Counted from the first letter of the stretch, positions 1 through 64,000 are shown. The stretch: DNA of 64,000 nucleotides from Sandaracinaceae bacterium (GCA_044220955.1 JBGAQA010000002.1:1-64000); one strand, 5' to 3'. Numbers and translations: made by a program. Notes: a model not told the origin generated them from the sequence alone.

Positions 1-63
1 GTGCCGACGGAGCTCGCACTCTCGCGGCTCCGCGACGCTCGCACTCGCAGGGGCGGGCCCCCG

Positions 64-111
64 CTCGCGCTCGCGCGCGCCCTCGCCCTCGCCCTCGCTC
101 TCGCTCTCGGG
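64..111. repeat. Degenerate hexamer tandem repeat (CTCGCN) x~8
   Basis: ctcgcg ctcgcg cgcgcc ctcgcc ctcgcc ctcgct ctcgct ctcggg just upstream of the ATG at 125. Confidence 0.6.
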
Positions 112-124
112 CTATCGTTCCTCG

Positions 125-1306
125 ATGCTCGCTGCACGCTGCTCGCTCGCGCTGCTCGGGGCGGCGCTCGCGCTCGCGGCGGGCTGCTCGCTCGATCGCC
201 GGGCGCTCTCGGGCGGCTCCACGCTCGACGCGGGCAGCGCGGACGGGAGCGCGGACGCGTCCTCCGTGCTCGACGCGACCGACGCGGATCTCGACGCGCC
301 CTCGACCGACGCGGGCTCGGACGCGCCCGGGAGCGACGTCGGGCGCGACGCGTTCGTGTGCCCGACGTCCGGTCCCGAGGCGTGCGACCTCGACGACGAC
401 GACTGCGACGGCCTCGTGGACGAGGGCGCCTGCGGCGGCTGCGAGACGTTCGTGCTCGCCGGCCACGTCTACCTCTCGTGCCCGCCCGTGACCGGCTGGG
501 CGGCCTGGGAGGGTGCATGCCGCCGCGTCGCTCCCGGGTACGAGCTCGCGCACCTCGACGACGCCGTGGAGAACGCGGCCGTCGCGGCGCGCCTATCGGG
601 CGGCGATCACTTCGTCGGGGTCAACGACTTCGAGAGCAACGGCGCATACGTCGGGTGGGATCGCATGCCCGCGCCCTTCGTCGGCACCTTCTCCGACGCC
701 ATGGCGCCCCGCGCGAGCGAGCCGCTCGTGGTCCTGCAGCCGGACGGCCGCTGGGACGACGACCCGCCCGACGCCTCGTTCCGTCTCCTCTGCGAGGGCC
801 TCGTCGGCGTCCGCCCCTGCGTGCCGGGCGGCGCCGAGACCCGCTGCGACGGAATCGACGAGGACTGCGACGGCGCGCCGGACGACGGGCTCGACTGCGG
901 GCGCCGCTGCGCCACGCGCACCTTCTGGGACCACGTGTACTGGATCTGCGACGACACCGGCGACTTCGACGCCGAGAAGGCCTTCTGCGACGCTGGCGGC
1001 GCCGCGCCGCCGATCGTCCGCGACACCTTCGAGAACGCCTGGCTCGGCGCGCAGGCGAGCAGCGACGCGTGGCTCGGGCTCACGCAGACGCTGGGCGCGA
1101 GCGAGCCGGCGGGCAGCTGGAGCTGGGGCGACGGAGGTCCCCTGGCGTGGAACCAGTGGGGCAGCGGCGAGCCGAACGACTGCTGTCACGGCTACGGGAA
1201 CGAGGAGCAGTGCGCGATCCTCGATGACCCCGGCGGCGGCTGGTACGACGGCACCTGCGACGTCGCGTTCGCGCTCACCTGCGAGCGCGGCTGGGCGTGG
1301 CCCTGA
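125..1306 (+). CDS. Lipoprotein with two C-type lectin-like domains and 'CDxxDxDCDG' Cys/Asp repeats
   Basis: Lipobox LAAGC; CDLDDDDCDGLVDE and CDGIDEDCDG repeats; second CTLD has WLGL...WGSGEPND...C...WYDGTC (EPN/WND-like). Confidence 0.75.
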   Translation: MLAARCSLALLGAALALAAGCSLDRRALSGGSTLDAGSADGSADASSVLDATDADLDAPSTDAGSDAPGSDVGRDAFVCPTSGPEACDLDDDDCDGLVDEGACGGCETFVLAGHVYLSCPPVTGWAAWEGACRRVAPGYELAHLDDAVENAAVAARLSGGDHFVGVNDFESNGAYVGWDRMPAPFVGTFSDAMAPRASEPLVVLQPDGRWDDDPPDASFRLLCEGLVGVRPCVPGGAETRCDGIDEDCDGAPDDGLDCGRRCATRTFWDHVYWICDDTGDFDAEKAFCDAGGAAPPIVRDTFENAWLGAQASSDAWLGLTQTLGASEPAGSWSWGDGGPLAWNQWGSGEPNDCCHGYGNEEQCAILDDPGGGWYDGTCDVAFALTCERGWAWP

Positions 1307-1336
1307 CGCTCCCGCGTCGGCCCGTCGCGACGCCGA

Positions 1337-2254
1337 TCACATCCAGCCGCGCACCTTGAACCAGATCAGAGGCACCAGGCCGCTCACGACCATGAGGAGA
1401 AGCGCCAGCGGGTAGCCGTAAGGCCAGTGGAGCTCCGGCATCGCGTGGAAGTTCATCCCGTAGATCCCGACGACGATCACGGGTGGGATGCCGACGACGG
1501 ACGCGATGGTGAGCGTCTTGACGATCTCGTTCTGCTCGATGCTGATGAAGCCCAGCGTCGCGTCGAGCAGGAACTGGAGCTTGTTCGAGAGGTGCGCCTC
1601 GTAGTCCGTGAGCGAGACGACGTCGGCGTGGATCGCGTGCATGCGGCGCGCGCTGACGTGCGGCGCGCCCTCGGCGCCGCCCTGCGTGACGAACGAGGCG
1701 ATGCGCCCGATCCCCAGCAAGCTGTCGCGGACGTGCGAGAGCTGGTCCGCCACGAGCCCGATGCGGCGCAGGGTCTTTCGCAAGCCGCCGGGGTCGACCT
1801 TCCGATCGCGGAACGCACCGTGCGAGATCGCGTCGCACTCGGCGCCCGCGTGCTCGAGCACGTCGGCGGCCTTGTCGACCACGACCTCGAACAGGTGCAG
1901 GAACGACTCCTCGGCCGTCGCCGCGTTCTGCGCCCTGCAGACCCTGCGCGCCTCGTCGAAGGTGGCGATGGGCGCGAAGCGGACCGTGACGAGAGCGCGC
2001 GCGCCGAGCACGAATCCCACCGGCGTGAGCTCCGGGCTGCCGTCCGCCGCGCGGGTGATGAGCGGCGTGGAGAGCGTGTAGATCCCGTTCGCGACGACGA
2101 GCCGGCTGGAGGTCTCGATCTCGCTGACCTCGTGCTCGGCTGGCGCGCGCAGGCCGGTCGCCGCGAGGACCCGCTGGCGCTCGTCCTCGGTGGGGGACAC
2201 GAGGTCGATCCACGTCGCGCCGGCGAGGTCCGTGTCGGGATGGAGGTGGATCAT
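1337..2254 (-). CDS. corA: CorA-family Mg2+/Co2+ transporter
   Basis: WIDLVSPT N-terminus; EQNEIVKTLTI...GIYGMNF..MPELHWPYGY signature; start placed at MIHLH (ATG 2254). Confidence 0.92.
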   Translation of the reverse strand: MIHLHPDTDLAGATWIDLVSPTEDERQRVLAATGLRAPAEHEVSEIETSSRLVVANGIYTLSTPLITRAADGSPELTPVGFVLGARALVTVRFAPIATFDEARRVCRAQNAATAEESFLHLFEVVVDKAADVLEHAGAECDAISHGAFRDRKVDPGGLRKTLRRIGLVADQLSHVRDSLLGIGRIASFVTQGGAEGAPHVSARRMHAIHADVVSLTDYEAHLSNKLQFLLDATLGFISIEQNEIVKTLTIASVVGIPPVIVVGIYGMNFHAMPELHWPYGYPLALLLMVVSGLVPLIWFKVRGWM

Positions 2255-2339
2255 CTCTCGGCCGGAGAGGCTACCTCGACCGGGGGCCTCGGCCATCCGG
2301 CGTGCGCGGCCACGAACTGGAGCCCGGCGGGGGCGCGTG

Positions 2340-3839
2340 TTATTTCGGCCCATGCGCGCCGCGTGGATCCTGCGCACTCCCGATGGGGAGGTCCGACTGG
2401 GACCGGTCTGCGTCATCGGCCGGAGCGCCGACTGCGAGGCGCCGATCGCCGACCCGAACGCGTCGCGACGCCACGCGGCCCTGCGCGTGGTGGGATCCGA
2501 GGTCGTCGTGGAAGACCTCCAGAGCCGAAACGGCACGTTCGTCGACGGTCGGCTCATCGGCAGCCCCACCCCCGTGACGGCCGGGTCGCGGATCATCATC
2601 GGCAGCACGGTCATGACGCTCGTGCGGGCGCCCGAGAACACGCCCGCCCGACCCAGGCTCTCGGTGGCGCCGCAGGGCGAGGAGGCGGTCCACACGCACA
2701 CGGTCGTGCCCGATCGGGCCATGCTCGAGCGCGCGCAGGCCATGCTCGCCGCCGGACGGATCGACGAGTGCGCGGGGGGCACGGCGATCCTGCTGCGGCG
2801 CCAGTCGGGCCTCGGCCTGCGCGCGGAGGCCGAGTTCGTCCACGGCACGAGCGCGCTGCTCGTCGCGCTCGCGCAGCGCACCGGAGATCCGCGCTGGCTC
2901 GAGGGGCTCTTCCAGGTGAACACCGACTGCGAGCGCGTGATCGCGCCCGAGCTGGTCGACGCGATCGAGAGGCTCGCTCCGCGCGGGGTGCGCCTTCTTC
3001 CCCCCTACGTCGCGAAGCTGAGCGCCCGCGCCGCCTCGCTGACGCCGCCCGAGCGGGTCCTGCTCGCGCGCATCGAGCGCCTCGCAGACTGACGCCGCGA
3101 CGAGGAGCGAATGGAGCACGAGCCCGGTCATCCCGGGGCGCACCTCGAGGTGCACGTGGTTCTGGTGGTCGTCGTCGTAGTGCGGCGTGAGCACGACGTT
3201 GAACATCGCCGCCGCCGAGGCCGCGCAGACCGCGCGCCGCACGGTCGTCATGCGCTCGGGCTCGGACGGGCGGTCGCCGCAGGGGCTCGCGCCGCGTGAG
3301 CGATCGACCCAGTCGCGGGCGACGTCGAAGTCGGTCCCGTCGTCGAAGACGAAGTGAGCGACGTCGATCGCGAGCGCCCCGCAGTGCCCGCTCGGCGCCT
3401 CGCCGCAGCGCTCGGGTCGATACAAGGAGAGATGCCCGACACGCCCGATGCTCGCCGCCCGCAGGACGCGCGACCACGCCGCGAGCGCGACGAACAACCG
3501 ACAGTCGCCGACGAGCGGACGCGGGCGGCCGTGACCGCCGTGCGCGCCGATCACGACGCCGAAGATCGTGCTCGTGAGCCGCACGGGGAACGCGACGCCC
3601 GCGGGCGGATCGTCGGGCACCGTGATCTGCACGCGCTGCGGGTGCACGAGGTCCCGCGCCCGCGTGGCGCGCACGAGCGACTCGCAGCGCTCGGCCGACG
3701 CCAGCATGCGCGGCTCGTCCGCGCGGCCGCGCGCCCACGGAGCCGGCCGCCAGCCAGGCACGGCGCCCGACGCGACCGTGGCATCGGTGTCCTGCGCCCG
3801 CACCGCGCCCGCGACCAGCGCCAGCGCGAGCACGACCAT
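2340..3839 (-). CDS. Extensin-like (peptidase M15/Hedgehog-type fold) secreted protein; recognisable part ends near 3108, but the frame stays open to 2340
   Basis: Signal peptide MVVLALALVAGAVRA; SGHCGALAIDV and VLTPHYDDDHQNHVHLE motifs. Confidence 0.6.
   Translation of the reverse strand: MVVLALALVAGAVRAQDTDATVASGAVPGWRPAPWARGRADEPRMLASAERCESLVRATRARDLVHPQRVQITVPDDPPAGVAFPVRLTSTIFGVVIGAHGGHGRPRPLVGDCRLFVALAAWSRVLRAASIGRVGHLSLYRPERCGEAPSGHCGALAIDVAHFVFDDGTDFDVARDWVDRSRGASPCGDRPSEPERMTTVRRAVCAASAAAMFNVVLTPHYDDDHQNHVHLEVRPGMTGLVLHSLLVAASVCEALDAREQDPLGRRQRGGAGAQLRDVGGKKAHPARSEPLDRVDQLGRDHALAVGVHLEEPLEPARISGALRERDEQRARAVDELGLRAQAEARLAPQQDRRAPRALVDPSGGEHGLRALEHGPIGHDRVRVDRLLALRRHREPGSGGRVLGRPHERHDRAADDDPRPGRHGGGAADEPTVDERAVSALEVFHDDLGSHHAQGRVASRRVRVGDRRLAVGAPADDADRSQSDLPIGSAQDPRGAHGPK
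2352..3092 (+). CDS. FHA domain protein
   Basis: IGRS...ASRRHA...EDLQSRNGTFVDG FHA motifs at N-terminus. Confidence 0.85.
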   Translation: MRAAWILRTPDGEVRLGPVCVIGRSADCEAPIADPNASRRHAALRVVGSEVVVEDLQSRNGTFVDGRLIGSPTPVTAGSRIIIGSTVMTLVRAPENTPARPRLSVAPQGEEAVHTHTVVPDRAMLERAQAMLAAGRIDECAGGTAILLRRQSGLGLRAEAEFVHGTSALLVALAQRTGDPRWLEGLFQVNTDCERVIAPELVDAIERLAPRGVRLLPPYVAKLSARAASLTPPERVLLARIERLAD

Positions 3840-3988
3840 GAGTGCGCGGAGCAAGGCAGGAGCGATCCTACGCGAACACGCGCCTCTCCGCGCCTCGGCG
3901 TGGGCGGCGTCCGCGCGGGCGCCATCGTCGCTGCGCGGTGATCTGTGCCTCGGTGCGCCAGGCATGCCGGGTGCACTGCTGCGGGCAC

Positions 3989-5557
3989 ATGGGCATCAAG
4001 ACGTCATGGGTGCTCGCGACCCTGGGACTGGTCGCCGGCTGCTCGAACGCGACCTCGCCGCTGCACTACTTCGACGGCGGCTTCGGGGGGTCCGACGCCG
4101 GGGCCGGAGCCGATATCGGGAGCCCGCCTCCCGAGATGGAGGTCGATGTGCGCTTCGAGCCGCCCGCCGTCGGCGCGAGCGTGCTCTACGCGACCAACAC
4201 CGGTGCGGGACGCGTCGCGGTGATCCACGCGAGCGACTTCTCGATCGAGACCGTGGGGGTCGGCGCGAGCCCGATGCCTGCCGTCGCCGCGCCCGGCCGC
4301 GATCTCGCGCTCAGCCTCGACCGCGGATCGAGCACCGTGAGCATCCTGCGTACGACCGGCGCGGTCACGACGGTGACGCCCGTGCCCATCGAGCACGACG
4401 CGAACGAGGTCGCCTTCGATCCCACCGGCCGCTTCGCCGTCCTCTTCGAGGCGCCGCGGCCCGGCGTCGCGCGCCGCAACTTCCAGGACGCCAGCGTGCT
4501 CGTGCTCGAGGACGGTGCCGAGCGCCTCGTGCGCGTCGTGGTCGGCTACGGTCCGAGCCGCGTGGCCTTCGACCCCGCGGGCACGCGCGCGCTCGTCGTG
4601 ACCGAGGACGGCGTCAGCCAGATCGATCTCGCGGGCCTGCCTACCGAGGGCCCCATCCGCGCGCCGCTCCTCGGCTTCGACACCCTCGAGCGGCTCGGCG
4701 AGACGCTCCTGACGCCCGACGGAGACTTCGCGCTCGCGCGCATCGGCGCCTCGGAGATCCGCCAGCTCGACCTGCGCGACGGCAGCATCGTCGTGGCCGA
4801 TCTCGCCTCGCTCGCCCCGGGCGAGGCGATCGACGTCACCGACCTCGACGTGCTCCCGAGCGGGAACGAGCTCGTGGTGGTGGTGCGCTCGCACTCCGCG
4901 GTGATCCGCATGCCGATCGGCGCGGACTTCGCCGACTCCACGCGCTGGGAGGCGCTCGACCTGAGCGGGCAGCCGGTCGGGTCCCTCGCCTTCTCGCCGA
5001 CCGGCGATCTCTTCGTCAGCTACACGACCGATCCCACGGTCGAGGCGATCGCCATCGTCGACGTGGCCGCCGCCGAGGTGCGCACCGTGGCGCTGCGCAA
5101 GTCGGTCCGAGGGCTGGCCATCTCGCCCGACGGACGCTTCGCGCTCGTCCTGCACCACGCCGTGGCCCACCCGGGCGGGGACGAGGACGCGCTGGTCGAT
5201 CGCTCCGAGGGCTACTCGCTCGTCGACCTCGCGACCGGCTTCGCGCGCCTCGCGCTGGTGGACGCCGCGCCGGGCCCGGACGCGTTCGTGCTGGACCCCA
5301 CGAGCGGGCGGCTCTTCCTCGCCCTGCGCGACGACGCGCGCGCGGTCCACGAGCTGCAGGTGGTGGACCTCGCGTCGTTCGCCGTCGACAGGGTCCCGCT
5401 GCTCGCGCCGCCCACCACCGTCGGCGTCTTCGCCGCGCTCGGCCGCGCGTTCGTGGGACAGGAGGCGAACGGCGGACGCGTCACGTTCTACCTGTGGGGC
5501 GAGAGAGAGACCCACACGGTCGCGGGCTTCGAGCTCGCAGCGAGGATCCGCCGATGA
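3989..5557 (+). CDS. Beta-propeller (YncE/YVTN-like) lipoprotein
   Basis: Lipobox LVAGC; repeated AFDPxG / AFSPTG / ISPDGR blade motifs. Confidence 0.75.
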   Translation: MGIKTSWVLATLGLVAGCSNATSPLHYFDGGFGGSDAGAGADIGSPPPEMEVDVRFEPPAVGASVLYATNTGAGRVAVIHASDFSIETVGVGASPMPAVAAPGRDLALSLDRGSSTVSILRTTGAVTTVTPVPIEHDANEVAFDPTGRFAVLFEAPRPGVARRNFQDASVLVLEDGAERLVRVVVGYGPSRVAFDPAGTRALVVTEDGVSQIDLAGLPTEGPIRAPLLGFDTLERLGETLLTPDGDFALARIGASEIRQLDLRDGSIVVADLASLAPGEAIDVTDLDVLPSGNELVVVVRSHSAVIRMPIGADFADSTRWEALDLSGQPVGSLAFSPTGDLFVSYTTDPTVEAIAIVDVAAAEVRTVALRKSVRGLAISPDGRFALVLHHAVAHPGGDEDALVDRSEGYSLVDLATGFARLALVDAAPGPDAFVLDPTSGRLFLALRDDARAVHELQVVDLASFAVDRVPLLAPPTTVGVFAALGRAFVGQEANGGRVTFYLWGERETHTVAGFELAARIRR

Positions 5558-7053
5558 AGCCGACGTACGTGCTGCCGCTGCTGCTCGCCCTCTCGGGCTG
5601 CAGCCACCACCTCGACGTCGCCCAGATCGCGGCGCTCGACGACGCCGTCCTCGTGCTCGACCGCGGCGGGCTCGTGCGCGTCTTCCGGATCGACGACGCG
5701 AGCACCAGCGCGACCGACGTGGACCTCGCCGAGGGCGAGCCCTCGCTGCTCGCGCGACCCGGGAGCCCCGAGGAGGCCCTCGTGCTCACGCAGGGCAGGC
5801 TCGGCGACGCGCGCGAGGCGCCCGTGCCGTCCGAGCTGGTGCGGCTCGATCGCACCGGCGAGCTCGGGCGCTGGGCGTTCTCGGGCCAGTACGCCGAGGC
5901 ACGCGCCTCGCGCGACGGGCGCTACGTCGTCACGCTCTCGCCGCGCGGGCGGCTGGTGGTCGAGAACCGCGTCGAGATCGCCGACCTCACGATGGCCGCA
6001 AGCGCGGCGAACCCCGTGGCGCTCTCGCTGCGCTCGCTCGGGGGCGAATCTCCCGCCGGAGCGGAGATCTCGGGCGCGCTGCCCTGGAGCGACGGGCGGG
6101 AGCTCCGGGTCGCGGCGCTCTTCGCCGCCGGGCAGCTCAGCCTCTTCGATCTCGACGCGCCGGACGACCCGCCGGTGACCATCCCGACGACGGCCGACGC
6201 GAGCGCGGCCCAGGAGGTCCCGATCGAGGGCTTCTTCGTCGACGCCGAGCTCGTGCTGCGGACCTCGTCCGGAAGCCAGCTCCTCGTGGTGGCGCTGGTC
6301 CCGGGGACGGGCACGCACCGCTTCGACGTCGCCGTGCGCACGCTCGCGGCCTCGGCGCCCATCGTGGCCGTGGCGATCGACGCGCGGGGCAGCTCGCCGC
6401 GCGTCCTGGCCCTGACGCGCGCGTCGCTCGACGTGTTCGACCTCGAGACGGGCATGTCGGCCGCCGTCGCTCTGCCTGCCGCCTACGGCCAGATCCTGCT
6501 CTTCGACGGCCCGGCACCCGGTGACGCGACGTCGCGCCCGCGCGTCGCGCTCTACGGGGCAGCCCGCAGCATCGCCTTCGTGGACCTCGGGGATCGCCCG
6601 ACCGACGTCGCCGGCTCGTTCGTGCTCCCGCTCGCGTTCCAGCCCGACGCGGTCGTCGCCGACGCGAGCTCCGGGCGCCTCGTGGTCTTCGAGGATCTGC
6701 GGCGAACGCCGGTGGCGCTCGACGTCGCCGCGTCGGCAGGGCGCCGGCCCGTGTCGGTCGTCGACCTCTTCGACCGCTCCGCGCTCGCGCTCGAGGCGTC
6801 CGACGAGCTCAGCCGCGCGGTGGTCTCGACGGACCTGGGCGAGATGTGGGTCGCGGGCGCGGCCGGCTACGTGAATCGCTTCGACCTCGAGACCGAGCAG
6901 CAGGAGGAGCGCTGGCTCGAGCACTCGGCCGAGACGCTCCTGCCGCTCCTCGGCCCGGCGCAGCGGGTGCTGGCGTTCACGAATCCGCGCACCGGGACGT
7001 TCGCCGTCCTGCAGCACGGCGTGGGCCCGCGCGCCGTCACCGACGCCTGGTGA
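5554..7053 (+). CDS. Putative beta-propeller lipoprotein, translationally coupled to the upstream gene
   Basis: ATGA start/stop overlap at 5554-5557; MKPTYVLPLLLALSGC lipobox; beta-rich with xDL/FDL strand ends. Confidence 0.7.
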   Translation: MKPTYVLPLLLALSGCSHHLDVAQIAALDDAVLVLDRGGLVRVFRIDDASTSATDVDLAEGEPSLLARPGSPEEALVLTQGRLGDAREAPVPSELVRLDRTGELGRWAFSGQYAEARASRDGRYVVTLSPRGRLVVENRVEIADLTMAASAANPVALSLRSLGGESPAGAEISGALPWSDGRELRVAALFAAGQLSLFDLDAPDDPPVTIPTTADASAAQEVPIEGFFVDAELVLRTSSGSQLLVVALVPGTGTHRFDVAVRTLAASAPIVAVAIDARGSSPRVLALTRASLDVFDLETGMSAAVALPAAYGQILLFDGPAPGDATSRPRVALYGAARSIAFVDLGDRPTDVAGSFVLPLAFQPDAVVADASSGRLVVFEDLRRTPVALDVAASAGRRPVSVVDLFDRSALALEASDELSRAVVSTDLGEMWVAGAAGYVNRFDLETEQQEERWLEHSAETLLPLLGPAQRVLAFTNPRTGTFAVLQHGVGPRAVTDAW

Positions 7054-7091
7054 GCGCCGCCACGACGCCTGATCGGATGCGCCCGGAGCCG

Positions 7092-9116
7092 TCAGGGCCC
7101 GCCGATCGCGCCTGGGAGTGGGTAGCTCGTGGCCTGCAGCGGGACCTCGACGTCGACGTACGCGACCCGGTCGTGCAGGCGCTCCACGTCGAAGCCCGCG
7201 ACCTGCACGCACGCGCCGATCGCGGCCGTGGAGATCGTGCCCTCGCTCAGGTCGACCGCCGTGAGCGCCGGCGGCTCGTCGTCTCCGACGATCACGCCGC
7301 AGAACTGCGAGCGCGCGACGGCGAAGCGCTGGACGCTCAGCGAGGCGCCGCGATAGCCGGCGAGGCCATAGCCCCCGACGGGGGTCGTGCAGCCCGGGTC
7401 GAAGCAACCGGCGCGCACGTCGTCGATCGACACGTCGGTGAGCGACATCGTGCTGCGCACCACGCTCCCGGCGCCGACGACGCGTGCGTGCGCGATCGCG
7501 CCGCGCGTCAGGGAGATGAAGGCGTCGTCCTGCGCGATCGTGCCCGCCCCGAACGTTCCCTGCGCGTTGCCGAGCACGTCGGTGATGCGCACGTCCTCCG
7601 CCTCGATGCGACCGCGCAGCGAGGCGAACATGCCGACCTCGCCAGCGCGCTCGATGGAGACGCGCGCGAGCGTCGCGACCGCGTCCTCCTCGACGGACAC
7701 GCCGAAGCCGCCTCGACCCGTGGGATCGCTCGCCACGTCGCGGATGGTCACGTCCTCGAGCGCGAGGCGGCTGCCGGCGCGGCCGACCAAGAAGGCGTCG
7801 CTGGCGACGCGCGCGACGAGCGCACGGCTGACGTGGAGCGTCGCACCGTTCTGGGCGCCCGCCCCGCGCCCGAGCAGCGTGCCGCCGCCCACCAGATCGG
7901 CGAGCACGACGTCCGTCGCGGTCAGCGACGAGTCGCTCTCGCCGGTGCCCATCCCGAGGCCGATGTCGTGGATCCACGCGCGCGAGACCGTCGCGCTCGC
8001 GCCGAAGCGCACGACGAGCCCGGTCGTGAGGCTCACGGGGGTCGCGCCGTCGCGGATCGCCAGGTCGGTGAGCTCGGCGGAGGAATGATTGGCGACCGCG
8101 AACGCGTCGCCGGCGTTCGCTTCGAAGGCGACGCGCGTCAGCGCGAGGTGCGTGCCGGGGTCGTCTCCCACGACGCCGAGGGCGACGCCGCTCTGGAGAC
8201 CGACGCGGGTCCGCGCGACCAGGACGTCGTGGCCCTCGAGGCTCGCCCCGTGGCTCACGAGCATCCCGACGTCCATGCAGTCGTCGACGACGACACGATC
8301 GAGCACGATGTGGGGCTGGTTGGAGAGGCTCGTGGTCGTGCTCGCCTCGATCCCGCGACCGAACCAGCCCTCGCTCGTCGCCACCACGTGACGAAACGCG
8401 CTGCCGTGGACCTCGGCGCCTCCGCTCTCCGCCCAGAGCCCCTCGCCGCGCGCGCCGTCGACGACCACGTCGCGCACCTCGGCGCCGCCACCGCGCGTGA
8501 GCAAGCCGTAGCGCAGCGGGTGATCGAGCGCGAGGTTGCGCACGCGCGCGATGCCGTGGATCTCGACCACCGCGACGTCACCGTCGTTCGCGCGGCTGGA
8601 GGTGAGGCGCGTTCCCGAGACGCACGCGCCCCAGAGCGTGATGCCGCGATCGAGCACCAGGTCCTCGTCGTAGGCGCCCGTGTGCAGGGCGACGACGGCG
8701 TCGGCCGGCGCGGCCGCGAGCGCGGCCGTGATCGAGGAGAATGGACGCGGGCGCGTGCCGTCACCGCCCGCGGTGGCCGCGACGTCGACGTAGAGGATCG
8801 CGGCCGCGCCCGGCAGATCGCTCGGCCAGCCGTCGGCGGCGCACGCGGTCCCGACGCGCGCACACCCGGGCGTGCCGGGGAAGTGGACCTCGTCGAACGC
8901 GCACTCGCTACGCCAGCCGCCCTCCGGCCAGGGGTCGCAGACCACGGGATCGGCCCCGATCGCGCGCCAGCCGGCCGGGCAGGGGGTGAGCGTCGGCGCG
9001 GCCGGGGCAGCCGGGGACAGGACGATGCCCGCATCCGTCCCGACGGATGGCGTCGTCGTGCAAGCGAGCGCGAGCGCGGCGACCGCGACGCGGCTCGGAA
9101 GGAAGCGGGGCCTCAT
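7092..9116 (-). CDS. Lipoprotein with right-handed parallel beta-helix repeats
   Basis: ALALAC lipobox; YVD...GDGTRPRPFSSITAAL and VVALHTGAYDE (pectate-lyase-like start); ~25-aa repeats. Confidence 0.75.
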   Translation of the reverse strand: MRPRFLPSRVAVAALALACTTTPSVGTDAGIVLSPAAPAAPTLTPCPAGWRAIGADPVVCDPWPEGGWRSECAFDEVHFPGTPGCARVGTACAADGWPSDLPGAAAILYVDVAATAGGDGTRPRPFSSITAALAAAPADAVVALHTGAYDEDLVLDRGITLWGACVSGTRLTSSRANDGDVAVVEIHGIARVRNLALDHPLRYGLLTRGGGAEVRDVVVDGARGEGLWAESGGAEVHGSAFRHVVATSEGWFGRGIEASTTTSLSNQPHIVLDRVVVDDCMDVGMLVSHGASLEGHDVLVARTRVGLQSGVALGVVGDDPGTHLALTRVAFEANAGDAFAVANHSSAELTDLAIRDGATPVSLTTGLVVRFGASATVSRAWIHDIGLGMGTGESDSSLTATDVVLADLVGGGTLLGRGAGAQNGATLHVSRALVARVASDAFLVGRAGSRLALEDVTIRDVASDPTGRGGFGVSVEEDAVATLARVSIERAGEVGMFASLRGRIEAEDVRITDVLGNAQGTFGAGTIAQDDAFISLTRGAIAHARVVGAGSVVRSTMSLTDVSIDDVRAGCFDPGCTTPVGGYGLAGYRGASLSVQRFAVARSQFCGVIVGDDEPPALTAVDLSEGTISTAAIGACVQVAGFDVERLHDRVAYVDVEVPLQATSYPLPGAIGGP

Positions 9117-9229
9117 CGGCCGAGCGTACGTCAGCCGCGGCCGAGCGCGCGACGCGGCACGACCGAGGCGCCGCGGGTGGCTCTGGGTGAGCGCACCTGC
9201 GTGGTCGCTGATACGGTAGCGGCCGTACC

Positions 9230-11014
9230 ATGAGGTGGCTCTCGTTCGTCGGACTCTCGGCGGGCCTCTGGCTCGCGTCTTGCGCGTCGCCGCGCCCGGC
9301 ATCGCAGGTCCTGGTGTTCGTGGACGCGCAGCCCCTGGTCCGCGGCACCGCGGCGCACGTCGTGATCGAGGTCTCGGGTGGGCACCCCGGCGAGACGTTC
9401 ACGATGTCGGGCCCGCCGCTCGAGCACCGCCCGCCGCTCGCGTGGCCCTTCGACGTGACGATCGTGCCGGCGGGCGGGGACGTGTCGCGCATCTTCGAGA
9501 TCCAGGCGACGGCCTACGATTCCGGCGAGCACCTCGTGAGCCAGACACGTCTTCGCGCAGGGTTCGTGCGAGGGGAGTCGCGACGCACGACCCTCGTCCT
9601 CGAGGACGCGTGCTTCGGTGTGTCGTGCGACGAGGGCCTGGTCTGCTCGTCGGGGCGCTGCGTGCCCTTGATGATGATGTCCGGCGACGACGCGGGCATG
9701 CCCGACGCGGGGGTGGACGGGGGAGGTACCGAGCGCTGCGCGAACGACGTGGACTGCGACGACGGGAACCTCTGCAACGGCCTCGAGCGATGCACGGCGG
9801 GCACGTGCGGAGCCGGAACACGCCTCGACTGTGACGACCACGTCGAGTGCACGCGCGACACGTGCGACGGAAACGCCTGCGTTCACGACCTCGACGACAC
9901 CCGCTGCACGTTCGACACCGGTGGCCACTGTGACCCGGTCAACGACTGCCAGTACGCGGTATGCGGTCCGACCAACTGCGTGTCGGCGGGGTGCCAGACG
10001 GCGAGGTGCCGAGGCGCGGTCTGCGTCCGGGAGTTCGCGTGCGCGACCGGCCAGAGCTGCTGCGGCACGAGCTGCGTGCCGACGGGCTGCGACGACGCCG
10101 ACCAGTGCACGACCGACTTCTGCGGGATGAGCGGGACGTGCGAGCACGTCGTCCGGACCGGCCCCTGCGACGATCACGACGTCTGCACGAGCGGTGAGCA
10201 GTGCGACCCGGCGGGCGCGTGCAGGGCGAGCAACCCGCCGATGGTCTGCGACGACGGCAATCCGTGCACGGACGACCGGTGCGATCCCGTCCGCGCCTGC
10301 GTCTCGGCGCCCAACGCGGCGGGCTGCAGCGACGGGAACCCGTGCACTCGCGACGACCTCTGTGGCGGTGGCGTGTGCGTCGCCGGCCCTCCGCCCTCGT
10401 GCGACGACGGGATCGCGTGCACGGCGGACAGCTGCGATGCGACCGGTGCATGCGCACACAGGGCCGACGACGTGATCTGCGGGGCTGGGTTTCGCTGTGA
10501 TCCGGCGCTCGGCTGCCAGCCGACCAGCGCGTGCACCATGACGAACTGCCAGCCGACGCCGGGCGCGTGCGAGATGGCCGCTTGCTCGGGCGCGACGTGC
10601 ATGCGCTCGACGACGTGCACCACCGGGACCACGTGCTGCGGCGGTGCGTGCGTGCCGACGGGATGCGACGACGGCAACCCCTGCACCGACGACCTGTGCA
10701 ACGGAGTGAGCTGCGTCCACACGAACCACACGCGCGGCTGCTCCGACGGCGACCCGTGCACGATCGGAGACCAGTGCTCGGGCGGCGCGTGCCAGGGCAT
10801 CGCGATGCCCTGCGTCGACCCGAACCCGTGCACGGACGACGTCTGCGTCGCCGGCGTCTGCGAGCATCAGCCCGTCTCCGGGGTGCCCTGCGACGACGGC
10901 AACGCCTGCACCATGGACGACCTCTGCCAGGGCGGCACCTGCTGGGGCAACTTCGGATGCTCGGGTGGGCTGCACTGCTGCGGCGGCTCGTGCGAGCCGC
11001 CGGGGTCCTGCTGA
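9230..11014 (+). CDS. Cys-rich lipoprotein with CDDGNPCTxD (Dictyostelium-type) repeats
   Basis: LASC lipobox; about ten CDDGNxCTxDxC-like repeats. Confidence 0.85.
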   Translation: MRWLSFVGLSAGLWLASCASPRPASQVLVFVDAQPLVRGTAAHVVIEVSGGHPGETFTMSGPPLEHRPPLAWPFDVTIVPAGGDVSRIFEIQATAYDSGEHLVSQTRLRAGFVRGESRRTTLVLEDACFGVSCDEGLVCSSGRCVPLMMMSGDDAGMPDAGVDGGGTERCANDVDCDDGNLCNGLERCTAGTCGAGTRLDCDDHVECTRDTCDGNACVHDLDDTRCTFDTGGHCDPVNDCQYAVCGPTNCVSAGCQTARCRGAVCVREFACATGQSCCGTSCVPTGCDDADQCTTDFCGMSGTCEHVVRTGPCDDHDVCTSGEQCDPAGACRASNPPMVCDDGNPCTDDRCDPVRACVSAPNAAGCSDGNPCTRDDLCGGGVCVAGPPPSCDDGIACTADSCDATGACAHRADDVICGAGFRCDPALGCQPTSACTMTNCQPTPGACEMAACSGATCMRSTTCTTGTTCCGGACVPTGCDDGNPCTDDLCNGVSCVHTNHTRGCSDGDPCTIGDQCSGGACQGIAMPCVDPNPCTDDVCVAGVCEHQPVSGVPCDDGNACTMDDLCQGGTCWGNFGCSGGLHCCGGSCEPPGSC

Positions 11015-11071
11015 CGCATCCGCTCGGCACGGACGTCGCCGCGTCGCTCTCGCCCTCGGCTCGCGCGCTCG

Positions 11072-13345
11072 CTACACGCTCGACGCGCGCAGCGTGACCA
11101 CGGCGACGCCGCCGCGCGTGCGCACCGCGACCGCGATCTGATCCTCGGCGCTCGCTGGGCGCCACGCGACGCTCGGGCCGTCGCCCTCGATCGCGCCCTC
11201 CGCCTCCCAGCGCGTACCGAACGACTCGCGCACGCCGGCGACGGTGACGCGCACGAGCTCGCCCTCGCGCTCGGCGCGCAGCTCGGGCGCGGGTGGCAGG
11301 CTCAGAGGCAGATCCGCCGTGCGGATCGCGCCGCGTGGCGCGCTGTCGCGCCACTGGTCGACGAGGCGCAGGCGGCGCTTGAGCGCGCCGGTCGGCAGGT
11401 ACGCGTCGTCGTCCTCGGCCTCGGCGAGCTGGACGGAGTCGTCCTTCAGCTGGTCGGCCGACGCGCCCATGTCCCAGGGGGCGGGGTCCACGACGAAGCT
11501 CGAGTCGTTGCCCGCGTCGCTCGGCACGCCCGCGTCGCGCCCCGCGTCCGGCGGCGGCGGGTCGACGACGAACCCCGAGTCCGTCGCCGCCCCGGCGTCG
11601 TTGCTCGAGTCCATCAGCTGCCCGGAGTCCTGCGGCACCGGGTCGACCACGAACGACTGCCCACACCCCTCGGTCACCGTCGCCGCCGCGGCGAGCGAGG
11701 CCCCGAGCGTCACGCTCCGCGCCAGCTTCATCAGCTTCGCGCTCGGCGCGAACTTCTCCTTCTCGCGCGGCTCCTCGGTGAGCGCCGCCATCTCGCCGTA
11801 GAGATCGTCGAGCGCCGCGTGCCACTGCCGATCGGCCGCGGACACGTCCAGCGCCAGGCGCGCGGTCAGCGACTCGATCTTCGAGCCCTCGCCGGTGCCC
11901 AGCTCCTGCACCATCTCGATCGCGCGCGAGAAGTGCTCGTACGTGTCGAGCGAGATGGCGCGCGTGAGCAGCCGGGCCCGCTCGCGCAGGCGCTCGGCCC
12001 TCGCGCCCGGGTAGAAGCGCCGCAGGACGTTGCCCGCGTAGCCGAGGCCCATGTAGCGGTTGGCGACGCCGCGCGGCGCGAAGTTGCGCTCGCGGAAGGC
12101 CGCCGAGCACACGCGGAAGAGCAGCTCCGCCGGGTCGTCCTCGATGCGGTAGTTCCAGCCGAGGTAGCTGCCGCCGAGATCCTGCTCGCGCGCGAGCTCG
12201 AGGTGCAGCGGCGTGCCGTGGTAGGGCTCCGCGCGGCAGAAGTTCACCGGGTGCTCCGCGTGGTCCCGGATGAACTCGGCGTTCTCGCGCGCGTGCTCGA
12301 TCGTCGTCTTCGGCTCGAAGACGAGCAGGTTGTAGCAGTTGAAGATCCCCGCCTCCCGGCAGCTCTTGAGCGCCTCGCGCACGTGGTTCTGCTGCGTGCC
12401 GCGCCGGAGGTGGTCGCCGCCCGACTGCGAGGCGTTCTCGACGCCGACGTAGAGCCGGATGACGCCGAGCTCGGCGAGGCTCCTGGCGAGCTCGGGCGTG
12501 ATCGTGTCGGGCCGCGCCTTGCCGACGATGCCGATCGTGCCGACGCCGAAGTCGTCGAGCGCGTCGCGGATCGCCCGCACCCGGGTGAGCGTCTGCGCTG
12601 GCGAGGGCATCGTGAAGTTGTCGTCGTGGAAGCAGAAGATGCAGGGGCCGCCGGCCCGGTGCCAGAGCAGCGCCATCTCCTCGGCGACGTTCTCCGGCGA
12701 GCGCACGCGGAAGAGGCGGCCGCCGCCGTGGTCCCGTCCGTCGCGGTAGAACGCCACGATCGAGCAGTAGCTGCACTTGCTCCAGCACCCCCGCCCGCCG
12801 ACGATCGGCACGAAGGGCACGCCCATGTGCTTGTTGTGCGGGCGATAGCGCTGCGGGAAGGGGAGCGCGTCGAGCTCGTCCGGCATGCGGCGCTCGGCGG
12901 TGCGGAACGCGACGCCGTCGTGCCCGAGCAGCGCGAGGCCCGCGACGTCGTGCAGGCCCCTGCCGCGCTCGATCGCGCGCACGAGGTCCACCACGGTCTC
13001 TTCGCCGTCGTGCAGCACCACCGAGTCGACGCCGAAGTCGCCCTCGAGCACCTCCCGGAACGCGAGCGTCGGGAACTGCGCGCCGCTCGTCACGTGCCCT
13101 CGGTAGCCGGCGCTCCGCAGCGCGCGAGAGAGGCCGAGGAACTCGTGCGCGCGGTGCTGGAACTGGATCGACATCCCGACCATCTCGGGCGCCTCGTCCA
13201 CGATGCGCCGGACGAGCGGCTCCGTGTCCTTGGCGACGTTGAACGGCAGGATGAGCGCCTCGTGGCCCGCTCGCTCCAGACAGGACGCGATGAGGCCGAG
13301 CCCCAGGTTCTCCTCGAAGTCCGCACCGATCAGGATCGCGCGCAT
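11072..13345 (-). CDS. Cobalamin-dependent (class B) radical SAM protein with a C-terminal extension carrying a lipoprotein-like signal and FVVDPxP repeats
   Basis: GGAGG RBS before ATG 13345; B12-binding N-domain (NLGLGLIASCLERAGH, VTSGAQFPT, HDGEET); RGCWSKCSYC at 12764-12787; FHDDNF and YVGVEN motifs. Confidence 0.88.
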   Translation of the reverse strand: MRAILIGADFEENLGLGLIASCLERAGHEALILPFNVAKDTEPLVRRIVDEAPEMVGMSIQFQHRAHEFLGLSRALRSAGYRGHVTSGAQFPTLAFREVLEGDFGVDSVVLHDGEETVVDLVRAIERGRGLHDVAGLALLGHDGVAFRTAERRMPDELDALPFPQRYRPHNKHMGVPFVPIVGGRGCWSKCSYCSIVAFYRDGRDHGGGRLFRVRSPENVAEEMALLWHRAGGPCIFCFHDDNFTMPSPAQTLTRVRAIRDALDDFGVGTIGIVGKARPDTITPELARSLAELGVIRLYVGVENASQSGGDHLRRGTQQNHVREALKSCREAGIFNCYNLLVFEPKTTIEHARENAEFIRDHAEHPVNFCRAEPYHGTPLHLELAREQDLGGSYLGWNYRIEDDPAELLFRVCSAAFRERNFAPRGVANRYMGLGYAGNVLRRFYPGARAERLRERARLLTRAISLDTYEHFSRAIEMVQELGTGEGSKIESLTARLALDVSAADRQWHAALDDLYGEMAALTEEPREKEKFAPSAKLMKLARSVTLGASLAAAATVTEGCGQSFVVDPVPQDSGQLMDSSNDAGAATDSGFVVDPPPPDAGRDAGVPSDAGNDSSFVVDPAPWDMGASADQLKDDSVQLAEAEDDDAYLPTGALKRRLRLVDQWRDSAPRGAIRTADLPLSLPPAPELRAEREGELVRVTVAGVRESFGTRWEAEGAIEGDGPSVAWRPASAEDQIAVAVRTRGGVAVVTLRASSV

Positions 13346-13468
13346 CGAAGCCTCCGCTTTTGGTGGGCCCAGCGTACACGCGGGACCGGTCGCCGTGCGC
13401 GAGCAGATCTCGGGCCAGCTCCGGATGGCACAGCCTGCGCCGTGTGCCCGCACCGCGCGCCTCGCGGC

Positions 13469-15190
13469 TCACGGGGGGAAGCGACGTAGAGGCGCGGGGC
13501 CGACCGAGCGAGTGACGGGCGCGACCGACGCAGGCGGCAGGCGGGCGGGTGCGACGCTCGCCGGCGGGGTCCGCGCACCGGGCGCGAGTGGCGCATCGAA
13601 GTCGACGTCGGGCGGCGGCGCGGGATCGGACGGGGCGACGGGAGGCGGCGGCGCAGGATCCGGCGCGCTCGCGCTCCAGGGCGGCGGCGGCGCGAGGGGG
13701 GCCGGCGCGCTCCCGCTCGGAGTGGCGGCCGACGTGGTGGGCCCCGGAGGGCGATGCACCCGCCCGTGCGGTGCGGCGGGCCTCGTCGGCGGCGGAGCGA
13801 CCTCGGGCGCGACCGCGGACGGCGGCGCGGAGGGCACGCTCGTCGCGGGCGCGACGCTCGCTGCCGGGGCGGGGGCCGGCGGGCTCCCGTAGTGCTCGTA
13901 GTAATAGGTACCGAACGTCGCCGCGAAGAGCGCGAGCACGCCGAGCGTCGTGACGACGAGCACCACGGTCGAGCGGCTCGGCGCGCGCGGCACCCCGCTC
14001 ACGTCCGAGAGACGCACGCGGCTCTCGTCCTCGCCCTCGCCGGAGTCGCTCGCGGTCGGGCGCTCGGGTCGGGCGGCACGGGTCGGCGCGTCGTCCGCCT
14101 CGACGTAGGCCGGCAGCTCGCGCGTGAGCGCGTTCATCGCGTCGGCGCGCCGCACGACGTCGGCGGGCTTGACCTGCAGCGCGCGCGTGACCGCCGGCGG
14201 CGCGCTCCGCCGCTCGCGCTCGATGTCCTCTTGCATCACCGACACGAGCAGCGCCCCGAGGTCGTCGGGCTCGACCCGCGTCGCCTTCGGACAGGCGTTG
14301 CCGAGCGCGCGCCGGAACGCCTGCGCGGTCCGGTAGCGCGCGTCCGGATCGGGCGCGAGGGCCGTCATCACGGCGTGGTCGAGGTCGTCGCCGATGCTCG
14401 GCACCCACGTGCGCGGCCCGACGATGTGGGGGGTGCGCACGGCCTCGAGCGCGGCGAAGTCGTCCTGCTCCGTGAAGAGGCGGCGGTGCGTGAGCGCCTC
14501 CCAGAGCACGATGCCGAGCGCGTAGACGTCGCTCCGCCGATCGATCGGGCGCCCCCACGCCTGCTCGGGCGCCATGTAGCGGATCTTGCCCTTGAGCGAG
14601 GCGCCCGTGGTGTCGCGCGTACGGCCGGCGGCCTTCGCGACGCCGAAGTCGATGAGCTTCACGTGGCCGTCGTAGGCGAGCAGCACGTTCTGGGGCGACA
14701 CGTCGCGGTGGACCACACCGAGCGGCTGCCCGTTCTCGTCCTTCACCTCGTGCGCCGCGTGCAGACCGTCGGCGAGCTTCATCGCGATGTGCACCGCGAG
14801 ATCGACGGCGAGCCCGCGCTTCTGCTGGATGAGCCGGAGCAAGAACTGCGAGAGCGTGCAGCCGTGGACGTACTCCATGGCGAGGTAGAACATGCCCTTC
14901 GCCTCGCCCAGTTCCTCGGTGTGCACGACGTTCGGGTGCTGGATGCGCGCGGCCAGGCGCGCCTCGTCGAGGAACATCTCGATGAAGCTCGGATCGCTCG
15001 CGAGGTGCGCGTGCACCACCTTGATGGCCACGTGCCGCGCGAACCCCGCGGGCCCGATCCGCCTGCCGAGGAAGAGCGTGGCCATGCCTCCCGCGCGCAA
15101 GGGCGCGATGATCTCGTAGGGTCCGAGGCGCGAGCCCGGCCCCAAGCTCGGCGGAATCGAGAAGGCGGGCACGCGCGGCAAGCCTATCAT
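13469..15190 (-). CDS. Membrane-anchored Ser/Thr protein kinase with Pro-rich tail
   Basis: AGGMA, VAIK, HRDVSPQN, DFG, YMAPE; TM VVLVVTTLGVLALFAA; start approximate. Confidence 0.92.
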   Translation of the reverse strand: MIGLPRVPAFSIPPSLGPGSRLGPYEIIAPLRAGGMATLFLGRRIGPAGFARHVAIKVVHAHLASDPSFIEMFLDEARLAARIQHPNVVHTEELGEAKGMFYLAMEYVHGCTLSQFLLRLIQQKRGLAVDLAVHIAMKLADGLHAAHEVKDENGQPLGVVHRDVSPQNVLLAYDGHVKLIDFGVAKAAGRTRDTTGASLKGKIRYMAPEQAWGRPIDRRSDVYALGIVLWEALTHRRLFTEQDDFAALEAVRTPHIVGPRTWVPSIGDDLDHAVMTALAPDPDARYRTAQAFRRALGNACPKATRVEPDDLGALLVSVMQEDIERERRSAPPAVTRALQVKPADVVRRADAMNALTRELPAYVEADDAPTRAARPERPTASDSGEGEDESRVRLSDVSGVPRAPSRSTVVLVVTTLGVLALFAATFGTYYYEHYGSPPAPAPAASVAPATSVPSAPPSAVAPEVAPPPTRPAAPHGRVHRPPGPTTSAATPSGSAPAPLAPPPPWSASAPDPAPPPPVAPSDPAPPPDVDFDAPLAPGARTPPASVAPARLPPASVAPVTRSVGPAPLRRFPP

Positions 15191-15383
15191 CGTCCGCGAT
15201 GACCCAGACCGCGAGTGCCGACGAGGGGACGGGGCGAGGACCGGCTGCAGCTCACCCGCTCGGGCAGCGGTTCGCGCACGCCAAGACCGAGCGCGTCGGC
15301 CCGGACACCATCGCGCTGACGCGCGCTCTCGCTCCGCGCGTGCCCGCCGGGTGCGACGCAGCGAGCGCGTCCGCGACGCCGCG

Positions 15384-15414
15384 TGGTTGCACTGGTAGGC
15401 CCCGAATGTAACCA
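15384..15414 (+). promoter_or_regulatory. Imperfect inverted repeat over the putative promoter of TA module 1
   Basis: TGGTTGCA (15384-15391) and TGTAACCA (15407-15414), one mismatch; contains -35-like TTGCAC. Confidence 0.45.
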
Positions 15415-15421
15415 TGAGCTC

Positions 15422-15673
15422 ATGCGCGGCCTCACGCTCCGCAACCTCGATGACACCACCCTCGGCTGGCTGCGCGAGCGCGCGGAGAGCCACGGCCGGA
15501 GCATGAACGCAGAGCTGCTCGATATCCTGCAGACGACGCGCGGCGACGAGCTCGTCGCGCGCCGGAGAGGCCCCGTCGCGGCCAGCGCGCGCCGCGCCAA
15601 GGCGCTCGGCATCCGGACGTCGCGATCGAGCGCCGACATCGCCCGCGCGATGCGAGACGCGCGGAGCAGATGA
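15422..15673 (+). CDS. FitA/Arc-like ribbon-helix-helix antitoxin
   Basis: MRGLTLRNLDD...LRERAESHGRSMNAELLDIL; ATGA overlap with PIN toxin. Confidence 0.85.
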   Translation: MRGLTLRNLDDTTLGWLRERAESHGRSMNAELLDILQTTRGDELVARRRGPVAASARRAKALGIRTSRSSADIARAMRDARSR

Positions 15674-16056
15674 CGCCCTGCGTAGTCGACGCGTCCGCCG
15701 TCGCCGCCGTGCTCTTCCGCGAGCCGGACCACGCCCTCGTGACGCTCGCGATACCGGCGGACGCGAGGCTCGTGGCACCGGCGCTCCTCCCGCTCGAGGT
15801 CGCGAACGTGGCACGAACCAAGGTGCGTCGCGGCGAGCTGGCGCGCGCCGACGCGGTGGCGATGCTGGCGGACCTCGCGCGCTGGCGCGTCCGCACGGTC
15901 TCGGTGCCGTGGGCTCGTGCGTGGAAGCTCGCGTGGGCGCACGACCTCACGATCTACGACGCTGCGTACCTGCACGTGGCGATCGCGCGCGATGCGCCCC
16001 TCGTCACGCTCGACGCCGACCTGCGCAAGGCGGCAGGCAAGCGCGCGCGCCCGTGA
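15670..16056 (+). CDS. vapC: VapC/PIN-domain toxin
   Basis: VVDASA...EVAN...TIYDAAYL...LVTLD acidic PIN residues. Confidence 0.9.
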   Translation: MTPCVVDASAVAAVLFREPDHALVTLAIPADARLVAPALLPLEVANVARTKVRRGELARADAVAMLADLARWRVRTVSVPWARAWKLAWAHDLTIYDAAYLHVAIARDAPLVTLDADLRKAAGKRARP

Positions 16057-16640
16057 CGGACGCCCCGGGCCTGAGCTCTCCGCGTGATCGGCGTCGCCGG
16101 CCTGCGCGAGGTGCTGCTGCATCGAGGTCGCTCTCGCTCTCGCTCTCGCTCTCGCTCTCGCTCTCGCTCTCGCTCTCGCTCTCGCTCTCGCTCTCGGCGC
16201 AGGACCTCGCCCTCGGCGATCCGATCTCCGTCCACGGCGTCGAGGTCCGCGGCTTCCGCACGCGCGACGGAGCGCGCGCGCTCCCGCACATCCAGCACCA
16301 CGCCGGCGTACGGATCGCGATCACCTCGAGTCCGCCGTCCCGCGAAGGCGCGCCCGGCACGCCCTTCCCCGTCTGCGGCGTCGTGGGCGCGCGCACCGAG
16401 CTCGCTCTGCCCGGTGTGCGGTCCGAGCGCGTCACCGTTCCCGACGGCGACCCGCTCCACCACCTGATCGCGCCCGCCCGCCCCGCGACGACCTACGTGC
16501 GCGTGTCGATCCCGCGCACCGTCCGCGGCCGCCCACGCCGGGTCACCATCGAGTGGGCCGTGCCGACCGCGCGCCGCGCCGCGACCGCCGCGCTCGAGCA
16601 GGCGTTCTTCGCGTCGATCCGCTGCGCTCCGCCTCGCTGA
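16053..16640 (+). CDS. Hypothetical secreted protein whose signal region is encoded by a hexamer repeat
   Basis: GTG overlaps vapC stop; basic N-terminus, (SL)11S, then AQD; start uncertain. Confidence 0.5.
   Translation: MTDAPGLSSPRDRRRRPARGAAASRSLSLSLSLSLSLSLSLSLSLSLSAQDLALGDPISVHGVEVRGFRTRDGARALPHIQHHAGVRIAITSSPPSREGAPGTPFPVCGVVGARTELALPGVRSERVTVPDGDPLHHLIAPARPATTYVRVSIPRTVRGRPRRVTIEWAVPTARRAATAALEQAFFASIRCAPPR
16128..16196. repeat. Perfect hexamer microsatellite (TCGCTC) x11.5
   Basis: 69-nt uninterrupted run read directly. Confidence 0.97.
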
Positions 16641-16683
16641 CGCAGCAGTAGCGCTCCGGGTGGCGCTTGGCGCGATGAAGGGC

Positions 16684-16708
16684 TCATCTTACTGTTCGGG
16701 TAAGATGA
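16684..16708. promoter_or_regulatory. Perfect 9-bp inverted repeat, probable antitoxin operator
   Basis: TCATCTTAC-N7-GTAAGATGA overlapping the ATG at 16705. Confidence 0.7.
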
Positions 16709-16995
16709 CCCGCGCGACGCGCATGACCAGCAAGGGACAAGTCGTGATCCCGAAGGAGGCGCGTGACCGCCTCCGCTGGCGCGCGGGCGCACGGCTCGAC
16801 GTGGAGGTCGGCAGCGGCGTGGTCGTGCTCCGTGCTGCGCGCGCCAAGCAGGATCCGATCGACCGAGCGTTCGGCTTTCTCGATCGTGGCGACCCGCTCG
16901 CCGCGCTCGAAATCGAGCATCGAGACGAGATTGCCGGCGATGAGCGGCGCCGTCGTCGTGGACGCATGGGCGCTCCTCGGCCTGCTCCGCGGTGA
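16705..16995 (+). CDS. AbrB/MazE/SpoVT-family antitoxin
   Basis: MTSKGQVVIPKEARDRLRW...GARLDV signature. Confidence 0.88.
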   Translation: MTRATRMTSKGQVVIPKEARDRLRWRAGARLDVEVGSGVVVLRAARAKQDPIDRAFGFLDRGDPLAALEIEHRDEIAGDERRRRRGRMGAPRPAPR

Positions 16996-17356
16996 GCAGC
17001 CCGCCGCCGACGTCGTGCGGCGGTACCTGCGCCGCGCACGCAGCGGAAGCCTCCGCGCGTCGATGAGCTGGATCAACGTCGGCGAGGTCTACTATCGCCT
17101 CGCGCAGATCGCGGGCGCTCCGCGAGCCGACGAAGCGCTCGCCCTCGTGCGCGCGCTGCCGATCGAGCTCGTTCAGGCGCGCGACACGACGGTGCTCGAA
17201 GCGGCGCGCCTGAAAGCCAGCTACGCGCTCTCGTACGCGGACGCGTTCGCCGTCGCGACCGCGAGGCGCGCACGCGCACCGGTGCTGACCGGCGATCCCG
17301 AGATCCTGGCCCTCCCGCGCAGCGTGGTCGCCGTCCGGCGACTCGATCGAGGCTAA
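16940..17356 (+). CDS. vapC: VapC/PIN-domain toxin
   Basis: VVDAWALL...INVGEVYY...LSYADAFA...LTGDPE. Confidence 0.9.
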   Translation: MSGAVVVDAWALLGLLRGEQPAADVVRRYLRRARSGSLRASMSWINVGEVYYRLAQIAGAPRADEALALVRALPIELVQARDTTVLEAARLKASYALSYADAFAVATARRARAPVLTGDPEILALPRSVVAVRRLDRG

Positions 17357-17374
17357 CCCTGCGCGGGCACGTCA

Positions 17375-17780
17375 TCACTCCATCGCGAGCTCGAAGCGCC
17401 CGAAGAGCGAGAGGCGCACGCTCCAGGGCTGGAAGGCCGAGAAGCCGGCCGAGAAGTTCCAGGGCGCGAGGTCGTACGCGACCTCCACGCCGCCACCGAG
17501 CGGCGCGTCGAGCTGCGGGTCGGTGCGGACGAAGCCGATCACCGTGCCCTGCGCGACCTGCGGCAGACTGCAGGGGCCACCGCAGCCGCCGGTCGGCTCG
17601 GGGTACGCATCGATGCCGGTGGGGATCGCCCACGCGACGAGCCTGCCGCCGACGTCCACGTAGGTCAGGACGCGGACGGCAACGGATGCGTCGAGCGTGA
17701 CGCGGCGCCCGAGCGCGCCGGCGCTTACCGAGTGGGACTTCCACCCGTAGGAGAAGCGCAGCGAGAAGATCGCGGCTCTA
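17375..17780 (-). pseudogene. Possible 5'-truncated fragment of a beta-strand-rich (outer-membrane-like) protein
   Basis: Frame stays open upstream of GTG 17659 with amphipathic strands (IFSLRFSYGW, GVEVAYDL, LSLFGRFEL) but no nearby start codon or signal peptide. Confidence 0.35.
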
Positions 17781-17883
17781 CCGATTGCTCGGTTTCGCCG
17801 TCCTCTTCGACGCGACGCACCACGCGCGGCGAGTCCAGCTCGTCCCGGTTGACACGCGGAGCGTTCGAGCCCGTCATGTCCGG

Positions 17884-19665
17884 ATGCGGAACGACCGTCC
17901 CACGACCGACGTCGAGCCGAGCTGCGCGTGGCGCCACGCGCTGGCGCTGCTCGCGTGTGTCGCGCTCCTCACCGCGTGCCAGAGCCCGGCCTCCGCACCT
18001 GCTGCGCCGGCGTGCGCGAGGCACGACCCGTCGACCCCGAGCCCGACCCCGCCGGGGCCGTTCACGGTGGTCCACCTCGACCCAGGCGCTCCGGCGCCGC
18101 TCCAGCTCGCGGTGCAGGCCTGCGTGGGCCTGCGCAACCGCGACGTGGGCGGCTCGGTGTACGTCGAGTCGGACCCGCACGACGCGGGGTGGCTGACCGA
18201 GCTCGGCCTCTCGCCCGAGTCGGAGCTCGACGCCGCGGCCTTCCTCGCCTCGTGCCTCACCTCCTACCCGGCGTGCGTCCGCTACGACTACGCGAGCCAG
18301 CAGAGGCTGCTGCCCAACATCCTGACGGTCGGGGCCGTGCTCGGCGCGATCCCGGTGGACGCGAGCCTGACGGTCACGTGCGGCAGCACCGCGTTCGATG
18401 CGACCGTGGAGCTGCGCGACCGGAGCACGCCGGAGCTCGCGACCCGGTACGTGTTCGACACGTACGGTGCGCAGACGACGGGCCTCGCGATGCTCGACCC
18501 CGGCTACGACCCGCACCCGGCCGAGCCCGCGAGCCCGGCCATCACGCGGGACATGAGCGGCAACCTCGTCGACTTCGTGTTCGCCCGGCGGCTCTTCGTG
18601 GTGTTCCTGATCAACGGCTGCATCCACGGCAACCCCGAGCAGGCGTTGCTCGACGCGATCGTCAACGCGGGCCGCTGGGACACGCCGCTCGGCGTGTACG
18701 GCTACAACGACTCGTGGAACGTCGCCGGCGGCGACCTGTACGAGGCGCAGACGCGCTGCCTCGACTCGCGCAACATGGGAGCCATCGCGAGCGAGACGAG
18801 CAACCTCTCGTTCTTCTCGACGCGCACGCCGGCGATCACGGAGTCGGACGTGGTCACAGAGAACGTGCTCGAGCAGGTCCGCTACGATCCGAGCCACACC
18901 TACGTCGCGTTCGTCGTCGGCGACGGCGACAACATCGCCTACATGATGCACGCGCGTCACGACTGGTTCGAGCAGCGCGTGGCGACCTGCGTGTCGGGCA
19001 GCGGCCCGTGTCCACCGCTGACGTGGACCGTCTCGCCGCACCTGACGCGGCTCGCCCCCGAGCTGCTCCGCTGGTACTACGACCAGAGCCACCGGACGGG
19101 CCACGACTACTTCGCGCTGCCGCCGAGCGGCCACCTGTATGCCTACCCGTCGTCCCTCGCGGCGGACTCCCAGGCCCGCTTCGTGACCGCGACGGAGCAA
19201 GACGCGTGCATCCTCGGCATCTCCGGCACCGTCCACTGGGACTGGACCGGGACGTGGCACGTCGCGGAGGACACCTTCCTGCCGAGGTACGCCAGAGCGG
19301 GCGGGCCGGTGCGCGGCGTGTTCCCGGTCAACGTGCCCTACCTGATCGAGACCTTCCCCTGGTGGCCCGACGACCGGTTCTTCGAGATCCTCACGGGCGA
19401 GGGCGGTGGCCGGCTCGCTCTGTTCCGTCCGCGGGAGTGGCGCGGCGTGAACGACGACACGAGCCCGTTCTTCCTGAGCCCGGGCGCGATGGCGGACGAG
19501 ATCGCCGGCTACCCGCGAGGGACGGTCACCTGGGTCTACATGACGAGCGACGGAGGCCTGACGCTCGACAACTCCTTCCTCGCGCTCTCGCAGCTGCTGC
19601 CCCCGCACGTCGAGCTCGTGAGCACCGACACCGCGGCCGCGCTGGCGCTCGCCAGCGGGCGGTGA
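17884..19665 (+). CDS. GxGYxYP-family putative glycoside hydrolase lipoprotein
   Basis: LLTAC lipobox; FVVGDGDNIAY, LTWTVSP, PSGHLYAYP motifs. Confidence 0.65.
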   Translation: MRNDRPTTDVEPSCAWRHALALLACVALLTACQSPASAPAAPACARHDPSTPSPTPPGPFTVVHLDPGAPAPLQLAVQACVGLRNRDVGGSVYVESDPHDAGWLTELGLSPESELDAAAFLASCLTSYPACVRYDYASQQRLLPNILTVGAVLGAIPVDASLTVTCGSTAFDATVELRDRSTPELATRYVFDTYGAQTTGLAMLDPGYDPHPAEPASPAITRDMSGNLVDFVFARRLFVVFLINGCIHGNPEQALLDAIVNAGRWDTPLGVYGYNDSWNVAGGDLYEAQTRCLDSRNMGAIASETSNLSFFSTRTPAITESDVVTENVLEQVRYDPSHTYVAFVVGDGDNIAYMMHARHDWFEQRVATCVSGSGPCPPLTWTVSPHLTRLAPELLRWYYDQSHRTGHDYFALPPSGHLYAYPSSLAADSQARFVTATEQDACILGISGTVHWDWTGTWHVAEDTFLPRYARAGGPVRGVFPVNVPYLIETFPWWPDDRFFEILTGEGGGRLALFRPREWRGVNDDTSPFFLSPGAMADEIAGYPRGTVTWVYMTSDGGLTLDNSFLALSQLLPPHVELVSTDTAAALALASGR

Positions 19666-19755
19666 TCGATCTGCGTCGAAGCGGCGGAGGCGGCATCGTG
19701 CGCTCGGCGCAGCTGCCGCGTCGGCCGATCGGCCGGTTCTCGCGGGCTCGCGCGC

Positions 19756-19784
19756 TTGACTCGATCGCGTTCGGACCCTAGAAC
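19756..19784 (+). promoter_or_regulatory. Sigma70-type promoter of the FAAL-ACP operon
   Basis: TTGACT-N17-TAGAAC, 14 nt before ATG 19799. Confidence 0.6.
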
Positions 19785-19798
19785 CGCGCGCTTTCCGC

Positions 19799-21478
19799 AT
19801 GGCCGAGTACCCGTCAACGTTGGTGGAGGCGCTCGACCGTCTACCGGGCGGAGAGGCGCGGGGCTTCCGGTTCGTCACGACGGATCGGGAAGAGAGGTAC
19901 TACCCCTACGAGGCGATGCGCGCCGAGGCGCACCGGCGCGCGGCGTTCCTCGCGGCGGCGGGGATGAAGAAGGGCGACACCGTCGCGCTCGTCTGCCCCG
20001 AGAACCACGAGTTCGTCCTCACCTTCCTCGGCGCCTCGGTCGGCGGCTTCGTGCCGGTGCCGATCTTCCCGGGCGCGACGTTCAAGGTCACCGACCACTA
20101 CGTCGAGACGATCGACCACATCATGGCGGCGGCGCGCGCGCGCGTGATCGTGTGCGTGCAGAAGAACCTCGAGATCATCGAGAAGGTCAAGGAGCGGCGG
20201 CCCGACGCGATCGTCGTCGTCGCCGACCGCGACTTCGCCGGACAGGCGCCGCCCTTCTCGGCGCCCGTCGTCACGCCGGACGATCTCTGCTTCCTGCAGT
20301 TCACCTCGGGCAGCACGAGCAAGCCCAAGGGCGTGATGATCCGCCACCGGAACCTCGTGGCGAACACGACGGCGTTCCTCGGGCCGGCCGGCCTGAACCG
20401 CGTGCCAGAGGACGTCGGCGTCTCGTGGCTGCCGCTCTTCCACGACATGGGCCTCATCGGCTTCGTGCTCGGCACGCTGATCGTCGATCTGCCCGTCGTG
20501 CTCATGCCCACGCCGATGTTCGCGCGCGCTCCGCGCCTCTGGCTCGAGCTGATCACCAAGCACCGCGGCACGATCACCTACGCGCCCAACTTCGCCTACC
20601 AGCTCATCACCAAGCGCGTCAGCGACAAGGATCTCTCCACGCTCGACCTGAGCACGCTGAGGGTCGCGGGCTGCGGCGCCGAGCCGATCCGAGCGCGGAC
20701 GCTGATCGAGTTCGGCGAGAAGTTCTCCCGCTGCGGCTTCGATCCCAAGGCGCTCCTGCCGAGCTACGGCATGGCCGAGAGCTGCCTCGCGATCACCTTC
20801 CACCGGCGCGGCACGCCGATGGTCGTCGACCGCGTCGACCCCGCGCAGATGAAGCTCGGCAAGGCCGTGGCATCGACCGCGCCCGACGCCCTCGAGCTCG
20901 TCGGCTGCGGGATCCCCTTCCCGGGCCACGCGATCCGGATCGCCGGCGAGAACGGCGAGGCGCTCGGCGAGCGCGAGGTCGGCGAGATCTGGAGCCGCGG
21001 CCCCAGCGTGAACGACGGCTACTACGAGAACGCCGAGGCCACGGCCGAGTCCTTCGCGGGCGGCTGGCTCAAGAGCGGCGACCTCGGCTACTTCACGGGG
21101 AGCTCGCCCGAGACGGGCGAGCTCTTCATCTGCGGCCGCAAGAAGGACCTCATCATCGTCAACGGCGCGAACCACTACCCGCAGGACATCGAGTGGGTCG
21201 TGGGCGACATCGAGGGCGTGCGCCGCGGCAACGTGGTCGCCTTCTCGACGATGAAGGACGGAATCGAGCAGCTCGTGATCGCCGCCGAGGGCAACTCGGG
21301 CGACGCGCCGCGGCTGCGCGACGAGATCACCAAGAAGGTGAGCGAGAACTTCGGCCTGACGCCGTCGAGCGTGTCGATCTGCCCGGTCGGCGCGCTCCCC
21401 AAGACGTCGAGCGGCAAGGCGCAGCGGCGCAAGACGAAGTCGATGTGGGAGTCCGGTGAGCTGGACTCCCACGCCTGA
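19799..21478 (+). CDS. Fatty acyl-AMP ligase (FAAL)
   Basis: FLQFTSGSTSKPKGV, SWLPLFHDMGLIG, SYGMAE, SGDLG, GRKKDLIIVNGANHYPQDIE, PKTSSGK. Confidence 0.9.
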   Translation: MAEYPSTLVEALDRLPGGEARGFRFVTTDREERYYPYEAMRAEAHRRAAFLAAAGMKKGDTVALVCPENHEFVLTFLGASVGGFVPVPIFPGATFKVTDHYVETIDHIMAAARARVIVCVQKNLEIIEKVKERRPDAIVVVADRDFAGQAPPFSAPVVTPDDLCFLQFTSGSTSKPKGVMIRHRNLVANTTAFLGPAGLNRVPEDVGVSWLPLFHDMGLIGFVLGTLIVDLPVVLMPTPMFARAPRLWLELITKHRGTITYAPNFAYQLITKRVSDKDLSTLDLSTLRVAGCGAEPIRARTLIEFGEKFSRCGFDPKALLPSYGMAESCLAITFHRRGTPMVVDRVDPAQMKLGKAVASTAPDALELVGCGIPFPGHAIRIAGENGEALGEREVGEIWSRGPSVNDGYYENAEATAESFAGGWLKSGDLGYFTGSSPETGELFICGRKKDLIIVNGANHYPQDIEWVVGDIEGVRRGNVVAFSTMKDGIEQLVIAAEGNSGDAPRLRDEITKKVSENFGLTPSSVSICPVGALPKTSSGKAQRRKTKSMWESGELDSHA

Positions 21479-21506
21479 AGTTCACGGTTGAGATGGAGAA
21501 ACGACG

Positions 21507-21752
21507 ATGACCCGGCCCGAGCTGATTCAGATCTTCCAGAAGATGGCGAGCGAGATCGCGGAGAAGGACTTCTCCGGCGTGAAGGAAGAGGCGACCATCG
21601 CCTCGCTCGGCATCGACTCGCTCGGCATGCTCGAGCTCGTCGGCGAGATGGAGCGCCAGCTCGGCGTGCAGATCCCCGACGAGCAGCTCGTCGGCATCCA
21701 GTCGGTCAAGCAGCTCCTCGACCTGGTCGAGAAGCGCGCGCAGATGAAGTGA
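21507..21752 (+). CDS. Acyl carrier protein 1
   Basis: LGIDSLGMLEL phosphopantetheine motif; 81 aa, acidic. Confidence 0.9.
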   Translation: MTRPELIQIFQKMASEIAEKDFSGVKEEATIASLGIDSLGMLELVGEMERQLGVQIPDEQLVGIQSVKQLLDLVEKRAQMK

Positions 21753-21759
21753 GGACCCC

Positions 21760-22002
21760 ATGAGCGACCAGGATCTCAAGGAGAAGCTGCGCGCGATCAT
21801 CGCCGAGGTGAGCGAGGTCGACGAGATCCCGGACGAGACGCCGTTCAAGGACCTCGGCATCGACTCCATGATGGCGATCGAGATCGTCGCGGAGATCGAG
21901 CGCACCTACAAGATGTCGGTCCCCGAGGACGACCTGAAGAAGCTGACGAACTTCACGGCGGTCTACACGCTCGTGAAGGACAAGCTCGGAGCCGCGGCCT
22001 GA
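21760..22002 (+). CDS. Acyl carrier protein 2
   Basis: LGIDSMMAIEI motif; GAGGA RBS. Confidence 0.9.
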   Translation: MSDQDLKEKLRAIIAEVSEVDEIPDETPFKDLGIDSMMAIEIVAEIERTYKMSVPEDDLKKLTNFTAVYTLVKDKLGAAA

Positions 22003-22022
22003 AGCTGCCGGCCCTCGCGGCG

Positions 22023-22721
22023 TTGCTCCTGTGCGCCGGGTGCTCCTGCGGCGCGCCGCGCACGGCGATCCCCGAGGCCAGCGCCCAGCGCTTCACGACG
22101 CCGCCCACGCTCGACGGCGATCTCGGCGAGTGGGCCAGGATCCCGCGCACCGAGGCGTTCGTCGACACGATGAGCGGCGCGCCGGGCGACCCCGAGGCGT
22201 TCGCGCGCTTCGGCTGGGACGCGCAGTACCTCTACGTCGCGTTCGAGATCGCCGACCGGCTGATCGTGTCGCACGGCGAGCGCCAGGACGACCACCTCTG
22301 GGAAGAGGACTGCGCCGAGCTGATGATCGACCCCGACGGCGACGGCCTCGCGTACGCGGAGCTGCAGGTCTCGCCCACGGGGGTCGTGTTCGACACCTGG
22401 TTCGACTCGCGCAGACAGCCGCAGCCCTTCGGGCACGTCGCGTGGTCGAGCGGCCTGACGGCCGAGGTCGCGCTGCGCGGCGAGGCGAGCGATCACGACC
22501 CCGACGAGGGCTACACGGTCGAGCTCCGCATCCCGTGGAGCGCGCTCGCCATCGGCCCGCACCCGATCGGGGAGGCGCCGCACGCGGGCGACACGTGGCG
22601 CGTCGCGCTCTACGCGCTCGACGTGCGCGAGGACGGTCAGTGGGGCGCAGGCTGGTCGCCGCCGCTCGAGGGCGACTTCCACGTCCCGGCGCGCTTCGGC
22701 CGCGTCACGTTCCGCGAGTGA
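22023..22721 (+). CDS. CBM9-like/DOMON-type sugar-binding protein
   Basis: PTLDGDLGEW, WDAQYLYVAF, WEEDCAELMID, YTVELRIPW; start uncertain. Confidence 0.75.
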   Translation: MLLCAGCSCGAPRTAIPEASAQRFTTPPTLDGDLGEWARIPRTEAFVDTMSGAPGDPEAFARFGWDAQYLYVAFEIADRLIVSHGERQDDHLWEEDCAELMIDPDGDGLAYAELQVSPTGVVFDTWFDSRRQPQPFGHVAWSSGLTAEVALRGEASDHDPDEGYTVELRIPWSALAIGPHPIGEAPHAGDTWRVALYALDVREDGQWGAGWSPPLEGDFHVPARFGRVTFRE

Positions 22722-23677
22722 AGCGCCAGCGCGATCATCGCGAGCGCGGCCAGGCTCCCGGCGCCGGACGCGGGCGCGCCCGCACGGCACGCGCAGCTCG
22801 AGCCGCCGCCGCCTGCCGCAGGACCGGCGTCGCGGCCGCCGCCGTCGAGCGCGGTCGACGCATCGACGGAGCCGGCGTCGAGCCCGCCGCCGTCGACGGG
22901 GCCGGCGTCCGCGTGCGCCATCGGCGCGATCGAGAGGCGGATGCCCCAGTCGCCCCGCACCCCCGCGCCCTCGTTCCATAGCCAGCCGGCGCCGTTCGCG
23001 TAGAGGAAGCTCCGGTGGTTGGCCACGACGCCGTCGTCGTCGCGCAGCGGGAAGCCCACGGGCGCGCTCGTCGCGGGCGTGCACGTCGAGCTGTTGCCGC
23101 CGTCGCCGAGGCCGACGACCGCGCGCAGGTACGTGTAGCCGTGCGCCCCGTCGGCGACCGGCGCCGGCATCGTCGCGTCGCCGAGCATCAGCGTGTTCAG
23201 CATCAGGTTGAAGTCCGAGCCGCCGTCGGTCGTCGGCACGCTCATCGTCACCGGGACGTCGTCGAGGGTGATCAGCAGATCCTCGCCGGGCCACGCCGTG
23301 CCGAGCACCGGCAGCGCGTGGATGTCGTTCACGTCGGGCAGCGTGTTGCCCGCCCAGAGCTCGAAGTGGACGAGCGTCTCGGGGTCGACCGGCGTCGCGA
23401 GCCCGTGGCAGACCGCCGGGGTTCCGGTGACCTCGGCGGCGCCGAGCGCGAGCGACACGCTCTGCACCGTGAGCGGGAAGTCCGCCGGCGAGAGGCCGCG
23501 CGAGCCGCCGAGCGAGGTGAAGAGCACGCCGTACGCCTCCATGGCGCAGAACCCGCACGTCACCGCGACGGGCGAGGACATGCTCATCGTGTCCTGCGCG
23601 AGCGTGCGCTGTGCCGAGACGGGGGCGGTGAGCGAGCTGACCGAGATGAGCAGGACGACGGCGAGCGAGAGCCTCAT
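22637..23677 (-). CDS. Secreted protein with MYXO-CTERM-type sorting tail
   Basis: Signal peptide MRLSLAVVLL; DAG linker then GGSSCACRAG + hydrophobic helix + basic residues. Confidence 0.75.
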   Translation of the reverse strand: MRLSLAVVLLISVSSLTAPVSAQRTLAQDTMSMSSPVAVTCGFCAMEAYGVLFTSLGGSRGLSPADFPLTVQSVSLALGAAEVTGTPAVCHGLATPVDPETLVHFELWAGNTLPDVNDIHALPVLGTAWPGEDLLITLDDVPVTMSVPTTDGGSDFNLMLNTLMLGDATMPAPVADGAHGYTYLRAVVGLGDGGNSSTCTPATSAPVGFPLRDDDGVVANHRSFLYANGAGWLWNEGAGVRGDWGIRLSIAPMAHADAGPVDGGGLDAGSVDASTALDGGGRDAGPAAGGGGSSCACRAGAPASGAGSLAALAMIALALHSRNVTRPKRAGTWKSPSSGGDQPAPH

Positions 23678-23739
23678 GGAGACAGGATACACGGCGTGCC
23701 TTCGTTGTTCGCGCGCTCGGGGCCGCGTACCATCCGAGG

Positions 23740-24825
23740 GTGATCGGAGGTCGCTCGCATCGCCTCCTCGCCGCGCTGCTGGGGAGCGCGCTCCTCGGCT
23801 GCAGCGCGCCGGTCCCGGGCCTCGGCGTCGAGCTGCGCACCGACCTCGTGCCGGGCCGCGAATTCGTGTCGGTGCACGTCCGCGTCTCGTTCGCGGGCCT
23901 GCCGTCCCAGACGTTCACGACGCCCGTGACCGGGACGAGCGCCACCCTCGACGGACTGCGCGTCGCCGAGACGAACCGCCTCGGCAGCGGCGACGCCACC
24001 GTGGTGGTCTCGCTGGTGGCTGCCGACGGGACGATCGCGCTCGGGCGCAACGTCGCCGTCACGCCGGGCGCCGGCTGGTCGCTCGTGGTCGTCTCGCTCC
24101 AGCGCAGCTGCGGAGGCGTCACGTGCCCCGGGAGCGGTGACGATCCCGCGTGGACCGAGTGCCACGGCGGACGCTGCGTCCACCCGCGCTGCACCGACGG
24201 GGATCCGACGTACTGCGGGACGCCCGACTGCGCGGACGACGCCGACTGCGCGCTGCCCGGGACGTGTGCCGCGACCCGGTGCGCGGGCGGAGCGTGCCTG
24301 ACGGCGCCTGACGACGCGCGCTGCAGCGCGGGCGCCACGTGCGGCCCGACGCTCACGTGCGCGGCGAGCCCCGTGGACGCCGGGCGGATCTCCGACGCCG
24401 GTCCGTCGGACGCGGGACCGTCGGACGCGGGGGCGTCCGGCTGCGCGCCGGGCGCCGACGAGTCCCAGCCCTGCGGCAACTGCGGCGCCTCGCACCGCAC
24501 CTGCCAGGCCGATCGCACCTGGAGCTCGTGGGGCGCCTGCACGGGCGAGGGCTGTCACCCGGGCGACGTCAACACCTCCGCCTGCGGCGAGGGCTGCAAC
24601 ACGCACTCGCAGACCTGCCAGAGCGACTGCTCCTGGTCGGCGTACGGCGCGTGCACGGGCGGCGACCAGTGCCCCTGCACCACGTGCCGGCGCTGCCTCG
24701 ACTCGCTCACGTACGACCAGTGCCACCTCGCGGCGTCCGGGTGCCTCGAGTGGGAAGGGAGCGCGTACACGTGCCTCTCGTTCCCCGGCACGACGTGCTC
24801 GGGCGGCTTCTGCGTCGGGCCCTGA
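23740..24825 (+). CDS. Cys-rich lipoprotein
   Basis: ALLGC lipobox; CGNCG...WSSWGAC repeats. Confidence 0.78.
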   Translation: MIGGRSHRLLAALLGSALLGCSAPVPGLGVELRTDLVPGREFVSVHVRVSFAGLPSQTFTTPVTGTSATLDGLRVAETNRLGSGDATVVVSLVAADGTIALGRNVAVTPGAGWSLVVVSLQRSCGGVTCPGSGDDPAWTECHGGRCVHPRCTDGDPTYCGTPDCADDADCALPGTCAATRCAGGACLTAPDDARCSAGATCGPTLTCAASPVDAGRISDAGPSDAGPSDAGASGCAPGADESQPCGNCGASHRTCQADRTWSSWGACTGEGCHPGDVNTSACGEGCNTHSQTCQSDCSWSAYGACTGGDQCPCTTCRRCLDSLTYDQCHLAASGCLEWEGSAYTCLSFPGTTCSGGFCVGP

Positions 24826-24868
24826 CGTCGACCGGGCCGCGAGGCGCGGCGAGCCGAGCCGCCGCGCG

Positions 24869-25375
24869 TCAGCGCGTCTTCGCGAACGAGGCGGCCGAGA
24901 GGTGCGTGATCGCGATCGCGAGCGCGTCGGAGGCGTCGGCCGGCAGCGGTGCGCGCAGCCCGAGCGTCGCGGCGACGATCCGCCCGATCTGCGCCTTGTC
25001 CGCGGCACCGCGTCCGGCGACCGTGCGCTTCACGAGGGCGGGCGCGTACTCCGCGATGGCGAGTCCTCGGCGCTCGGCGACGAGCAGCGCGACGCCGCGC
25101 ACGTGCGCCAGCTGGATCGCGGCGGCCGCGAAGCGCGCGTAGAACACGCCCTCGACCGCGACGACGCCCGGCCCGTGATCCTCGAGCAGCGCCTCGATCG
25201 CGCTCTCGGCCGCGACCAGCCGCGACGGAAGGGGATCGCGCGGGGAGAGCGCCACGACCCCGGCCGCGATCGCGACGAGCTTGCTGCCGCGGCGCTCGAC
25301 GATCCCCCAGCCGAGCTTGCGCGTGCCGGGATCGATCCCCAGGACGCGGACGGCCTCGGTGGCGACGCGGATCAC
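24869..25375 (-). CDS. ruvC: Holliday junction resolvase RuvC
   Basis: VLGIDPG...GWG, VAVE, GRGAADKAQ, DASDALAIAITH. Confidence 0.95.
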   Translation of the reverse strand: MIRVATEAVRVLGIDPGTRKLGWGIVERRGSKLVAIAAGVVALSPRDPLPSRLVAAESAIEALLEDHGPGVVAVEGVFYARFAAAAIQLAHVRGVALLVAERRGLAIAEYAPALVKRTVAGRGAADKAQIGRIVAATLGLRAPLPADASDALAIAITHLSAASFAKTR

Positions 25376-25402
25376 GGCCGCGACCCTACCAGAGCGGCGC
25401 GC

Positions 25403-26101
25403 TCAACGAATCTCGACGACGTCGGCGAGCGTCGGGCGCGCGGCGTCCGCGAGATCGAAGACGCGCATCTCGCCGGCGCGCAGATCGACGAGCGTCGTGC
25501 AGGGCCCCTTGTCGCGCTTGAGGGTGCCGGGGTTGAGGATCGTGACGCCGTCGAGCGCGCGCACCATCACGTCGTGCGTGTGGCCCGCCGCCATGAACCG
25601 GAAGCGGGAGGCGCGCCGGACGCGCGTCCAGGCGCTCATCTCTCGCACCTCGTCGTCGTGCGTGTGGGCCTTGATGACCGAGAAGTCGTCGTCGCCGACG
25701 GCGTGGCAGAGCAGGAGCGGGCCACGGACGGTCGCCACCTCGATCACGCGCGGCATGCGAGCGATCGACTCTTCCGCCTCCGGGTGCTCGCCGCGGAGCT
25801 GCACCGGCAGGAGCGTGCGCATCGCGCCCTCGAGGAACCAGCGGTCGTGGTTGCCGCGCACGACGATCACCCGCTCGCGCGCCAGGATCTCGACGGTCCG
25901 CGTCAGATCGCCGTGGCCGTCCGCGACGTCGCCCACGCAGAGCAGCGCCTCGGCGCCCTCGCGACGCGCGAGCGCGATCGCGGTCTCGAGCCGCTCGTCC
26001 TCGGCGTGGACGTCGCCGATGAGCGCGAAGCGAGCGAGCGGCGCCTCGGGCGATCCGGGGCCCGTCGCGATGCGGCGGAGCGCGTCGAGCAGCGACGACA
26101 C
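25403..26101 (-). CDS. Calcineurin-like metallophosphoesterase
   Basis: GDVHA, CVGDV, RGNHD, CHA, GHTH, NPG motifs. Confidence 0.88.
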   Translation of the reverse strand: MSSLLDALRRIATGPGSPEAPLARFALIGDVHAEDERLETAIALARREGAEALLCVGDVADGHGDLTRTVEILARERVIVVRGNHDRWFLEGAMRTLLPVQLRGEHPEAEESIARMPRVIEVATVRGPLLLCHAVGDDDFSVIKAHTHDDEVREMSAWTRVRRASRFRFMAAGHTHDVMVRALDGVTILNPGTLKRDKGPCTTLVDLRAGEMRVFDLADAARPTLADVVEIR

Positions 26102-26206
26102 CCCGCGCAGGATGCGCCAGGGCGAGCCCGGGCGCACACGGAAGAGTCGCGCCTCGAGCGCGCGGGCGCGGTGGCGGCGACGCTCGGGCAGTGCAGACTG
26201 CACGCG

Positions 26207-27892
26207 ATGGCGCAGGACGTCCCGGCGGCTCACGAGAGCACCGTGCTGAGCGCGGGCGGGACGTCGGCGCGCGTCCCGGCGCAGACGACCTCCCTCACGC
26301 CGGGCGATCTCATCGGCGAGCGCTACCGCGTCGTCGAGCTGCTCGGCGCGGGCGCACAGGGCGAGGTGTGGCGCGCCGACGACGTCGAGATCGAGGGCCA
26401 CGTCGTCGCGCTGAAGATCCTCGCGTACCGCGCGGCCTCCCCCGAGGGACGCGAGCAGGCGCTGCGCGAGCTGCGCATGCTCGCCGCGATCAACCACCCC
26501 TCGGTGGTGCAGTTCAAGGGGCACGGCTGGCTCGGCGGACGGCTCTGGTTCGCCATGCCCTGGTACGAGGGACGTGACCTCGAGAGCACCATGCCGCTCG
26601 ACCGCGCCGAGGCGCGCCGCGTGTTCGAGACGCTGGCGGGCGGCCTCGCGGCCGTGCACGCGAAGGGCCTGCGGCACCAGGACATCAAGCCCTCGAACAT
26701 CTTCCTCGCCAAGGTCGCGGGCCTCGAGCAGACCCTGCCGGTGCTGCTCGACTTCGGCGTCGCCGCGAAGGAGGGCGAGCAGCTCGTCGCCGGCTCGCCC
26801 GACTACTTCGCGCCCGAGCTCGCCGCGGGCTGGCCCACGACGGCGAACCTCGGGCCGGCCGCCGACGTGTTCTCCCTCGCGCTCGCGCTGCGCAACGTCC
26901 TCGAGCCGGCGACCGCTCCGACCGTGGGCGCGTTCGATCCGGAGTCGCTGAAGGAGCGCGCGACGACGCCGATCGTGCCGCCGGCCGCCCGCGAGCTCGC
27001 GTTCCTCGCGCCGCACTTCCGCCGCTGGCTCGCGATCGATCCCGACGCGCGGCCCACGGCGCGGGAGCTGGTGGCCGAGCTCGCCGTGCTCACGGCGCCG
27101 GAGGACCGGGCGCGCGACCGGAGGCGCTTCGCGCGGCGCGCCCTGCCCTGGGCGCTCGGGATCGTCCTGGTCGCGGCGATCGGAGGGTGGCTCGCCTGGA
27201 ACGCCGTGGTCGACGCGCGCAAGACCGCGGCAGCGGAGGCGATCGCGCGAGACCTGGAGGCCGCGCGGGCCGACCAGGCGACCACGACGGCGGCCGACGC
27301 TGCGGCCCGCGCCGCCGCGTCCGGTGCGCGTGCCGAGGACGCGCTGCGACGGCTGGACGACGCCGAGGCGCAGATCGACGACGCCGAGGGCGACGCGGAG
27401 GCGATGCGACGGGCCAGAGATGCCCTGCGCGCCGCGCTGTCCGACGCCCGACGCGAGCTCGCCTCGAGCCAGTCGGCGCTCGCCGACACCGAGGCGCAGG
27501 TGCACGCGCTGAACGTGCAGCTGACCGAGGCGCAGCAGACCGTGCACACGACGCGCACGGAGCTCGACGTCACGCGGACGACCTTGGGCGGGGCGATCGG
27601 CGAGCGCGACGCCGCGCGCGCGCAGGCCGAGGCGCTGACCGCCGAGCGCGACACGGCGCGCGCGACGGCGGCGAGCGCGGAGTCGGAGCGCGACGCCGCG
27701 CGCGGCGATCTCGACGCCGAGCGCGCCGGCCGAGCCGCCGACCACGAGGCCGCCGCGGCGGCCGAGGGCGAGCTGAGGGCCCGCGTTCGCGAGCTCGAGG
27801 CGCGGGTGCAGGAGCTCGAGGCGCGCCCGAGGCCTCCGGCGGATCCCGATCCGCCGAGCGATCCACCGAGCGATCCGCCGCCCGTGCCCTGA
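26207..27892 (+). CDS. Ser/Thr kinase (non-RD) with TM helix and long C-terminal coiled coil
   Basis: GAGAQG, VALK, HQDIKPSN, DFG, FAPE; TM WALGIVLVAAIGGWLAW; Ala/Glu/Arg heptads. Confidence 0.88.
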   Translation: MAQDVPAAHESTVLSAGGTSARVPAQTTSLTPGDLIGERYRVVELLGAGAQGEVWRADDVEIEGHVVALKILAYRAASPEGREQALRELRMLAAINHPSVVQFKGHGWLGGRLWFAMPWYEGRDLESTMPLDRAEARRVFETLAGGLAAVHAKGLRHQDIKPSNIFLAKVAGLEQTLPVLLDFGVAAKEGEQLVAGSPDYFAPELAAGWPTTANLGPAADVFSLALALRNVLEPATAPTVGAFDPESLKERATTPIVPPAARELAFLAPHFRRWLAIDPDARPTARELVAELAVLTAPEDRARDRRRFARRALPWALGIVLVAAIGGWLAWNAVVDARKTAAAEAIARDLEAARADQATTTAADAAARAAASGARAEDALRRLDDAEAQIDDAEGDAEAMRRARDALRAALSDARRELASSQSALADTEAQVHALNVQLTEAQQTVHTTRTELDVTRTTLGGAIGERDAARAQAEALTAERDTARATAASAESERDAARGDLDAERAGRAADHEAAAAAEGELRARVRELEARVQELEARPRPPADPDPPSDPPSDPPPVP

Positions 27893-27938
27893 TCGCCCTC
27901 GGCCTGGCCCCGGCCTGCCCACCTGGTACGCTCGGCCC

Positions 27939-29402
27939 ATGCGTGTGCGGCCACTCTTCGCCGTCGTGCTCCTCGGCTCGCTCGCCGTCGCCGCGAGCGT
28001 CCGGGCCGAGCCGCTGCTCACCGGCCTCGGCGGCCCTGCCGACTACGGCCCCGGCAACCTCGCGCCGAACGACGACGGCTACAGCCCCGAGCTCGACATC
28101 ACGGCCGCGTTCCCCTCCGGGCTGCGCTTCTTCGGGATGACCTTCACCTCGCTCTACGTGAACAACAACGGAAACGTCTCGTTCGGAGGCGGGCAGTACA
28201 CGTTCACGCCGCAGGCCTTCCCGGTCTCGGACCTGCGCATGATCGCGGCCTGGTGGGGCGACGTCGACACGCGCGGCACGAGCCGCGGCGGCCCCCCGGC
28301 GCGCAACGGCGTGTACTGGTCCATCACGCCGGGCCGCTTCGTCGCGACCTGGCACAACGTCGGCTACTACGGCTCGCACGACGACCACTGGAACGACTTC
28401 CAGCTCATCCTCACCGCCGCGGGCCCGGGCGCGGGCGACTTCGACGTGGAGTTCCGATACAACCGGTGCGACTGGACGACGGGCGATGCGAGCGGCGGCT
28501 CGGGCGGCTTCGGCGGCACGCCCGCGCAGGCCGGGTTCGACGCGGGCAACCTCCGCGACTACATCGCCCTGCCGGGCTCGCTCACGATGCGCGTGCTCGA
28601 GCTCTGCACGACGTCGAACGTCAGCATCCCGGGCGTGTGGCGCTTCGCGATCCGCAACGGCGAGGTGGGCTGCCCCGGCTACGGAAACCCCTGCCTCACC
28701 GGCCTGCCGGGCGCCTGCGCCGCCGGCACCAACCGCTGCCGCAGCGCGACCGAGACGATCTGCGTGCAGGACGCGATGCCCAGCGAGGACGTGTGCAACG
28801 GCCTCGACGACGACTGCGACGGCTCGGTCGACGAGGCCTTGCCCATCCTCTCGTGCGGCGTCGGCGCGTGCGCGGTCACCCAGCCGAGCTGCGTGGGCGG
28901 CGTCACGCAGGCATGCATCCCCGGCGCGCCCGTGCCCGAGACGTGCAACCGGATCGACGACGACTGCAACGACGCCGTCGACGACATGGCCGATCTCACC
29001 TGCGGCCTCGGCGCCTGTTTCAGCGTCGTGCCCGCGTGCGTCGACGGCGTCGCGGGCGTCTGCACGCCGGGCGTCGCGCACCCCGAGACGTGCAACGGCA
29101 TCGACGACGACTGCAACGGACGCGTCGACGACGGCCTGATGATGTGCATCTCGCCCGACGCGAACCTGCACGACGCCGGACCGCCCGACGCGGGGCGGGT
29201 GGACGCGGGCCCGGACGCGAGCGTCTACCCCGACGGCGGCCGCTGCCGCGGGTGGGACTGCGATCCGTGGAACATCAACGGACGCGCCGGTCCCGGCTGT
29301 GACTGTGCCGTGAGCGGCGCGCGTGGCTCGACGCGAGGCGCGCTGGCCCTGACCCTCGGGGCCCTCGCGCTCGCGCTCGCACGCCGCCGGCGCCATCGAT
29401 GA
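27939..29402 (+). CDS. NIDO-domain surface protein with CNGxDDDC repeats and MYXO-CTERM tail
   Basis: NDDGYS, LYVNNNGNVSF, IAAWWGDVDTR, NDFQLIL; GPGCDCAV + TM + RRRRHR. Confidence 0.85.
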   Translation: MRVRPLFAVVLLGSLAVAASVRAEPLLTGLGGPADYGPGNLAPNDDGYSPELDITAAFPSGLRFFGMTFTSLYVNNNGNVSFGGGQYTFTPQAFPVSDLRMIAAWWGDVDTRGTSRGGPPARNGVYWSITPGRFVATWHNVGYYGSHDDHWNDFQLILTAAGPGAGDFDVEFRYNRCDWTTGDASGGSGGFGGTPAQAGFDAGNLRDYIALPGSLTMRVLELCTTSNVSIPGVWRFAIRNGEVGCPGYGNPCLTGLPGACAAGTNRCRSATETICVQDAMPSEDVCNGLDDDCDGSVDEALPILSCGVGACAVTQPSCVGGVTQACIPGAPVPETCNRIDDDCNDAVDDMADLTCGLGACFSVVPACVDGVAGVCTPGVAHPETCNGIDDDCNGRVDDGLMMCISPDANLHDAGPPDAGRVDAGPDASVYPDGGRCRGWDCDPWNINGRAGPGCDCAVSGARGSTRGALALTLGALALALARRRRHR

Positions 29403-30076
29403 CGTTCACGCCGGTCGCCGAGGGCCTCTGGAACACGGAGCGCGGCCAGAAGTTCTGGGGCGTCGAGTGCGGCACACGGACCACGATCGTGCGCCTGACG
29501 GGCGGCGGCCTCTTCGTGCACTGCCCGGTCGCGCTCGACCGCGCCACGCGCGCCGAGGTGGACGCGCTCGGCGAGGTGCGCGCGGTCGTCGCGTCGAGCC
29601 TCTTCCACCACCTCTACGTCGGCGAGTGGATGCGCGCGTACCCGAAGGCCCTCTTCGCGTGCTGCCCAGGCCTCGAGCGGAAGCGGAGCGAGCTGCCCTT
29701 CAGCCACGTGCTCGGCGACGTGCCGCACCCCGTCTGGGCTGCCGATCTCGAGCAGATCTTCTTCTCGGCCCGCTTCGAGAAGGAGGTCGTGTTCTTCCAC
29801 CGGAAGACCCGCACGATGATCTCGGCCGACGCGATGCTGAACCTCGCCGATCACCCCTCGCGGCGGACGCGGATCGTCGCGCGCTACTTCATGCGCAACA
29901 CGGCCCCCGGCTACGGCTGGATGGAGCGCATCGCCGTGCAGGACTGGCGGCTCGGCCGCCGGCAGGTCGATCGCATCCTCGCCTGGGAGCCCGAGCGCGT
30001 GCTGATCGCGCACGGGGCGCTCGTGACGCACGACGGGACGCGGACGCTGCGCGACGCCTACGCGTTCCTGCCCTGA
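29399..30076 (+). CDS. DUF4336-family protein
   Basis: TRTTIVRL.GG.LFVHCPV, FHHLY, EVVFFHRKTRTMI.AD, IAHG. Confidence 0.8.
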   Translation: MTFTPVAEGLWNTERGQKFWGVECGTRTTIVRLTGGGLFVHCPVALDRATRAEVDALGEVRAVVASSLFHHLYVGEWMRAYPKALFACCPGLERKRSELPFSHVLGDVPHPVWAADLEQIFFSARFEKEVVFFHRKTRTMISADAMLNLADHPSRRTRIVARYFMRNTAPGYGWMERIAVQDWRLGRRQVDRILAWEPERVLIAHGALVTHDGTRTLRDAYAFLP

Positions 30077-30189
30077 GCGGCCTGGGCGCGCCGGCGGCGG
30101 CGGACCGCCGCCACCTCCGCCAGCAGGGACGCGTTTCCTCGGCGATTCTCGCCGATCGTCTCCGGACCACGCCGTGCAGCCTCGGCGGC

Positions 30190-30885
30190 ATGCACCTCTC
30201 ACCGACCGACGACCCCTTCGCGCCCGGCGCGCGTGAGCGCCTCCGCGAGGCCGGCATCGACGCGCTCTCGGACGCGGAGCTCCTCGCGCTCGTGCTCGGG
30301 ACCGGCACCGCGCGCGAGCCGATCCCCGTCCTCTCCGCGCGCCTGCTCGCAGAGGCGGGGGGCCTGCGCGGGCTCGGCCGCCTCGGGCCCGGCGCCCTCG
30401 CGCGGTGCTCGGGGATCGGCGAGGGCAAGGCCGCGCGGCTGGTGGCGGCGCTCGAGCTGGGGCGGCGCGCGGCGAGCCACGTCACCCCCTCGGTCCGGAT
30501 CGCCGCCAGCGCGGACGTGGTCGGCTGGGTCGCCCCGCGGATCGCGCACGCCGAGGTCGAGCACTTCCTCGCGCTCGCGCTCGACGCCCGGCAGCGGGTC
30601 GTCGCCGTCCTCCCGATCGGGCGGGGCACCCTCGCGGCGTGCCCGGTGTCGCCTGCCGACGCGTTCCGCGCGGTGCTGCGCGAGGCGGCCGCCGCCGTCG
30701 TGTTCGTGCACAACCACCCGAGCGGCGATCCGCACCCGAGCCCCGAGGATCTCACCCTCACGACCCGCCTCTGCGCCGCCGGCGCGCTGCTCGGGGTGCG
30801 CGTGCTCGACCACGTGATCGTGACCCGCACGGGCCATTTCTCGTTCCTCGACGCCGGGCTGCTCCGGGGCGACGCGCCTGCTTGA
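30190..30885 (+). CDS. radC: RadC/JAB-domain protein
   Basis: [34 protein letters not shown]. Confidence 0.92.
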
Positions 30886-31006
30886 CCGGACCGGGGCCGC
30901 GTGCTTATTTCCCGCGCTCTTTCGGGGACACCGCGCCTGGCGCGCCCGAAACCAAGCTGATTTCCGCGGGGCATCACGCCCCGTCGCTCGATCGAGGAGC
31001 TCGCCC

Positions 31007-31159
31007 GTGTCCAAGCGCACCTACCAACCCCACAGCACGCGACGCCAGCGCACGCACGGCTTCCGCGCGCGCAACGCCACCAAGAACGGTCGCAAGGTGC
31101 TCAATCGCCGCCGCGCCAAGGGCCGTCACCGGCTCGCGACGCTCGGCTACAAGAAGTAA
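31007..31159 (+). CDS. rpmH: 50S ribosomal protein L34 (missing from the ORF track)
   Basis: GTG start after [49 protein letters not shown]. Confidence 0.97.
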
Positions 31160-31195
31160 GGCGTCGGCTCCCGGCCGGGGGCCCGTGGACCTCTC

Positions 31196-31645
31196 ATGGG
31201 CGAGCGACTGCTTGCCGGCGATCGCCTGAAGCTGCGCTCCGACTTCCAGCGGGTGCAGACGAAGGGTCGAAAGGTCCACAGCCCGCGATTCCTCTTCCTC
31301 GTGCTCCCGCGCGAGCAGGCAGGCGCCGCGAACCGGCTGGGGATCACGGTGACGCGCAAGGTCGCGAACGCCGTGGGCCGGAACCGAATCAAGCGCGTGC
31401 TGCGCGAGGTGTTCCGGAAGAACCGCACGCTCTTCCCCGCCGGGTGCGACGTGGTCGTCGTCGCCAAGGATCGCGCTCCCGGCCTCGGCTACGAGGACAC
31501 ACGCACCGAGGTCGCCCAGACGTCCACCGCGCTCCACCGCGCAGGCCAAGCAGCCCCCGACCGGACGAGGGGGCCGCGGAATCAAGAGGAGAAGGGTCCG
31601 GTTCGAGGAGGCGGCGAGAAGGAATCGAAGGAGGAGGGCCCGTGA
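31196..31645 (+). CDS. rnpA: Ribonuclease P protein component
   Basis: RLGITVTRKVANAVGRNRIKR; synteny. Confidence 0.95.
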   Translation: MGERLLAGDRLKLRSDFQRVQTKGRKVHSPRFLFLVLPREQAGAANRLGITVTRKVANAVGRNRIKRVLREVFRKNRTLFPAGCDVVVVAKDRAPGLGYEDTRTEVAQTSTALHRAGQAAPDRTRGPRNQEEKGPVRGGGEKESKEEGP

Positions 31646-31920
31646 TCGCGCGTCTGTTCCTCTTCTTCATCCAGATCTATTGGTGGACGCTCTCGCCGAT
31701 CATCGGCGGCGTCTGCCGCTTCCAGCCCACCTGCTCCCGCTACACGGCCACCGCCATCCAGCGCTTCGGCGCGGCTCGAGGAACCTGGCTCGGCGTCAAG
31801 CGCATCTGTCGCTGTCACCCCTTTCACCCCGGAGGCTTCGATCCTCCGCCGGAGCTCCCCCCCAACGTGAAGCCCGTCGTCGACATCGTGGCCAGTCGGA
31901 GCATCTCGCGTGGAGCCTGA
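31642..31920 (+). CDS. yidD: Membrane protein insertion efficiency factor
   Basis: CRFQPTCSRY, RICRCHPFHPGGFDP. Confidence 0.95.
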   Translation: MIARLFLFFIQIYWWTLSPIIGGVCRFQPTCSRYTATAIQRFGAARGTWLGVKRICRCHPFHPGGFDPPPELPPNVKPVVDIVASRSISRGA

Positions 31921-33670
31921 GCAGGGCGGCGGACGCTCGTGGTCGACGATCTTGATCGCCGCCGCGGCGTTCATGGCCGTCTACTACGGCACGCAGTATT
32001 TCTTCGGCGATCAGACGCCCGAGGCGACCGACCTGCCGGAGCACACCGGCATGTCGCCCGAGGAGGTCGCGGCGCACGAGGCCGAGGAGACGGCGCGCCA
32101 CGAGGCGCGGCTCGCGCGCTTGTCGGAGCTGACGATCACGACGGACGAGTTCGAGGCGAGCGTCGACAACCTCGGCGGCGGGCTCACGCACTTCCGCCTG
32201 CTCGGCGAGCGCTTCCACGACGCGGAGGGCCACCCGCAGGATCTCGTCACGACGAGCGACGAGCACTACCGGCCGATGCGCATCTCGCTCCCGGGCGCGC
32301 CCATCCCCGACGACGCGATCTGGCAGCTGCGCCAGGTGAGCCCGACGGAAGTCGAGCTGCGCTGGGCGGGCCAGGGGCTCGAGATCGTGCGCTCGATCTC
32401 GGCGGGCCACGGGCCCTACCAGCTCTGGCAGACGGTGGTCGTGCGCAACGTCGGCCGGGAGGAGCGCCGGACTCCTCTCCACGAGCACACCTACCACTAC
32501 GTCGAGGTGGCGAGCGAGGGCGGCGGCATGTTCGGCGGTCGCTCGCCCAACATCAGCCAGGGCCTGTGCCGCACCGACGGCGAGGTGGTGCGCAAGGATC
32601 ACGAGGCGCTGCAGGACGCGCACGGCTACGGACACGGCATCGACTTCACCGGCGTCGAGAACGTCTATTTCGTGCAGGCGCTGGCGCCGTCCGGCGAGCT
32701 GGCGAGCCGCTGCGGCATGGTCGCGTCCCACCGCGGCGACGACGGCAGCGGTGGCGCCCTCGGAAACCTCTTCGAGTCCACGCTGGAGTACGGCTCGGTC
32801 GACATCGCGCCGGGCGCCGAGCACTCCTGGACGACGCTCGCCTACATCGGTCCCAAGGACTGGCACGGGCTGGAGGCGGCCGGCCACCACCTCCCCGACG
32901 TGGTGAACCTGGGCACCTTCGCCATCATCGCGCGCGTGTTCGCGAACGCGCTCGGATGGCTCTACCAGCACGTGGGCAACTGGGGCCTGGCGATCATCAT
33001 CCTCACGCTCATCGTGAAGATCCTCCTGTTCCCCGTCGTGAACCGGCAGTTCCGCGCGATGGCGCCGATGCGCAAGCTCAAGCCGGAGATGGACCGCATC
33101 AACGCGCAGTTCAAGGACGACATGGAGCAGCGGCAGCGCGAGATCATGCTGCTGTACCAGAAGCACGGGATCAACCCCGCGGCGCAGATGCTCGGCTGCC
33201 TGCCCGTGTTCCTGCAGATGCCGGTGTTCTTCGCGCTCTACACGTCGCTCTCGACGAACATCGAGCTCTACCACCAGCCCTTCGTCCTCTTCTGGACGGA
33301 TCTCTCGGCGCGCGATCCCTACTTCGTGCTGCCGGTGCTCCTCAGCGGGCTGATGTTCGTGCAGCAGAAGCTCATGCCGAACGCCGGCATGGACCCGCAG
33401 CAAGCCAAGATCATGCTCTACATGATGCCCATCATGATGGGCACGTTCATGCTCTTCTTGCCCTCGGGGCTATGCCTCTACATGCTGACGAACAGCGCGC
33501 TCTCGATCGCGCAGCAGCAGCTCAACTTCTGGCGCGCGAACCAGGAAGACGCGCGCAACGCGGCCAGCGCGGCCGCCGCAACCGACATCGCGCCTGCCCC
33601 CGTCACCGGCGGTGACAAGGCAGACGCACGCACGAGCAAGAAGGGCTCGGGGAGAGATCGCCGTGGGTGA
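31910..33670 (+). CDS. yidC: Membrane protein insertase YidC
   Basis: GNWGLAIIILT, GCLP..LQMPVFFALY, DPYFVLP, PSGLCLY. Confidence 0.97.
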   Translation: MEPEQGGGRSWSTILIAAAAFMAVYYGTQYFFGDQTPEATDLPEHTGMSPEEVAAHEAEETARHEARLARLSELTITTDEFEASVDNLGGGLTHFRLLGERFHDAEGHPQDLVTTSDEHYRPMRISLPGAPIPDDAIWQLRQVSPTEVELRWAGQGLEIVRSISAGHGPYQLWQTVVVRNVGREERRTPLHEHTYHYVEVASEGGGMFGGRSPNISQGLCRTDGEVVRKDHEALQDAHGYGHGIDFTGVENVYFVQALAPSGELASRCGMVASHRGDDGSGGALGNLFESTLEYGSVDIAPGAEHSWTTLAYIGPKDWHGLEAAGHHLPDVVNLGTFAIIARVFANALGWLYQHVGNWGLAIIILTLIVKILLFPVVNRQFRAMAPMRKLKPEMDRINAQFKDDMEQRQREIMLLYQKHGINPAAQMLGCLPVFLQMPVFFALYTSLSTNIELYHQPFVLFWTDLSARDPYFVLPVLLSGLMFVQQKLMPNAGMDPQQAKIMLYMMPIMMGTFMLFLPSGLCLYMLTNSALSIAQQQLNFWRANQEDARNAASAAAATDIAPAPVTGGDKADARTSKKGSGRDRRG

Positions 33671-34388
33671 CGAACGCAAGAACGACGAGATGGAAGGCGC
33701 GCTGCTCTTCGACGACGAAGACGAGGGGCGCGGCCGCGGTGGGGACGCGGGCGGCAAGGCGCACTCCACGGGCGCACCTGGCGATGGCAAGGCGGAGGAC
33801 GCGATGGAGTTCCTCTCCGGGCTCATCTACCGCATGGGCCTCTCGGCGCGCGTGACGGTGCGCGAGGACGGCGAGCGTGTCGTGCTCGACGTGGCGGGGC
33901 CGGACGCGGGCCGTGCGATCGGCAAGAAGGGTATGACCCTCGACGCGATGCAGTTCCTCGTGAACAAGGTCGTCAACCGCTTCCCCGACTCGCGCCGCTA
34001 CATCGTCGTCGACTCGGGCGACTACCGCGATCGCCACGACGAGGGGCTCATGAGCCTCGCGCAGCGCGAGGCCAAGCGCGCGGTCGACTCGGGCCGCGTC
34101 GTGACGCTCGAGCCGATGCCCGCGCGCGATCGCCGCGTCATCCACCTCTCGCTCGCGAAGTTCGCGGGCATCTCGACGAAGTCGAGCGGCGAGGGCATCG
34201 GCCGTCGCATCCAGATCATCCCGGCCAACCGCACGGGCGGCGGCGGCGGTGGTGGCGGCGGTCGCGACCGGGATCGTGGGCGCCGGGACGACCGGCCCCG
34301 CGGCCCGCGCCTCGAGCGCGATCGCGACCGGCTCCCGCAGCCCCTGCCGGAAGCGCCGGTCCGCGACGACCCCGACCGCGACGAGTGA
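33663..34388 (+). CDS. jag: Jag/EloR KH-R3H RNA-binding protein
   Basis: IGKKGMTLDAMQFL (KH), RDRRVIH (R3H); synteny. Confidence 0.92.
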   Translation: MGDERKNDEMEGALLFDDEDEGRGRGGDAGGKAHSTGAPGDGKAEDAMEFLSGLIYRMGLSARVTVREDGERVVLDVAGPDAGRAIGKKGMTLDAMQFLVNKVVNRFPDSRRYIVVDSGDYRDRHDEGLMSLAQREAKRAVDSGRVVTLEPMPARDRRVIHLSLAKFAGISTKSSGEGIGRRIQIIPANRTGGGGGGGGGRDRDRGRRDDRPRGPRLERDRDRLPQPLPEAPVRDDPDRDE

Positions 34389-34400
34389 GGGCGGGTACGT

Positions 34401-34790
34401 TCACGCCACCTTCGGCCGCGGGACCTCGCACGACTCGTGGTCACAGCGGCCGGTGATGCGGAGGCGATTGCGCGCGAACCAGGCGTACGCGAGGTCGAGG
34501 CCGCGCGACACCCCGGGTAGTCGGGTGAGTGCGACCGCCGGACCGAGCCCGACCGCCTCGTAGAGCTGGCGGAACACCTCCACTCCCTCGATGAGCTCGC
34601 CGCTCGGCGCCCGCCCGTGGATGCGGGCCATGAGGCGTTCGCGCGAGAGCCCGAGGCTCGCGGGATCGAAGGAGGAGCTCGCGATGTCGGTGAACGTGAT
34701 CGCGCCGGCGAAGTCGAGCCGACGGAGCAGGGCGATCTCGCGCGCGCAGAGCGGGCACGCCCCGTCGAAGTAGACCTCGACGCGGCTCAC
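34401..34790 (-). CDS. DCC1-like thiol-disulfide oxidoreductase (DUF393)
   Basis: YFDGACPLC; YAWFARNR. Confidence 0.88.
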   Translation of the reverse strand: MSRVEVYFDGACPLCAREIALLRRLDFAGAITFTDIASSSFDPASLGLSRERLMARIHGRAPSGELIEGVEVFRQLYEAVGLGPAVALTRLPGVSRGLDLAYAWFARNRLRITGRCDHESCEVPRPKVA

Positions 34791-35449
34791 GCGGCACCGT
34801 CCTCGGGCGGCACTTCGTGCCCGAGCAGGTGCCCCGCGCGGCGCGCCTTCGTCTCGAGGTAGCGGCGGCTGTGCCGCTGCGCGGGGATCTCGTGAGGCAC
34901 GCGCCGCGTCACCGCGACCCCCGCGTCGAGCAGCTGGCGGATCTTGTCCGGGTTGTTCGTCATGAGCGCGATGCTGCGGACGCCGAGCGTGCGCAGCATC
35001 CCCGCGGCCACCCCGTACTCGCGCTCGTCGTCGCGGAACCCGAGCGCGAGGTTCGCGTCGACCGTGTCGAGGCCGGCCTCCTGGAGTCGGTACGCGCGGA
35101 TCTTGTTCACGAGACCGATGCCGCGTCCTTCTTGCCGCAGGTAGAGGACGATGCCGCAGGGCCTCTTGCCGATGGTGTCGAGCGCGCGCTCGAGCTGCGC
35201 GCGGCAGTCGCAGCGGAGCGAGCCGAGCACGTCACCGGTGAGACACTCGGAGTGAATGCGCGTGGGCACGTCGGACGCGCCGAACACGTCGCCGTGCACC
35301 ATCGCGACGTGCTCCCGCGAGTCGCGGTCGTTCCGGAAGACGTAGATCCGGTAGTCGCCGAACTGCGTCGGGAGCTCGGCGGCGCTCGCGATCTCCACGC
35401 GCGCCGGCGGCGCGGCGGTCACGGCTTCGACTCGTTCACGTTGGCTCAT
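34787..35449 (-). CDS. ribA: GTP cyclohydrolase II
   Basis: RIHSECLTGD..SLRCDC, QEGRGIGL, MTNNPDK. Confidence 0.95.
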   Translation of the reverse strand: MSQRERVEAVTAAPPARVEIASAAELPTQFGDYRIYVFRNDRDSREHVAMVHGDVFGASDVPTRIHSECLTGDVLGSLRCDCRAQLERALDTIGKRPCGIVLYLRQEGRGIGLVNKIRAYRLQEAGLDTVDANLALGFRDDEREYGVAAGMLRTLGVRSIALMTNNPDKIRQLLDAGVAVTRRVPHEIPAQRHSRRYLETKARRAGHLLGHEVPPEDGAA

Positions 35450-35518
35450 GGGGCTCCTCGTTCGTTTCCGGGGCCGAGATCCATCTCGGCGCGCCGGCAG
35501 AGACCGCGATCGAGCCTC

Positions 35519-35555
35519 ACTGTGGGAGGTCTGCTAGCTCATGTCAAGGTTTTTT
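35519..35555 (-). promoter_or_regulatory. Sigma70-type promoter of ribA with upstream A-tract
   Basis: Minus strand AAAAAA..TTGACA (35547-35542)-N17-CACAGT. Confidence 0.6.
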
Positions 35556-35748
35556 CTGGACACCGAGGATCGCCCCTGATCGCGCTCGCGTCCGCGGACT
35601 TCGACCTCCACACGCCCCACGACGGGATGGTCACCCCGCACACCTGCGGCGCGACCGACGCTGCGGGCACGCCCGGCCCGGCGCAGACGCTCGTGATGAC
35701 GTCCAGGTCGCGCGACATCCTGGGCGTCTGGCATGCGAACCTCTCCGC

Positions 35749-36492
35749 ATGGCGACGAGGCGCGACGCGAAGAGGCGAGCGGCGGCGGAGCCCGTGCGCC
35801 CTCCGACGTGGCTGGTGGAGATCTACCCGGCGAGCGCCGCGCCGCTCGGGGAGCTCTGGGGGATCGCGATCGCGTCGGACGATGGCGCGCTCTGGCCGGC
35901 CTATCTCGAGGCGCGCGACGAGATCCGAGCCAACGAGGTGCAGGCCAAGCAGGCCAAGACGGTTCGCAGCCAGCTCGGTCGCGCGTCGCACGGGTCGTAC
36001 GTCCCTCACGTGCTCCTCGCCGTCGCGATCGCGCTGCGCGTGGATCGGGCACGCGCCGAGGCGCCGCTCCGCCGAGCGCTCGAGGCCGGCACCGACACGC
36101 CGCACGCTGCGCGTCTCCGCGCCGAGCTCACGGTGCTCGCCGCCCGCCACGTGTGGACTCCGGCCGAGGTCCGCCGCCACGTCCTCGAGGGCGCGCACGC
36201 GTCCATCGACGACGCGCGGCATCCGCCTTCCGTCGCGCACGCGCTCGGCGCCGCGCTCGCCGCTCACGCGGCGATCGGTACGGACGAGCTCGTGGCGCGC
36301 GCGCGCACGCTCGCCACCCAACCGTCGGGCGATCCGGCCGCGCTCTGGGTGGTGGTCGCGGCGCTCGTCGCCCGCGGCGTCGCGCCGACGACGCTCGCGG
36401 AGCTCCAGGCCGCGACGCTCGCGTCGCGCGACGCCGCGTGGTCGCCGCTGGTCCGCGCCACGTTCGCGGCGATGCGCCGCTGGAGGCCCTGA
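35749..36492 (+). CDS. Hypothetical helical protein
   Basis: Protein-like composition and GC3 bias; no motif recognised. Confidence 0.55.
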   Translation: MATRRDAKRRAAAEPVRPPTWLVEIYPASAAPLGELWGIAIASDDGALWPAYLEARDEIRANEVQAKQAKTVRSQLGRASHGSYVPHVLLAVAIALRVDRARAEAPLRRALEAGTDTPHAARLRAELTVLAARHVWTPAEVRRHVLEGAHASIDDARHPPSVAHALGAALAAHAAIGTDELVARARTLATQPSGDPAALWVVVAALVARGVAPTTLAELQAATLASRDAAWSPLVRATFAAMRRWRP

Positions 36493-36705
36493 CGCCCACC
36501 GTGAGCCCGCGTCGACGGCGCACACGGCGCGCGCGCGCATCACGATCGCCGGGCCCATCGACGAGCGGCTCGTCGCCGTCTCCGACCGAATGCCGGCGCG
36601 GAAGACCGCGTGCGGCTGCCGCGCACGGGCCGGTGACGCGGGGGCGTTCGTGCGGAGCCAGGCGCTCCTACGCGATCGGCCTGGGGGGCGCTACCATCGC
36701 GACCC

Positions 36706-38364
36706 ATGACGCGCCTCACCGACGAACCGACGTACCGCGCGCTCGCCGCGCACAGGCAGACCCTCGAGGGCTTCTCGATCGCCCGGGCGCTGGGCGATCC
36801 AGCTCGCGTGGCGAAGATGACCCGCTCGCACGAGGATCTGCGCGCCGACTTCAGCAAGTCGCTCGCGACGCCCGAGACGATGGCGGCGCTGCTCGCGCTC
36901 GCCGAGGCCCGCGGGCTCCGCGCGCGCATCGAGGCGATGTTCTCGGGCGAGAAGATCAACGTCACGGAGAAGCGCGCGGTGCTGCACGTCGCGCTGCGCA
37001 ACCGGAGCGCGAGGCCCATCGCCGTCGACGGCAAGGACGTGATGCCCGACGTGCGCGCGGTGCTCGCCAAGATCCGGGGCTTCGTGGATCGCGTGCAGTC
37101 CGGCGCGTGGAAGGGCGCGACCGGCGCGGAGATCACGGACGTCGTGAACATCGGCATCGGCGGCTCCGATCTCGGACCGCTCATGGCGTGCGAGGCGCTC
37201 GAGACCTGCTGGCACCCGCGGATCACGCCGCACTTCGTCTCGAACGTCGACGGCGCGCACCTCGGCCGGACGATCAAGCGCCTCAGGCCGGAGACGACGC
37301 TCTTCGTCGTCGCGAGCAAGACCTTCACGACCGAGGAGACCCTCGCGAACGCGCGCTCGGCGCGCGGCTGGCTCACCAGGGCGCTCGGCGAGGCGGCCGT
37401 GGCGAAGCACTTCGTGGCGGTGTCGACCAACGCCAAGGAGGTCGCCGCGTTCGGCATCGACGTCGCGAACATGTTCGAGTTCTGGGACTGGGTCGGCGGT
37501 CGCTACTCGCTCTGGAGCGCGATCGGCCTCTCGATCGCGCTGGCGGTCGGCATGGATCACTTCGAGGCGATGCTCGAGGGCGGTCACGCGATGGACGAGC
37601 ACTTCCGCACGACGAGGCTCGAGGACAACCTGCCGGTGCTCCTCGGGCTCCTCGGCGTGTGGCACGCGCACTTCTGGAACGCGGACACGTTCGCGGTGCT
37701 GCCCTACGACCAGTCGCTGCACCGCTTCGCGGCGTACCTGCAGCAGGGCGACATGGAGTCGAACGGCAAGGGCGTGACGCTCGAGGGCGAGCGCGTCGGC
37801 TGGGACACGGGGCCCATCGTCTGGGGCGAGCCCGGCACGAACGGGCAGCACGCCTTCTATCAGCTGATCCACCAGGGCACGCGCCTGGTGCCGCTCGACT
37901 TCCTCGCGCCGATGCGCACGCACTACCCGCTCGAGGGCTACGCCGGCATCGATCACCACGCGATCCTGCTCGCGAACGTCGTCGCGCAGAGCGAGGCGCT
38001 GGCGCTCGGCAAGACCGAGGAGCAGGCCGCGGCCGAGCTGCGCAAGGGCGGGCTGGCCGAGGACGAGGTGGCGCGACTCGCCCCGCACAAGGTCTTCACG
38101 GGCAACCGCCCGAGCAACGTGATCTTCTTCGACGAGCTGACGCCGCGCACGCTCGGAAAGCTGATCGCCCTCTACGAGCACCGGATCTTCGTCCAGGGCG
38201 TGGTCTTCGGGATCAACAGCTTCGACCAGTGGGGCGTCGAGCTCGGCAAGCAGCTCGCCAAGACGGTGCTCGGGGAGCTCAAGGGCGGCGCGCCGCAGCC
38301 GCACGACGCCTCGACGCTCGCGCTGCTCGCCGAGATCGCGACCCGCCGACGCGGCCGGACGTGA
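36706..38364 (+). CDS. pgi: Glucose-6-phosphate isomerase
   Basis: [36 protein letters not shown]. Confidence 0.98.
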
Positions 38365-40626
38365 TCAGAACCCGGGATCGCTGACCACGGTCGGACGGCT
38401 CGTGGTGGTCGGCGGCGGACGCGCGCCGGTCGTCGGCGGACGCGTCCCCGTCGTCGGCGGACGCGTCCCCGTCGTCGGCGGACGCGTCCCCGTCGTCGGC
38501 GGGCGCACGCGCGTCGCGGGAGGCGTCGTGTGCGCGGACGTCACGGGAGGCGTCGTGCGCGTCGGGGGCGGCTCGACGTGGGTGGGCGGGGGCGGCTCGA
38601 CGTGCGCGAGCACCGTCGGCGGCGGTGGAGGAGCGATCTCCGCGACCGTCGGCGGCGGGGCGACGACGCTCGTCGGCGGCGGGGCGACGACGCTCGTCGG
38701 CGGCGGGGCGACGACGCTCGTCGGCGGCGGCGCCGTGACGGTCAGCGTGTGCCCGGTCGTCGTCGTCGGCGGCGGCGGCGACTGCATGGCTCCATACCCG
38801 AGCCACGAGACGAGCGCGAGCACGACCGCGCCTGCGACCGCGACGGGGAGCACCCACGCTGGACGGCCACCGGCTCCTCCGAGAGAGGGCTCGTCGTCGT
38901 CCAGCGAGGGCGGGGGCGGCGAAGGGGGCGCGTCGTCGTCGAACGGCGGAACGGGGAGCGCGTTGCCATCGGCCGATGCGCTGGCGGTCTCCCCCACGCC
39001 GCGAGCGAGCTCGCCCCGCAGCTCGTCCTCGCCGGGCGCCTCGGAGGACGGCGGCGGCTTCGCCTCGGACGGCGGCGGCGGCGGCTTCGCCTCGGACGGC
39101 GGCGGCGGCGGCTTCGCCTCGGACGGCGGCGGCGGCGGTGCGGGGGCGGGGGCCGGCCTCCATCCAGACCCATGGACGAGCGGCGCCTCCGACTCCGCCG
39201 CGACGGACGCCTCGCCAGGACCGGGCGTGGCGTCCGGTCCGGGCGGGGGCGCTGCGGCCTCGGGCGGCAGGCTCTGCAGCTCCGCGGCGTCGAGCTCGGG
39301 CGCGCCGCCGTCGGAGGGAGGCAGCGACGTGGTCTCGAGCTCGCTGACGTCCAGCTCCTCGGTCGAGCGGTGCGACGTCGCGGACGGTCTTGGCAGGCCC
39401 GGAGCTCTCGGGGGTGGCTGGGGCGTGCTCGTCGCGCTCGACGCAGCCGCGCGCTCGGCGTCTGCGGCCGCGATGGCCGGCAGGAGATCCGTGATCTCGA
39501 TCTCCTGCGTCGTGCGCGTCGGGGGCTGGCCCTCGGCGTCGGCCTCGGGCGCCTTCGGCGGAGGCTGCGGCGTGCTCGTCGCGCTCGGCGCCTTCGGCGG
39601 AGGCTGCGGCGTGCTCGTCGCGCCCGGCGCCTTCGGCGCGCCCGGCTTGGAGAACACGGCGCCGACCTTGCCAGGCGACGGGATCCGCGCGCCGCCGAGC
39701 CCAGCCGCGGGCTTCGGGAGGCTCGCACCGCGCGGGAGCGCCGGAGCGGGCGGATCGCCGATGCCCGAGCGCGGGCCGAGCGGCACCTGCGTCGTCGCGA
39801 TCGCGCGCGCGAGCGTCCCCGCCGTCTTGAGCGCACGACCGAAGGCGGCGACGTCGACGAAGCGCTTCTTCGGATCCGAGGAGAGCGCACGATCGAACGT
39901 CGAGGCGAAGGGGGCGAGCTCGCGGCGGACCGTGGTCAAGAGCGGGGCCTTCTCGGTCCCGATCGCGGCGCTGAGCGCGGCGACGTCGCGCGCGACGTGC
40001 GGCGGGCGGCCGCCGAGCGCCGCGTACAGGAGCGCCGCGAGCGAGGCCTGATCCGCGAGCGGACCGTCGAGCACGTCGCCGCGCGCCTGCTCGGGCGCCG
40101 CGTACGCGATCGGCCCGAGCGAGGGCAAGGACATGCGGACGCCGAGCTCCTGCCGGAGCGACGCGCGGTTGAGCGCGAACCCGATCAGCTTCGGCACCTC
40201 CTTGCCGCCCTCGTCGACGAGCAGCACGTTGCCCGGCTCGACGTCGCCGTGTGCGATGCCCGCGGCGTGGACGATCGCGAGCGCCTCGGCGAGCGCGAGC
40301 CCGATCTCGACGACGCGCGCGACCGTGGGCGAGGGGCCGGACTCGAGGCGCGCGGTCATGCTCTCGCCGACGAGGCGCTCGAGGACGAGATAGGGCACCC
40401 CACCCTCGTCGCCCTCGGCGATCGCGCGCACCAGGCTCGGATGCGAGGCCTTCACGAGCGCCTTGGCGTGCGCGCGGAAGCGCTCCTGTAGCGCCGCGGG
40501 CGCGTCCGCCTCGAGCGTGACGACGACGAGCGGAGTCCCCGTCTCGTCGTGGGCGTTCCACACGGTGCCGAGGTCACTGTCGCCGAGAGGTACGTCGAGC
40601 GTGTATCGTCCCGCGAGCAGGGTCAC
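38365..40626 (-). CDS. Ser/Thr kinase-like protein, probable pseudokinase, with TM and Pro/Thr repeats
   Basis: Kinase fold order (RY..., HP.LV, YLVLE, HGDVEPGN, YAAPEQ) with degenerate catalytic motifs. Confidence 0.8.
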   Translation of the reverse strand: MTLLAGRYTLDVPLGDSDLGTVWNAHDETGTPLVVVTLEADAPAALQERFRAHAKALVKASHPSLVRAIAEGDEGGVPYLVLERLVGESMTARLESGPSPTVARVVEIGLALAEALAIVHAAGIAHGDVEPGNVLLVDEGGKEVPKLIGFALNRASLRQELGVRMSLPSLGPIAYAAPEQARGDVLDGPLADQASLAALLYAALGGRPPHVARDVAALSAAIGTEKAPLLTTVRRELAPFASTFDRALSSDPKKRFVDVAAFGRALKTAGTLARAIATTQVPLGPRSGIGDPPAPALPRGASLPKPAAGLGGARIPSPGKVGAVFSKPGAPKAPGATSTPQPPPKAPSATSTPQPPPKAPEADAEGQPPTRTTQEIEITDLLPAIAAADAERAAASSATSTPQPPPRAPGLPRPSATSHRSTEELDVSELETTSLPPSDGGAPELDAAELQSLPPEAAAPPPGPDATPGPGEASVAAESEAPLVHGSGWRPAPAPAPPPPPSEAKPPPPPSEAKPPPPPSEAKPPPSSEAPGEDELRGELARGVGETASASADGNALPVPPFDDDAPPSPPPPSLDDDEPSLGGAGGRPAWVLPVAVAGAVVLALVSWLGYGAMQSPPPPTTTTGHTLTVTAPPPTSVVAPPPTSVVAPPPTSVVAPPPTVAEIAPPPPPTVLAHVEPPPPTHVEPPPTRTTPPVTSAHTTPPATRVRPPTTGTRPPTTGTRPPTTGTRPPTTGARPPPTTTSRPTVVSDPGF

Positions 40627-40652
40627 CCCACGTTTCTACCAGAGGCTCCGGC

Positions 40653-41381
40653 ATGAAAGCAGTACTCCCGCTCGTTCTGTTGGCACTGCTCGCGCTGACC
40701 TTCCCGGCCGGCGCCCAGGACGCCGACCCCGCCGTCCGGGCGCGCGCGCTCTTCGCGGAGGGCGTCGAGCTCGCCGGGCAGTCGCACTATGCCGAGGCCG
40801 CGTCGCGCTTCCGGGAGGCCCTCACGCTGAGGGATGCCCCGACGATTCGCTACAACCTGGCCTCGACGCTCTACGAGGAGCACCAGTACACGGAGGCCCA
40901 CGAGCTGGCCGCCGGCCTGCTCGCCCAGCCCGATCTCCCCGAGTCGGTGCGCACGCCGACCGCCGCGCTGGAGCTCCAGATCGGGGCCGCCGCGGGCTTC
41001 GCGACGTTCGTACTGCCCGAGGGCGTCTCGGGCGACGTGCAGGTCGACGACATCCCCGTGGCCGATCCCTCGCGGACGACGGCGCTCGCGCCCGGCCGCC
41101 ACGAGGTACGGGCCGTGGCCGACGGGGTCACGGTCGCCCACGCGACCTTCGAGATCGGGGCGGGAGTGCGCCACGAGGTGCCGCTCGAGGCCGGCGGTGC
41201 CGCGCAGGCACAGAGCAGCGGGCCGGAGGGGCCCGTGACCGATCAGTGGTGGTTCTGGACGGCGATCGGCGGCGGGGTCGTCGTGCTGACCGTCGTGATC
41301 GGGGTCGCGGCCGGCGTGGCCGATCACGACGCACACCAGCCCATCGCCGGGAACTTCTCGCCGGGTATCATCTCGTGGTGA
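40653..41381 (+). CDS. TPR + PEGA-like secreted/membrane protein
   Basis: Signal peptide; ARALFAEG...YNLA TPR; LAPGRHEV; C-terminal WWFW + TM. Confidence 0.8.
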   Translation: MKAVLPLVLLALLALTFPAGAQDADPAVRARALFAEGVELAGQSHYAEAASRFREALTLRDAPTIRYNLASTLYEEHQYTEAHELAAGLLAQPDLPESVRTPTAALELQIGAAAGFATFVLPEGVSGDVQVDDIPVADPSRTTALAPGRHEVRAVADGVTVAHATFEIGAGVRHEVPLEAGGAAQAQSSGPEGPVTDQWWFWTAIGGGVVVLTVVIGVAAGVADHDAHQPIAGNFSPGIISW

Positions 41382-42265
41382 CGACCTCACGCTGGCTGTG
41401 CGCCACCTCGTTCTCGCTGCTCTGCGCGGCGCTCGCCGCGGGGTGCGCGCAGCGCACGGAGGTGATCATCGCCGTCGAGTCGGACATCCCGACGCTCGAC
41501 CGCATCAACATCGTGGTCACGAGCCCGACCGGCGCCATGCAGTCGTCGGGCGCGACGTTCGGCACCGGACCGATGGGCTTCGTCCGCACGCTCGGGGTCA
41601 CGTGGTCGAGCGGTCCGCTCGGGCCCTTCGTCGCGACGGCGACGGGATCGACCTCGGGCCGCGACATCGTCGCGCGGACGGCGGCCTTCGAGTTCGTCCA
41701 GGGCCAGACCCGCGTGCTCCGCCTGGACCTGCTGGCGAGCTGCCGAGGGGTGGTGTGCGGTGCCGGACAGACGTGCGGCGAGACAGGCTGCCGCGCACAG
41801 ACGGTCTCGTCCTCGGAGCTCGAGCCGTACAACGGGACGATCGCCTCCCACGACGCCGGCAGCGCGACCGACGGCGGCATCCCGCCGAGCGACACGGGGA
41901 CCGACGCATTCGTCCCGCCCGTCGTCGACAGCGGCGCGTGCAGCACGCCCGAGACGTGCAACATGATGGACGACGACTGCGACGGTAGGGTCGACGAGGA
42001 CTTCATGCTCGCGACCGACACGAACAACTGCGGGCGCTGCGGGAACGTCTGCATGCTGCCGAACAGCACGGCGCCCACCTGTATCTCCGGACGCTGCGTC
42101 ATCGGGACGTGCGATCCGGGCTTCCAGAACTGCGACGGCCGCAACTCGACCGGCTGCGAGAGCGTCGCGGCCACGGACGTGGACAACTGCGGCCTGTGCA
42201 ACCGACGCTGCGGCGGCGGGACGCGCATGTGCTGCGCGGGGATGTGCGCGGCGAGCTGTCCGTGA
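41378..42265 (+). CDS. Cys-rich lipoprotein (DxNNCGxCG repeats)
   Basis: GTGA overlap; LAAGC lipobox; TDTNNCGRCGNVC, TDVDNCGLCNRRC. Confidence 0.8.
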   Translation: MTTSRWLCATSFSLLCAALAAGCAQRTEVIIAVESDIPTLDRINIVVTSPTGAMQSSGATFGTGPMGFVRTLGVTWSSGPLGPFVATATGSTSGRDIVARTAAFEFVQGQTRVLRLDLLASCRGVVCGAGQTCGETGCRAQTVSSSELEPYNGTIASHDAGSATDGGIPPSDTGTDAFVPPVVDSGACSTPETCNMMDDDCDGRVDEDFMLATDTNNCGRCGNVCMLPNSTAPTCISGRCVIGTCDPGFQNCDGRNSTGCESVAATDVDNCGLCNRRCGGGTRMCCAGMCAASCP

Positions 42266-42423
42266 CGCCGGGGCCGAGGGGCCGGCCGCGGGAGCGGTGA
42301 GCGGTTCGCCGACGTGCGGCGCCCCCTCGATCCGCAGCGCCGCTCACTGCGCGCGAGCGCACCCGGACGGCCCGGTCTGCGGGTGCAGCGCCGCTCCATG
42401 AAGCCGGATCGCCGCGGCCGGGC

Positions 42424-43020
42424 TCACTCGGGACGGAGGTGCACGACGCGGTCCCCCGTGCCGGTGACCGCGACGTCGACGAGCGCGCCGTTCGCGAGAG
42501 CCCGGATCGAGGTCTCGGTCCCGCCCTCGAGCGCCAGCGACGCTTCGCTCCCCGTGGCGCCGAGCATGGCGCTCCCGTGCTCCCCGGTCGCCCGGACGAC
42601 GCCCACGCCGCCGCCCTCGATCGATATCTCCGCCCGAACCGTGCCGCTGCCATTCGCGACCGCGATCGAGCCGAGGTCCATAGACGCGTGGCGTCCATCC
42701 TCGCCGGCGATCGACACCTGGCCCGGGGCCAGGCTCAGCCCGAGCTCTCCCTCGCGGACGAACGCCTCACCCGCGGCGAATCGAGCGGAGCGTGAGCCGT
42801 TCTCGACCCACAGCCCGTCCGCGGTGAGTCGGACGCGCCGGAGGCCGTCGTCCGAAGCGAGCTCGATGGCGCTCGGCGCCGGCGGCGGCGCCCCGTTGCA
42901 TGCCACCGCGCTGACGACGCCGGCGGCGAGGAGGAAGGTCAGCCTCCAGCGACGCACCTCCCGCTCGAGGTGCGCCACGCGCGTCTCCAGGTGCCCGAGC
43001 TCCGTCACGGTGGGTTCCAT
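42424..43020 (-). CDS. Hypothetical membrane-anchored protein
   Basis: Short coiled coil LETRVAHLERE, hydrophobic segment, beta-rich repeats. Confidence 0.6.
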   Translation of the reverse strand: MEPTVTELGHLETRVAHLEREVRRWRLTFLLAAGVVSAVACNGAPPPAPSAIELASDDGLRRVRLTADGLWVENGSRSARFAAGEAFVREGELGLSLAPGQVSIAGEDGRHASMDLGSIAVANGSGTVRAEISIEGGGVGVVRATGEHGSAMLGATGSEASLALEGGTETSIRALANGALVDVAVTGTGDRVVHLRPE

Positions 43021-43148
43021 TGGCGCAGCCTAGGCTCACCCGCGAAGACGAAGCCAGTTCGCGCAGCGCGTCTGCGGCGAGCGGGTCCGCGATGTCCTTC
43101 GTGGTGCGTCCTACCGCGGCGGCCCAGGGGCTGCCCCGAGGGCGCGCG

Positions 43149-43838
43149 TCAGGGCACGGGCGAGAACGACACGTCGTCGTAGGTCACGCGCCCCGGGTAG
43201 TGGCCGCTGAGCCAGATCACCGCGCGGTGCGCGTTCGGCGGCGCGACGAGGTCCCAGCTCAGATCGGTGAAGTCGTAGTTCACGTCGACGGGGCGCGGGT
43301 TCTTCTCGTCGCCGAAGACCGCGTCGCTCGCGTCGAGCCACTGCAGACCGATCACGAACCACGCGGCCGGGTTGTCCTGGCGCTCGGCGCGCACGTGCGC
43401 ACTGATGCGGTAGGTCCGGCCGGGTGTGACGGTCGAGTAGTCCGTGAAGCTCTGGATCGCGGTGCAGTCCCAGCTGCCCATCGCGTCGATCGCGAGCGCA
43501 CTCCCGCCGCAGCGCGGCTCGCCGGCGACGATCGCGAGGTGTCCGCCACCGCACGCGGCCGCGGTGCTGGGCGAGCGGATCTGCCAGGTCGGCGGCACGT
43601 CGCCGGCGAGACCGTCCTCGAAGCGACCGTCGATCAGGTCGCCGGGCGGCGAGCCGCAGGGAACGGGCCCCGCGTCGGGGAGCGTCGCCGCGTCGATCCG
43701 GGCGTCGGCCCACGCCGCGTCGGCGGAGGACGCGTCCGCGGCGAAGGCGTCCATGCCGGCGCCGCCGTCCGACGTCCGTGGGGTCGGACCCGAGCATCCG
43801 GCGACCAGGAAGAGCACGAACGCCGCCGCGACTCGCAC
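43149..43838 (-). CDS. Lipoprotein with CBM4/9-like jelly-roll domain
   Basis: LVAGC lipobox; LIDGRFEDG, VTPGRTYRISAHVR, YDDVSF. Confidence 0.7.
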   Translation of the reverse strand: MRVAAAFVLFLVAGCSGPTPRTSDGGAGMDAFAADASSADAAWADARIDAATLPDAGPVPCGSPPGDLIDGRFEDGLAGDVPPTWQIRSPSTAAACGGGHLAIVAGEPRCGGSALAIDAMGSWDCTAIQSFTDYSTVTPGRTYRISAHVRAERQDNPAAWFVIGLQWLDASDAVFGDEKNPRPVDVNYDFTDLSWDLVAPPNAHRAVIWLSGHYPGRVTYDDVSFSPVP

Positions 43839-44090
43839 GCGCCCAGCGTATCGCGAGGGCGAGAGCGAGTCAGCGTCGACTGGCGGCGCTCGGTGTCGCG
43901 CGGGAGCTCGGCGCGTGCGCCGACGTCGCGAGCGAGCCCGTCGTCGCGATCGACGCGGCGAAGTGGACGACGATGGCGGGGCTCGGGAGCGAGGGCGGGC
44001 CCGACGTCTCGTCGGGGTCTCGAGGCGTCCCCACGCCCGGTCACGGACGACGACGCCCTCCCGGCGCTCGGGCTGTGCGAGGATGGGCAC

Positions 44091-44354
44091 ATGCAGGACG
44101 CTCCGCACTATCTCCGCTTCGCTCGCTCGCTCGCCCTCGTGTCCGTCGCGCTCGCGACCTCGGCCTGTGGGCAGAGCACCGGTAGCAGCTGCAGCATGCA
44201 GGGGCAGGCCTGCACCATCGGCCAGACGTCGACAGCCGCGTGCTGCGTCTGCACCGCGCCCTCGACCGAGGCCGGCCCGCCGCCGGACGGAGGCGCCGGC
44301 ACGTGGGTCTCGCCCTGCATCGGACCGCTCTGCCCGCCCGAGCTCTCCGCGTAA
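44091..44354 (+). CDS. Small Cys-rich lipoprotein ending GPLCPPELSA
   Basis: ATSAC lipobox; 87 aa; 8 Cys. Confidence 0.7.
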   Translation: MQDAPHYLRFARSLALVSVALATSACGQSTGSSCSMQGQACTIGQTSTAACCVCTAPSTEAGPPPDGGAGTWVSPCIGPLCPPELSA

Positions 44355-44453
44355 CCTGCTCGCGGTACGACGTACCGTGCCCTCCGGTGGCCCGCCCAGC
44401 AGAGTGGCGACTTGCCGCTTCGATGTCTCGGCGCTAGGCGAGCCAGGGGGATC

Positions 44454-45203
44454 ATGAAAGAGGAACGCTTCGACGAAGCGGTCGCAGTCACTCGCGACAT
44501 TCACTGGGTAGGCTTCTACGACGAGCAGGCGCGGTTGCACTGCAACCCGTACTTGCTCATCGACGACGACGAGGCCGTGCTCTTCGACCCAGGATCAATC
44601 CCCGATTTCGCCGTCTCGATGCGCAAGGTCATCGACATGGTCCGACCCTCGGAGATCTCGACGATCGTTGCCTCGCACCAGGATCCCGACGTGTGCGGCA
44701 ACCTCGCGATCGTCGAAGACGTCATCGACCGCCCCGACCTACGCGTGGTGGCCCACTCACGAACGATACGGCTGATCCGGCACCTCGGACCGCGCTCGGA
44801 GTTGTGGGCGTGCGATGAGCACGACAACGTGCTCACGCTGCGCAGCGGGCGCGTTCTACGGTTTCTGCCGACGCCCTACTTGCATGCGCCAGGTGCTATC
44901 GCGACCTATGACGAACGAACGCGCTCGCTGTTCACGAGCGACCTCTTCGGCGGCGTCTCCTCGAGTTGGTCTCTGTTCGCGCGTGGTGACTTCCTCGGCG
45001 CTATGACGGCATGGCACCAGGAGTACATGCCGTCTGGCGCGCTGCTTCGGCAGGGGCTCGCGCGCCTTCAGGCGCTCGCGCTCGACCGCGTGCTGCCTCA
45101 GCACGGCTCGGTGCTCGAGGGAGAGCAGATCGGACAAGCGTTCGAGCATCTGAAGAACCTTCGCTGCGGCGTCGATCTCGAAGACGACGCGGTGGCGCAC
45201 TGA
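44454..45203 (+). CDS. Metallo-beta-lactamase-fold di-iron protein (ODP/FprA N-domain-like)
   Basis: CNPYL, SHQDPDVCG, PTPYLHAPG, SDLFG, PQHGS; no flavodoxin domain. Confidence 0.8.
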   Translation: MKEERFDEAVAVTRDIHWVGFYDEQARLHCNPYLLIDDDEAVLFDPGSIPDFAVSMRKVIDMVRPSEISTIVASHQDPDVCGNLAIVEDVIDRPDLRVVAHSRTIRLIRHLGPRSELWACDEHDNVLTLRSGRVLRFLPTPYLHAPGAIATYDERTRSLFTSDLFGGVSSSWSLFARGDFLGAMTAWHQEYMPSGALLRQGLARLQALALDRVLPQHGSVLEGEQIGQAFEHLKNLRCGVDLEDDAVAH

Positions 45204-45209
45204 GGGGCC

Positions 45210-46712
45210 ATGGCGGTGGATGTTCGAACCGAAGGCATCCGCAATCTCGCCGCGATCCAGAGCACGAACCGCGGACTGGTCGAGCGCGCGCTGCACATGC
45301 GCGCGGTGAGTTACCTCGCTCAACAGAAGGCGAGCCTGCTGACGCAGACGATCTTCGAGATCGATCGCAGCAAAGAGCACCTGCGCGAGCACTCGCGCGT
45401 CCTGGCAGAGAAGCAGGAGACGATTCGCCAACAGAAGTCCGATCTCGAGGCTCGCACCGCGGCGCTGGAGGAGATCCGGCGCACGCTCGAAGACCGTGTA
45501 AGACAGCGCACTCGAGAACTCGAAGGCGCGAACGCCGCGCTACGGGAGAGCGCCGCCGAGCGCCAGATCCTCAACGCGAAGTTCCTGCGCGCACAGAAGC
45601 ACGAGGTGCTGGGCCGGCTGGCCGGGGGTGTGGCCCACGACTTCAACAACCTGCTCACGATCATCCTGGGGAGCACGCAGCTGGCGCTGATCGAGGGCGA
45701 TCGGGGCGAGACGCAGAAGTTGCTCGGTGACGCGATCGACGCGTGCGCTCGCGGCGCGGCGCTGACCCGGCAGATGCTCTCGTTCGCCGGCAGGCAGGTG
45801 CAGGCGCCCGTCGTCATCGCACCCGCCGCCGTGGTGAACGAGTTCGCGCAGCTGCTGCGACGCTCGCTGGGCGAAGCGGTGACGCTCCAGCTCGACGTCG
45901 ACCCCGACGCAGGGAACGTCTTGGCAGCGGTCACCGGGCTGGAGCAGGTGTTGCTCAACCTCGTGGTCAACGCGCGGGATGCGATGCCAAAGGGCGGGAC
46001 GATTCTCGTGGCCGTGCGCCGCGTGGAGCGAGCGCTGAACGGATCGCCGCCGCACGGCGCGTGTGTGGAGCTGCAGGTCACGGACACCGGCGAGGGTATG
46101 AGCCCCGAGGTCGTCGCCCATGTCTTCGAGCCGTTCTTCACGACCAAGGCGCCCGGTGTCGGCACGGGGCTCGGACTTGCCACCGTCGAGGCGATCGTGC
46201 GCGAGTGCAACGGCTTCGTCAGCGTCGAGAGCCGCGTCGGTGGTGGCACCACCTTCCGCGTGCACCTGCCGCTGGTCGTCGCCGCGAGCGACGTCGACCC
46301 GTCCGCCCGTCCCTCGCTGAGCACGCCGCGCGGAACCGAGTCCGTGCTCGTCGTCGACGACGACCTGAGCGTGCTGGACGTAGTGCGCCGCATGCTGCAG
46401 ACGCTCGGCTACCACGTGCTGTGCGCCGAAAGCGTCGCCGTCGCGACAGAGATCCTCGTGCGTGAACGCATCGATCTGCTCTTGCTCGACAGCGTGATGC
46501 CGTGCGGATCGCGCGAGGACTTCGAGGGCGTTGTCATGCAGCGATGGCCGGACACCCGAATCGTGCTGATGTCCGGCTACGCGGACCGCGCGCGAGTCCT
46601 GGATGCCGCGGGGCGCCCCCTGCCCTTCCTCGAGAAGCCGATCGAGTTCGCACGCCTCGCGACCGCCGTCCGTATGGAGCTCGATCGCGCCGCCGCTCCT
46701 GCGCGCCGCTGA
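45210..46712 (+). CDS. Cytoplasmic hybrid histidine kinase/receiver
   Basis: AHDFNNLL, NLVVNARDA, DTGEG, FEPFFTTK, GTGLGL; receiver VVDDD..LLDSVMP..SGY..KP. Confidence 0.95.
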   Translation: MAVDVRTEGIRNLAAIQSTNRGLVERALHMRAVSYLAQQKASLLTQTIFEIDRSKEHLREHSRVLAEKQETIRQQKSDLEARTAALEEIRRTLEDRVRQRTRELEGANAALRESAAERQILNAKFLRAQKHEVLGRLAGGVAHDFNNLLTIILGSTQLALIEGDRGETQKLLGDAIDACARGAALTRQMLSFAGRQVQAPVVIAPAAVVNEFAQLLRRSLGEAVTLQLDVDPDAGNVLAAVTGLEQVLLNLVVNARDAMPKGGTILVAVRRVERALNGSPPHGACVELQVTDTGEGMSPEVVAHVFEPFFTTKAPGVGTGLGLATVEAIVRECNGFVSVESRVGGGTTFRVHLPLVVAASDVDPSARPSLSTPRGTESVLVVDDDLSVLDVVRRMLQTLGYHVLCAESVAVATEILVRERIDLLLLDSVMPCGSREDFEGVVMQRWPDTRIVLMSGYADRARVLDAAGRPLPFLEKPIEFARLATAVRMELDRAAAPARR

Positions 46713-46762
46713 GCGCGCCCGGGTCGTGTCGCGCGACCACGATCCCGTGGAAGCGATCGCGG

Positions 46763-48697
46763 CTACGAGGACGGCCTCAGGCGGCGTGAGCGGAGCTCGA
46801 GGATGCCCACGACCACGACGATGAGGATCATCGCGAGCGTCGAGATCGAGAAGATCATCGGGACGCGCTCCGGATAGGCGAGCGTGAGCGCGATCGCGAC
46901 CGGGACCGGCGCGGCGGACCAGGCGGCGCGGGGGATCACCGTCCCCGACGCGCCTGCGACGACGCCCAGCACGACGAGATCCATCGAGAGCGTCGTGGCG
47001 GGGGGGACGTCGTGCAGGGCGGCCAGGACCCGGTGCACGACCAGCCCCCCGACCGCGAGCATGAAGAGCACCGTGATGCTCCGGCCCACGGCGTTGGCGA
47101 GCAGCCGGCGCCCGCCGAGGACCAGGACGACGCTCAGGGCGCCGAAGACGATCGCCCCGAAGCGCACGACGTCCCAGGGGCCGAACGCGTCGCTCTGGCC
47201 GTCGCCGCGCAGGATCACGAAGGCGGTCATCGCGACGCCGAGCGCGACCAGCGTCGCGAACATCAGCGCGCGTGCGCCCAGCCCGACCGAGATGTCGCTG
47301 TCCGCGTCGAGACTACGGAGGCGCGCGAGCCCGGCCTCCTTGAGTCGCACCCGCTCGTCGAGCGCCGCGATCTCCGACGCGAGCGACGCATCGCCGCCGG
47401 GCAGCTCGGCGAGGAGCGAGCGGGCGGCGCCGGGGTTCTCGCGCGCGAGCTCGTGTCGGATGGCCAGTCGCAAGCAGGCGCTCAGCGCGCGTCGGGCGTC
47501 CTCGTTCTCGGGCCACTCGCGCAGCGCCGACGAGAGCGCGAACCGGCACTCGGTGAGCTTGCGGTCCGCGCCCTCGTGCGCGCCCTCCTCGCCGGCGAAC
47601 ATCGCCTCGAGCACCTGCAGCTCCTGCTTGGCCGAGCGTGTCAGCGCGATCGAGCCGCGGTGGTTGCGCACCTCGTCGATCGCGCGGCGGAAGTCGAGCG
47701 CGCTCGCGAAGCGCTCGGCGGGATCCTTCGCCATCGCGCGGCGTGCGATCGCAGCCAGCTCGCCGGGCACCGACGCGTCGTACACGGGCGGCTCGGGGTC
47801 GTACGCGGCGAGCAGCGTCGCGTGGACGTTCGGCCCCCCGTTCGGCGGGGCGCCCGTGAGGACCTCGTGCAACGTCGCACCGAGGAGGAACACGTCGGTG
47901 CGCGCGTCGATCCTCGCGCGGACCCCGGCGACCATCTCCGGTGCCATGTAGGCGGGCGTGCCCACGAGATCCTGCCCCGTGGCGTCGTCGGTGCGCAGCG
48001 CGACGCCCCAGTCGGCGAGGTAGACCTCCCCGTGCGAGCCGAGGAGCACGTTCTCGGGCTTCACGTCCCGGTGGATCACGCCGCGCTTGTGTGCGAGCTC
48101 GAGCGCGTTCGCGACCTGCACGAAGATCGAGAGGTGCGCGTCGAGGCGGTCCTCGACGCGAGGGGCCAAGGCCTGCCAGCGCGGGTGCTGTGGATCGCGC
48201 ATCAGATCACGCCAGGGCGCGCCGTCGATCCGCTTCATGACGAGGACCAGGCGGCCGCCGCCGTCGAGACCGACCGCGTGCACGGGCACGACGTTGGGAT
48301 GCTCGAGGCGGCCCATGATCGTGGCCTCGGCGCGCAGCATCTCGGTCGCGTGCACGCTCGACGCCTCGTCCTTGAGCACCTTGATCGCCACCTCGCGACC
48401 GAGCGAGCGCTGCCGCGCGAGGTGGACGCGGCCCATGCCGCCCTCGCCGAGCAGGCCGAGGATCTCGAGGTCCGCGCTCGCGTGGGGCTCGCCGCCGTGC
48501 GGGTGCTCGGCGTCGACCCCGCTGAGCGCGATCCGGGGCAGGGGGCCCACGCTCGCGGCCGCGTCCGTGGCCGCCGGGATCGCCGGCCGGCTGCGCGCCA
48601 GCGTCTCGGGTGTGATCGTCGCGTCGAGGGCGAGGTCGACCGAGGGGAGCACTCCGAGCGTCGCCAGCTGCGTCTCGATGTCGATGGAGCCGGTCAC
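46763..48697 (-). CDS. Ser/Thr kinase with multi-TM C-terminus
   Basis: GEGGMG, VAIK, HRDVKPEN, DWG, GTPAYMAPE; ~6 hydrophobic helices; start approximate. Confidence 0.9.
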   Translation of the reverse strand: MTGSIDIETQLATLGVLPSVDLALDATITPETLARSRPAIPAATDAAASVGPLPRIALSGVDAEHPHGGEPHASADLEILGLLGEGGMGRVHLARQRSLGREVAIKVLKDEASSVHATEMLRAEATIMGRLEHPNVVPVHAVGLDGGGRLVLVMKRIDGAPWRDLMRDPQHPRWQALAPRVEDRLDAHLSIFVQVANALELAHKRGVIHRDVKPENVLLGSHGEVYLADWGVALRTDDATGQDLVGTPAYMAPEMVAGVRARIDARTDVFLLGATLHEVLTGAPPNGGPNVHATLLAAYDPEPPVYDASVPGELAAIARRAMAKDPAERFASALDFRRAIDEVRNHRGSIALTRSAKQELQVLEAMFAGEEGAHEGADRKLTECRFALSSALREWPENEDARRALSACLRLAIRHELARENPGAARSLLAELPGGDASLASEIAALDERVRLKEAGLARLRSLDADSDISVGLGARALMFATLVALGVAMTAFVILRGDGQSDAFGPWDVVRFGAIVFGALSVVLVLGGRRLLANAVGRSITVLFMLAVGGLVVHRVLAALHDVPPATTLSMDLVVLGVVAGASGTVIPRAAWSAAPVPVAIALTLAYPERVPMIFSISTLAMILIVVVVGILELRSRRLRPSS

Positions 48698-48865
48698 GAC
48701 GTCCGCGTCATCGGTCAGTCTCGATCGGCGGCCGCGCGTCCACAAGGGGGCACCGCCTGCGCACTGTGCAGGCGCTTGCGCACTCCCGAGCCCGGAAACG
48801 ACGCGGATCCGGGGGTGCACGGTCCTTGCGTGTGCGTAGGTTGGACCGCGGGGGTGGAGAAGACG

Positions 48866-49747
48866 ATGCGAGCTCGCGCTGGACTGATCTTCGTGGTGCT
48901 CGGTGCCCTCGCCCTGGCCGCGTGCAGCGACGACGACGGGCGCGGGCTCGCCGGACCGCCGCGCGACGCAGGGACGAGCGTCCCGCGGGACGCGGCCATG
49001 GTCCCCTCCGGTCTGCCCTGCGACGTCGCCACGGTGATGGCCGCGCGCTGCACCGTCTGCCACGGCGCGACACCGCTCGCGCCGGCCCCGATGTCCCTCT
49101 TGACCTACGAGGATCTGACGCGGCCCTCGATCACGATGCCCGGCACGAGCGTCGTCGCGCTGAGCATCGCGCGCATGCGGGACGCCCGCTCGCCGATGCC
49201 GCCGGGGACGATGCCGACGGCGACCGCCGCCGAGATCGCGACGCTCGAGGCGTGGGTGGCCGCCGGGACGCCGCGCGGAACGTGCACCGACCCCACCGAC
49301 CCCTACGGCACGCCGGTGATGTGCTCGTCGGGGACGCACTGGACGCTGGGGGACGAGGGCTCCGAGCTCATGCGGCCCGGCCGGGCGTGCATCAGCTGCC
49401 ACGCCACCAGCGGTGACCCCGGGGAGCCACCCCCGCCGGCGTTCTCGATCGCCGGCACCGTGTACCCGTCCGCGCACGAGCCGGACGACTGCAACGGCGT
49501 GCGCGGCGACGGCTCGGCGGCCATCGTCGTCGAGGTGCGCGGCCACGACGGGAACGTGCAGATGCTCTACCCGAACGAGGCGGGGAACTTCTTCTCCCTC
49601 GATCCGATCGCGCTGCCGCTCACGGCCGTGGTTCACTACCAGGGCCGGACGCGCGCGATGGTGACGGAGCAGCCGAGCGGCGACTGCAACAGCTGCCACA
49701 CCGAGGGCGGCACCTCGATGGCGCCCGGCCGCATCCTCTTGCCCTGA
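48866..49747 (+). CDS. Tri-heme c-type cytochrome lipoprotein
   Basis: LAAC lipobox; CTVCH, CISCH, CNSCH. Confidence 0.82.
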   Translation: MRARAGLIFVVLGALALAACSDDDGRGLAGPPRDAGTSVPRDAAMVPSGLPCDVATVMAARCTVCHGATPLAPAPMSLLTYEDLTRPSITMPGTSVVALSIARMRDARSPMPPGTMPTATAAEIATLEAWVAAGTPRGTCTDPTDPYGTPVMCSSGTHWTLGDEGSELMRPGRACISCHATSGDPGEPPPPAFSIAGTVYPSAHEPDDCNGVRGDGSAAIVVEVRGHDGNVQMLYPNEAGNFFSLDPIALPLTAVVHYQGRTRAMVTEQPSGDCNSCHTEGGTSMAPGRILLP

Positions 49748-49762
49748 CCTCGTTCTCGAGGC

Positions 49763-50479
49763 TCACATCAGGCGCTGCAGACCCCAGGGGGGCGCGGCGT
49801 TGACGAGCACGCCCGCGCGGCAGGTCATCCGCACCTGCGCGAACGTGGCGCCCGCCTTCGTCGCGGTCCACGTGTAGTCGCCGGGCGGGACGTTCGCGAA
49901 GAGCACGCCGCCGTCGTCCGACGTCTCGGTCAGCGAGCGCTGCGGGATGACGGAGGAGTTGAAGTACACCGGACCGGACGTCGCGGGCAGCGGCGGATCG
50001 AGCGTGACCGTCACGCCGGCCTCCCCGTGCGCGCCCGGGTCGTACACCGAGCGGCCGATGCGCGTGACGGTCGTGACCATCTGGCAGGCCGCCGGGTCGA
50101 TGGTCAGCGAGAGAACGCCAGCGAGCGCGTCGCGCACGTCCGGGGTCACGGCCTGGAAGGTCACGCGCGAGAGGCCCGCCGCCGGCACCTCGAAGGTCGC
50201 CGTCTGGACGAGGATGTAGTCCGGGTGCTCCATGACGAGCGATGCGTCGCTGCCGACGGGCACTCCGGGGATCAGGAAGTGCCCCGCGGCATCCGTCGTC
50301 GCGCCGAGCGTGGGATCCTCGAGCACGAACACGTGCGCGCCGGCGATCCCGCCGCTGATGCCCACGCTGAAGTCGAACGCGTCGCCGCTGATCGTGGCGG
50401 TCGCAGGCGTGGGCGCGCCGCAGCTCGCGAGCGAGAGAGCGGAGAAGAGGAGAGCGGAGAGGGACGCGAGACGCGACAT
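49763..50479 (-). CDS. Lipoprotein with carboxypeptidase-regulatory-like domains
   Basis: LASC lipobox; TTDAAGHFLIPGVP, FANVPPGDY. Confidence 0.75.
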   Translation of the reverse strand: MSRLASLSALLFSALSLASCGAPTPATATISGDAFDFSVGISGGIAGAHVFVLEDPTLGATTDAAGHFLIPGVPVGSDASLVMEHPDYILVQTATFEVPAAGLSRVTFQAVTPDVRDALAGVLSLTIDPAACQMVTTVTRIGRSVYDPGAHGEAGVTVTLDPPLPATSGPVYFNSSVIPQRSLTETSDDGGVLFANVPPGDYTWTATKAGATFAQVRMTCRAGVLVNAAPPWGLQRLM

Positions 50480-50503
50480 GGCGCCGACCCTCGCATGCCT
50501 CGG

Positions 50504-50896
50504 TCAGCGGCGCCGCGACAGCGCGTGCGCGATCTCGCGAGCCCGGAGCGCCTCTTCCTCGAGCCCGCAGGCATCGAGGACGCTCGCGCGGAGCCGAAAG
50601 AGGCGGCAGAGACGGCGCGGTCCTCCGCCGGGCGGCGCGAGGGCCCCGAGCGCACGCGCGTCGAGCCGGAGCGCCACCTCCGGCGAGAGCTGCGTCGAGG
50701 CGCCGATCGCCGCGTCGATCTCCGCGAGCGCGGCGCGCACGTCACCACGCCCGAGCGCCTCGCGCGCGCGACCGAGCGCGGCGTCCGTCCGGCGCGCCTC
50801 GGACTCGGCATCGCTGCGCACCTCGACCGCGCTCGTGCGGGCGATCGCCGCGGCGAGCTGCCGCACGGCGCGGGCGATCGGGTCTTGCTCGACCAC
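50504..50896 (-). CDS. Hypothetical TPR-like protein
   Basis: Amphipathic helical pattern; fills the gap between co-oriented genes. Confidence 0.45.
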   Translation of the reverse strand: MVEQDPIARAVRQLAAAIARTSAVEVRSDAESEARRTDAALGRAREALGRGDVRAALAEIDAAIGASTQLSPEVALRLDARALGALAPPGGGPRRLCRLFRLRASVLDACGLEEEALRAREIAHALSRRR

Positions 50897-50939
50897 ACGC
50901 GCAGAACGCTCGGCGGGCAGCGTTCATTTCGCGCACGCG

Positions 50940-52496
50940 TCACGGGTCGTCGAAGCCGTCGTCGTAGATCGGGACGGCGCCCGACACCGACGAGGGCTGA
51001 TCGTCGCCGGGCACGCCGTGCGGACGGCGCCGGTGCCCGCCCGGATGGTGCGCGGGCGGTGTGGGCGGCACGGCGACGGCAGTCGCCGGGACCGGCTCGG
51101 GCGTGGAGGGAACGGTCACCGCGGTGAGGGGTGGCGGCACGGGCGGACTCGCGGCGATGCTGGTCGAGGGAGGCGGCGTCGCGACGACGGCGGCGACGGT
51201 CGGCGGCGGCGCAGCATCCCCTCCGCGTCCCGCGATCAGCACGCCCGCGAGGATGCCGATGGTCACGAGCGCGATCGCACCCGCAGCGATCGCGATCATC
51301 CGATCGCGACCCATGGCCGGCGCGGCCGGCGTGGCCGCCGGGGGCGACGCGAAGGACCCCGTGCGGCGCGGCGCCGACGCCTCCTGGAACGCGTTCGGCC
51401 CGACGCTGTCCTCCCCGTCGGCGTGGTACTGCACACCGGGAGCGGAGACCGTCATCGTGCGCAGCGCGTTGCCGCGCTTCATCGAGCGCTCCTCCGGCAC
51501 CGCCTCCGTCTTCGGCAGCGAGACGCCCGAGAGGCTCTCCGGCAGCGCCGCCCGGCGCGCCTCGAGCCGCTCGCCGAGCACGGCCTCGAGGACCTCCGCG
51601 ACGCGACCGGCGTCCACGTTGTTCGCCGCGGGCAGCGCGTCGCCCAGCATCCGGCGGAAGTCCTGCGCGGTCTGGGGGCGCTGCGAAGGATCCGGGGCGA
51701 GCGCCGCGAGCACGACGCGGTCGAGCGCCGGCGAGATGCCCGGGGCGAGCTGGCTCGGCGGCGCGATCTTGGGGGCCCGCACCTGATCGAGGATCTGCAG
51801 GTCGTTCGCGCCGGTGAACATCCGGTGCATCGTCAGCATCTCCCACAGGACGATGCCGAGCGCGTAGACGTCGGTGCGGCGATCGACCGCGTGCCCGTAG
51901 GCCTGCTCCGGCGCCATGTAGCGCAGCTTGCCCTTGAGCGAGCCGGTCTCGGTCTTCTTGCCGGAGCTCGAGGCGGCCTTGGCGATGCCGAAGTCGATGA
52001 GCTTCACGTGTCCCGTCATCGAGAGGATCACGTTCTGCGGGCTCACGTCGCGGTGCACGACGCCGAGCGGCTCGCCCGCGTCGCCGCGCAGCTCGTGCGC
52101 CGCGTGCAGGCCGTCCGCGAGGCGCATCGCGATCCAGACGGCGAGGTCCGGCGCGAGGCGCCGCTCGAGCTTGGCGAGCGAGCCGAGGAGCGTGGAGAGC
52201 GCGCTCCCGTGCACGTACTCCATCGCGAGGAAGTACGTGCCGTGGTCCTCGCCCAGCTCCTCGACGTGCACCACGTTCGGGTGCTGGATGCGCGCCGAGA
52301 GCAGCGCCTCGTCGATGAACATCCGGATGAAGCCCTGGTCCTCCGCGAGGTGCGGGTGCACGACCTTGATCGCGACGTGCCGCGAGAACCCGGCCGCGCC
52401 CACGCGGCGCGCGAGGAAGAGCGTCGCCATCCCGCCGGCCTTCAGCCGCGCGATGATCTCGTAGTCGCGGATGCGGCTGCCGACGTCGATGGCCAC
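50940..52496 (-). CDS. Membrane-anchored Ser/Thr kinase, close paralogue of 13469-15190
   Basis: AGGMATLF, VAIKVVH, HRDVSPQN, DFG, YMAPEQ; TM. Confidence 0.93.
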   Translation of the reverse strand: MAIDVGSRIRDYEIIARLKAGGMATLFLARRVGAAGFSRHVAIKVVHPHLAEDQGFIRMFIDEALLSARIQHPNVVHVEELGEDHGTYFLAMEYVHGSALSTLLGSLAKLERRLAPDLAVWIAMRLADGLHAAHELRGDAGEPLGVVHRDVSPQNVILSMTGHVKLIDFGIAKAASSSGKKTETGSLKGKLRYMAPEQAYGHAVDRRTDVYALGIVLWEMLTMHRMFTGANDLQILDQVRAPKIAPPSQLAPGISPALDRVVLAALAPDPSQRPQTAQDFRRMLGDALPAANNVDAGRVAEVLEAVLGERLEARRAALPESLSGVSLPKTEAVPEERSMKRGNALRTMTVSAPGVQYHADGEDSVGPNAFQEASAPRRTGSFASPPAATPAAPAMGRDRMIAIAAGAIALVTIGILAGVLIAGRGGDAAPPPTVAAVVATPPPSTSIAASPPVPPPLTAVTVPSTPEPVPATAVAVPPTPPAHHPGGHRRRPHGVPGDDQPSSVSGAVPIYDDGFDDP

Positions 52497-52545
52497 GCGG
52501 CCGATTGTAGCGCCGGATCGCGCCGCCCGTGAAATCCGGATCGGG

Positions 52546-54204
52546 TCAGCGGATCACGTAGAGCAGCTCCACCTCGAGGAAGTGGACCGGGCCGGTCGTG
52601 TAGTTCGCGGCGCCGACGGGCCGCCATGCCGCCGTCTCGGGGAGGAAGACGCCGTACATCACGCGGCCACGCAGGCCCGGGAACGGGGTCCAGAGGACCG
52701 CGAGGTTCCCCTCCTGCCCGGCGTAGTTGCTGGCGATGCCGGCGGCGCGCTCGGGAACGACGAAGACGTGCCAGTCGAGGTTGATCACCAGCTGGTCGAC
52801 GGGCCTGCCCGAGAAGTGGAACGCGCCCGCCGCGCTGTTGGTGCGATGGCCCATCACGTCCGTGAAGCCCAGGAACGCGTGCGCGGTCGGGAACAGCGTG
52901 TCGTAGCCCTCCTGGATGGAGTCCGTGCAGCCCGCGCCCGTGCAGGGTGCGTTGCCGGACCCGTAGCTCCCCTCGAGCGCGAAGCGCAGCCGATCCTCGA
53001 CGGCGTAGACCCCGACCTCGCCGAGCGCGATCCCCGCGAGCACCGTCTGCGCGCTGCCGAACCCGCCCGTGACCGCCCGCGCCGCGCCCTCGCGCCCGGT
53101 CTGGAACGCGCCCTCGACGCGCACGTCGACGGCGTCGATGCGGTACCGGAAGCGGCTGCCGATCGTCGCGCGCAGCGACCACTCGCGCTCCGTCGTCATA
53201 CCCATCGCGTCGGTGGCGAGGCGGTTGTTCGTCTGACGGAACAGGGCGTACACGTCGAGCGCGGTGGTCGGCCGCGCGTCGAGCAGCGGGCCGAGGCCCG
53301 CGTAGAGGCCGTAGAAGTACTGGTCGGCCTGTCCGAAGCCGGCGTTCGCGGGCGCGCCGGTGAGCGAGACGGCGTGGCCCTCGTTCACGAGCGTCCAGAA
53401 CGCGTCGATCCAGTACGAGCTCGGCTGGGGCGTGATGTGGACACGCGCGCCGTCGAAGGCGCGGCCGTTCGGGTGCCAGTCGAGGTTGCCGATGACGACG
53501 CCCTCGCCGTAGTTCATCTCGAAGCGGCCGATCTCGGCGCGCACGACCGGCCCGAGCTGCAGGGCGAGGCTCCCCTCGTGCAGGCCCAGCATCGCGTCGA
53601 CGCCACCGCCCGAGCTCGAGGCGCCGATGCCGCCCGGCACGGCGACGCCGAAGCCGGGGAGCGCCCAGTAGCCCGCGACCTGCGGCAGGAAGCGGATCAC
53701 GGCGCTGACGTCGGGGCCGAGCGTGAGGTTCGTGATCTCGAAGCCGGCCCGCGCTCGGTAGCGGATGCAGTCGCTGTCGGCCAGCGTGGGCGTCATCCCG
53801 ACGCCGCCGTAGCAGCCGACGGTCTGGAGCGCGCGCGTCGAGCCGAGGGCGTCGTAGCCCTCGCGGTGCTCGAAGCGCGTCATCATGTACGCGAGTGGAC
53901 GGAGCGTCGGTCCGGTCGGCGCCGCGGGCGTCGCCGCCGCTGCGGCCGCGGCCGCCTCCAGCGCCGCGACGCGCGCGCGCGCCTCCTCGAGCTCCGTGGC
54001 TCGGGCCTGGCTCTGGGCCTCGAGCGCCGCGAGGCGGGCCTCGACGCTGGGCCCCGGCGGCGGCACCTCGGCCGCTTGCTCCGGTGGCGGCGCCGTGTCG
54101 CCCGATCCGGGCTGCGGCGGCTGCGCGAGCGCGGTGGACCCCACACACATGGACGCGCCGAGCGCGCATCCGAGCAACCGACTCGAGATCGTTCCCCAGC
54201 TCAT
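52546..54204 (-). CDS. Alginate-export-family outer-membrane beta-barrel
   Basis: Signal peptide, short coiled coil, RFEHRE, GNLDW...RAFDG, LFPTAHAFLG..D. Confidence 0.75.
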   Translation of the reverse strand: MSWGTISSRLLGCALGASMCVGSTALAQPPQPGSGDTAPPPEQAAEVPPPGPSVEARLAALEAQSQARATELEEARARVAALEAAAAAAAATPAAPTGPTLRPLAYMMTRFEHREGYDALGSTRALQTVGCYGGVGMTPTLADSDCIRYRARAGFEITNLTLGPDVSAVIRFLPQVAGYWALPGFGVAVPGGIGASSSGGGVDAMLGLHEGSLALQLGPVVRAEIGRFEMNYGEGVVIGNLDWHPNGRAFDGARVHITPQPSSYWIDAFWTLVNEGHAVSLTGAPANAGFGQADQYFYGLYAGLGPLLDARPTTALDVYALFRQTNNRLATDAMGMTTEREWSLRATIGSRFRYRIDAVDVRVEGAFQTGREGAARAVTGGFGSAQTVLAGIALGEVGVYAVEDRLRFALEGSYGSGNAPCTGAGCTDSIQEGYDTLFPTAHAFLGFTDVMGHRTNSAAGAFHFSGRPVDQLVINLDWHVFVVPERAAGIASNYAGQEGNLAVLWTPFPGLRGRVMYGVFLPETAAWRPVGAANYTTGPVHFLEVELLYVIR

Positions 54205-54878
54205 CGCTCGTCCTCCCTCGTGGCGCCGTGCCCTTCCGCGTGCGCCGCCAGTAGCTCGCGCGCCCGAGCCACCACTGGCTCGAGCGGCGCGTCCACGCCG
54301 TCCGCCTGCACCGCCACGCGCCCCTCTGCGTCGAGGAGCGTCACGATCGCGCTGTGCACGAACTGCCCGTCCGCCGTTCGCCGGTACTGCACACCGAGCG
54401 CCATCGCCAGCTCGCGCACCGCGTCCTGGTCGCCGCGCAGCAGGCTGTAGCGCGGCGTCGGGAGCGAGCGCTCCGCCGCGAGCGCGCGCAGCCGCTCCGG
54501 CGTGTCGTTGTCGGGGTCGAACGTGACGAGCACCACGCGCAGCCGCGCGCGCTCCTCGGGCGAGAGCGCCTCGTCGACGCGTACGACCTCCGAGATCAGC
54601 AGCGGGCACACCGTCGTGCACGACCCGTAGAACATCAAGACGAGCACCGGCTCTCCGCGGAGCGAGACGAGGCTGAACGGGCGCTCGTCCTGATCGGTGA
54701 ACGCGGCGTCGAGCTGATAGAGGGAGGCGCCGTCGAGGGGGCCGAGCGCAGGGAGCCCGGCGTGCTCGTGGTCGTGCTGGCAAGCGCAGTGCGGGGCCTC
54801 CTCGGCCTCGTGCCCGCAAGCGACGACGAGCATCGCCGCGAGCGCGAGCGCACCACCTCGAACGATCGTGGACGTCAT
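54201..54878 (-). CDS. SCO-family copper chaperone lipoprotein
   Basis: FYGSCTTVCP, TFDPDNDTPE, FVHSA; His-rich N-terminus. Confidence 0.92.
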   Translation of the reverse strand: MTSTIVRGGALALAAMLVVACGHEAEEAPHCACQHDHEHAGLPALGPLDGASLYQLDAAFTDQDERPFSLVSLRGEPVLVLMFYGSCTTVCPLLISEVVRVDEALSPEERARLRVVLVTFDPDNDTPERLRALAAERSLPTPRYSLLRGDQDAVRELAMALGVQYRRTADGQFVHSAIVTLLDAEGRVAVQADGVDAPLEPVVARARELLAAHAEGHGATREDER

Positions 54879-55690
54879 CGTGGCTCCGTGGCGACGCTGC
54901 GAACGCAGCGGAATCCGAGGTTGTGGACCGTGTAGGACGCGCGGAGGCTCGAGCGGAACGCGTAGCGCATGAACGCGGCGTAGTCGGCGACGTCGGCCGC
55001 GCCGAGGCTCGCCCCGCCGCAGAAGCGCGACGCCTGGGCGTCGCCGCGCGTGCGGTCGTCCACGCTCACCATGGACGCGTTGAAGTCGTCGACCCACTCC
55101 CAGATCAGGCCGTGCAGGTCGCGGATGCCGAACACGTTGGGCTCGAGCGAGCCGACGTCGCCGATGGCCGCGTGCGGTCGCGTGTAGAAGTCCAGGATGC
55201 GCGCGACGAACTCCGGGTCGCGGTGCGCGTCGGCCGTGTGGGCGTCCGCCTGCGCGGCGAGCTCCCACTCGGCCTCCGTCGGCAGGCGCTCCCCCTGCGC
55301 GCGACAGTACGCGCGCGCCGCGTACCAGGACACGAAGGTGACGGGCTGCTCGGGCCGAGCGCTCGCGCCGAGCTCGGTGTCGCCGGCCCAGTGCGAGAGG
55401 TACTGCGCGTCGGCGAAGAGGCGCGCGACCGTGGTGCGCTGCCAGCGCGCGCTCTCCCGAACGAACGCGAGGAACTCGGCGTTCGTGACGGCGTGCTCGT
55501 CCATGTCGAACGCCTCGACGTCGACCGGCTGACCGGTGGAGCCGGAGTAGAACGGCACGAAGCGCGCGGATGGCACGCGGTGCATGAGCGCTGCTCGGTC
55601 CTGCGCGACGAGCCGCGGGCCCGGCGCGCTGGCCAGCGCCAGCGCCAGGGCCGTCAGGACGAGCGAGCTGCGAGCAGCGCCCATGGCCAT
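54875..55690 (-). CDS. nirV: NirV-like FGE-sulfatase domain protein
   Basis: VTNAEF, PV.FVSW, RLPTEAEWE, DLHGLIWEW, LGFRC; directly downstream of nirK. Confidence 0.8.
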   Translation of the reverse strand: MAMGAARSSLVLTALALALASAPGPRLVAQDRAALMHRVPSARFVPFYSGSTGQPVDVEAFDMDEHAVTNAEFLAFVRESARWQRTTVARLFADAQYLSHWAGDTELGASARPEQPVTFVSWYAARAYCRAQGERLPTEAEWELAAQADAHTADAHRDPEFVARILDFYTRPHAAIGDVGSLEPNVFGIRDLHGLIWEWVDDFNASMVSVDDRTRGDAQASRFCGGASLGAADVADYAAFMRYAFRSSLRASYTVHNLGFRCVRSVATEPR

Positions 55691-55694
55691 TCCT

Positions 55695-57173
55695 CTACGG
55701 GTGTCCGCCCGGCGGCGGCGGGAGCGTGGCGCGGACGGCGGCCACCTGCTCGGCGGTGACGGGGTCGGTCGCGGTGTTGCCGAAGTGGGTCCGCACGTAG
55801 GTCAGGACCTCGGCGATCTCGTGGTCGGTCAGGTTCGCCAGCGGCGGCATGACGCCGTTGAAGGTCTGGCCGTTGACGGTGACGGGGCCGTTCAGGCCGG
55901 CCAGGACCGTGTGGATGGCGCGGTCGCGATCGGCCATCAGGTAGTCGGAGCTCGCGAGCGGCGGGAACACACCCGCGAGGCCGGTCGCGTCGCGCTGGTG
56001 GCAGGTCGAGCAGATGCCGATGAAGGTCGCCTCGCCCTGTCCGCCGACGCCCCCGTCGGCGCCGCTCGTGGCGACCGCGCCCGTGTGCTCGCCGAGGTAG
56101 GTCTCGTCCATCTGCCGCCCCGAGTACACGACGGTGTTCTCGTCGCCCGAGACGCGGAGCATGCCGAGGGCGCCGTGGTTGAAGGCGCGGATCAGCGCGT
56201 GGTCGACGAGGATGTACGTGCCCGGGATGTCGACCCGGAAGTCGACGATCGCCGAGCCACCCGGCGGCACGGACGTCGTCTGCACGTCGGTGGACTGCGT
56301 GGAGCCGCCCTCCGGCCACACGCGGTCGAAGATCTCGCCGATGACGTGGAACGAGCTGGTCAGGTTCGGGCCGCCGACGCCGAAGAAGATGCGGACCGTC
56401 TGGCCGACGTCGGCGGTGATCGCGCGATCGCCGACGAGCGCGCCGTCGCGGCCGTTGAAGAGGATGTACGCGGGGTCCTCGTGGATCGCGCGGGCCATCG
56501 AGAAGGGCTGCAGGCCCGGCTCGCGGTAGTCGCCCTGCGTGTAGAAGTCGCCCTGCACCACGTAGTACTCGTGATCGACCGTCGGGTAGCCCTCCTCGGG
56601 CTCGACGACGATCAGGCCGTACATGCCGTTCGCCACGTGCATGCCGACCGGCGGGGTCGCGCAGTGATAGATGTACACGCCCGGGTTCAGCGCCTGGAAC
56701 GAGAACTGGGTCTGGTGGCCCGGCGCGGTGAAGGTGCTCGTCGCACCGCCGCCCGGACCGGTGACCGCGTGCAGATCGATGTTGTGCGGCATCGTCGAGT
56801 CGGGGCGGTTCGCGAGGTGCAGCTCGACGTAGTCGCCGCGCCGAACGCGGATCATCGGGCCGGGCACCGTGCCCCCGTAGGTCCAGAAGGTGTACGTCAC
56901 GCCGTCCGCGATCTCGCGCGTCGTCTCCTGCACCTCGAGCGTCACGCGGACGTGCGCGGGCGCGTCGCGATCGACCGGCGGGGCGGCGAGCGGCGGCACG
57001 CCGAGGACGGCGTCGACGACCGGCAGCGAGGCGACGTCGATCTCCGGTATGGGTCGCTGGGTCGGGTCGACCGGCGCCGGCTCGGCGGGCTCGGGCGCCT
57101 CCGTGGCAGGGGGCGAGCCGCACGCGAGCAGCACGCTCGCGGCGAGAAAGGGTACGTATGAGCGCGCGGCCAT
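55695..57173 (-). CDS. nirK: Copper nitrite reductase lipoprotein with C-terminal cytochrome c fusion
   Basis: [37 protein letters not shown]...FPPLA...MP. Confidence 0.96.
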
Positions 57174-57224
57174 GAGGTCACCTCCGTCTTCGCGGGAGCC
57201 CTAGGCCCCATCCCCGCAGCAGGC

Positions 57225-57238
57225 ATGACCCAGATCAG
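57225..57238. promoter_or_regulatory. Fnr/DNR-type box upstream of nirK
   Basis: ATGAC-CCAG-ATCAG. Confidence 0.75.
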
Positions 57239-57429
57239 CTACCGCGGGCTCGCAGCTCGAGGACGATGGCGAGGCGGAAGAACGCGCGACGACGCCCGCG
57301 CTCACGGCCAGGGCCGCCAGCGGGGCGTCGTCTTCTACGTCGGCGCGCACGATCAGCCCGAGTGCTCGGCAGCGCGAGCACCTGCTCCGGCCCAGGACGG
57401 GCCGGAGCTCGAGCACGGAGCACGGGTGG

Positions 57430-57747
57430 CTACGCGCGCGCGATGAACGCGTCGCAGGAGCCGTTCGGGTCGATGCTGCCGGGGACCGACGAGCACGTCC
57501 CGCAGGCATCGGGGGTCCCCGTGAAGAGCTGGCAGCCCGCGCAACGCCGCGCGGGGTCTGCCGCCACCTGGACGTAGTGCAGGCCCGAACGGATGGCCAG
57601 CTGGGGCGGCCCGAGGCCGTCCGTGGTGCAGCTGGGTCCGCCACCGCAGGACGTGAGGGCCGCGCCCAGCACTGGCGACGCTGCAATCACGACCAGCGCA
57701 CGACGCAAGAGGGTTCGCCGCCCGAGGATCTTGTCCGACTCGCTCAT
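57430..57747 (-). CDS. HiPIP-like high-potential iron-sulfur protein with Tat signal
   Basis: GRRTLL Tat motif; LHYV...CAGCQLF...C...IDPNGSCDAF; GAGGAG RBS. Confidence 0.85.
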   Translation of the reverse strand: MSESDKILGRRTLLRRALVVIAASPVLGAALTSCGGGPSCTTDGLGPPQLAIRSGLHYVQVAADPARRCAGCQLFTGTPDACGTCSSVPGSIDPNGSCDAFIARA

Positions 57748-57814
57748 GTCCAATCACTCCTCTGGCCGATCTTGGCCGGCCGTTCGTGCTTTAGGCGCTC
57801 GCCGCCAGCGAGCG

Positions 57815-57828
57815 CTGATCTAGATCAC
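57815..57828. promoter_or_regulatory. Fnr/DNR-type box between divergent hipip and ric
   Basis: CTGAT-CTAG-ATCAC; TGATCTAGATCA is a perfect palindrome. Confidence 0.8.
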
Positions 57829-57873
57829 CCCGCGAGGTGCGACAGTGCCTACGTCCGCGGGACGAGGTGCCTC

Positions 57874-58617
57874 GTGTCGCGTTCCGCGCCGATCGATCCG
57901 ACCATGCTCCTGCGCGACATCGTGCGCCAGCGTCCGGCCGCGATCGGCGTGCTGGACGCGTATCGCGTCGACTGGTGCTGCGGGTCGCGCCGGACGCTGG
58001 CCGAGGCCTGCGCGAGCGCGGGGGCGAAGCTCGCCGAGGTCATGGCGGCCCTCGAGAGAGGCGCCGCGCGGTCCGCCGACCCGCCGGCGTTCGCCGAGCT
58101 GGCGGGGCGCTCGGTGACGGAGCTCGTCGGTCTCGTGCGCGACGGGCACCACGCGTTCACGCGGGCGGAGGGACCTCGGCTGCGCTCGCTCGCGACCGAG
58201 GTCGCGGCGCGCCACGGTGCGGAGCACAGCGAGCTCGTCGCCGTCGAGGAGCTCGTGCAGGGTCTGTTCGACGCGCTCGAGACGCACATGATCAAGGAGG
58301 AGCGCGTCCTGTTCCCCTTCATCGTCGCCCTGGACGAGGCCGTGCGCGCGAACGCCCGGCCGCCCGCGGCCCCCTTCGGGCCCTTGTCCCGACCGATCCA
58401 GGCGATGGTCGCCGACCACGAGGAGGCCGGCCGCATCCTCGACGAGCTGGTGCGGGTCACGAACGGGTTCGAGATCCCCAGCCAGGCCTGCGCCAGCTGG
58501 TCGGCGCTCTACGAGGGCCTCCGGGCGCACCACGCCGATCTCAGGCGTCACGTCTGGATCGAGAACGAGCTATTGTTCCCTTCTGCCATCGTGCTGGAGC
58601 AGCGAGTGGCGCACTGA
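57874..58617 (+). CDS. ric: Iron-sulfur cluster repair di-iron protein (Ric/YtfE/ScdA)
   Basis: DWCCG, HHAF, HMIKEERVLFP, DHEEAG, HVWIENELLFP. Confidence 0.93.
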   Translation: MSRSAPIDPTMLLRDIVRQRPAAIGVLDAYRVDWCCGSRRTLAEACASAGAKLAEVMAALERGAARSADPPAFAELAGRSVTELVGLVRDGHHAFTRAEGPRLRSLATEVAARHGAEHSELVAVEELVQGLFDALETHMIKEERVLFPFIVALDEAVRANARPPAAPFGPLSRPIQAMVADHEEAGRILDELVRVTNGFEIPSQACASWSALYEGLRAHHADLRRHVWIENELLFPSAIVLEQRVAH

Positions 58618-58621
58618 ATCG

Positions 58622-59365
58622 ATGACCGGAACCGAGATCCCCGACGCCTCGAAGGCAGTGAGCGACCGCGCCCGGATCGCGCGACTGCTGGCGGCGGGAC
58701 GCATGTTCCGCGACTGCGACCCGACCTTCGTTCGAACGGTGTCCGACGCCTGCACCTTGAAGCGCTACCACCGAGGCGCCCGGATCTGGACCCGGGGCGA
58801 GCCCGCGGAGCACTTCCACCAGGTCACGCGCGGAGTGCTGGAGCTGCAGCGCGCGACCGCGGGGAGCGAGCCGACGCTCGTCGCGTTCTTCGGCCCGAGC
58901 GAGTATCCGGCGGTCCCGGTGGCGCTCGAGAGGCGCTCGTACATCGCCAATTCGGTCGCGAGCACCACCGAGCTCGAGGTGCTCCGCATCCCCGCTCACC
59001 TCGTGCTGCAGCGCCTGGAGCACGACCTGGCGCTCGGGACCGCGATGCGGCGCCTGCTGCTCGACCACGCGCGCCTCTTGCACTCGAAGATCGACGTGCT
59101 GACGGCCGGCTCCGTCCCGCGACGCATCGCCGTCTTCCTGCTCGACCTCGCCGATCGATTCGGCGACGAACGCGACGACGGGAGCACCGCGATCCCGCTC
59201 GCCCTGGCCCGCGCCCAGATCGCGAGCTACGTCGATGCGCGCGTCGAGACGGTGATCCGGTGCTTCAGCGCCTGGCGACGCGAGGGGCTGCTCGTGCTCG
59301 AGCCGGACGCGACGGTGCTTCCCTCCCCTGCCCGTATGCGGGCGCAGGTTCTCGACGAGATCTGA
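58622..59365 (+). CDS. Crp/Fnr-family regulator (DNR/NnrR/HcpR-like)
   Basis: cNMP-like domain + HTH IASYVDARVETVIR; no FNR-type N-terminal Cys cluster. Confidence 0.88.
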   Translation: MTGTEIPDASKAVSDRARIARLLAAGRMFRDCDPTFVRTVSDACTLKRYHRGARIWTRGEPAEHFHQVTRGVLELQRATAGSEPTLVAFFGPSEYPAVPVALERRSYIANSVASTTELEVLRIPAHLVLQRLEHDLALGTAMRRLLLDHARLLHSKIDVLTAGSVPRRIAVFLLDLADRFGDERDDGSTAIPLALARAQIASYVDARVETVIRCFSAWRREGLLVLEPDATVLPSPARMRAQVLDEI

Positions 59366-59386
59366 CGCCCCGCGGCCGCGCCCGTC

Positions 59387-60724
59387 TCAGGCGCGAAGCA
59401 GCTCCTCGGCCGCGTGCGTCCCGCTCGCGAGGCAGTCCGGTACGCCGACGCCCTCGTAGGCGTTGCCCGCCAGCGCGATCGGCCCGAGGGCTCGGGCTCC
59501 GACCCGGATGCGCTCGACGCGCGCCGTGTGACCGACGCCGTAGACGGGAAGTGCGCGCGGCCTGCGTCTCACGCGCACCCAGAGGGGCTCGGCCTCGAGC
59601 CCGACGAGCCTGCGGAGATCCTCGCGCGCGCCGCGGGCCACCTCGTCGAAAGGACGCTCCGAGCCGCCGACGACGGCCCGCACGACGAAGCGATCTGCGG
59701 GCGCGCGCCCGTGCCACTTCTCGCTCGCGAACGTGCAGGCGTGGGTCGCGAGGCCGAGGCGGGCCGCGACGACGAAGCCCGTTCCCGCGGGCAGGTGGCG
59801 GACCGCGTCGCGCGCGTAGGCGAGCGAGACGACGTCGACCGAGGAGTGCTCGATCGCGAGGAGCTCGGCGGCGAGGTCCGGATCGGCACGCTCGAGGAGC
59901 CGCGCCGACGCGTGGGCCGGCAGCGCGAGCACCAGCTGCCGGGCCTCGACGACGCTCCCGTCGGCGCAGCGGAGGGTGACCCCGCCTCGCTCGAGCGTGA
60001 GCCCCTGCACGTCGATGCCCGTCGTGATGCGGCCGCCCAGGCGCTCGGCCATCGCCAGGGCGATGCGACCCATGCCGCCTCGCAGCGTCACCAGGCCGGT
60101 CGGTCCCTCGAGCTTCCCGCGCCGGGCGACCCCCAGCGAGACGCTCCCGTGACGGCGCTCGAGCTCGACGAGCTGGGGCATCGCGGCCTGCGCCCCGAGG
60201 CGGCCCGCCCCGGCGCCATACACGCCCGCCATGAGCGGGTCGAAGAGCTCCTCCACCATCTCCGGCCCGAAGCGGCGCCCGACGAACGACGCGACGCTCT
60301 CGTCCGCGGCGGCGCGTCGAGCCGGGATGAATGGCTCGAGCGCCAGGCGCGCCCGTCCTCGGAGCGTGAGCACGTCGCTCGTCATCAGCGCCACGGCCGC
60401 GCTCGGCCGCAGCGCGAAGAGCCCCTCGGGGATCGGTCGCAGTCCGTGCTCCGAGGCGATCCAGGCGCGGCGCGGCGCCGGGCCGCCGTCGACGATGTCC
60501 GACGCGAGGTCGAGCTCGGCGAGCGTCCTTCCGGCGCCCTTCTTGTGCAGGAGCAGTCCGTCCGCCCCGTGCTCGAGCAGGACGCCGTCCTCCGTCGCCT
60601 CGCTCTCGACGAGCCCGCCGACGCGGTCGCTCTTCTCGAGGACGCGAACGTCCCGACCTGCCCGCGCCAGCGTCAGCGCCGCGGAGAGGCCCGCGACGCC
60701 GGCGCCGACCACGACCGTCGTCAC
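59387..60724 (-). CDS. hemY: HemY-type proto/coproporphyrinogen oxidase
   Basis: VVGAGVAGL, RVGG...EHGAD, GVYGA, LAGNAYEGVGVPDC. Confidence 0.9.
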   Translation of the reverse strand: MTTVVVGAGVAGLSAALTLARAGRDVRVLEKSDRVGGLVESEATEDGVLLEHGADGLLLHKKGAGRTLAELDLASDIVDGGPAPRRAWIASEHGLRPIPEGLFALRPSAAVALMTSDVLTLRGRARLALEPFIPARRAAADESVASFVGRRFGPEMVEELFDPLMAGVYGAGAGRLGAQAAMPQLVELERRHGSVSLGVARRGKLEGPTGLVTLRGGMGRIALAMAERLGGRITTGIDVQGLTLERGGVTLRCADGSVVEARQLVLALPAHASARLLERADPDLAAELLAIEHSSVDVVSLAYARDAVRHLPAGTGFVVAARLGLATHACTFASEKWHGRAPADRFVVRAVVGGSERPFDEVARGAREDLRRLVGLEAEPLWVRVRRRPRALPVYGVGHTARVERIRVGARALGPIALAGNAYEGVGVPDCLASGTHAAEELLRA

Positions 60725-61803
60725 GGCTGCCTCACCGGCCGCGGCAAGTATGCACACCCGGGATCCTCGGCCAGCGGGTCGCCGCTCGTCGCGTACGCGC
60801 GCGCGCGCGAGCCCCCGCACACGCGCCGGAACTCGCACAGACCGCACTTGCCTCCGAGAGCGTCCGCGTCGCGCAGCGATCGGAAGAGCGGGTGATCACG
60901 GTACGTCCGGGTGAGCCCCTCTCGTCGCACGTTGCCGCAGTCGACGGGGAGAAACCCGCTCGGGAAGATGTCACCGACGTGAGACACGAAGGCGACGCCC
61001 TGTCCGTCGGTCATCCCGCGCGGGGATCGGCCGATGCCGTCCTCCAGCCCGACGACGTCCTGCCGCGACACCTTGTGCGTCAAGAGCACGCGCCGCAGCT
61101 GCGGGGCCGCCGTGGTCTTCACGTCGAAGGGCGCCGACGCCGCGAGCTCCGCGAGCCACTCGAGCAGCGTCTCGACCTCGCCCGCGTCGAGCAGCACGTC
61201 GTGGATGGCACGGCCGGTGGGCACGACGACGAAGACGCTCCAGAGGGCGACGTCGAGCTCCCGGACCAGGCGCGCGACGTCCTCGAGCTCGTGCCGGTTC
61301 ATCCGCGTGACCGACGTGTTCACCTGCGTGGTCAGCCCGATCTGGCGGGCCGCACGCAGGAGCGACACCGTCCGCTCGAGCACGCCGTCGACCCCGCGGA
61401 ACCCGTCGTGCATCCCGCGCGTCGCGCCGTCGATCGAGAGGGCGAGGCGCGCGAGGCCGGCGGCGTGCAGCTCGCGCAGGAGCTCTTCCGTCACGAGCGG
61501 CGTCGCGCTCGGCGTCAGCGCCATGCGCAGCCCGATGCTCGTCCCGTAGCGGACGAGCTCGACGAGATCCTCGCGCTTGGCCGGATCGCCGCCGGTCAGG
61601 ACCACGAGGGGGACGCCCATCGCGTGGGCCTCGTCGAGGAGCGCCTTTCCCTCGGCGGTCGAGAGCTCGCGCGGGTCGCGCTCCGGAAGGGCGCACGCAC
61701 GGCAGTGACGGCAGGCGAGGTCACACGCGCGCGTGGTCTCCCAGAAGAGGATGAACGGCCTCTCGTCGAAGAGCCCGGCTCGCATGCCGGTCGCGCGCGC
61801 CAT
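60721..61803 (-). CDS. Radical SAM/SPASM protein of the NirJ/AhbD-like heme biosynthesis group
   Basis: WETTRACDLACRHC, LTGGDP, FVSHVGDIFPSGFL, GKCGLCEFRRVCGGSRARAYA...EDPGC. Confidence 0.85.
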   Translation of the reverse strand: MARATGMRAGLFDERPFILFWETTRACDLACRHCRACALPERDPRELSTAEGKALLDEAHAMGVPLVVLTGGDPAKREDLVELVRYGTSIGLRMALTPSATPLVTEELLRELHAAGLARLALSIDGATRGMHDGFRGVDGVLERTVSLLRAARQIGLTTQVNTSVTRMNRHELEDVARLVRELDVALWSVFVVVPTGRAIHDVLLDAGEVETLLEWLAELAASAPFDVKTTAAPQLRRVLLTHKVSRQDVVGLEDGIGRSPRGMTDGQGVAFVSHVGDIFPSGFLPVDCGNVRREGLTRTYRDHPLFRSLRDADALGGKCGLCEFRRVCGGSRARAYATSGDPLAEDPGCAYLPRPVRQP

Positions 61804-61887
61804 CGATCGTGCCTCCACGTGTGAGATACCCACCCGGGAGCGGCGGGACAGGTGCGGCGGTGCGGTGTCGCACGAGCGCGCCCGAGC

Positions 61888-61901
61888 ATGATCCAGATCA
61901 G
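61888..61901. promoter_or_regulatory. Fnr/DNR-type box upstream of norC
   Basis: ATGAT-CCAG-ATCAG. Confidence 0.8.
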
Positions 61902-61936
61902 AGGGCGCGTGTAGGGCGCGGGTAGTCACGACGGCG

Positions 61937-62650
61937 ATGCTGTCCAAGTCTGCTGCGAAGGCCTTCTTCCTCGGGGGAACCGCTCTGTGCGGCCTGGCGT
62001 TCATCGGCCTGACGGTCGATACGTTCGGGCGCATCCCCGCCCAGACCCACTCCGACGCGATCACGCCAGCCGTGGCGCGCGGAAAGGATCTCTGGGACTC
62101 GAGCAACTGCATGGGCTGCCACACGCTGCTCGGCGAGGGCGCGTACTACGCGCCGGAGCTGACGCGGGTGTACTCCCGCCGCGGGCCGGAGTTCATACGC
62201 GCGATGCTGCGTGATCCGGAGATGATGTACCCCGGTCAGCGGCGCATGCAGCGCTACGACTTCACCGAGACCGAGATCGACGACCTCGTCGCGTTCTTCG
62301 AGTGGACGGACGCGATGGACCTCAACGGCTTCCCCGCCCAGCCCGTGCTCGCGATGCGCACACCCCCGACCGGTGCCGTCGCGAGCGGTGAGCCCGACGA
62401 CGGCAGGCCCGCGATCTTCGGCCAGATGTGCGTGCCCTGCCACGCGCTCGGAGGACGCGGTGGCAACGTCGGACCTGCGCTCGACGGCGTCGCCGACCGC
62501 CTCGACGCCGACTTCTTCCCGCGCTGGCTGCGCGACCCGAACGCGGTGCGCCCCGGCACGCGCATGCCTCGCCTGCCACTCACCGACGCGCAGATCGACG
62601 AGCTGAGCACGTGGCTGCGCACCCAGCACGTCAGCGGAGGTCACTCGTGA
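61937..62650 (+). CDS. norC: Nitric oxide reductase subunit C, di-heme form
   Basis: MLSKSAAKAFF TM; CMGCHTLLGEGAYYAPELT; second CVPCH...GPAL...MP domain. Confidence 0.93.
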   Translation: MLSKSAAKAFFLGGTALCGLAFIGLTVDTFGRIPAQTHSDAITPAVARGKDLWDSSNCMGCHTLLGEGAYYAPELTRVYSRRGPEFIRAMLRDPEMMYPGQRRMQRYDFTETEIDDLVAFFEWTDAMDLNGFPAQPVLAMRTPPTGAVASGEPDDGRPAIFGQMCVPCHALGGRGGNVGPALDGVADRLDADFFPRWLRDPNAVRPGTRMPRLPLTDAQIDELSTWLRTQHVSGGHS

Positions 62651-64000
62651 AGTACGAATCGCAGCGCGTCTCCTGGTACTTCTTCGCGACCTGCATGCTG
62701 CTGTTCAGCCTGCAGATCGTCTACGGATTCATCATGGGGTTCGCGCACGCCGGCTACGACGGCCTGCACGACCTCATCCCCTTCCACACCGCCCGCGCGA
62801 CGCACACGAACCTGCTCGTGATGTGGCTGCTCTCCGGGTTCTTCGGCGCCGCGTACTACATCGTGCCCGAGGAGGCGGACCGCGAGCTCTACTGGCCGAA
62901 GCTCGCCTACGTGCAGTGGGGCGCGTTCGTGATCGTCGGCGTGACGGCGGTCGTCGGCTTCCACTTCGGCTGGTTCGAGGGCCGGAAGTTCCTCGAGATC
63001 CCGAGGCCGCTCGACTACCTCGTCGTGATCGACGTCCTGCTCTTCGTCGCCAACATCGGCATGACCGCGTGGAAGGGACGGCGCATCACCACGACGAGCT
63101 CCGTCCTCTTCTTCGGGCTCCTGATGGCCGCGCTCCTCTATCTGCCCGGGATGATCCCGACCGCGAGCCAGACCCTCGACTCCTACTGGCGCTGGTGGGT
63201 GGTCCACCTCTGGGTCGAGGGCGTCTGGGAGCTGATCATGGGCGCCATCCTGAGCTACCTCCTCATCAAGCTCACCGGGATGGACCGCGAGGTCGTGGAG
63301 AAGTGGCTCTACGTCATCGTGGGGATGACCTTCCTGTCCGGCATCCTCGGCACCGGCCACCACTACTACTTCATCGGCACGCCGCGTTACTGGCTGGCGA
63401 TCGGCGGCATCTTCAGCGCGCTCGAGCCCCTCGCCTTCCTCGGCATGGCCATCTACGCGATCACGATCGCGCGCAAGGGCGGGCGCCAGCACCCGAACCG
63501 CACGGCGCTCGCGTGGACCGTCGGCTGCGGCGTCATGAGCTTCGTCGGCGCGGGCTTCCTGGGCTTCGCGCACACGATCCCGCAGGTGAACCTCTACACC
63601 CACGGGACGCTGGTGACGGCGATGCACGGCCACATGGCGTTCTGGGGCGCCTACGCGATGATCGTCCTGGCGATCATCGCCTACGCGACGCCCGCCCTGA
63701 CGGGGCGGAGCCTGCACGACGCGACGAGCGCGACCTTCGCGTTCTGGACGTCGAACATCGGCATGATCGCGATGACCCTCGCGTTCGCGGTCGCCGGCGT
63801 CACGCAGGTGGTGCTCGAGCGGAGGCTCGGGATGGAGTTCCTCGACGTGCAGCGCGAGATCGAGGTGCACTTCTGGGGCCTCTTGCTCGCGGCGTCGCTC
63901 TTCACGCTCGGCATCATCGCGTACGTGTGGAACTTCATCCGTCACGGCATGCCGAAGGGCGAGGTCGAGCGCAACGAGCCGCCCGCCGCCGAGAAGTCGG
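62647..64000 (+). CDS. norB: Nitric oxide reductase subunit B (runs off the window end; absent from ORF track)
   Basis: GTGA overlap; HTNLL, WWVVHLWVEG, GTGHHYY, SALEP, HGHMAFWG. Confidence 0.95.
   Translation, partial: MKYESQRVSWYFFATCMLLFSLQIVYGFIMGFAHAGYDGLHDLIPFHTARATHTNLLVMWLLSGFFGAAYYIVPEEADRELYWPKLAYVQWGAFVIVGVTAVVGFHFGWFEGRKFLEIPRPLDYLVVIDVLLFVANIGMTAWKGRRITTTSSVLFFGLLMAALLYLPGMIPTASQTLDSYWRWWVVHLWVEGVWELIMGAILSYLLIKLTGMDREVVEKWLYVIVGMTFLSGILGTGHHYYFIGTPRYWLAIGGIFSALEPLAFLGMAIYAITIARKGGRQHPNRTALAWTVGCGVMSFVGAGFLGFAHTIPQVNLYTHGTLVTAMHGHMAFWGAYAMIVLAIIAYATPALTGRSLHDATSATFAFWTSNIGMIAMTLAFAVAGVTQVVLERRLGMEFLDVQREIEVHFWGLLLAASLFTLGIIAYVWNFIRHGMPKGEVERNEPPAAEKS

Follow-up and report, generated by a model that had tools for sequence, protein, structure and literature searches.

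A cobalamin-dependent enzyme of the radical SAM type fused to a lipoprotein-like tail that is its putative substrate

The P0001 locus

The window analysed here is the whole stretch of 64,000 nucleotides of DNA from a Sandaracinaceae bacterium. On its minus strand, at 11072..13345, lies a gene (P0001) whose product of 757 amino acids, read in one open frame without a stop, is a B12-dependent enzyme of the radical SAM type fused to a lipoprotein-like tail, the putative substrate; all features named below are on the same strand. A Shine-Dalgarno-like GGAGG stands in the sequence upstream of the ATG (13351..13355). The cobalamin-binding domain (aa 12-121; 12983..13312) is recognised by Pfam PF02310 (E 4.9e-15; 55.9 bits against a cut-off of 32.1) and by alignments with OxsB and TsrM, and the radical SAM domain (aa 183-359; 12269..12799) by PF04055 (61.3 bits against a cut-off of 29.5); these are the sole Pfam matches in the protein. 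The CxxxCxxC motif (C187-C191-C194; 12764..12787) is kept in all of the 198 enzymes compared, and the downstream cobalamin motif reads G57-M-S59-I-Q61-F62-Q63, with G57 kept in 195/198 and S59 in 176/198 by a conservation count and position 63 being Q in 127 and T in 67. Judged from sequence, a cobalamin domain with G-x-S and a CxxxCxxC barrel would place P0001 among the class B radical SAM enzymes. Residues in or just after the radical SAM domain that are invariant across the 198 enzymes include H240, D241, K276, R278 and R297, and further E303, N368, R371, E373 and Y375. A helical bundle follows in the AlphaFold2 model (aa 404-524; 11774..12136) near the C-terminal limit of tail-less relatives, which stop shortly beyond it; an RRE/PqqD-like domain found no Pfam match in P0001, where the bundle was scanned only within the whole protein.

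The tail begins with an internal Ala-rich helix resembling a lipoprotein signal (aa 536-561; 11663..11740), which ends in TEG-C561. Three repeats come next, FVVDPVP (D568; 11633..11653) in the sequence and FVVDPPPP (D595; 11549..11572) and FVVDPAPW (D620; 11474..11497) in both sequence and alignment, their copies encoded by differing synonymous codons. Beyond them the family alignment shows a conserved DQWRD...DLPL..PP segment (aa 663-685; 11291..11359), a possible docking element of which a D.LPL remnant is found upstream of the end domain in several separately encoded tails (split partners, see below). The protein closes with a seven-stranded beta-sandwich of PKD/Ig-like fold (aa 688-753; 11087..11284), as judged from AlphaFold2 and fold comparison.

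For the AlphaFold2 model, 111 of the 120 listed proteins were aligned, without the rows that were partial, frameshifted or near-duplicates, and the model has a mean pLDDT of 86 and a pTM of 0.84. The signal helix (536-558) and the end domain, with seven strands over 688-753, are confidently predicted, and the repeats are predicted to be disordered (pLDDT <50 at 558-642). The best VIA-align match of the end domain is the PKD1 domain 4l9d (Z 7.5, rmsd 2.8, 74 aligned), a middling Z that may reflect just a common arrangement of strands. PKD/Ig-like folds are common among exported proteins. Weak HMM matches link the end domain to three split partners (L139, L154 and L133), and a search of the ESM Atlas with the tail gave no usable match.

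Most of this layout had been anticipated. The original prediction described a B12-radical SAM enzyme fused in frame to a lipoprotein-like tail with a beta-rich end domain, and the open frame, the two Pfam domains, the seven predicted strands and contig support agree with it. Met539 (11731) and Cys561 (11665-11663) lie where it had placed them, and the synonymous codons of the repeats differ as it had said. Its repeat positions are also right; the strings quoted with them are not, since the coordinates begin at Phe, one codon inside those strings. A stop or frameshift between enzyme and tail, which it had named as the sign of an assembly artefact, was looked for and not found. Two Logan contigs from two different studies cross the junction without gaps: X1 record 2, which covers 11229-11993 with 0 differences, and X2 record 25, which covers 11000-12074 with 3 differences. 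Thus, the fusion is not an assembly artefact and is confirmed as real. The best Logan holders of the locus are activated-sludge and bioreactor metagenomes.

The fused family and its motif

A first search scored 8000 candidate proteins and found 811 matches among them. The 119 best matches besides P0001 are 50-87% identical to it, those with names being Sandaracinaceae, Polyangiaceae or Deltaproteobacteria MAG proteins, and more than 100 homologues have enzyme and tail fused in one frame. Matches at E <=1e-20 occur in 17 of 41 related genomes, and matches at E <=1e-60 in 36 of the 301 genomes of a phylum sample. The same genome also holds a paralogue, on C88, which is 54% identical and has the same layout, with at least 7 copies of DP[PAV]P set in Pro/Thr linkers; consequently, the D-A-G linkers of P0001 are not the conserved part of the tail.

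What is conserved is a short motif. After residue 540, 2-8 copies of D-[PAMC]-[PAVLM]-P are present in 118 of the 120 best homologues (P0001 included), in keeping with the original prediction that the motif would be retained in variable copy number. Within the same genome, two or more copies of a strict form of the motif occur only in P0001 and the C88 paralogue (6390 heuristically called ORFs); the motif regex itself is loose, and within 120 aa it fits 70 of the genome's 616 lipobox genes. Linkers rich in Pro and Asp are frequent among this genome's lipoproteins.

In anchor-free counts among the matches listed, the X of [VAI]-X-P-[PAVL]-P is D in 243/270 instances and the X of X-M-[AIV]-[AP] is E in 119/129. 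The conserved centre of the motif is therefore an acidic residue and not Val. The idea of a self-modifying fusion, as first put forward, has fared well in the genomic tests of copy number and split genes, but its Val centre gives way to a fixed acidic residue.

The wider family was approached by a profile search of 1.84 billion representatives, of which the best 150 were read. In these, the enzyme leads into a basic stretch and a hydrophobic, Ala-rich helix, in most cases with a Cys after it, and the bodies that follow are unrelated to one another. Among those bodies NCBIfam recognises TonB C-terminal, choice-of-anchor D and CglD/MtsD-like repeats, and by eye there are OmpA-like, PEGA-like and ankyrin-like forms. 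The passenger domains thus vary widely and the short acidic-centred motif persists, in most tails of the wider family as D-P-x-P, D-[AMC]-x-P, DGG[FA]P, E-M-[AIV]-[AP], EAAP or EYAA. Among 73 fused core loci, 67 have the hydrophobic stretch and 63 the motif, and five of the ten motif misses form a subfamily that is extended by 71-83 residues and has a separately encoded partner. Record titles name Myxococcota, Gemmatimonadota, Planctomycetota, Verrucomicrobiota, Lentisphaerota, Fibrobacterota, Thermodesulfobacteriota, Pseudomonadota and one Bathyarchaeota bin. Stand-alone tail genes were sought among the shorter proteins. Of 17 matches, the 16 examined were all fragments of fusions, either truncated or frameshifted, and none was a clear stand-alone gene; only more distant subfamilies supplied split forms.

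Split forms of the enzyme and tail

From source loci that include 80 of 179 confirmed loci, 136 distinct near-complete enzymes were kept, 84 of them fused, 48 tail-less and 4 cut. For a core set of 46 tail-less enzymes (>550 bits), a rule fixed on the fused tails finds an adjacent gene with signal and motif in 31, versus 10 of 238 other genes at the same loci; its errors run both ways, and in three of the 31 it picks the wrong neighbour. By eye and with a wider motif, an adjacent partner is seen for 42 of the 46, at gaps of -29 to +72 bases, and 15 of these 42 pairs overlap by 4 bases. A division of enzyme and tail into two genes in some genomes was among the checks put forward with the original prediction. 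No partner is present at the other four (L109, L110, L114 and L169).

In the split loci the partner's motif lies nearly always behind a signal peptide, and many partners carry a single motif about 7-8 residues past the lipobox Cys and then a folded domain. Examples are ASAC...YMVVDPLPPP at L023, GGC...IIAEMAP with a similar end domain at L022, and LSNC...GAVDPPPP in Gemmatimonadota. The gene that follows the enzyme in Geomonas oryzae S43 and at four related loci is signal-less and carries a repeated FRPPPEPAH, and the partner in the archaeal bin carries WxEPAH. The signal-less partners of the Geomonas subfamily suggest that the motif goes with the enzyme and not with the route of export.

Across the 198 dereplicated enzymes of a FastTree, in which ten rows are Gemmatimonadota and many split loci are kin, the change between fused and split forms occurs at least 6 times (shuffled mean 39, minimum 32) and that between Asp- and Glu-type motifs, for which some labels are noisy, 6-7 times (shuffled mean 56). 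Since kin share labels, the tree shows repeated fusion or fission and does not prove co-evolution; the Asp/Glu changes owe as much to kinship as to co-evolution. Among Asp-type enzymes 84 of 98 have Tyr at position 299, and among Glu-type enzymes none of 74. As an Asp-specificity residue Tyr299 did not hold up (of 5 independent pairs, 0.8 went the same way and 0 opposite, p = 1), and its association with Asp is a lead only.

A model for modification of the tail

Taken together, these results lead to a model in which the tail is probably the enzyme's own substrate and would end as an exported lipoprotein. The enzyme most likely modifies its own tail, because in many other bacteria the exported repeat protein is encoded as the next gene. 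In the first step, a single polypeptide is made, without an internal start (see the last section). The N-terminal part would then take up cobalamin and a [4Fe-4S] cluster as it folds in the cytoplasm, and the weakly hydrophobic Ala-rich signal would delay export and may double as a leader bound by the helical bundle. In the third step, the disordered repeats would thread into the active site, where each [V/M/F]VV-D-P-x-P would be modified by 5'-deoxyadenosyl-radical chemistry. Finally, the signal would act as an internal signal-anchor, so that the tail would be exported, Lgt would lipidate Cys561 and Lsp would cleave, freeing a modified lipoprotein of repeats and PKD/Ig-like domain and leaving the enzyme on the cytoplasmic side. 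In other parts of the family, the enzyme would work in trans on the protein that the adjacent gene encodes.

The most likely reaction is a C-methylation, which we hold to be reasonably probable. The modified position would be, with slight preference, the Asp itself, either at C-alpha, as in MgmA, or in the side chain; otherwise it would be the neighbouring Pro or Val. An MgmA-like methylation at C-alpha would suit both Asp and Glu.

A broader reading is put forward only tentatively. It holds that the motif may be a portable acidic tag of 4-7 residues, modified by a B12 radical enzyme in several phyla, for which a single-turnover polyprotein would be the commonest form. The unnatural residue would be alpha-methyl-Asp/Glu, or a decarboxylated or cross-linked product, and the tag would be carried by many surface lipoproteins that have no relation to one another and by some proteins of the cytoplasm. 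The buried signal would serve first as an enzyme-bound leader and then as the export signal at which Lgt and Lsp cut the product off its maturase. Given the shortness of the tag and the lack of relation among its passengers, the enzyme might find use as a portable tool for site-specific protein modification. If the model is true, RiPP-lipoprotein hybrids would extend from MNIO enzymes to cobalamin radical chemistry, the surface proteins of Myxococcota, Gemmatimonadota, Planctomycetota and others would bear a new post-translational modification, and the lipoprotein pathway would process a signal about 540 residues inside a cytoplasmic metalloenzyme.

Relatives of the enzyme and its chemistry

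The best solved relatives of P0001 are OxsB, MgmA, AprD4, TsrM, CysS and TokK. OxsB (5ul2) is the best match both by sequence (E 5e-32) and by fold, at 15-16% identity, and MgmA (9ccb) is second by sequence (E 8e-23). P0001 and 10 relatives score far below the cut-off of every named NCBIfam B12-rSAM family tried (ApyD NF050148, TIGR03975, MgmA TIGR04014, HpnJ, HpnR, BchE, TsrM and ArsL); for P0001 the scores are 67 bits against a cut-off of 750 for NF050148, 57 against 282 for TIGR03975 and 46 against 360 for TIGR04014.

The main alternative to C-methylation, although a rather unlikely one, is a non-methylating oxidation of the same substrate, as in OxsB or BchE. It lies inside the model given above as another form of the third step, and its products could be a cross-link within D-P-x-P or the result of an oxidative decarboxylation (Asp to dehydroalanine, Glu to vinylglycine). 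The standing of OxsB as closest relative, likewise with a helical bundle, favours it; however, the similarity to OxsB is low, and the other solved relatives with a B12 domain (MgmA, TsrM, CysS and TokK) are methylases. Several residues conserved at 96-99% (K276, R278, R297, R371, E373, Y375 and R420) could bind a carboxylate, and of these the near-invariant K276, R278, R297, R371 and R420 might hold the acidic group for oxidation. Furthermore, the class B enzymes include known non-methylases, according to the accessible text of PMC13331322.

The cobalamin pocket points in neither direction. The lower-axial motifs given in the part of PMC9204698 covered here are G-x-S-x-N for OxsB, G-x-T-x-R for TsrM and A-x-S-x-Y-x-W for TokK. 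P0001 lacks the TokK-type S-x-Y-x-W, having Gln at S+2 and S+4 (S59-I-Q61-F-Q63), and thus has no Trp at S+4, as an oxidation would suit. Yet TokK tolerates the change of W76 to F, A or H (same part of PMC9204698), so the missing Trp is weak evidence on function, and G-M-S-I-Q-F-Q, set beside the motifs of OxsB, TsrM and TokK, leaves the pocket undecided between methylase and non-methylase.

A different view, which we regard as unlikely, gives the motif no role beyond that of a tag for recognition or docking, or the helix none beyond that of a membrane anchor. The enzyme would then act elsewhere, its target being a small molecule, a membrane lipid or else the lipoyl-Cys region, and the tail would be a co-regulated lipoprotein. 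This view would fit with a family-level likeness, far below cut-off, to the lipid-modifying B12 enzymes HpnJ and HpnR, with the four tail-less enzymes that have no partner, and with the Pro/Asp-rich linkers of other lipoproteins in the genome. However, an anchor leaves unexplained why a motif whose acidic residue is invariant is present in as many as 8 copies, and why this motif is kept in separately encoded partners and in signal-less partners with EPAH repeats.

Comparison with known systems

Both ApyD (NF050148) and TIGR03975 likewise combine B12 binding with a radical SAM domain and act on ribosomal peptides. PoyC and the bottromycin enzymes, too, are RiPP B12 C-methyltransferases; compared with enzymes of that kind, P0001 and its relatives would act on lipoproteins or larger proteins. 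Lipoprotein substrates and fusions occur among YG-motif splicease systems. OxsB shares the B12 domain, radical SAM barrel and helical bundle with P0001 but is a small-molecule ring-contraction enzyme. The motif strings returned no papers, and searches by topic, with most subscription papers outside their scope, returned no description; in what could be searched, the family is conserved and without description.

The closest known kind is the DAG-RiPPs (DybA/DybH and NedA/NedBC) as presented in the main text of PMC13056109, in which a short motif is modified in the cytoplasm and the product is then SPII-lipidated and exported, a precedent for that order of events. The motif occurs there in small peptides or large secreted proteins, and SPI variants exist. 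DAG-RiPPs share with the P0001 family a co-encoded enzyme and a conserved short motif. However, their enzymes, as that text describes them, are MNIOs acting on Cys motifs, whereas the P0001 family has a B12 radical SAM protein as its enzyme, an acidic residue at the centre of its motif and a signal that is often buried about 540 residues deep in an enzyme fusion. The words "radical", "B12", "cobalamin" and "fused" do not occur in that main text, and its supplements could list further enzyme classes.

Borosins of types I-III (OphMA), in the portion of PMC11285071 drawn on here, are likewise enzymes fused to their precursors, with auto-modification and split relatives. They differ in using a backbone N-methyltransferase and having the core cut out, whereas here a radical B12 enzyme is present and an export signal stands between the enzyme and the inferred substrate. 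By analogy, the P0001 system would thus work like a DAG-RiPP and be built like a borosin, without the defining enzyme of either. MgmA/QCMT, as described in the text available from PMC9401015, is a class B Gln C-alpha methyltransferase of methyl-coenzyme M reductase and so modifies a protein residue; it shares with P0001 the Gln at S+2 of the cobalamin motif and differs in being archaeal, in its cytoplasmic substrate and in having no fusion.

Signal, probable export and fate of the tail

Cys561 is kept in 110 of 111 aligned rows, preceded by G, A or S. A hydrophobic stretch is found in 146 of 151 fused tails, 129 with the Cys, and 32 of 39 split partners have both. The lipobox of P0001 (TEGC) is non-canonical at -3/-2, and its signal is internal. 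The genome encodes lspA above cut-off and five lgt-like genes below it. In both fused and split forms the signals are 37-39% Ala, and their median Kyte-Doolittle values are 2.0 (fused) and 1.78 (split), versus 2.36 for 423 lipoprotein signals of the same genome. Less hydrophobic signals favour post-translational export; the lower hydrophobicity seen here would thus favour that route and leave time for modification in the cytoplasm.

Whether the tail is kept whole separates the model from a classical multi-core RiPP, in which the modified repeats would be excised and released as small peptides, as in borosins. This we consider improbable, despite the variable copy number, the D-A/S-G spacers and an enzyme-precursor fusion like that of borosin types I-III (same portion of PMC11285071). 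No peptidase or transporter recurs among 532 neighbours within 3.5 kb at 99 loci, partners with a single motif and a large folded domain exist, and the Cys is conserved; the suggestion in the original prediction that the tail is released as peptides is therefore unlikely. No third gene is conserved at these 99 loci. The recurrent neighbour clusters are the partner genes themselves, Ser/Thr kinases, ABC ATPases and sigma factors; the kinase upstream of P0001 in the window is not a conserved neighbour.

That the gene is an artefact or two genes read as one, through stop loss or an internal start at Met 11731, is largely refuted and very improbable: although a Met stands at the expected distance in P0001 taken alone and lies 15-32 residues upstream of the Cys in 35/111 rows, where background windows would lead one to expect 23%, a start codon with a Shine-Dalgarno precedes the internal signal at only 3 of 42 fused loci versus a 7% background (true starts give 35/42 in the same test), the junction is bridged without indels in two studies, and more than 100 homologues have the fusion in frame. 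An internal start is thus rejected, and with it the earlier notion that the signal has a start of its own at Met 11731; enzyme and tail are made as one polypeptide. Tat export was also considered as a general route and rejected, the strict twin-arginine pattern being present in 1 signal. A looser pattern occurs in 16/146 fused and 8/36 split signals, versus 40/423 lipoproteins of the genome, and there is one TIGR01409 match, in P0203.

Paralogue and a remote clade

The genome that encodes P0001, the fusion of a B12 radical SAM enzyme to a repeat-bearing tail, also holds a paralogue (locus L034; contig C88, 65458-67854), whose enzyme portion is 54% identical and whose Pro/Thr-rich tail carries at least seven copies of DP[PAV]P. 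Genes named by eye as ftsA- and ftsZ-like lie immediately upstream of this paralogue. A more remote clade (L025, L026, and L084-L088; 298-364 bits) has the same internal signal, and its members end, after a small Cys-containing domain, in [CV]PE[YFH][VA]I[AI]E-stop or C[WF]VA-stop.

Split and tail-less relatives

At other loci, enzyme and motif are encoded by adjacent genes. Partner proteins without a signal, in which FRPPPEPAH is repeated, are found at L182 (the Geomonas oryzae S43 pair; partner at 5845-6564), L159, L160, L163, L148, and L179, and the enzymes paired with such partners share a conserved C-terminal extension of 70-80 residues. The L160 and L163 partners have additional LNPQPLPP, GPIPSPW, NPDPVPW, and DPQPSPW segments, which are possibly further modification sites. 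At L173, from a Propionivibrio-titled bin, the split partner is by eye an OmpA-like lipoprotein with VCDPLPP ahead of the domain. The tail-less enzymes of L109 (2409-3458) and L110 are coupled to an FlhB-like and then a priA-like gene (named by eye), and no motif-bearing partner was seen at either locus. At L107, a tandem pair of tail-less B12 radical SAM genes belongs to a different subfamily; the gene after the pair is 202 aa long, and its product has a leader-like N-terminus.

Lipoprotein genes and surroundings

The source genome contains several hundred lipobox genes and five lgt-like genes, all scoring below cut-off (contigs C267, C299, C236, C40, and C279); the C40 copy adjoins lspA, which scored above its own cut-off. 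Several lipoprotein genes lie downstream of the P0001 gene (window 125-11014), among them one for a Cys-rich Dicty_CTDC-repeat lipoprotein (9230-11014) and one for a beta-helix lipoprotein (7092-9116); these lipoproteins show no conserved neighbourhood with the enzyme. Elsewhere in the window, a small gene followed by a gene that is PIN-like by eye (15422-16056, + strand) and an ORF with a Pfam PIN domain (16763-17356, + strand) are probably toxin-antitoxin modules. An AMP-binding enzyme, fatty acyl-AMP-ligase-like, is followed by two acyl-carrier-like genes (19799-22002, + strand).
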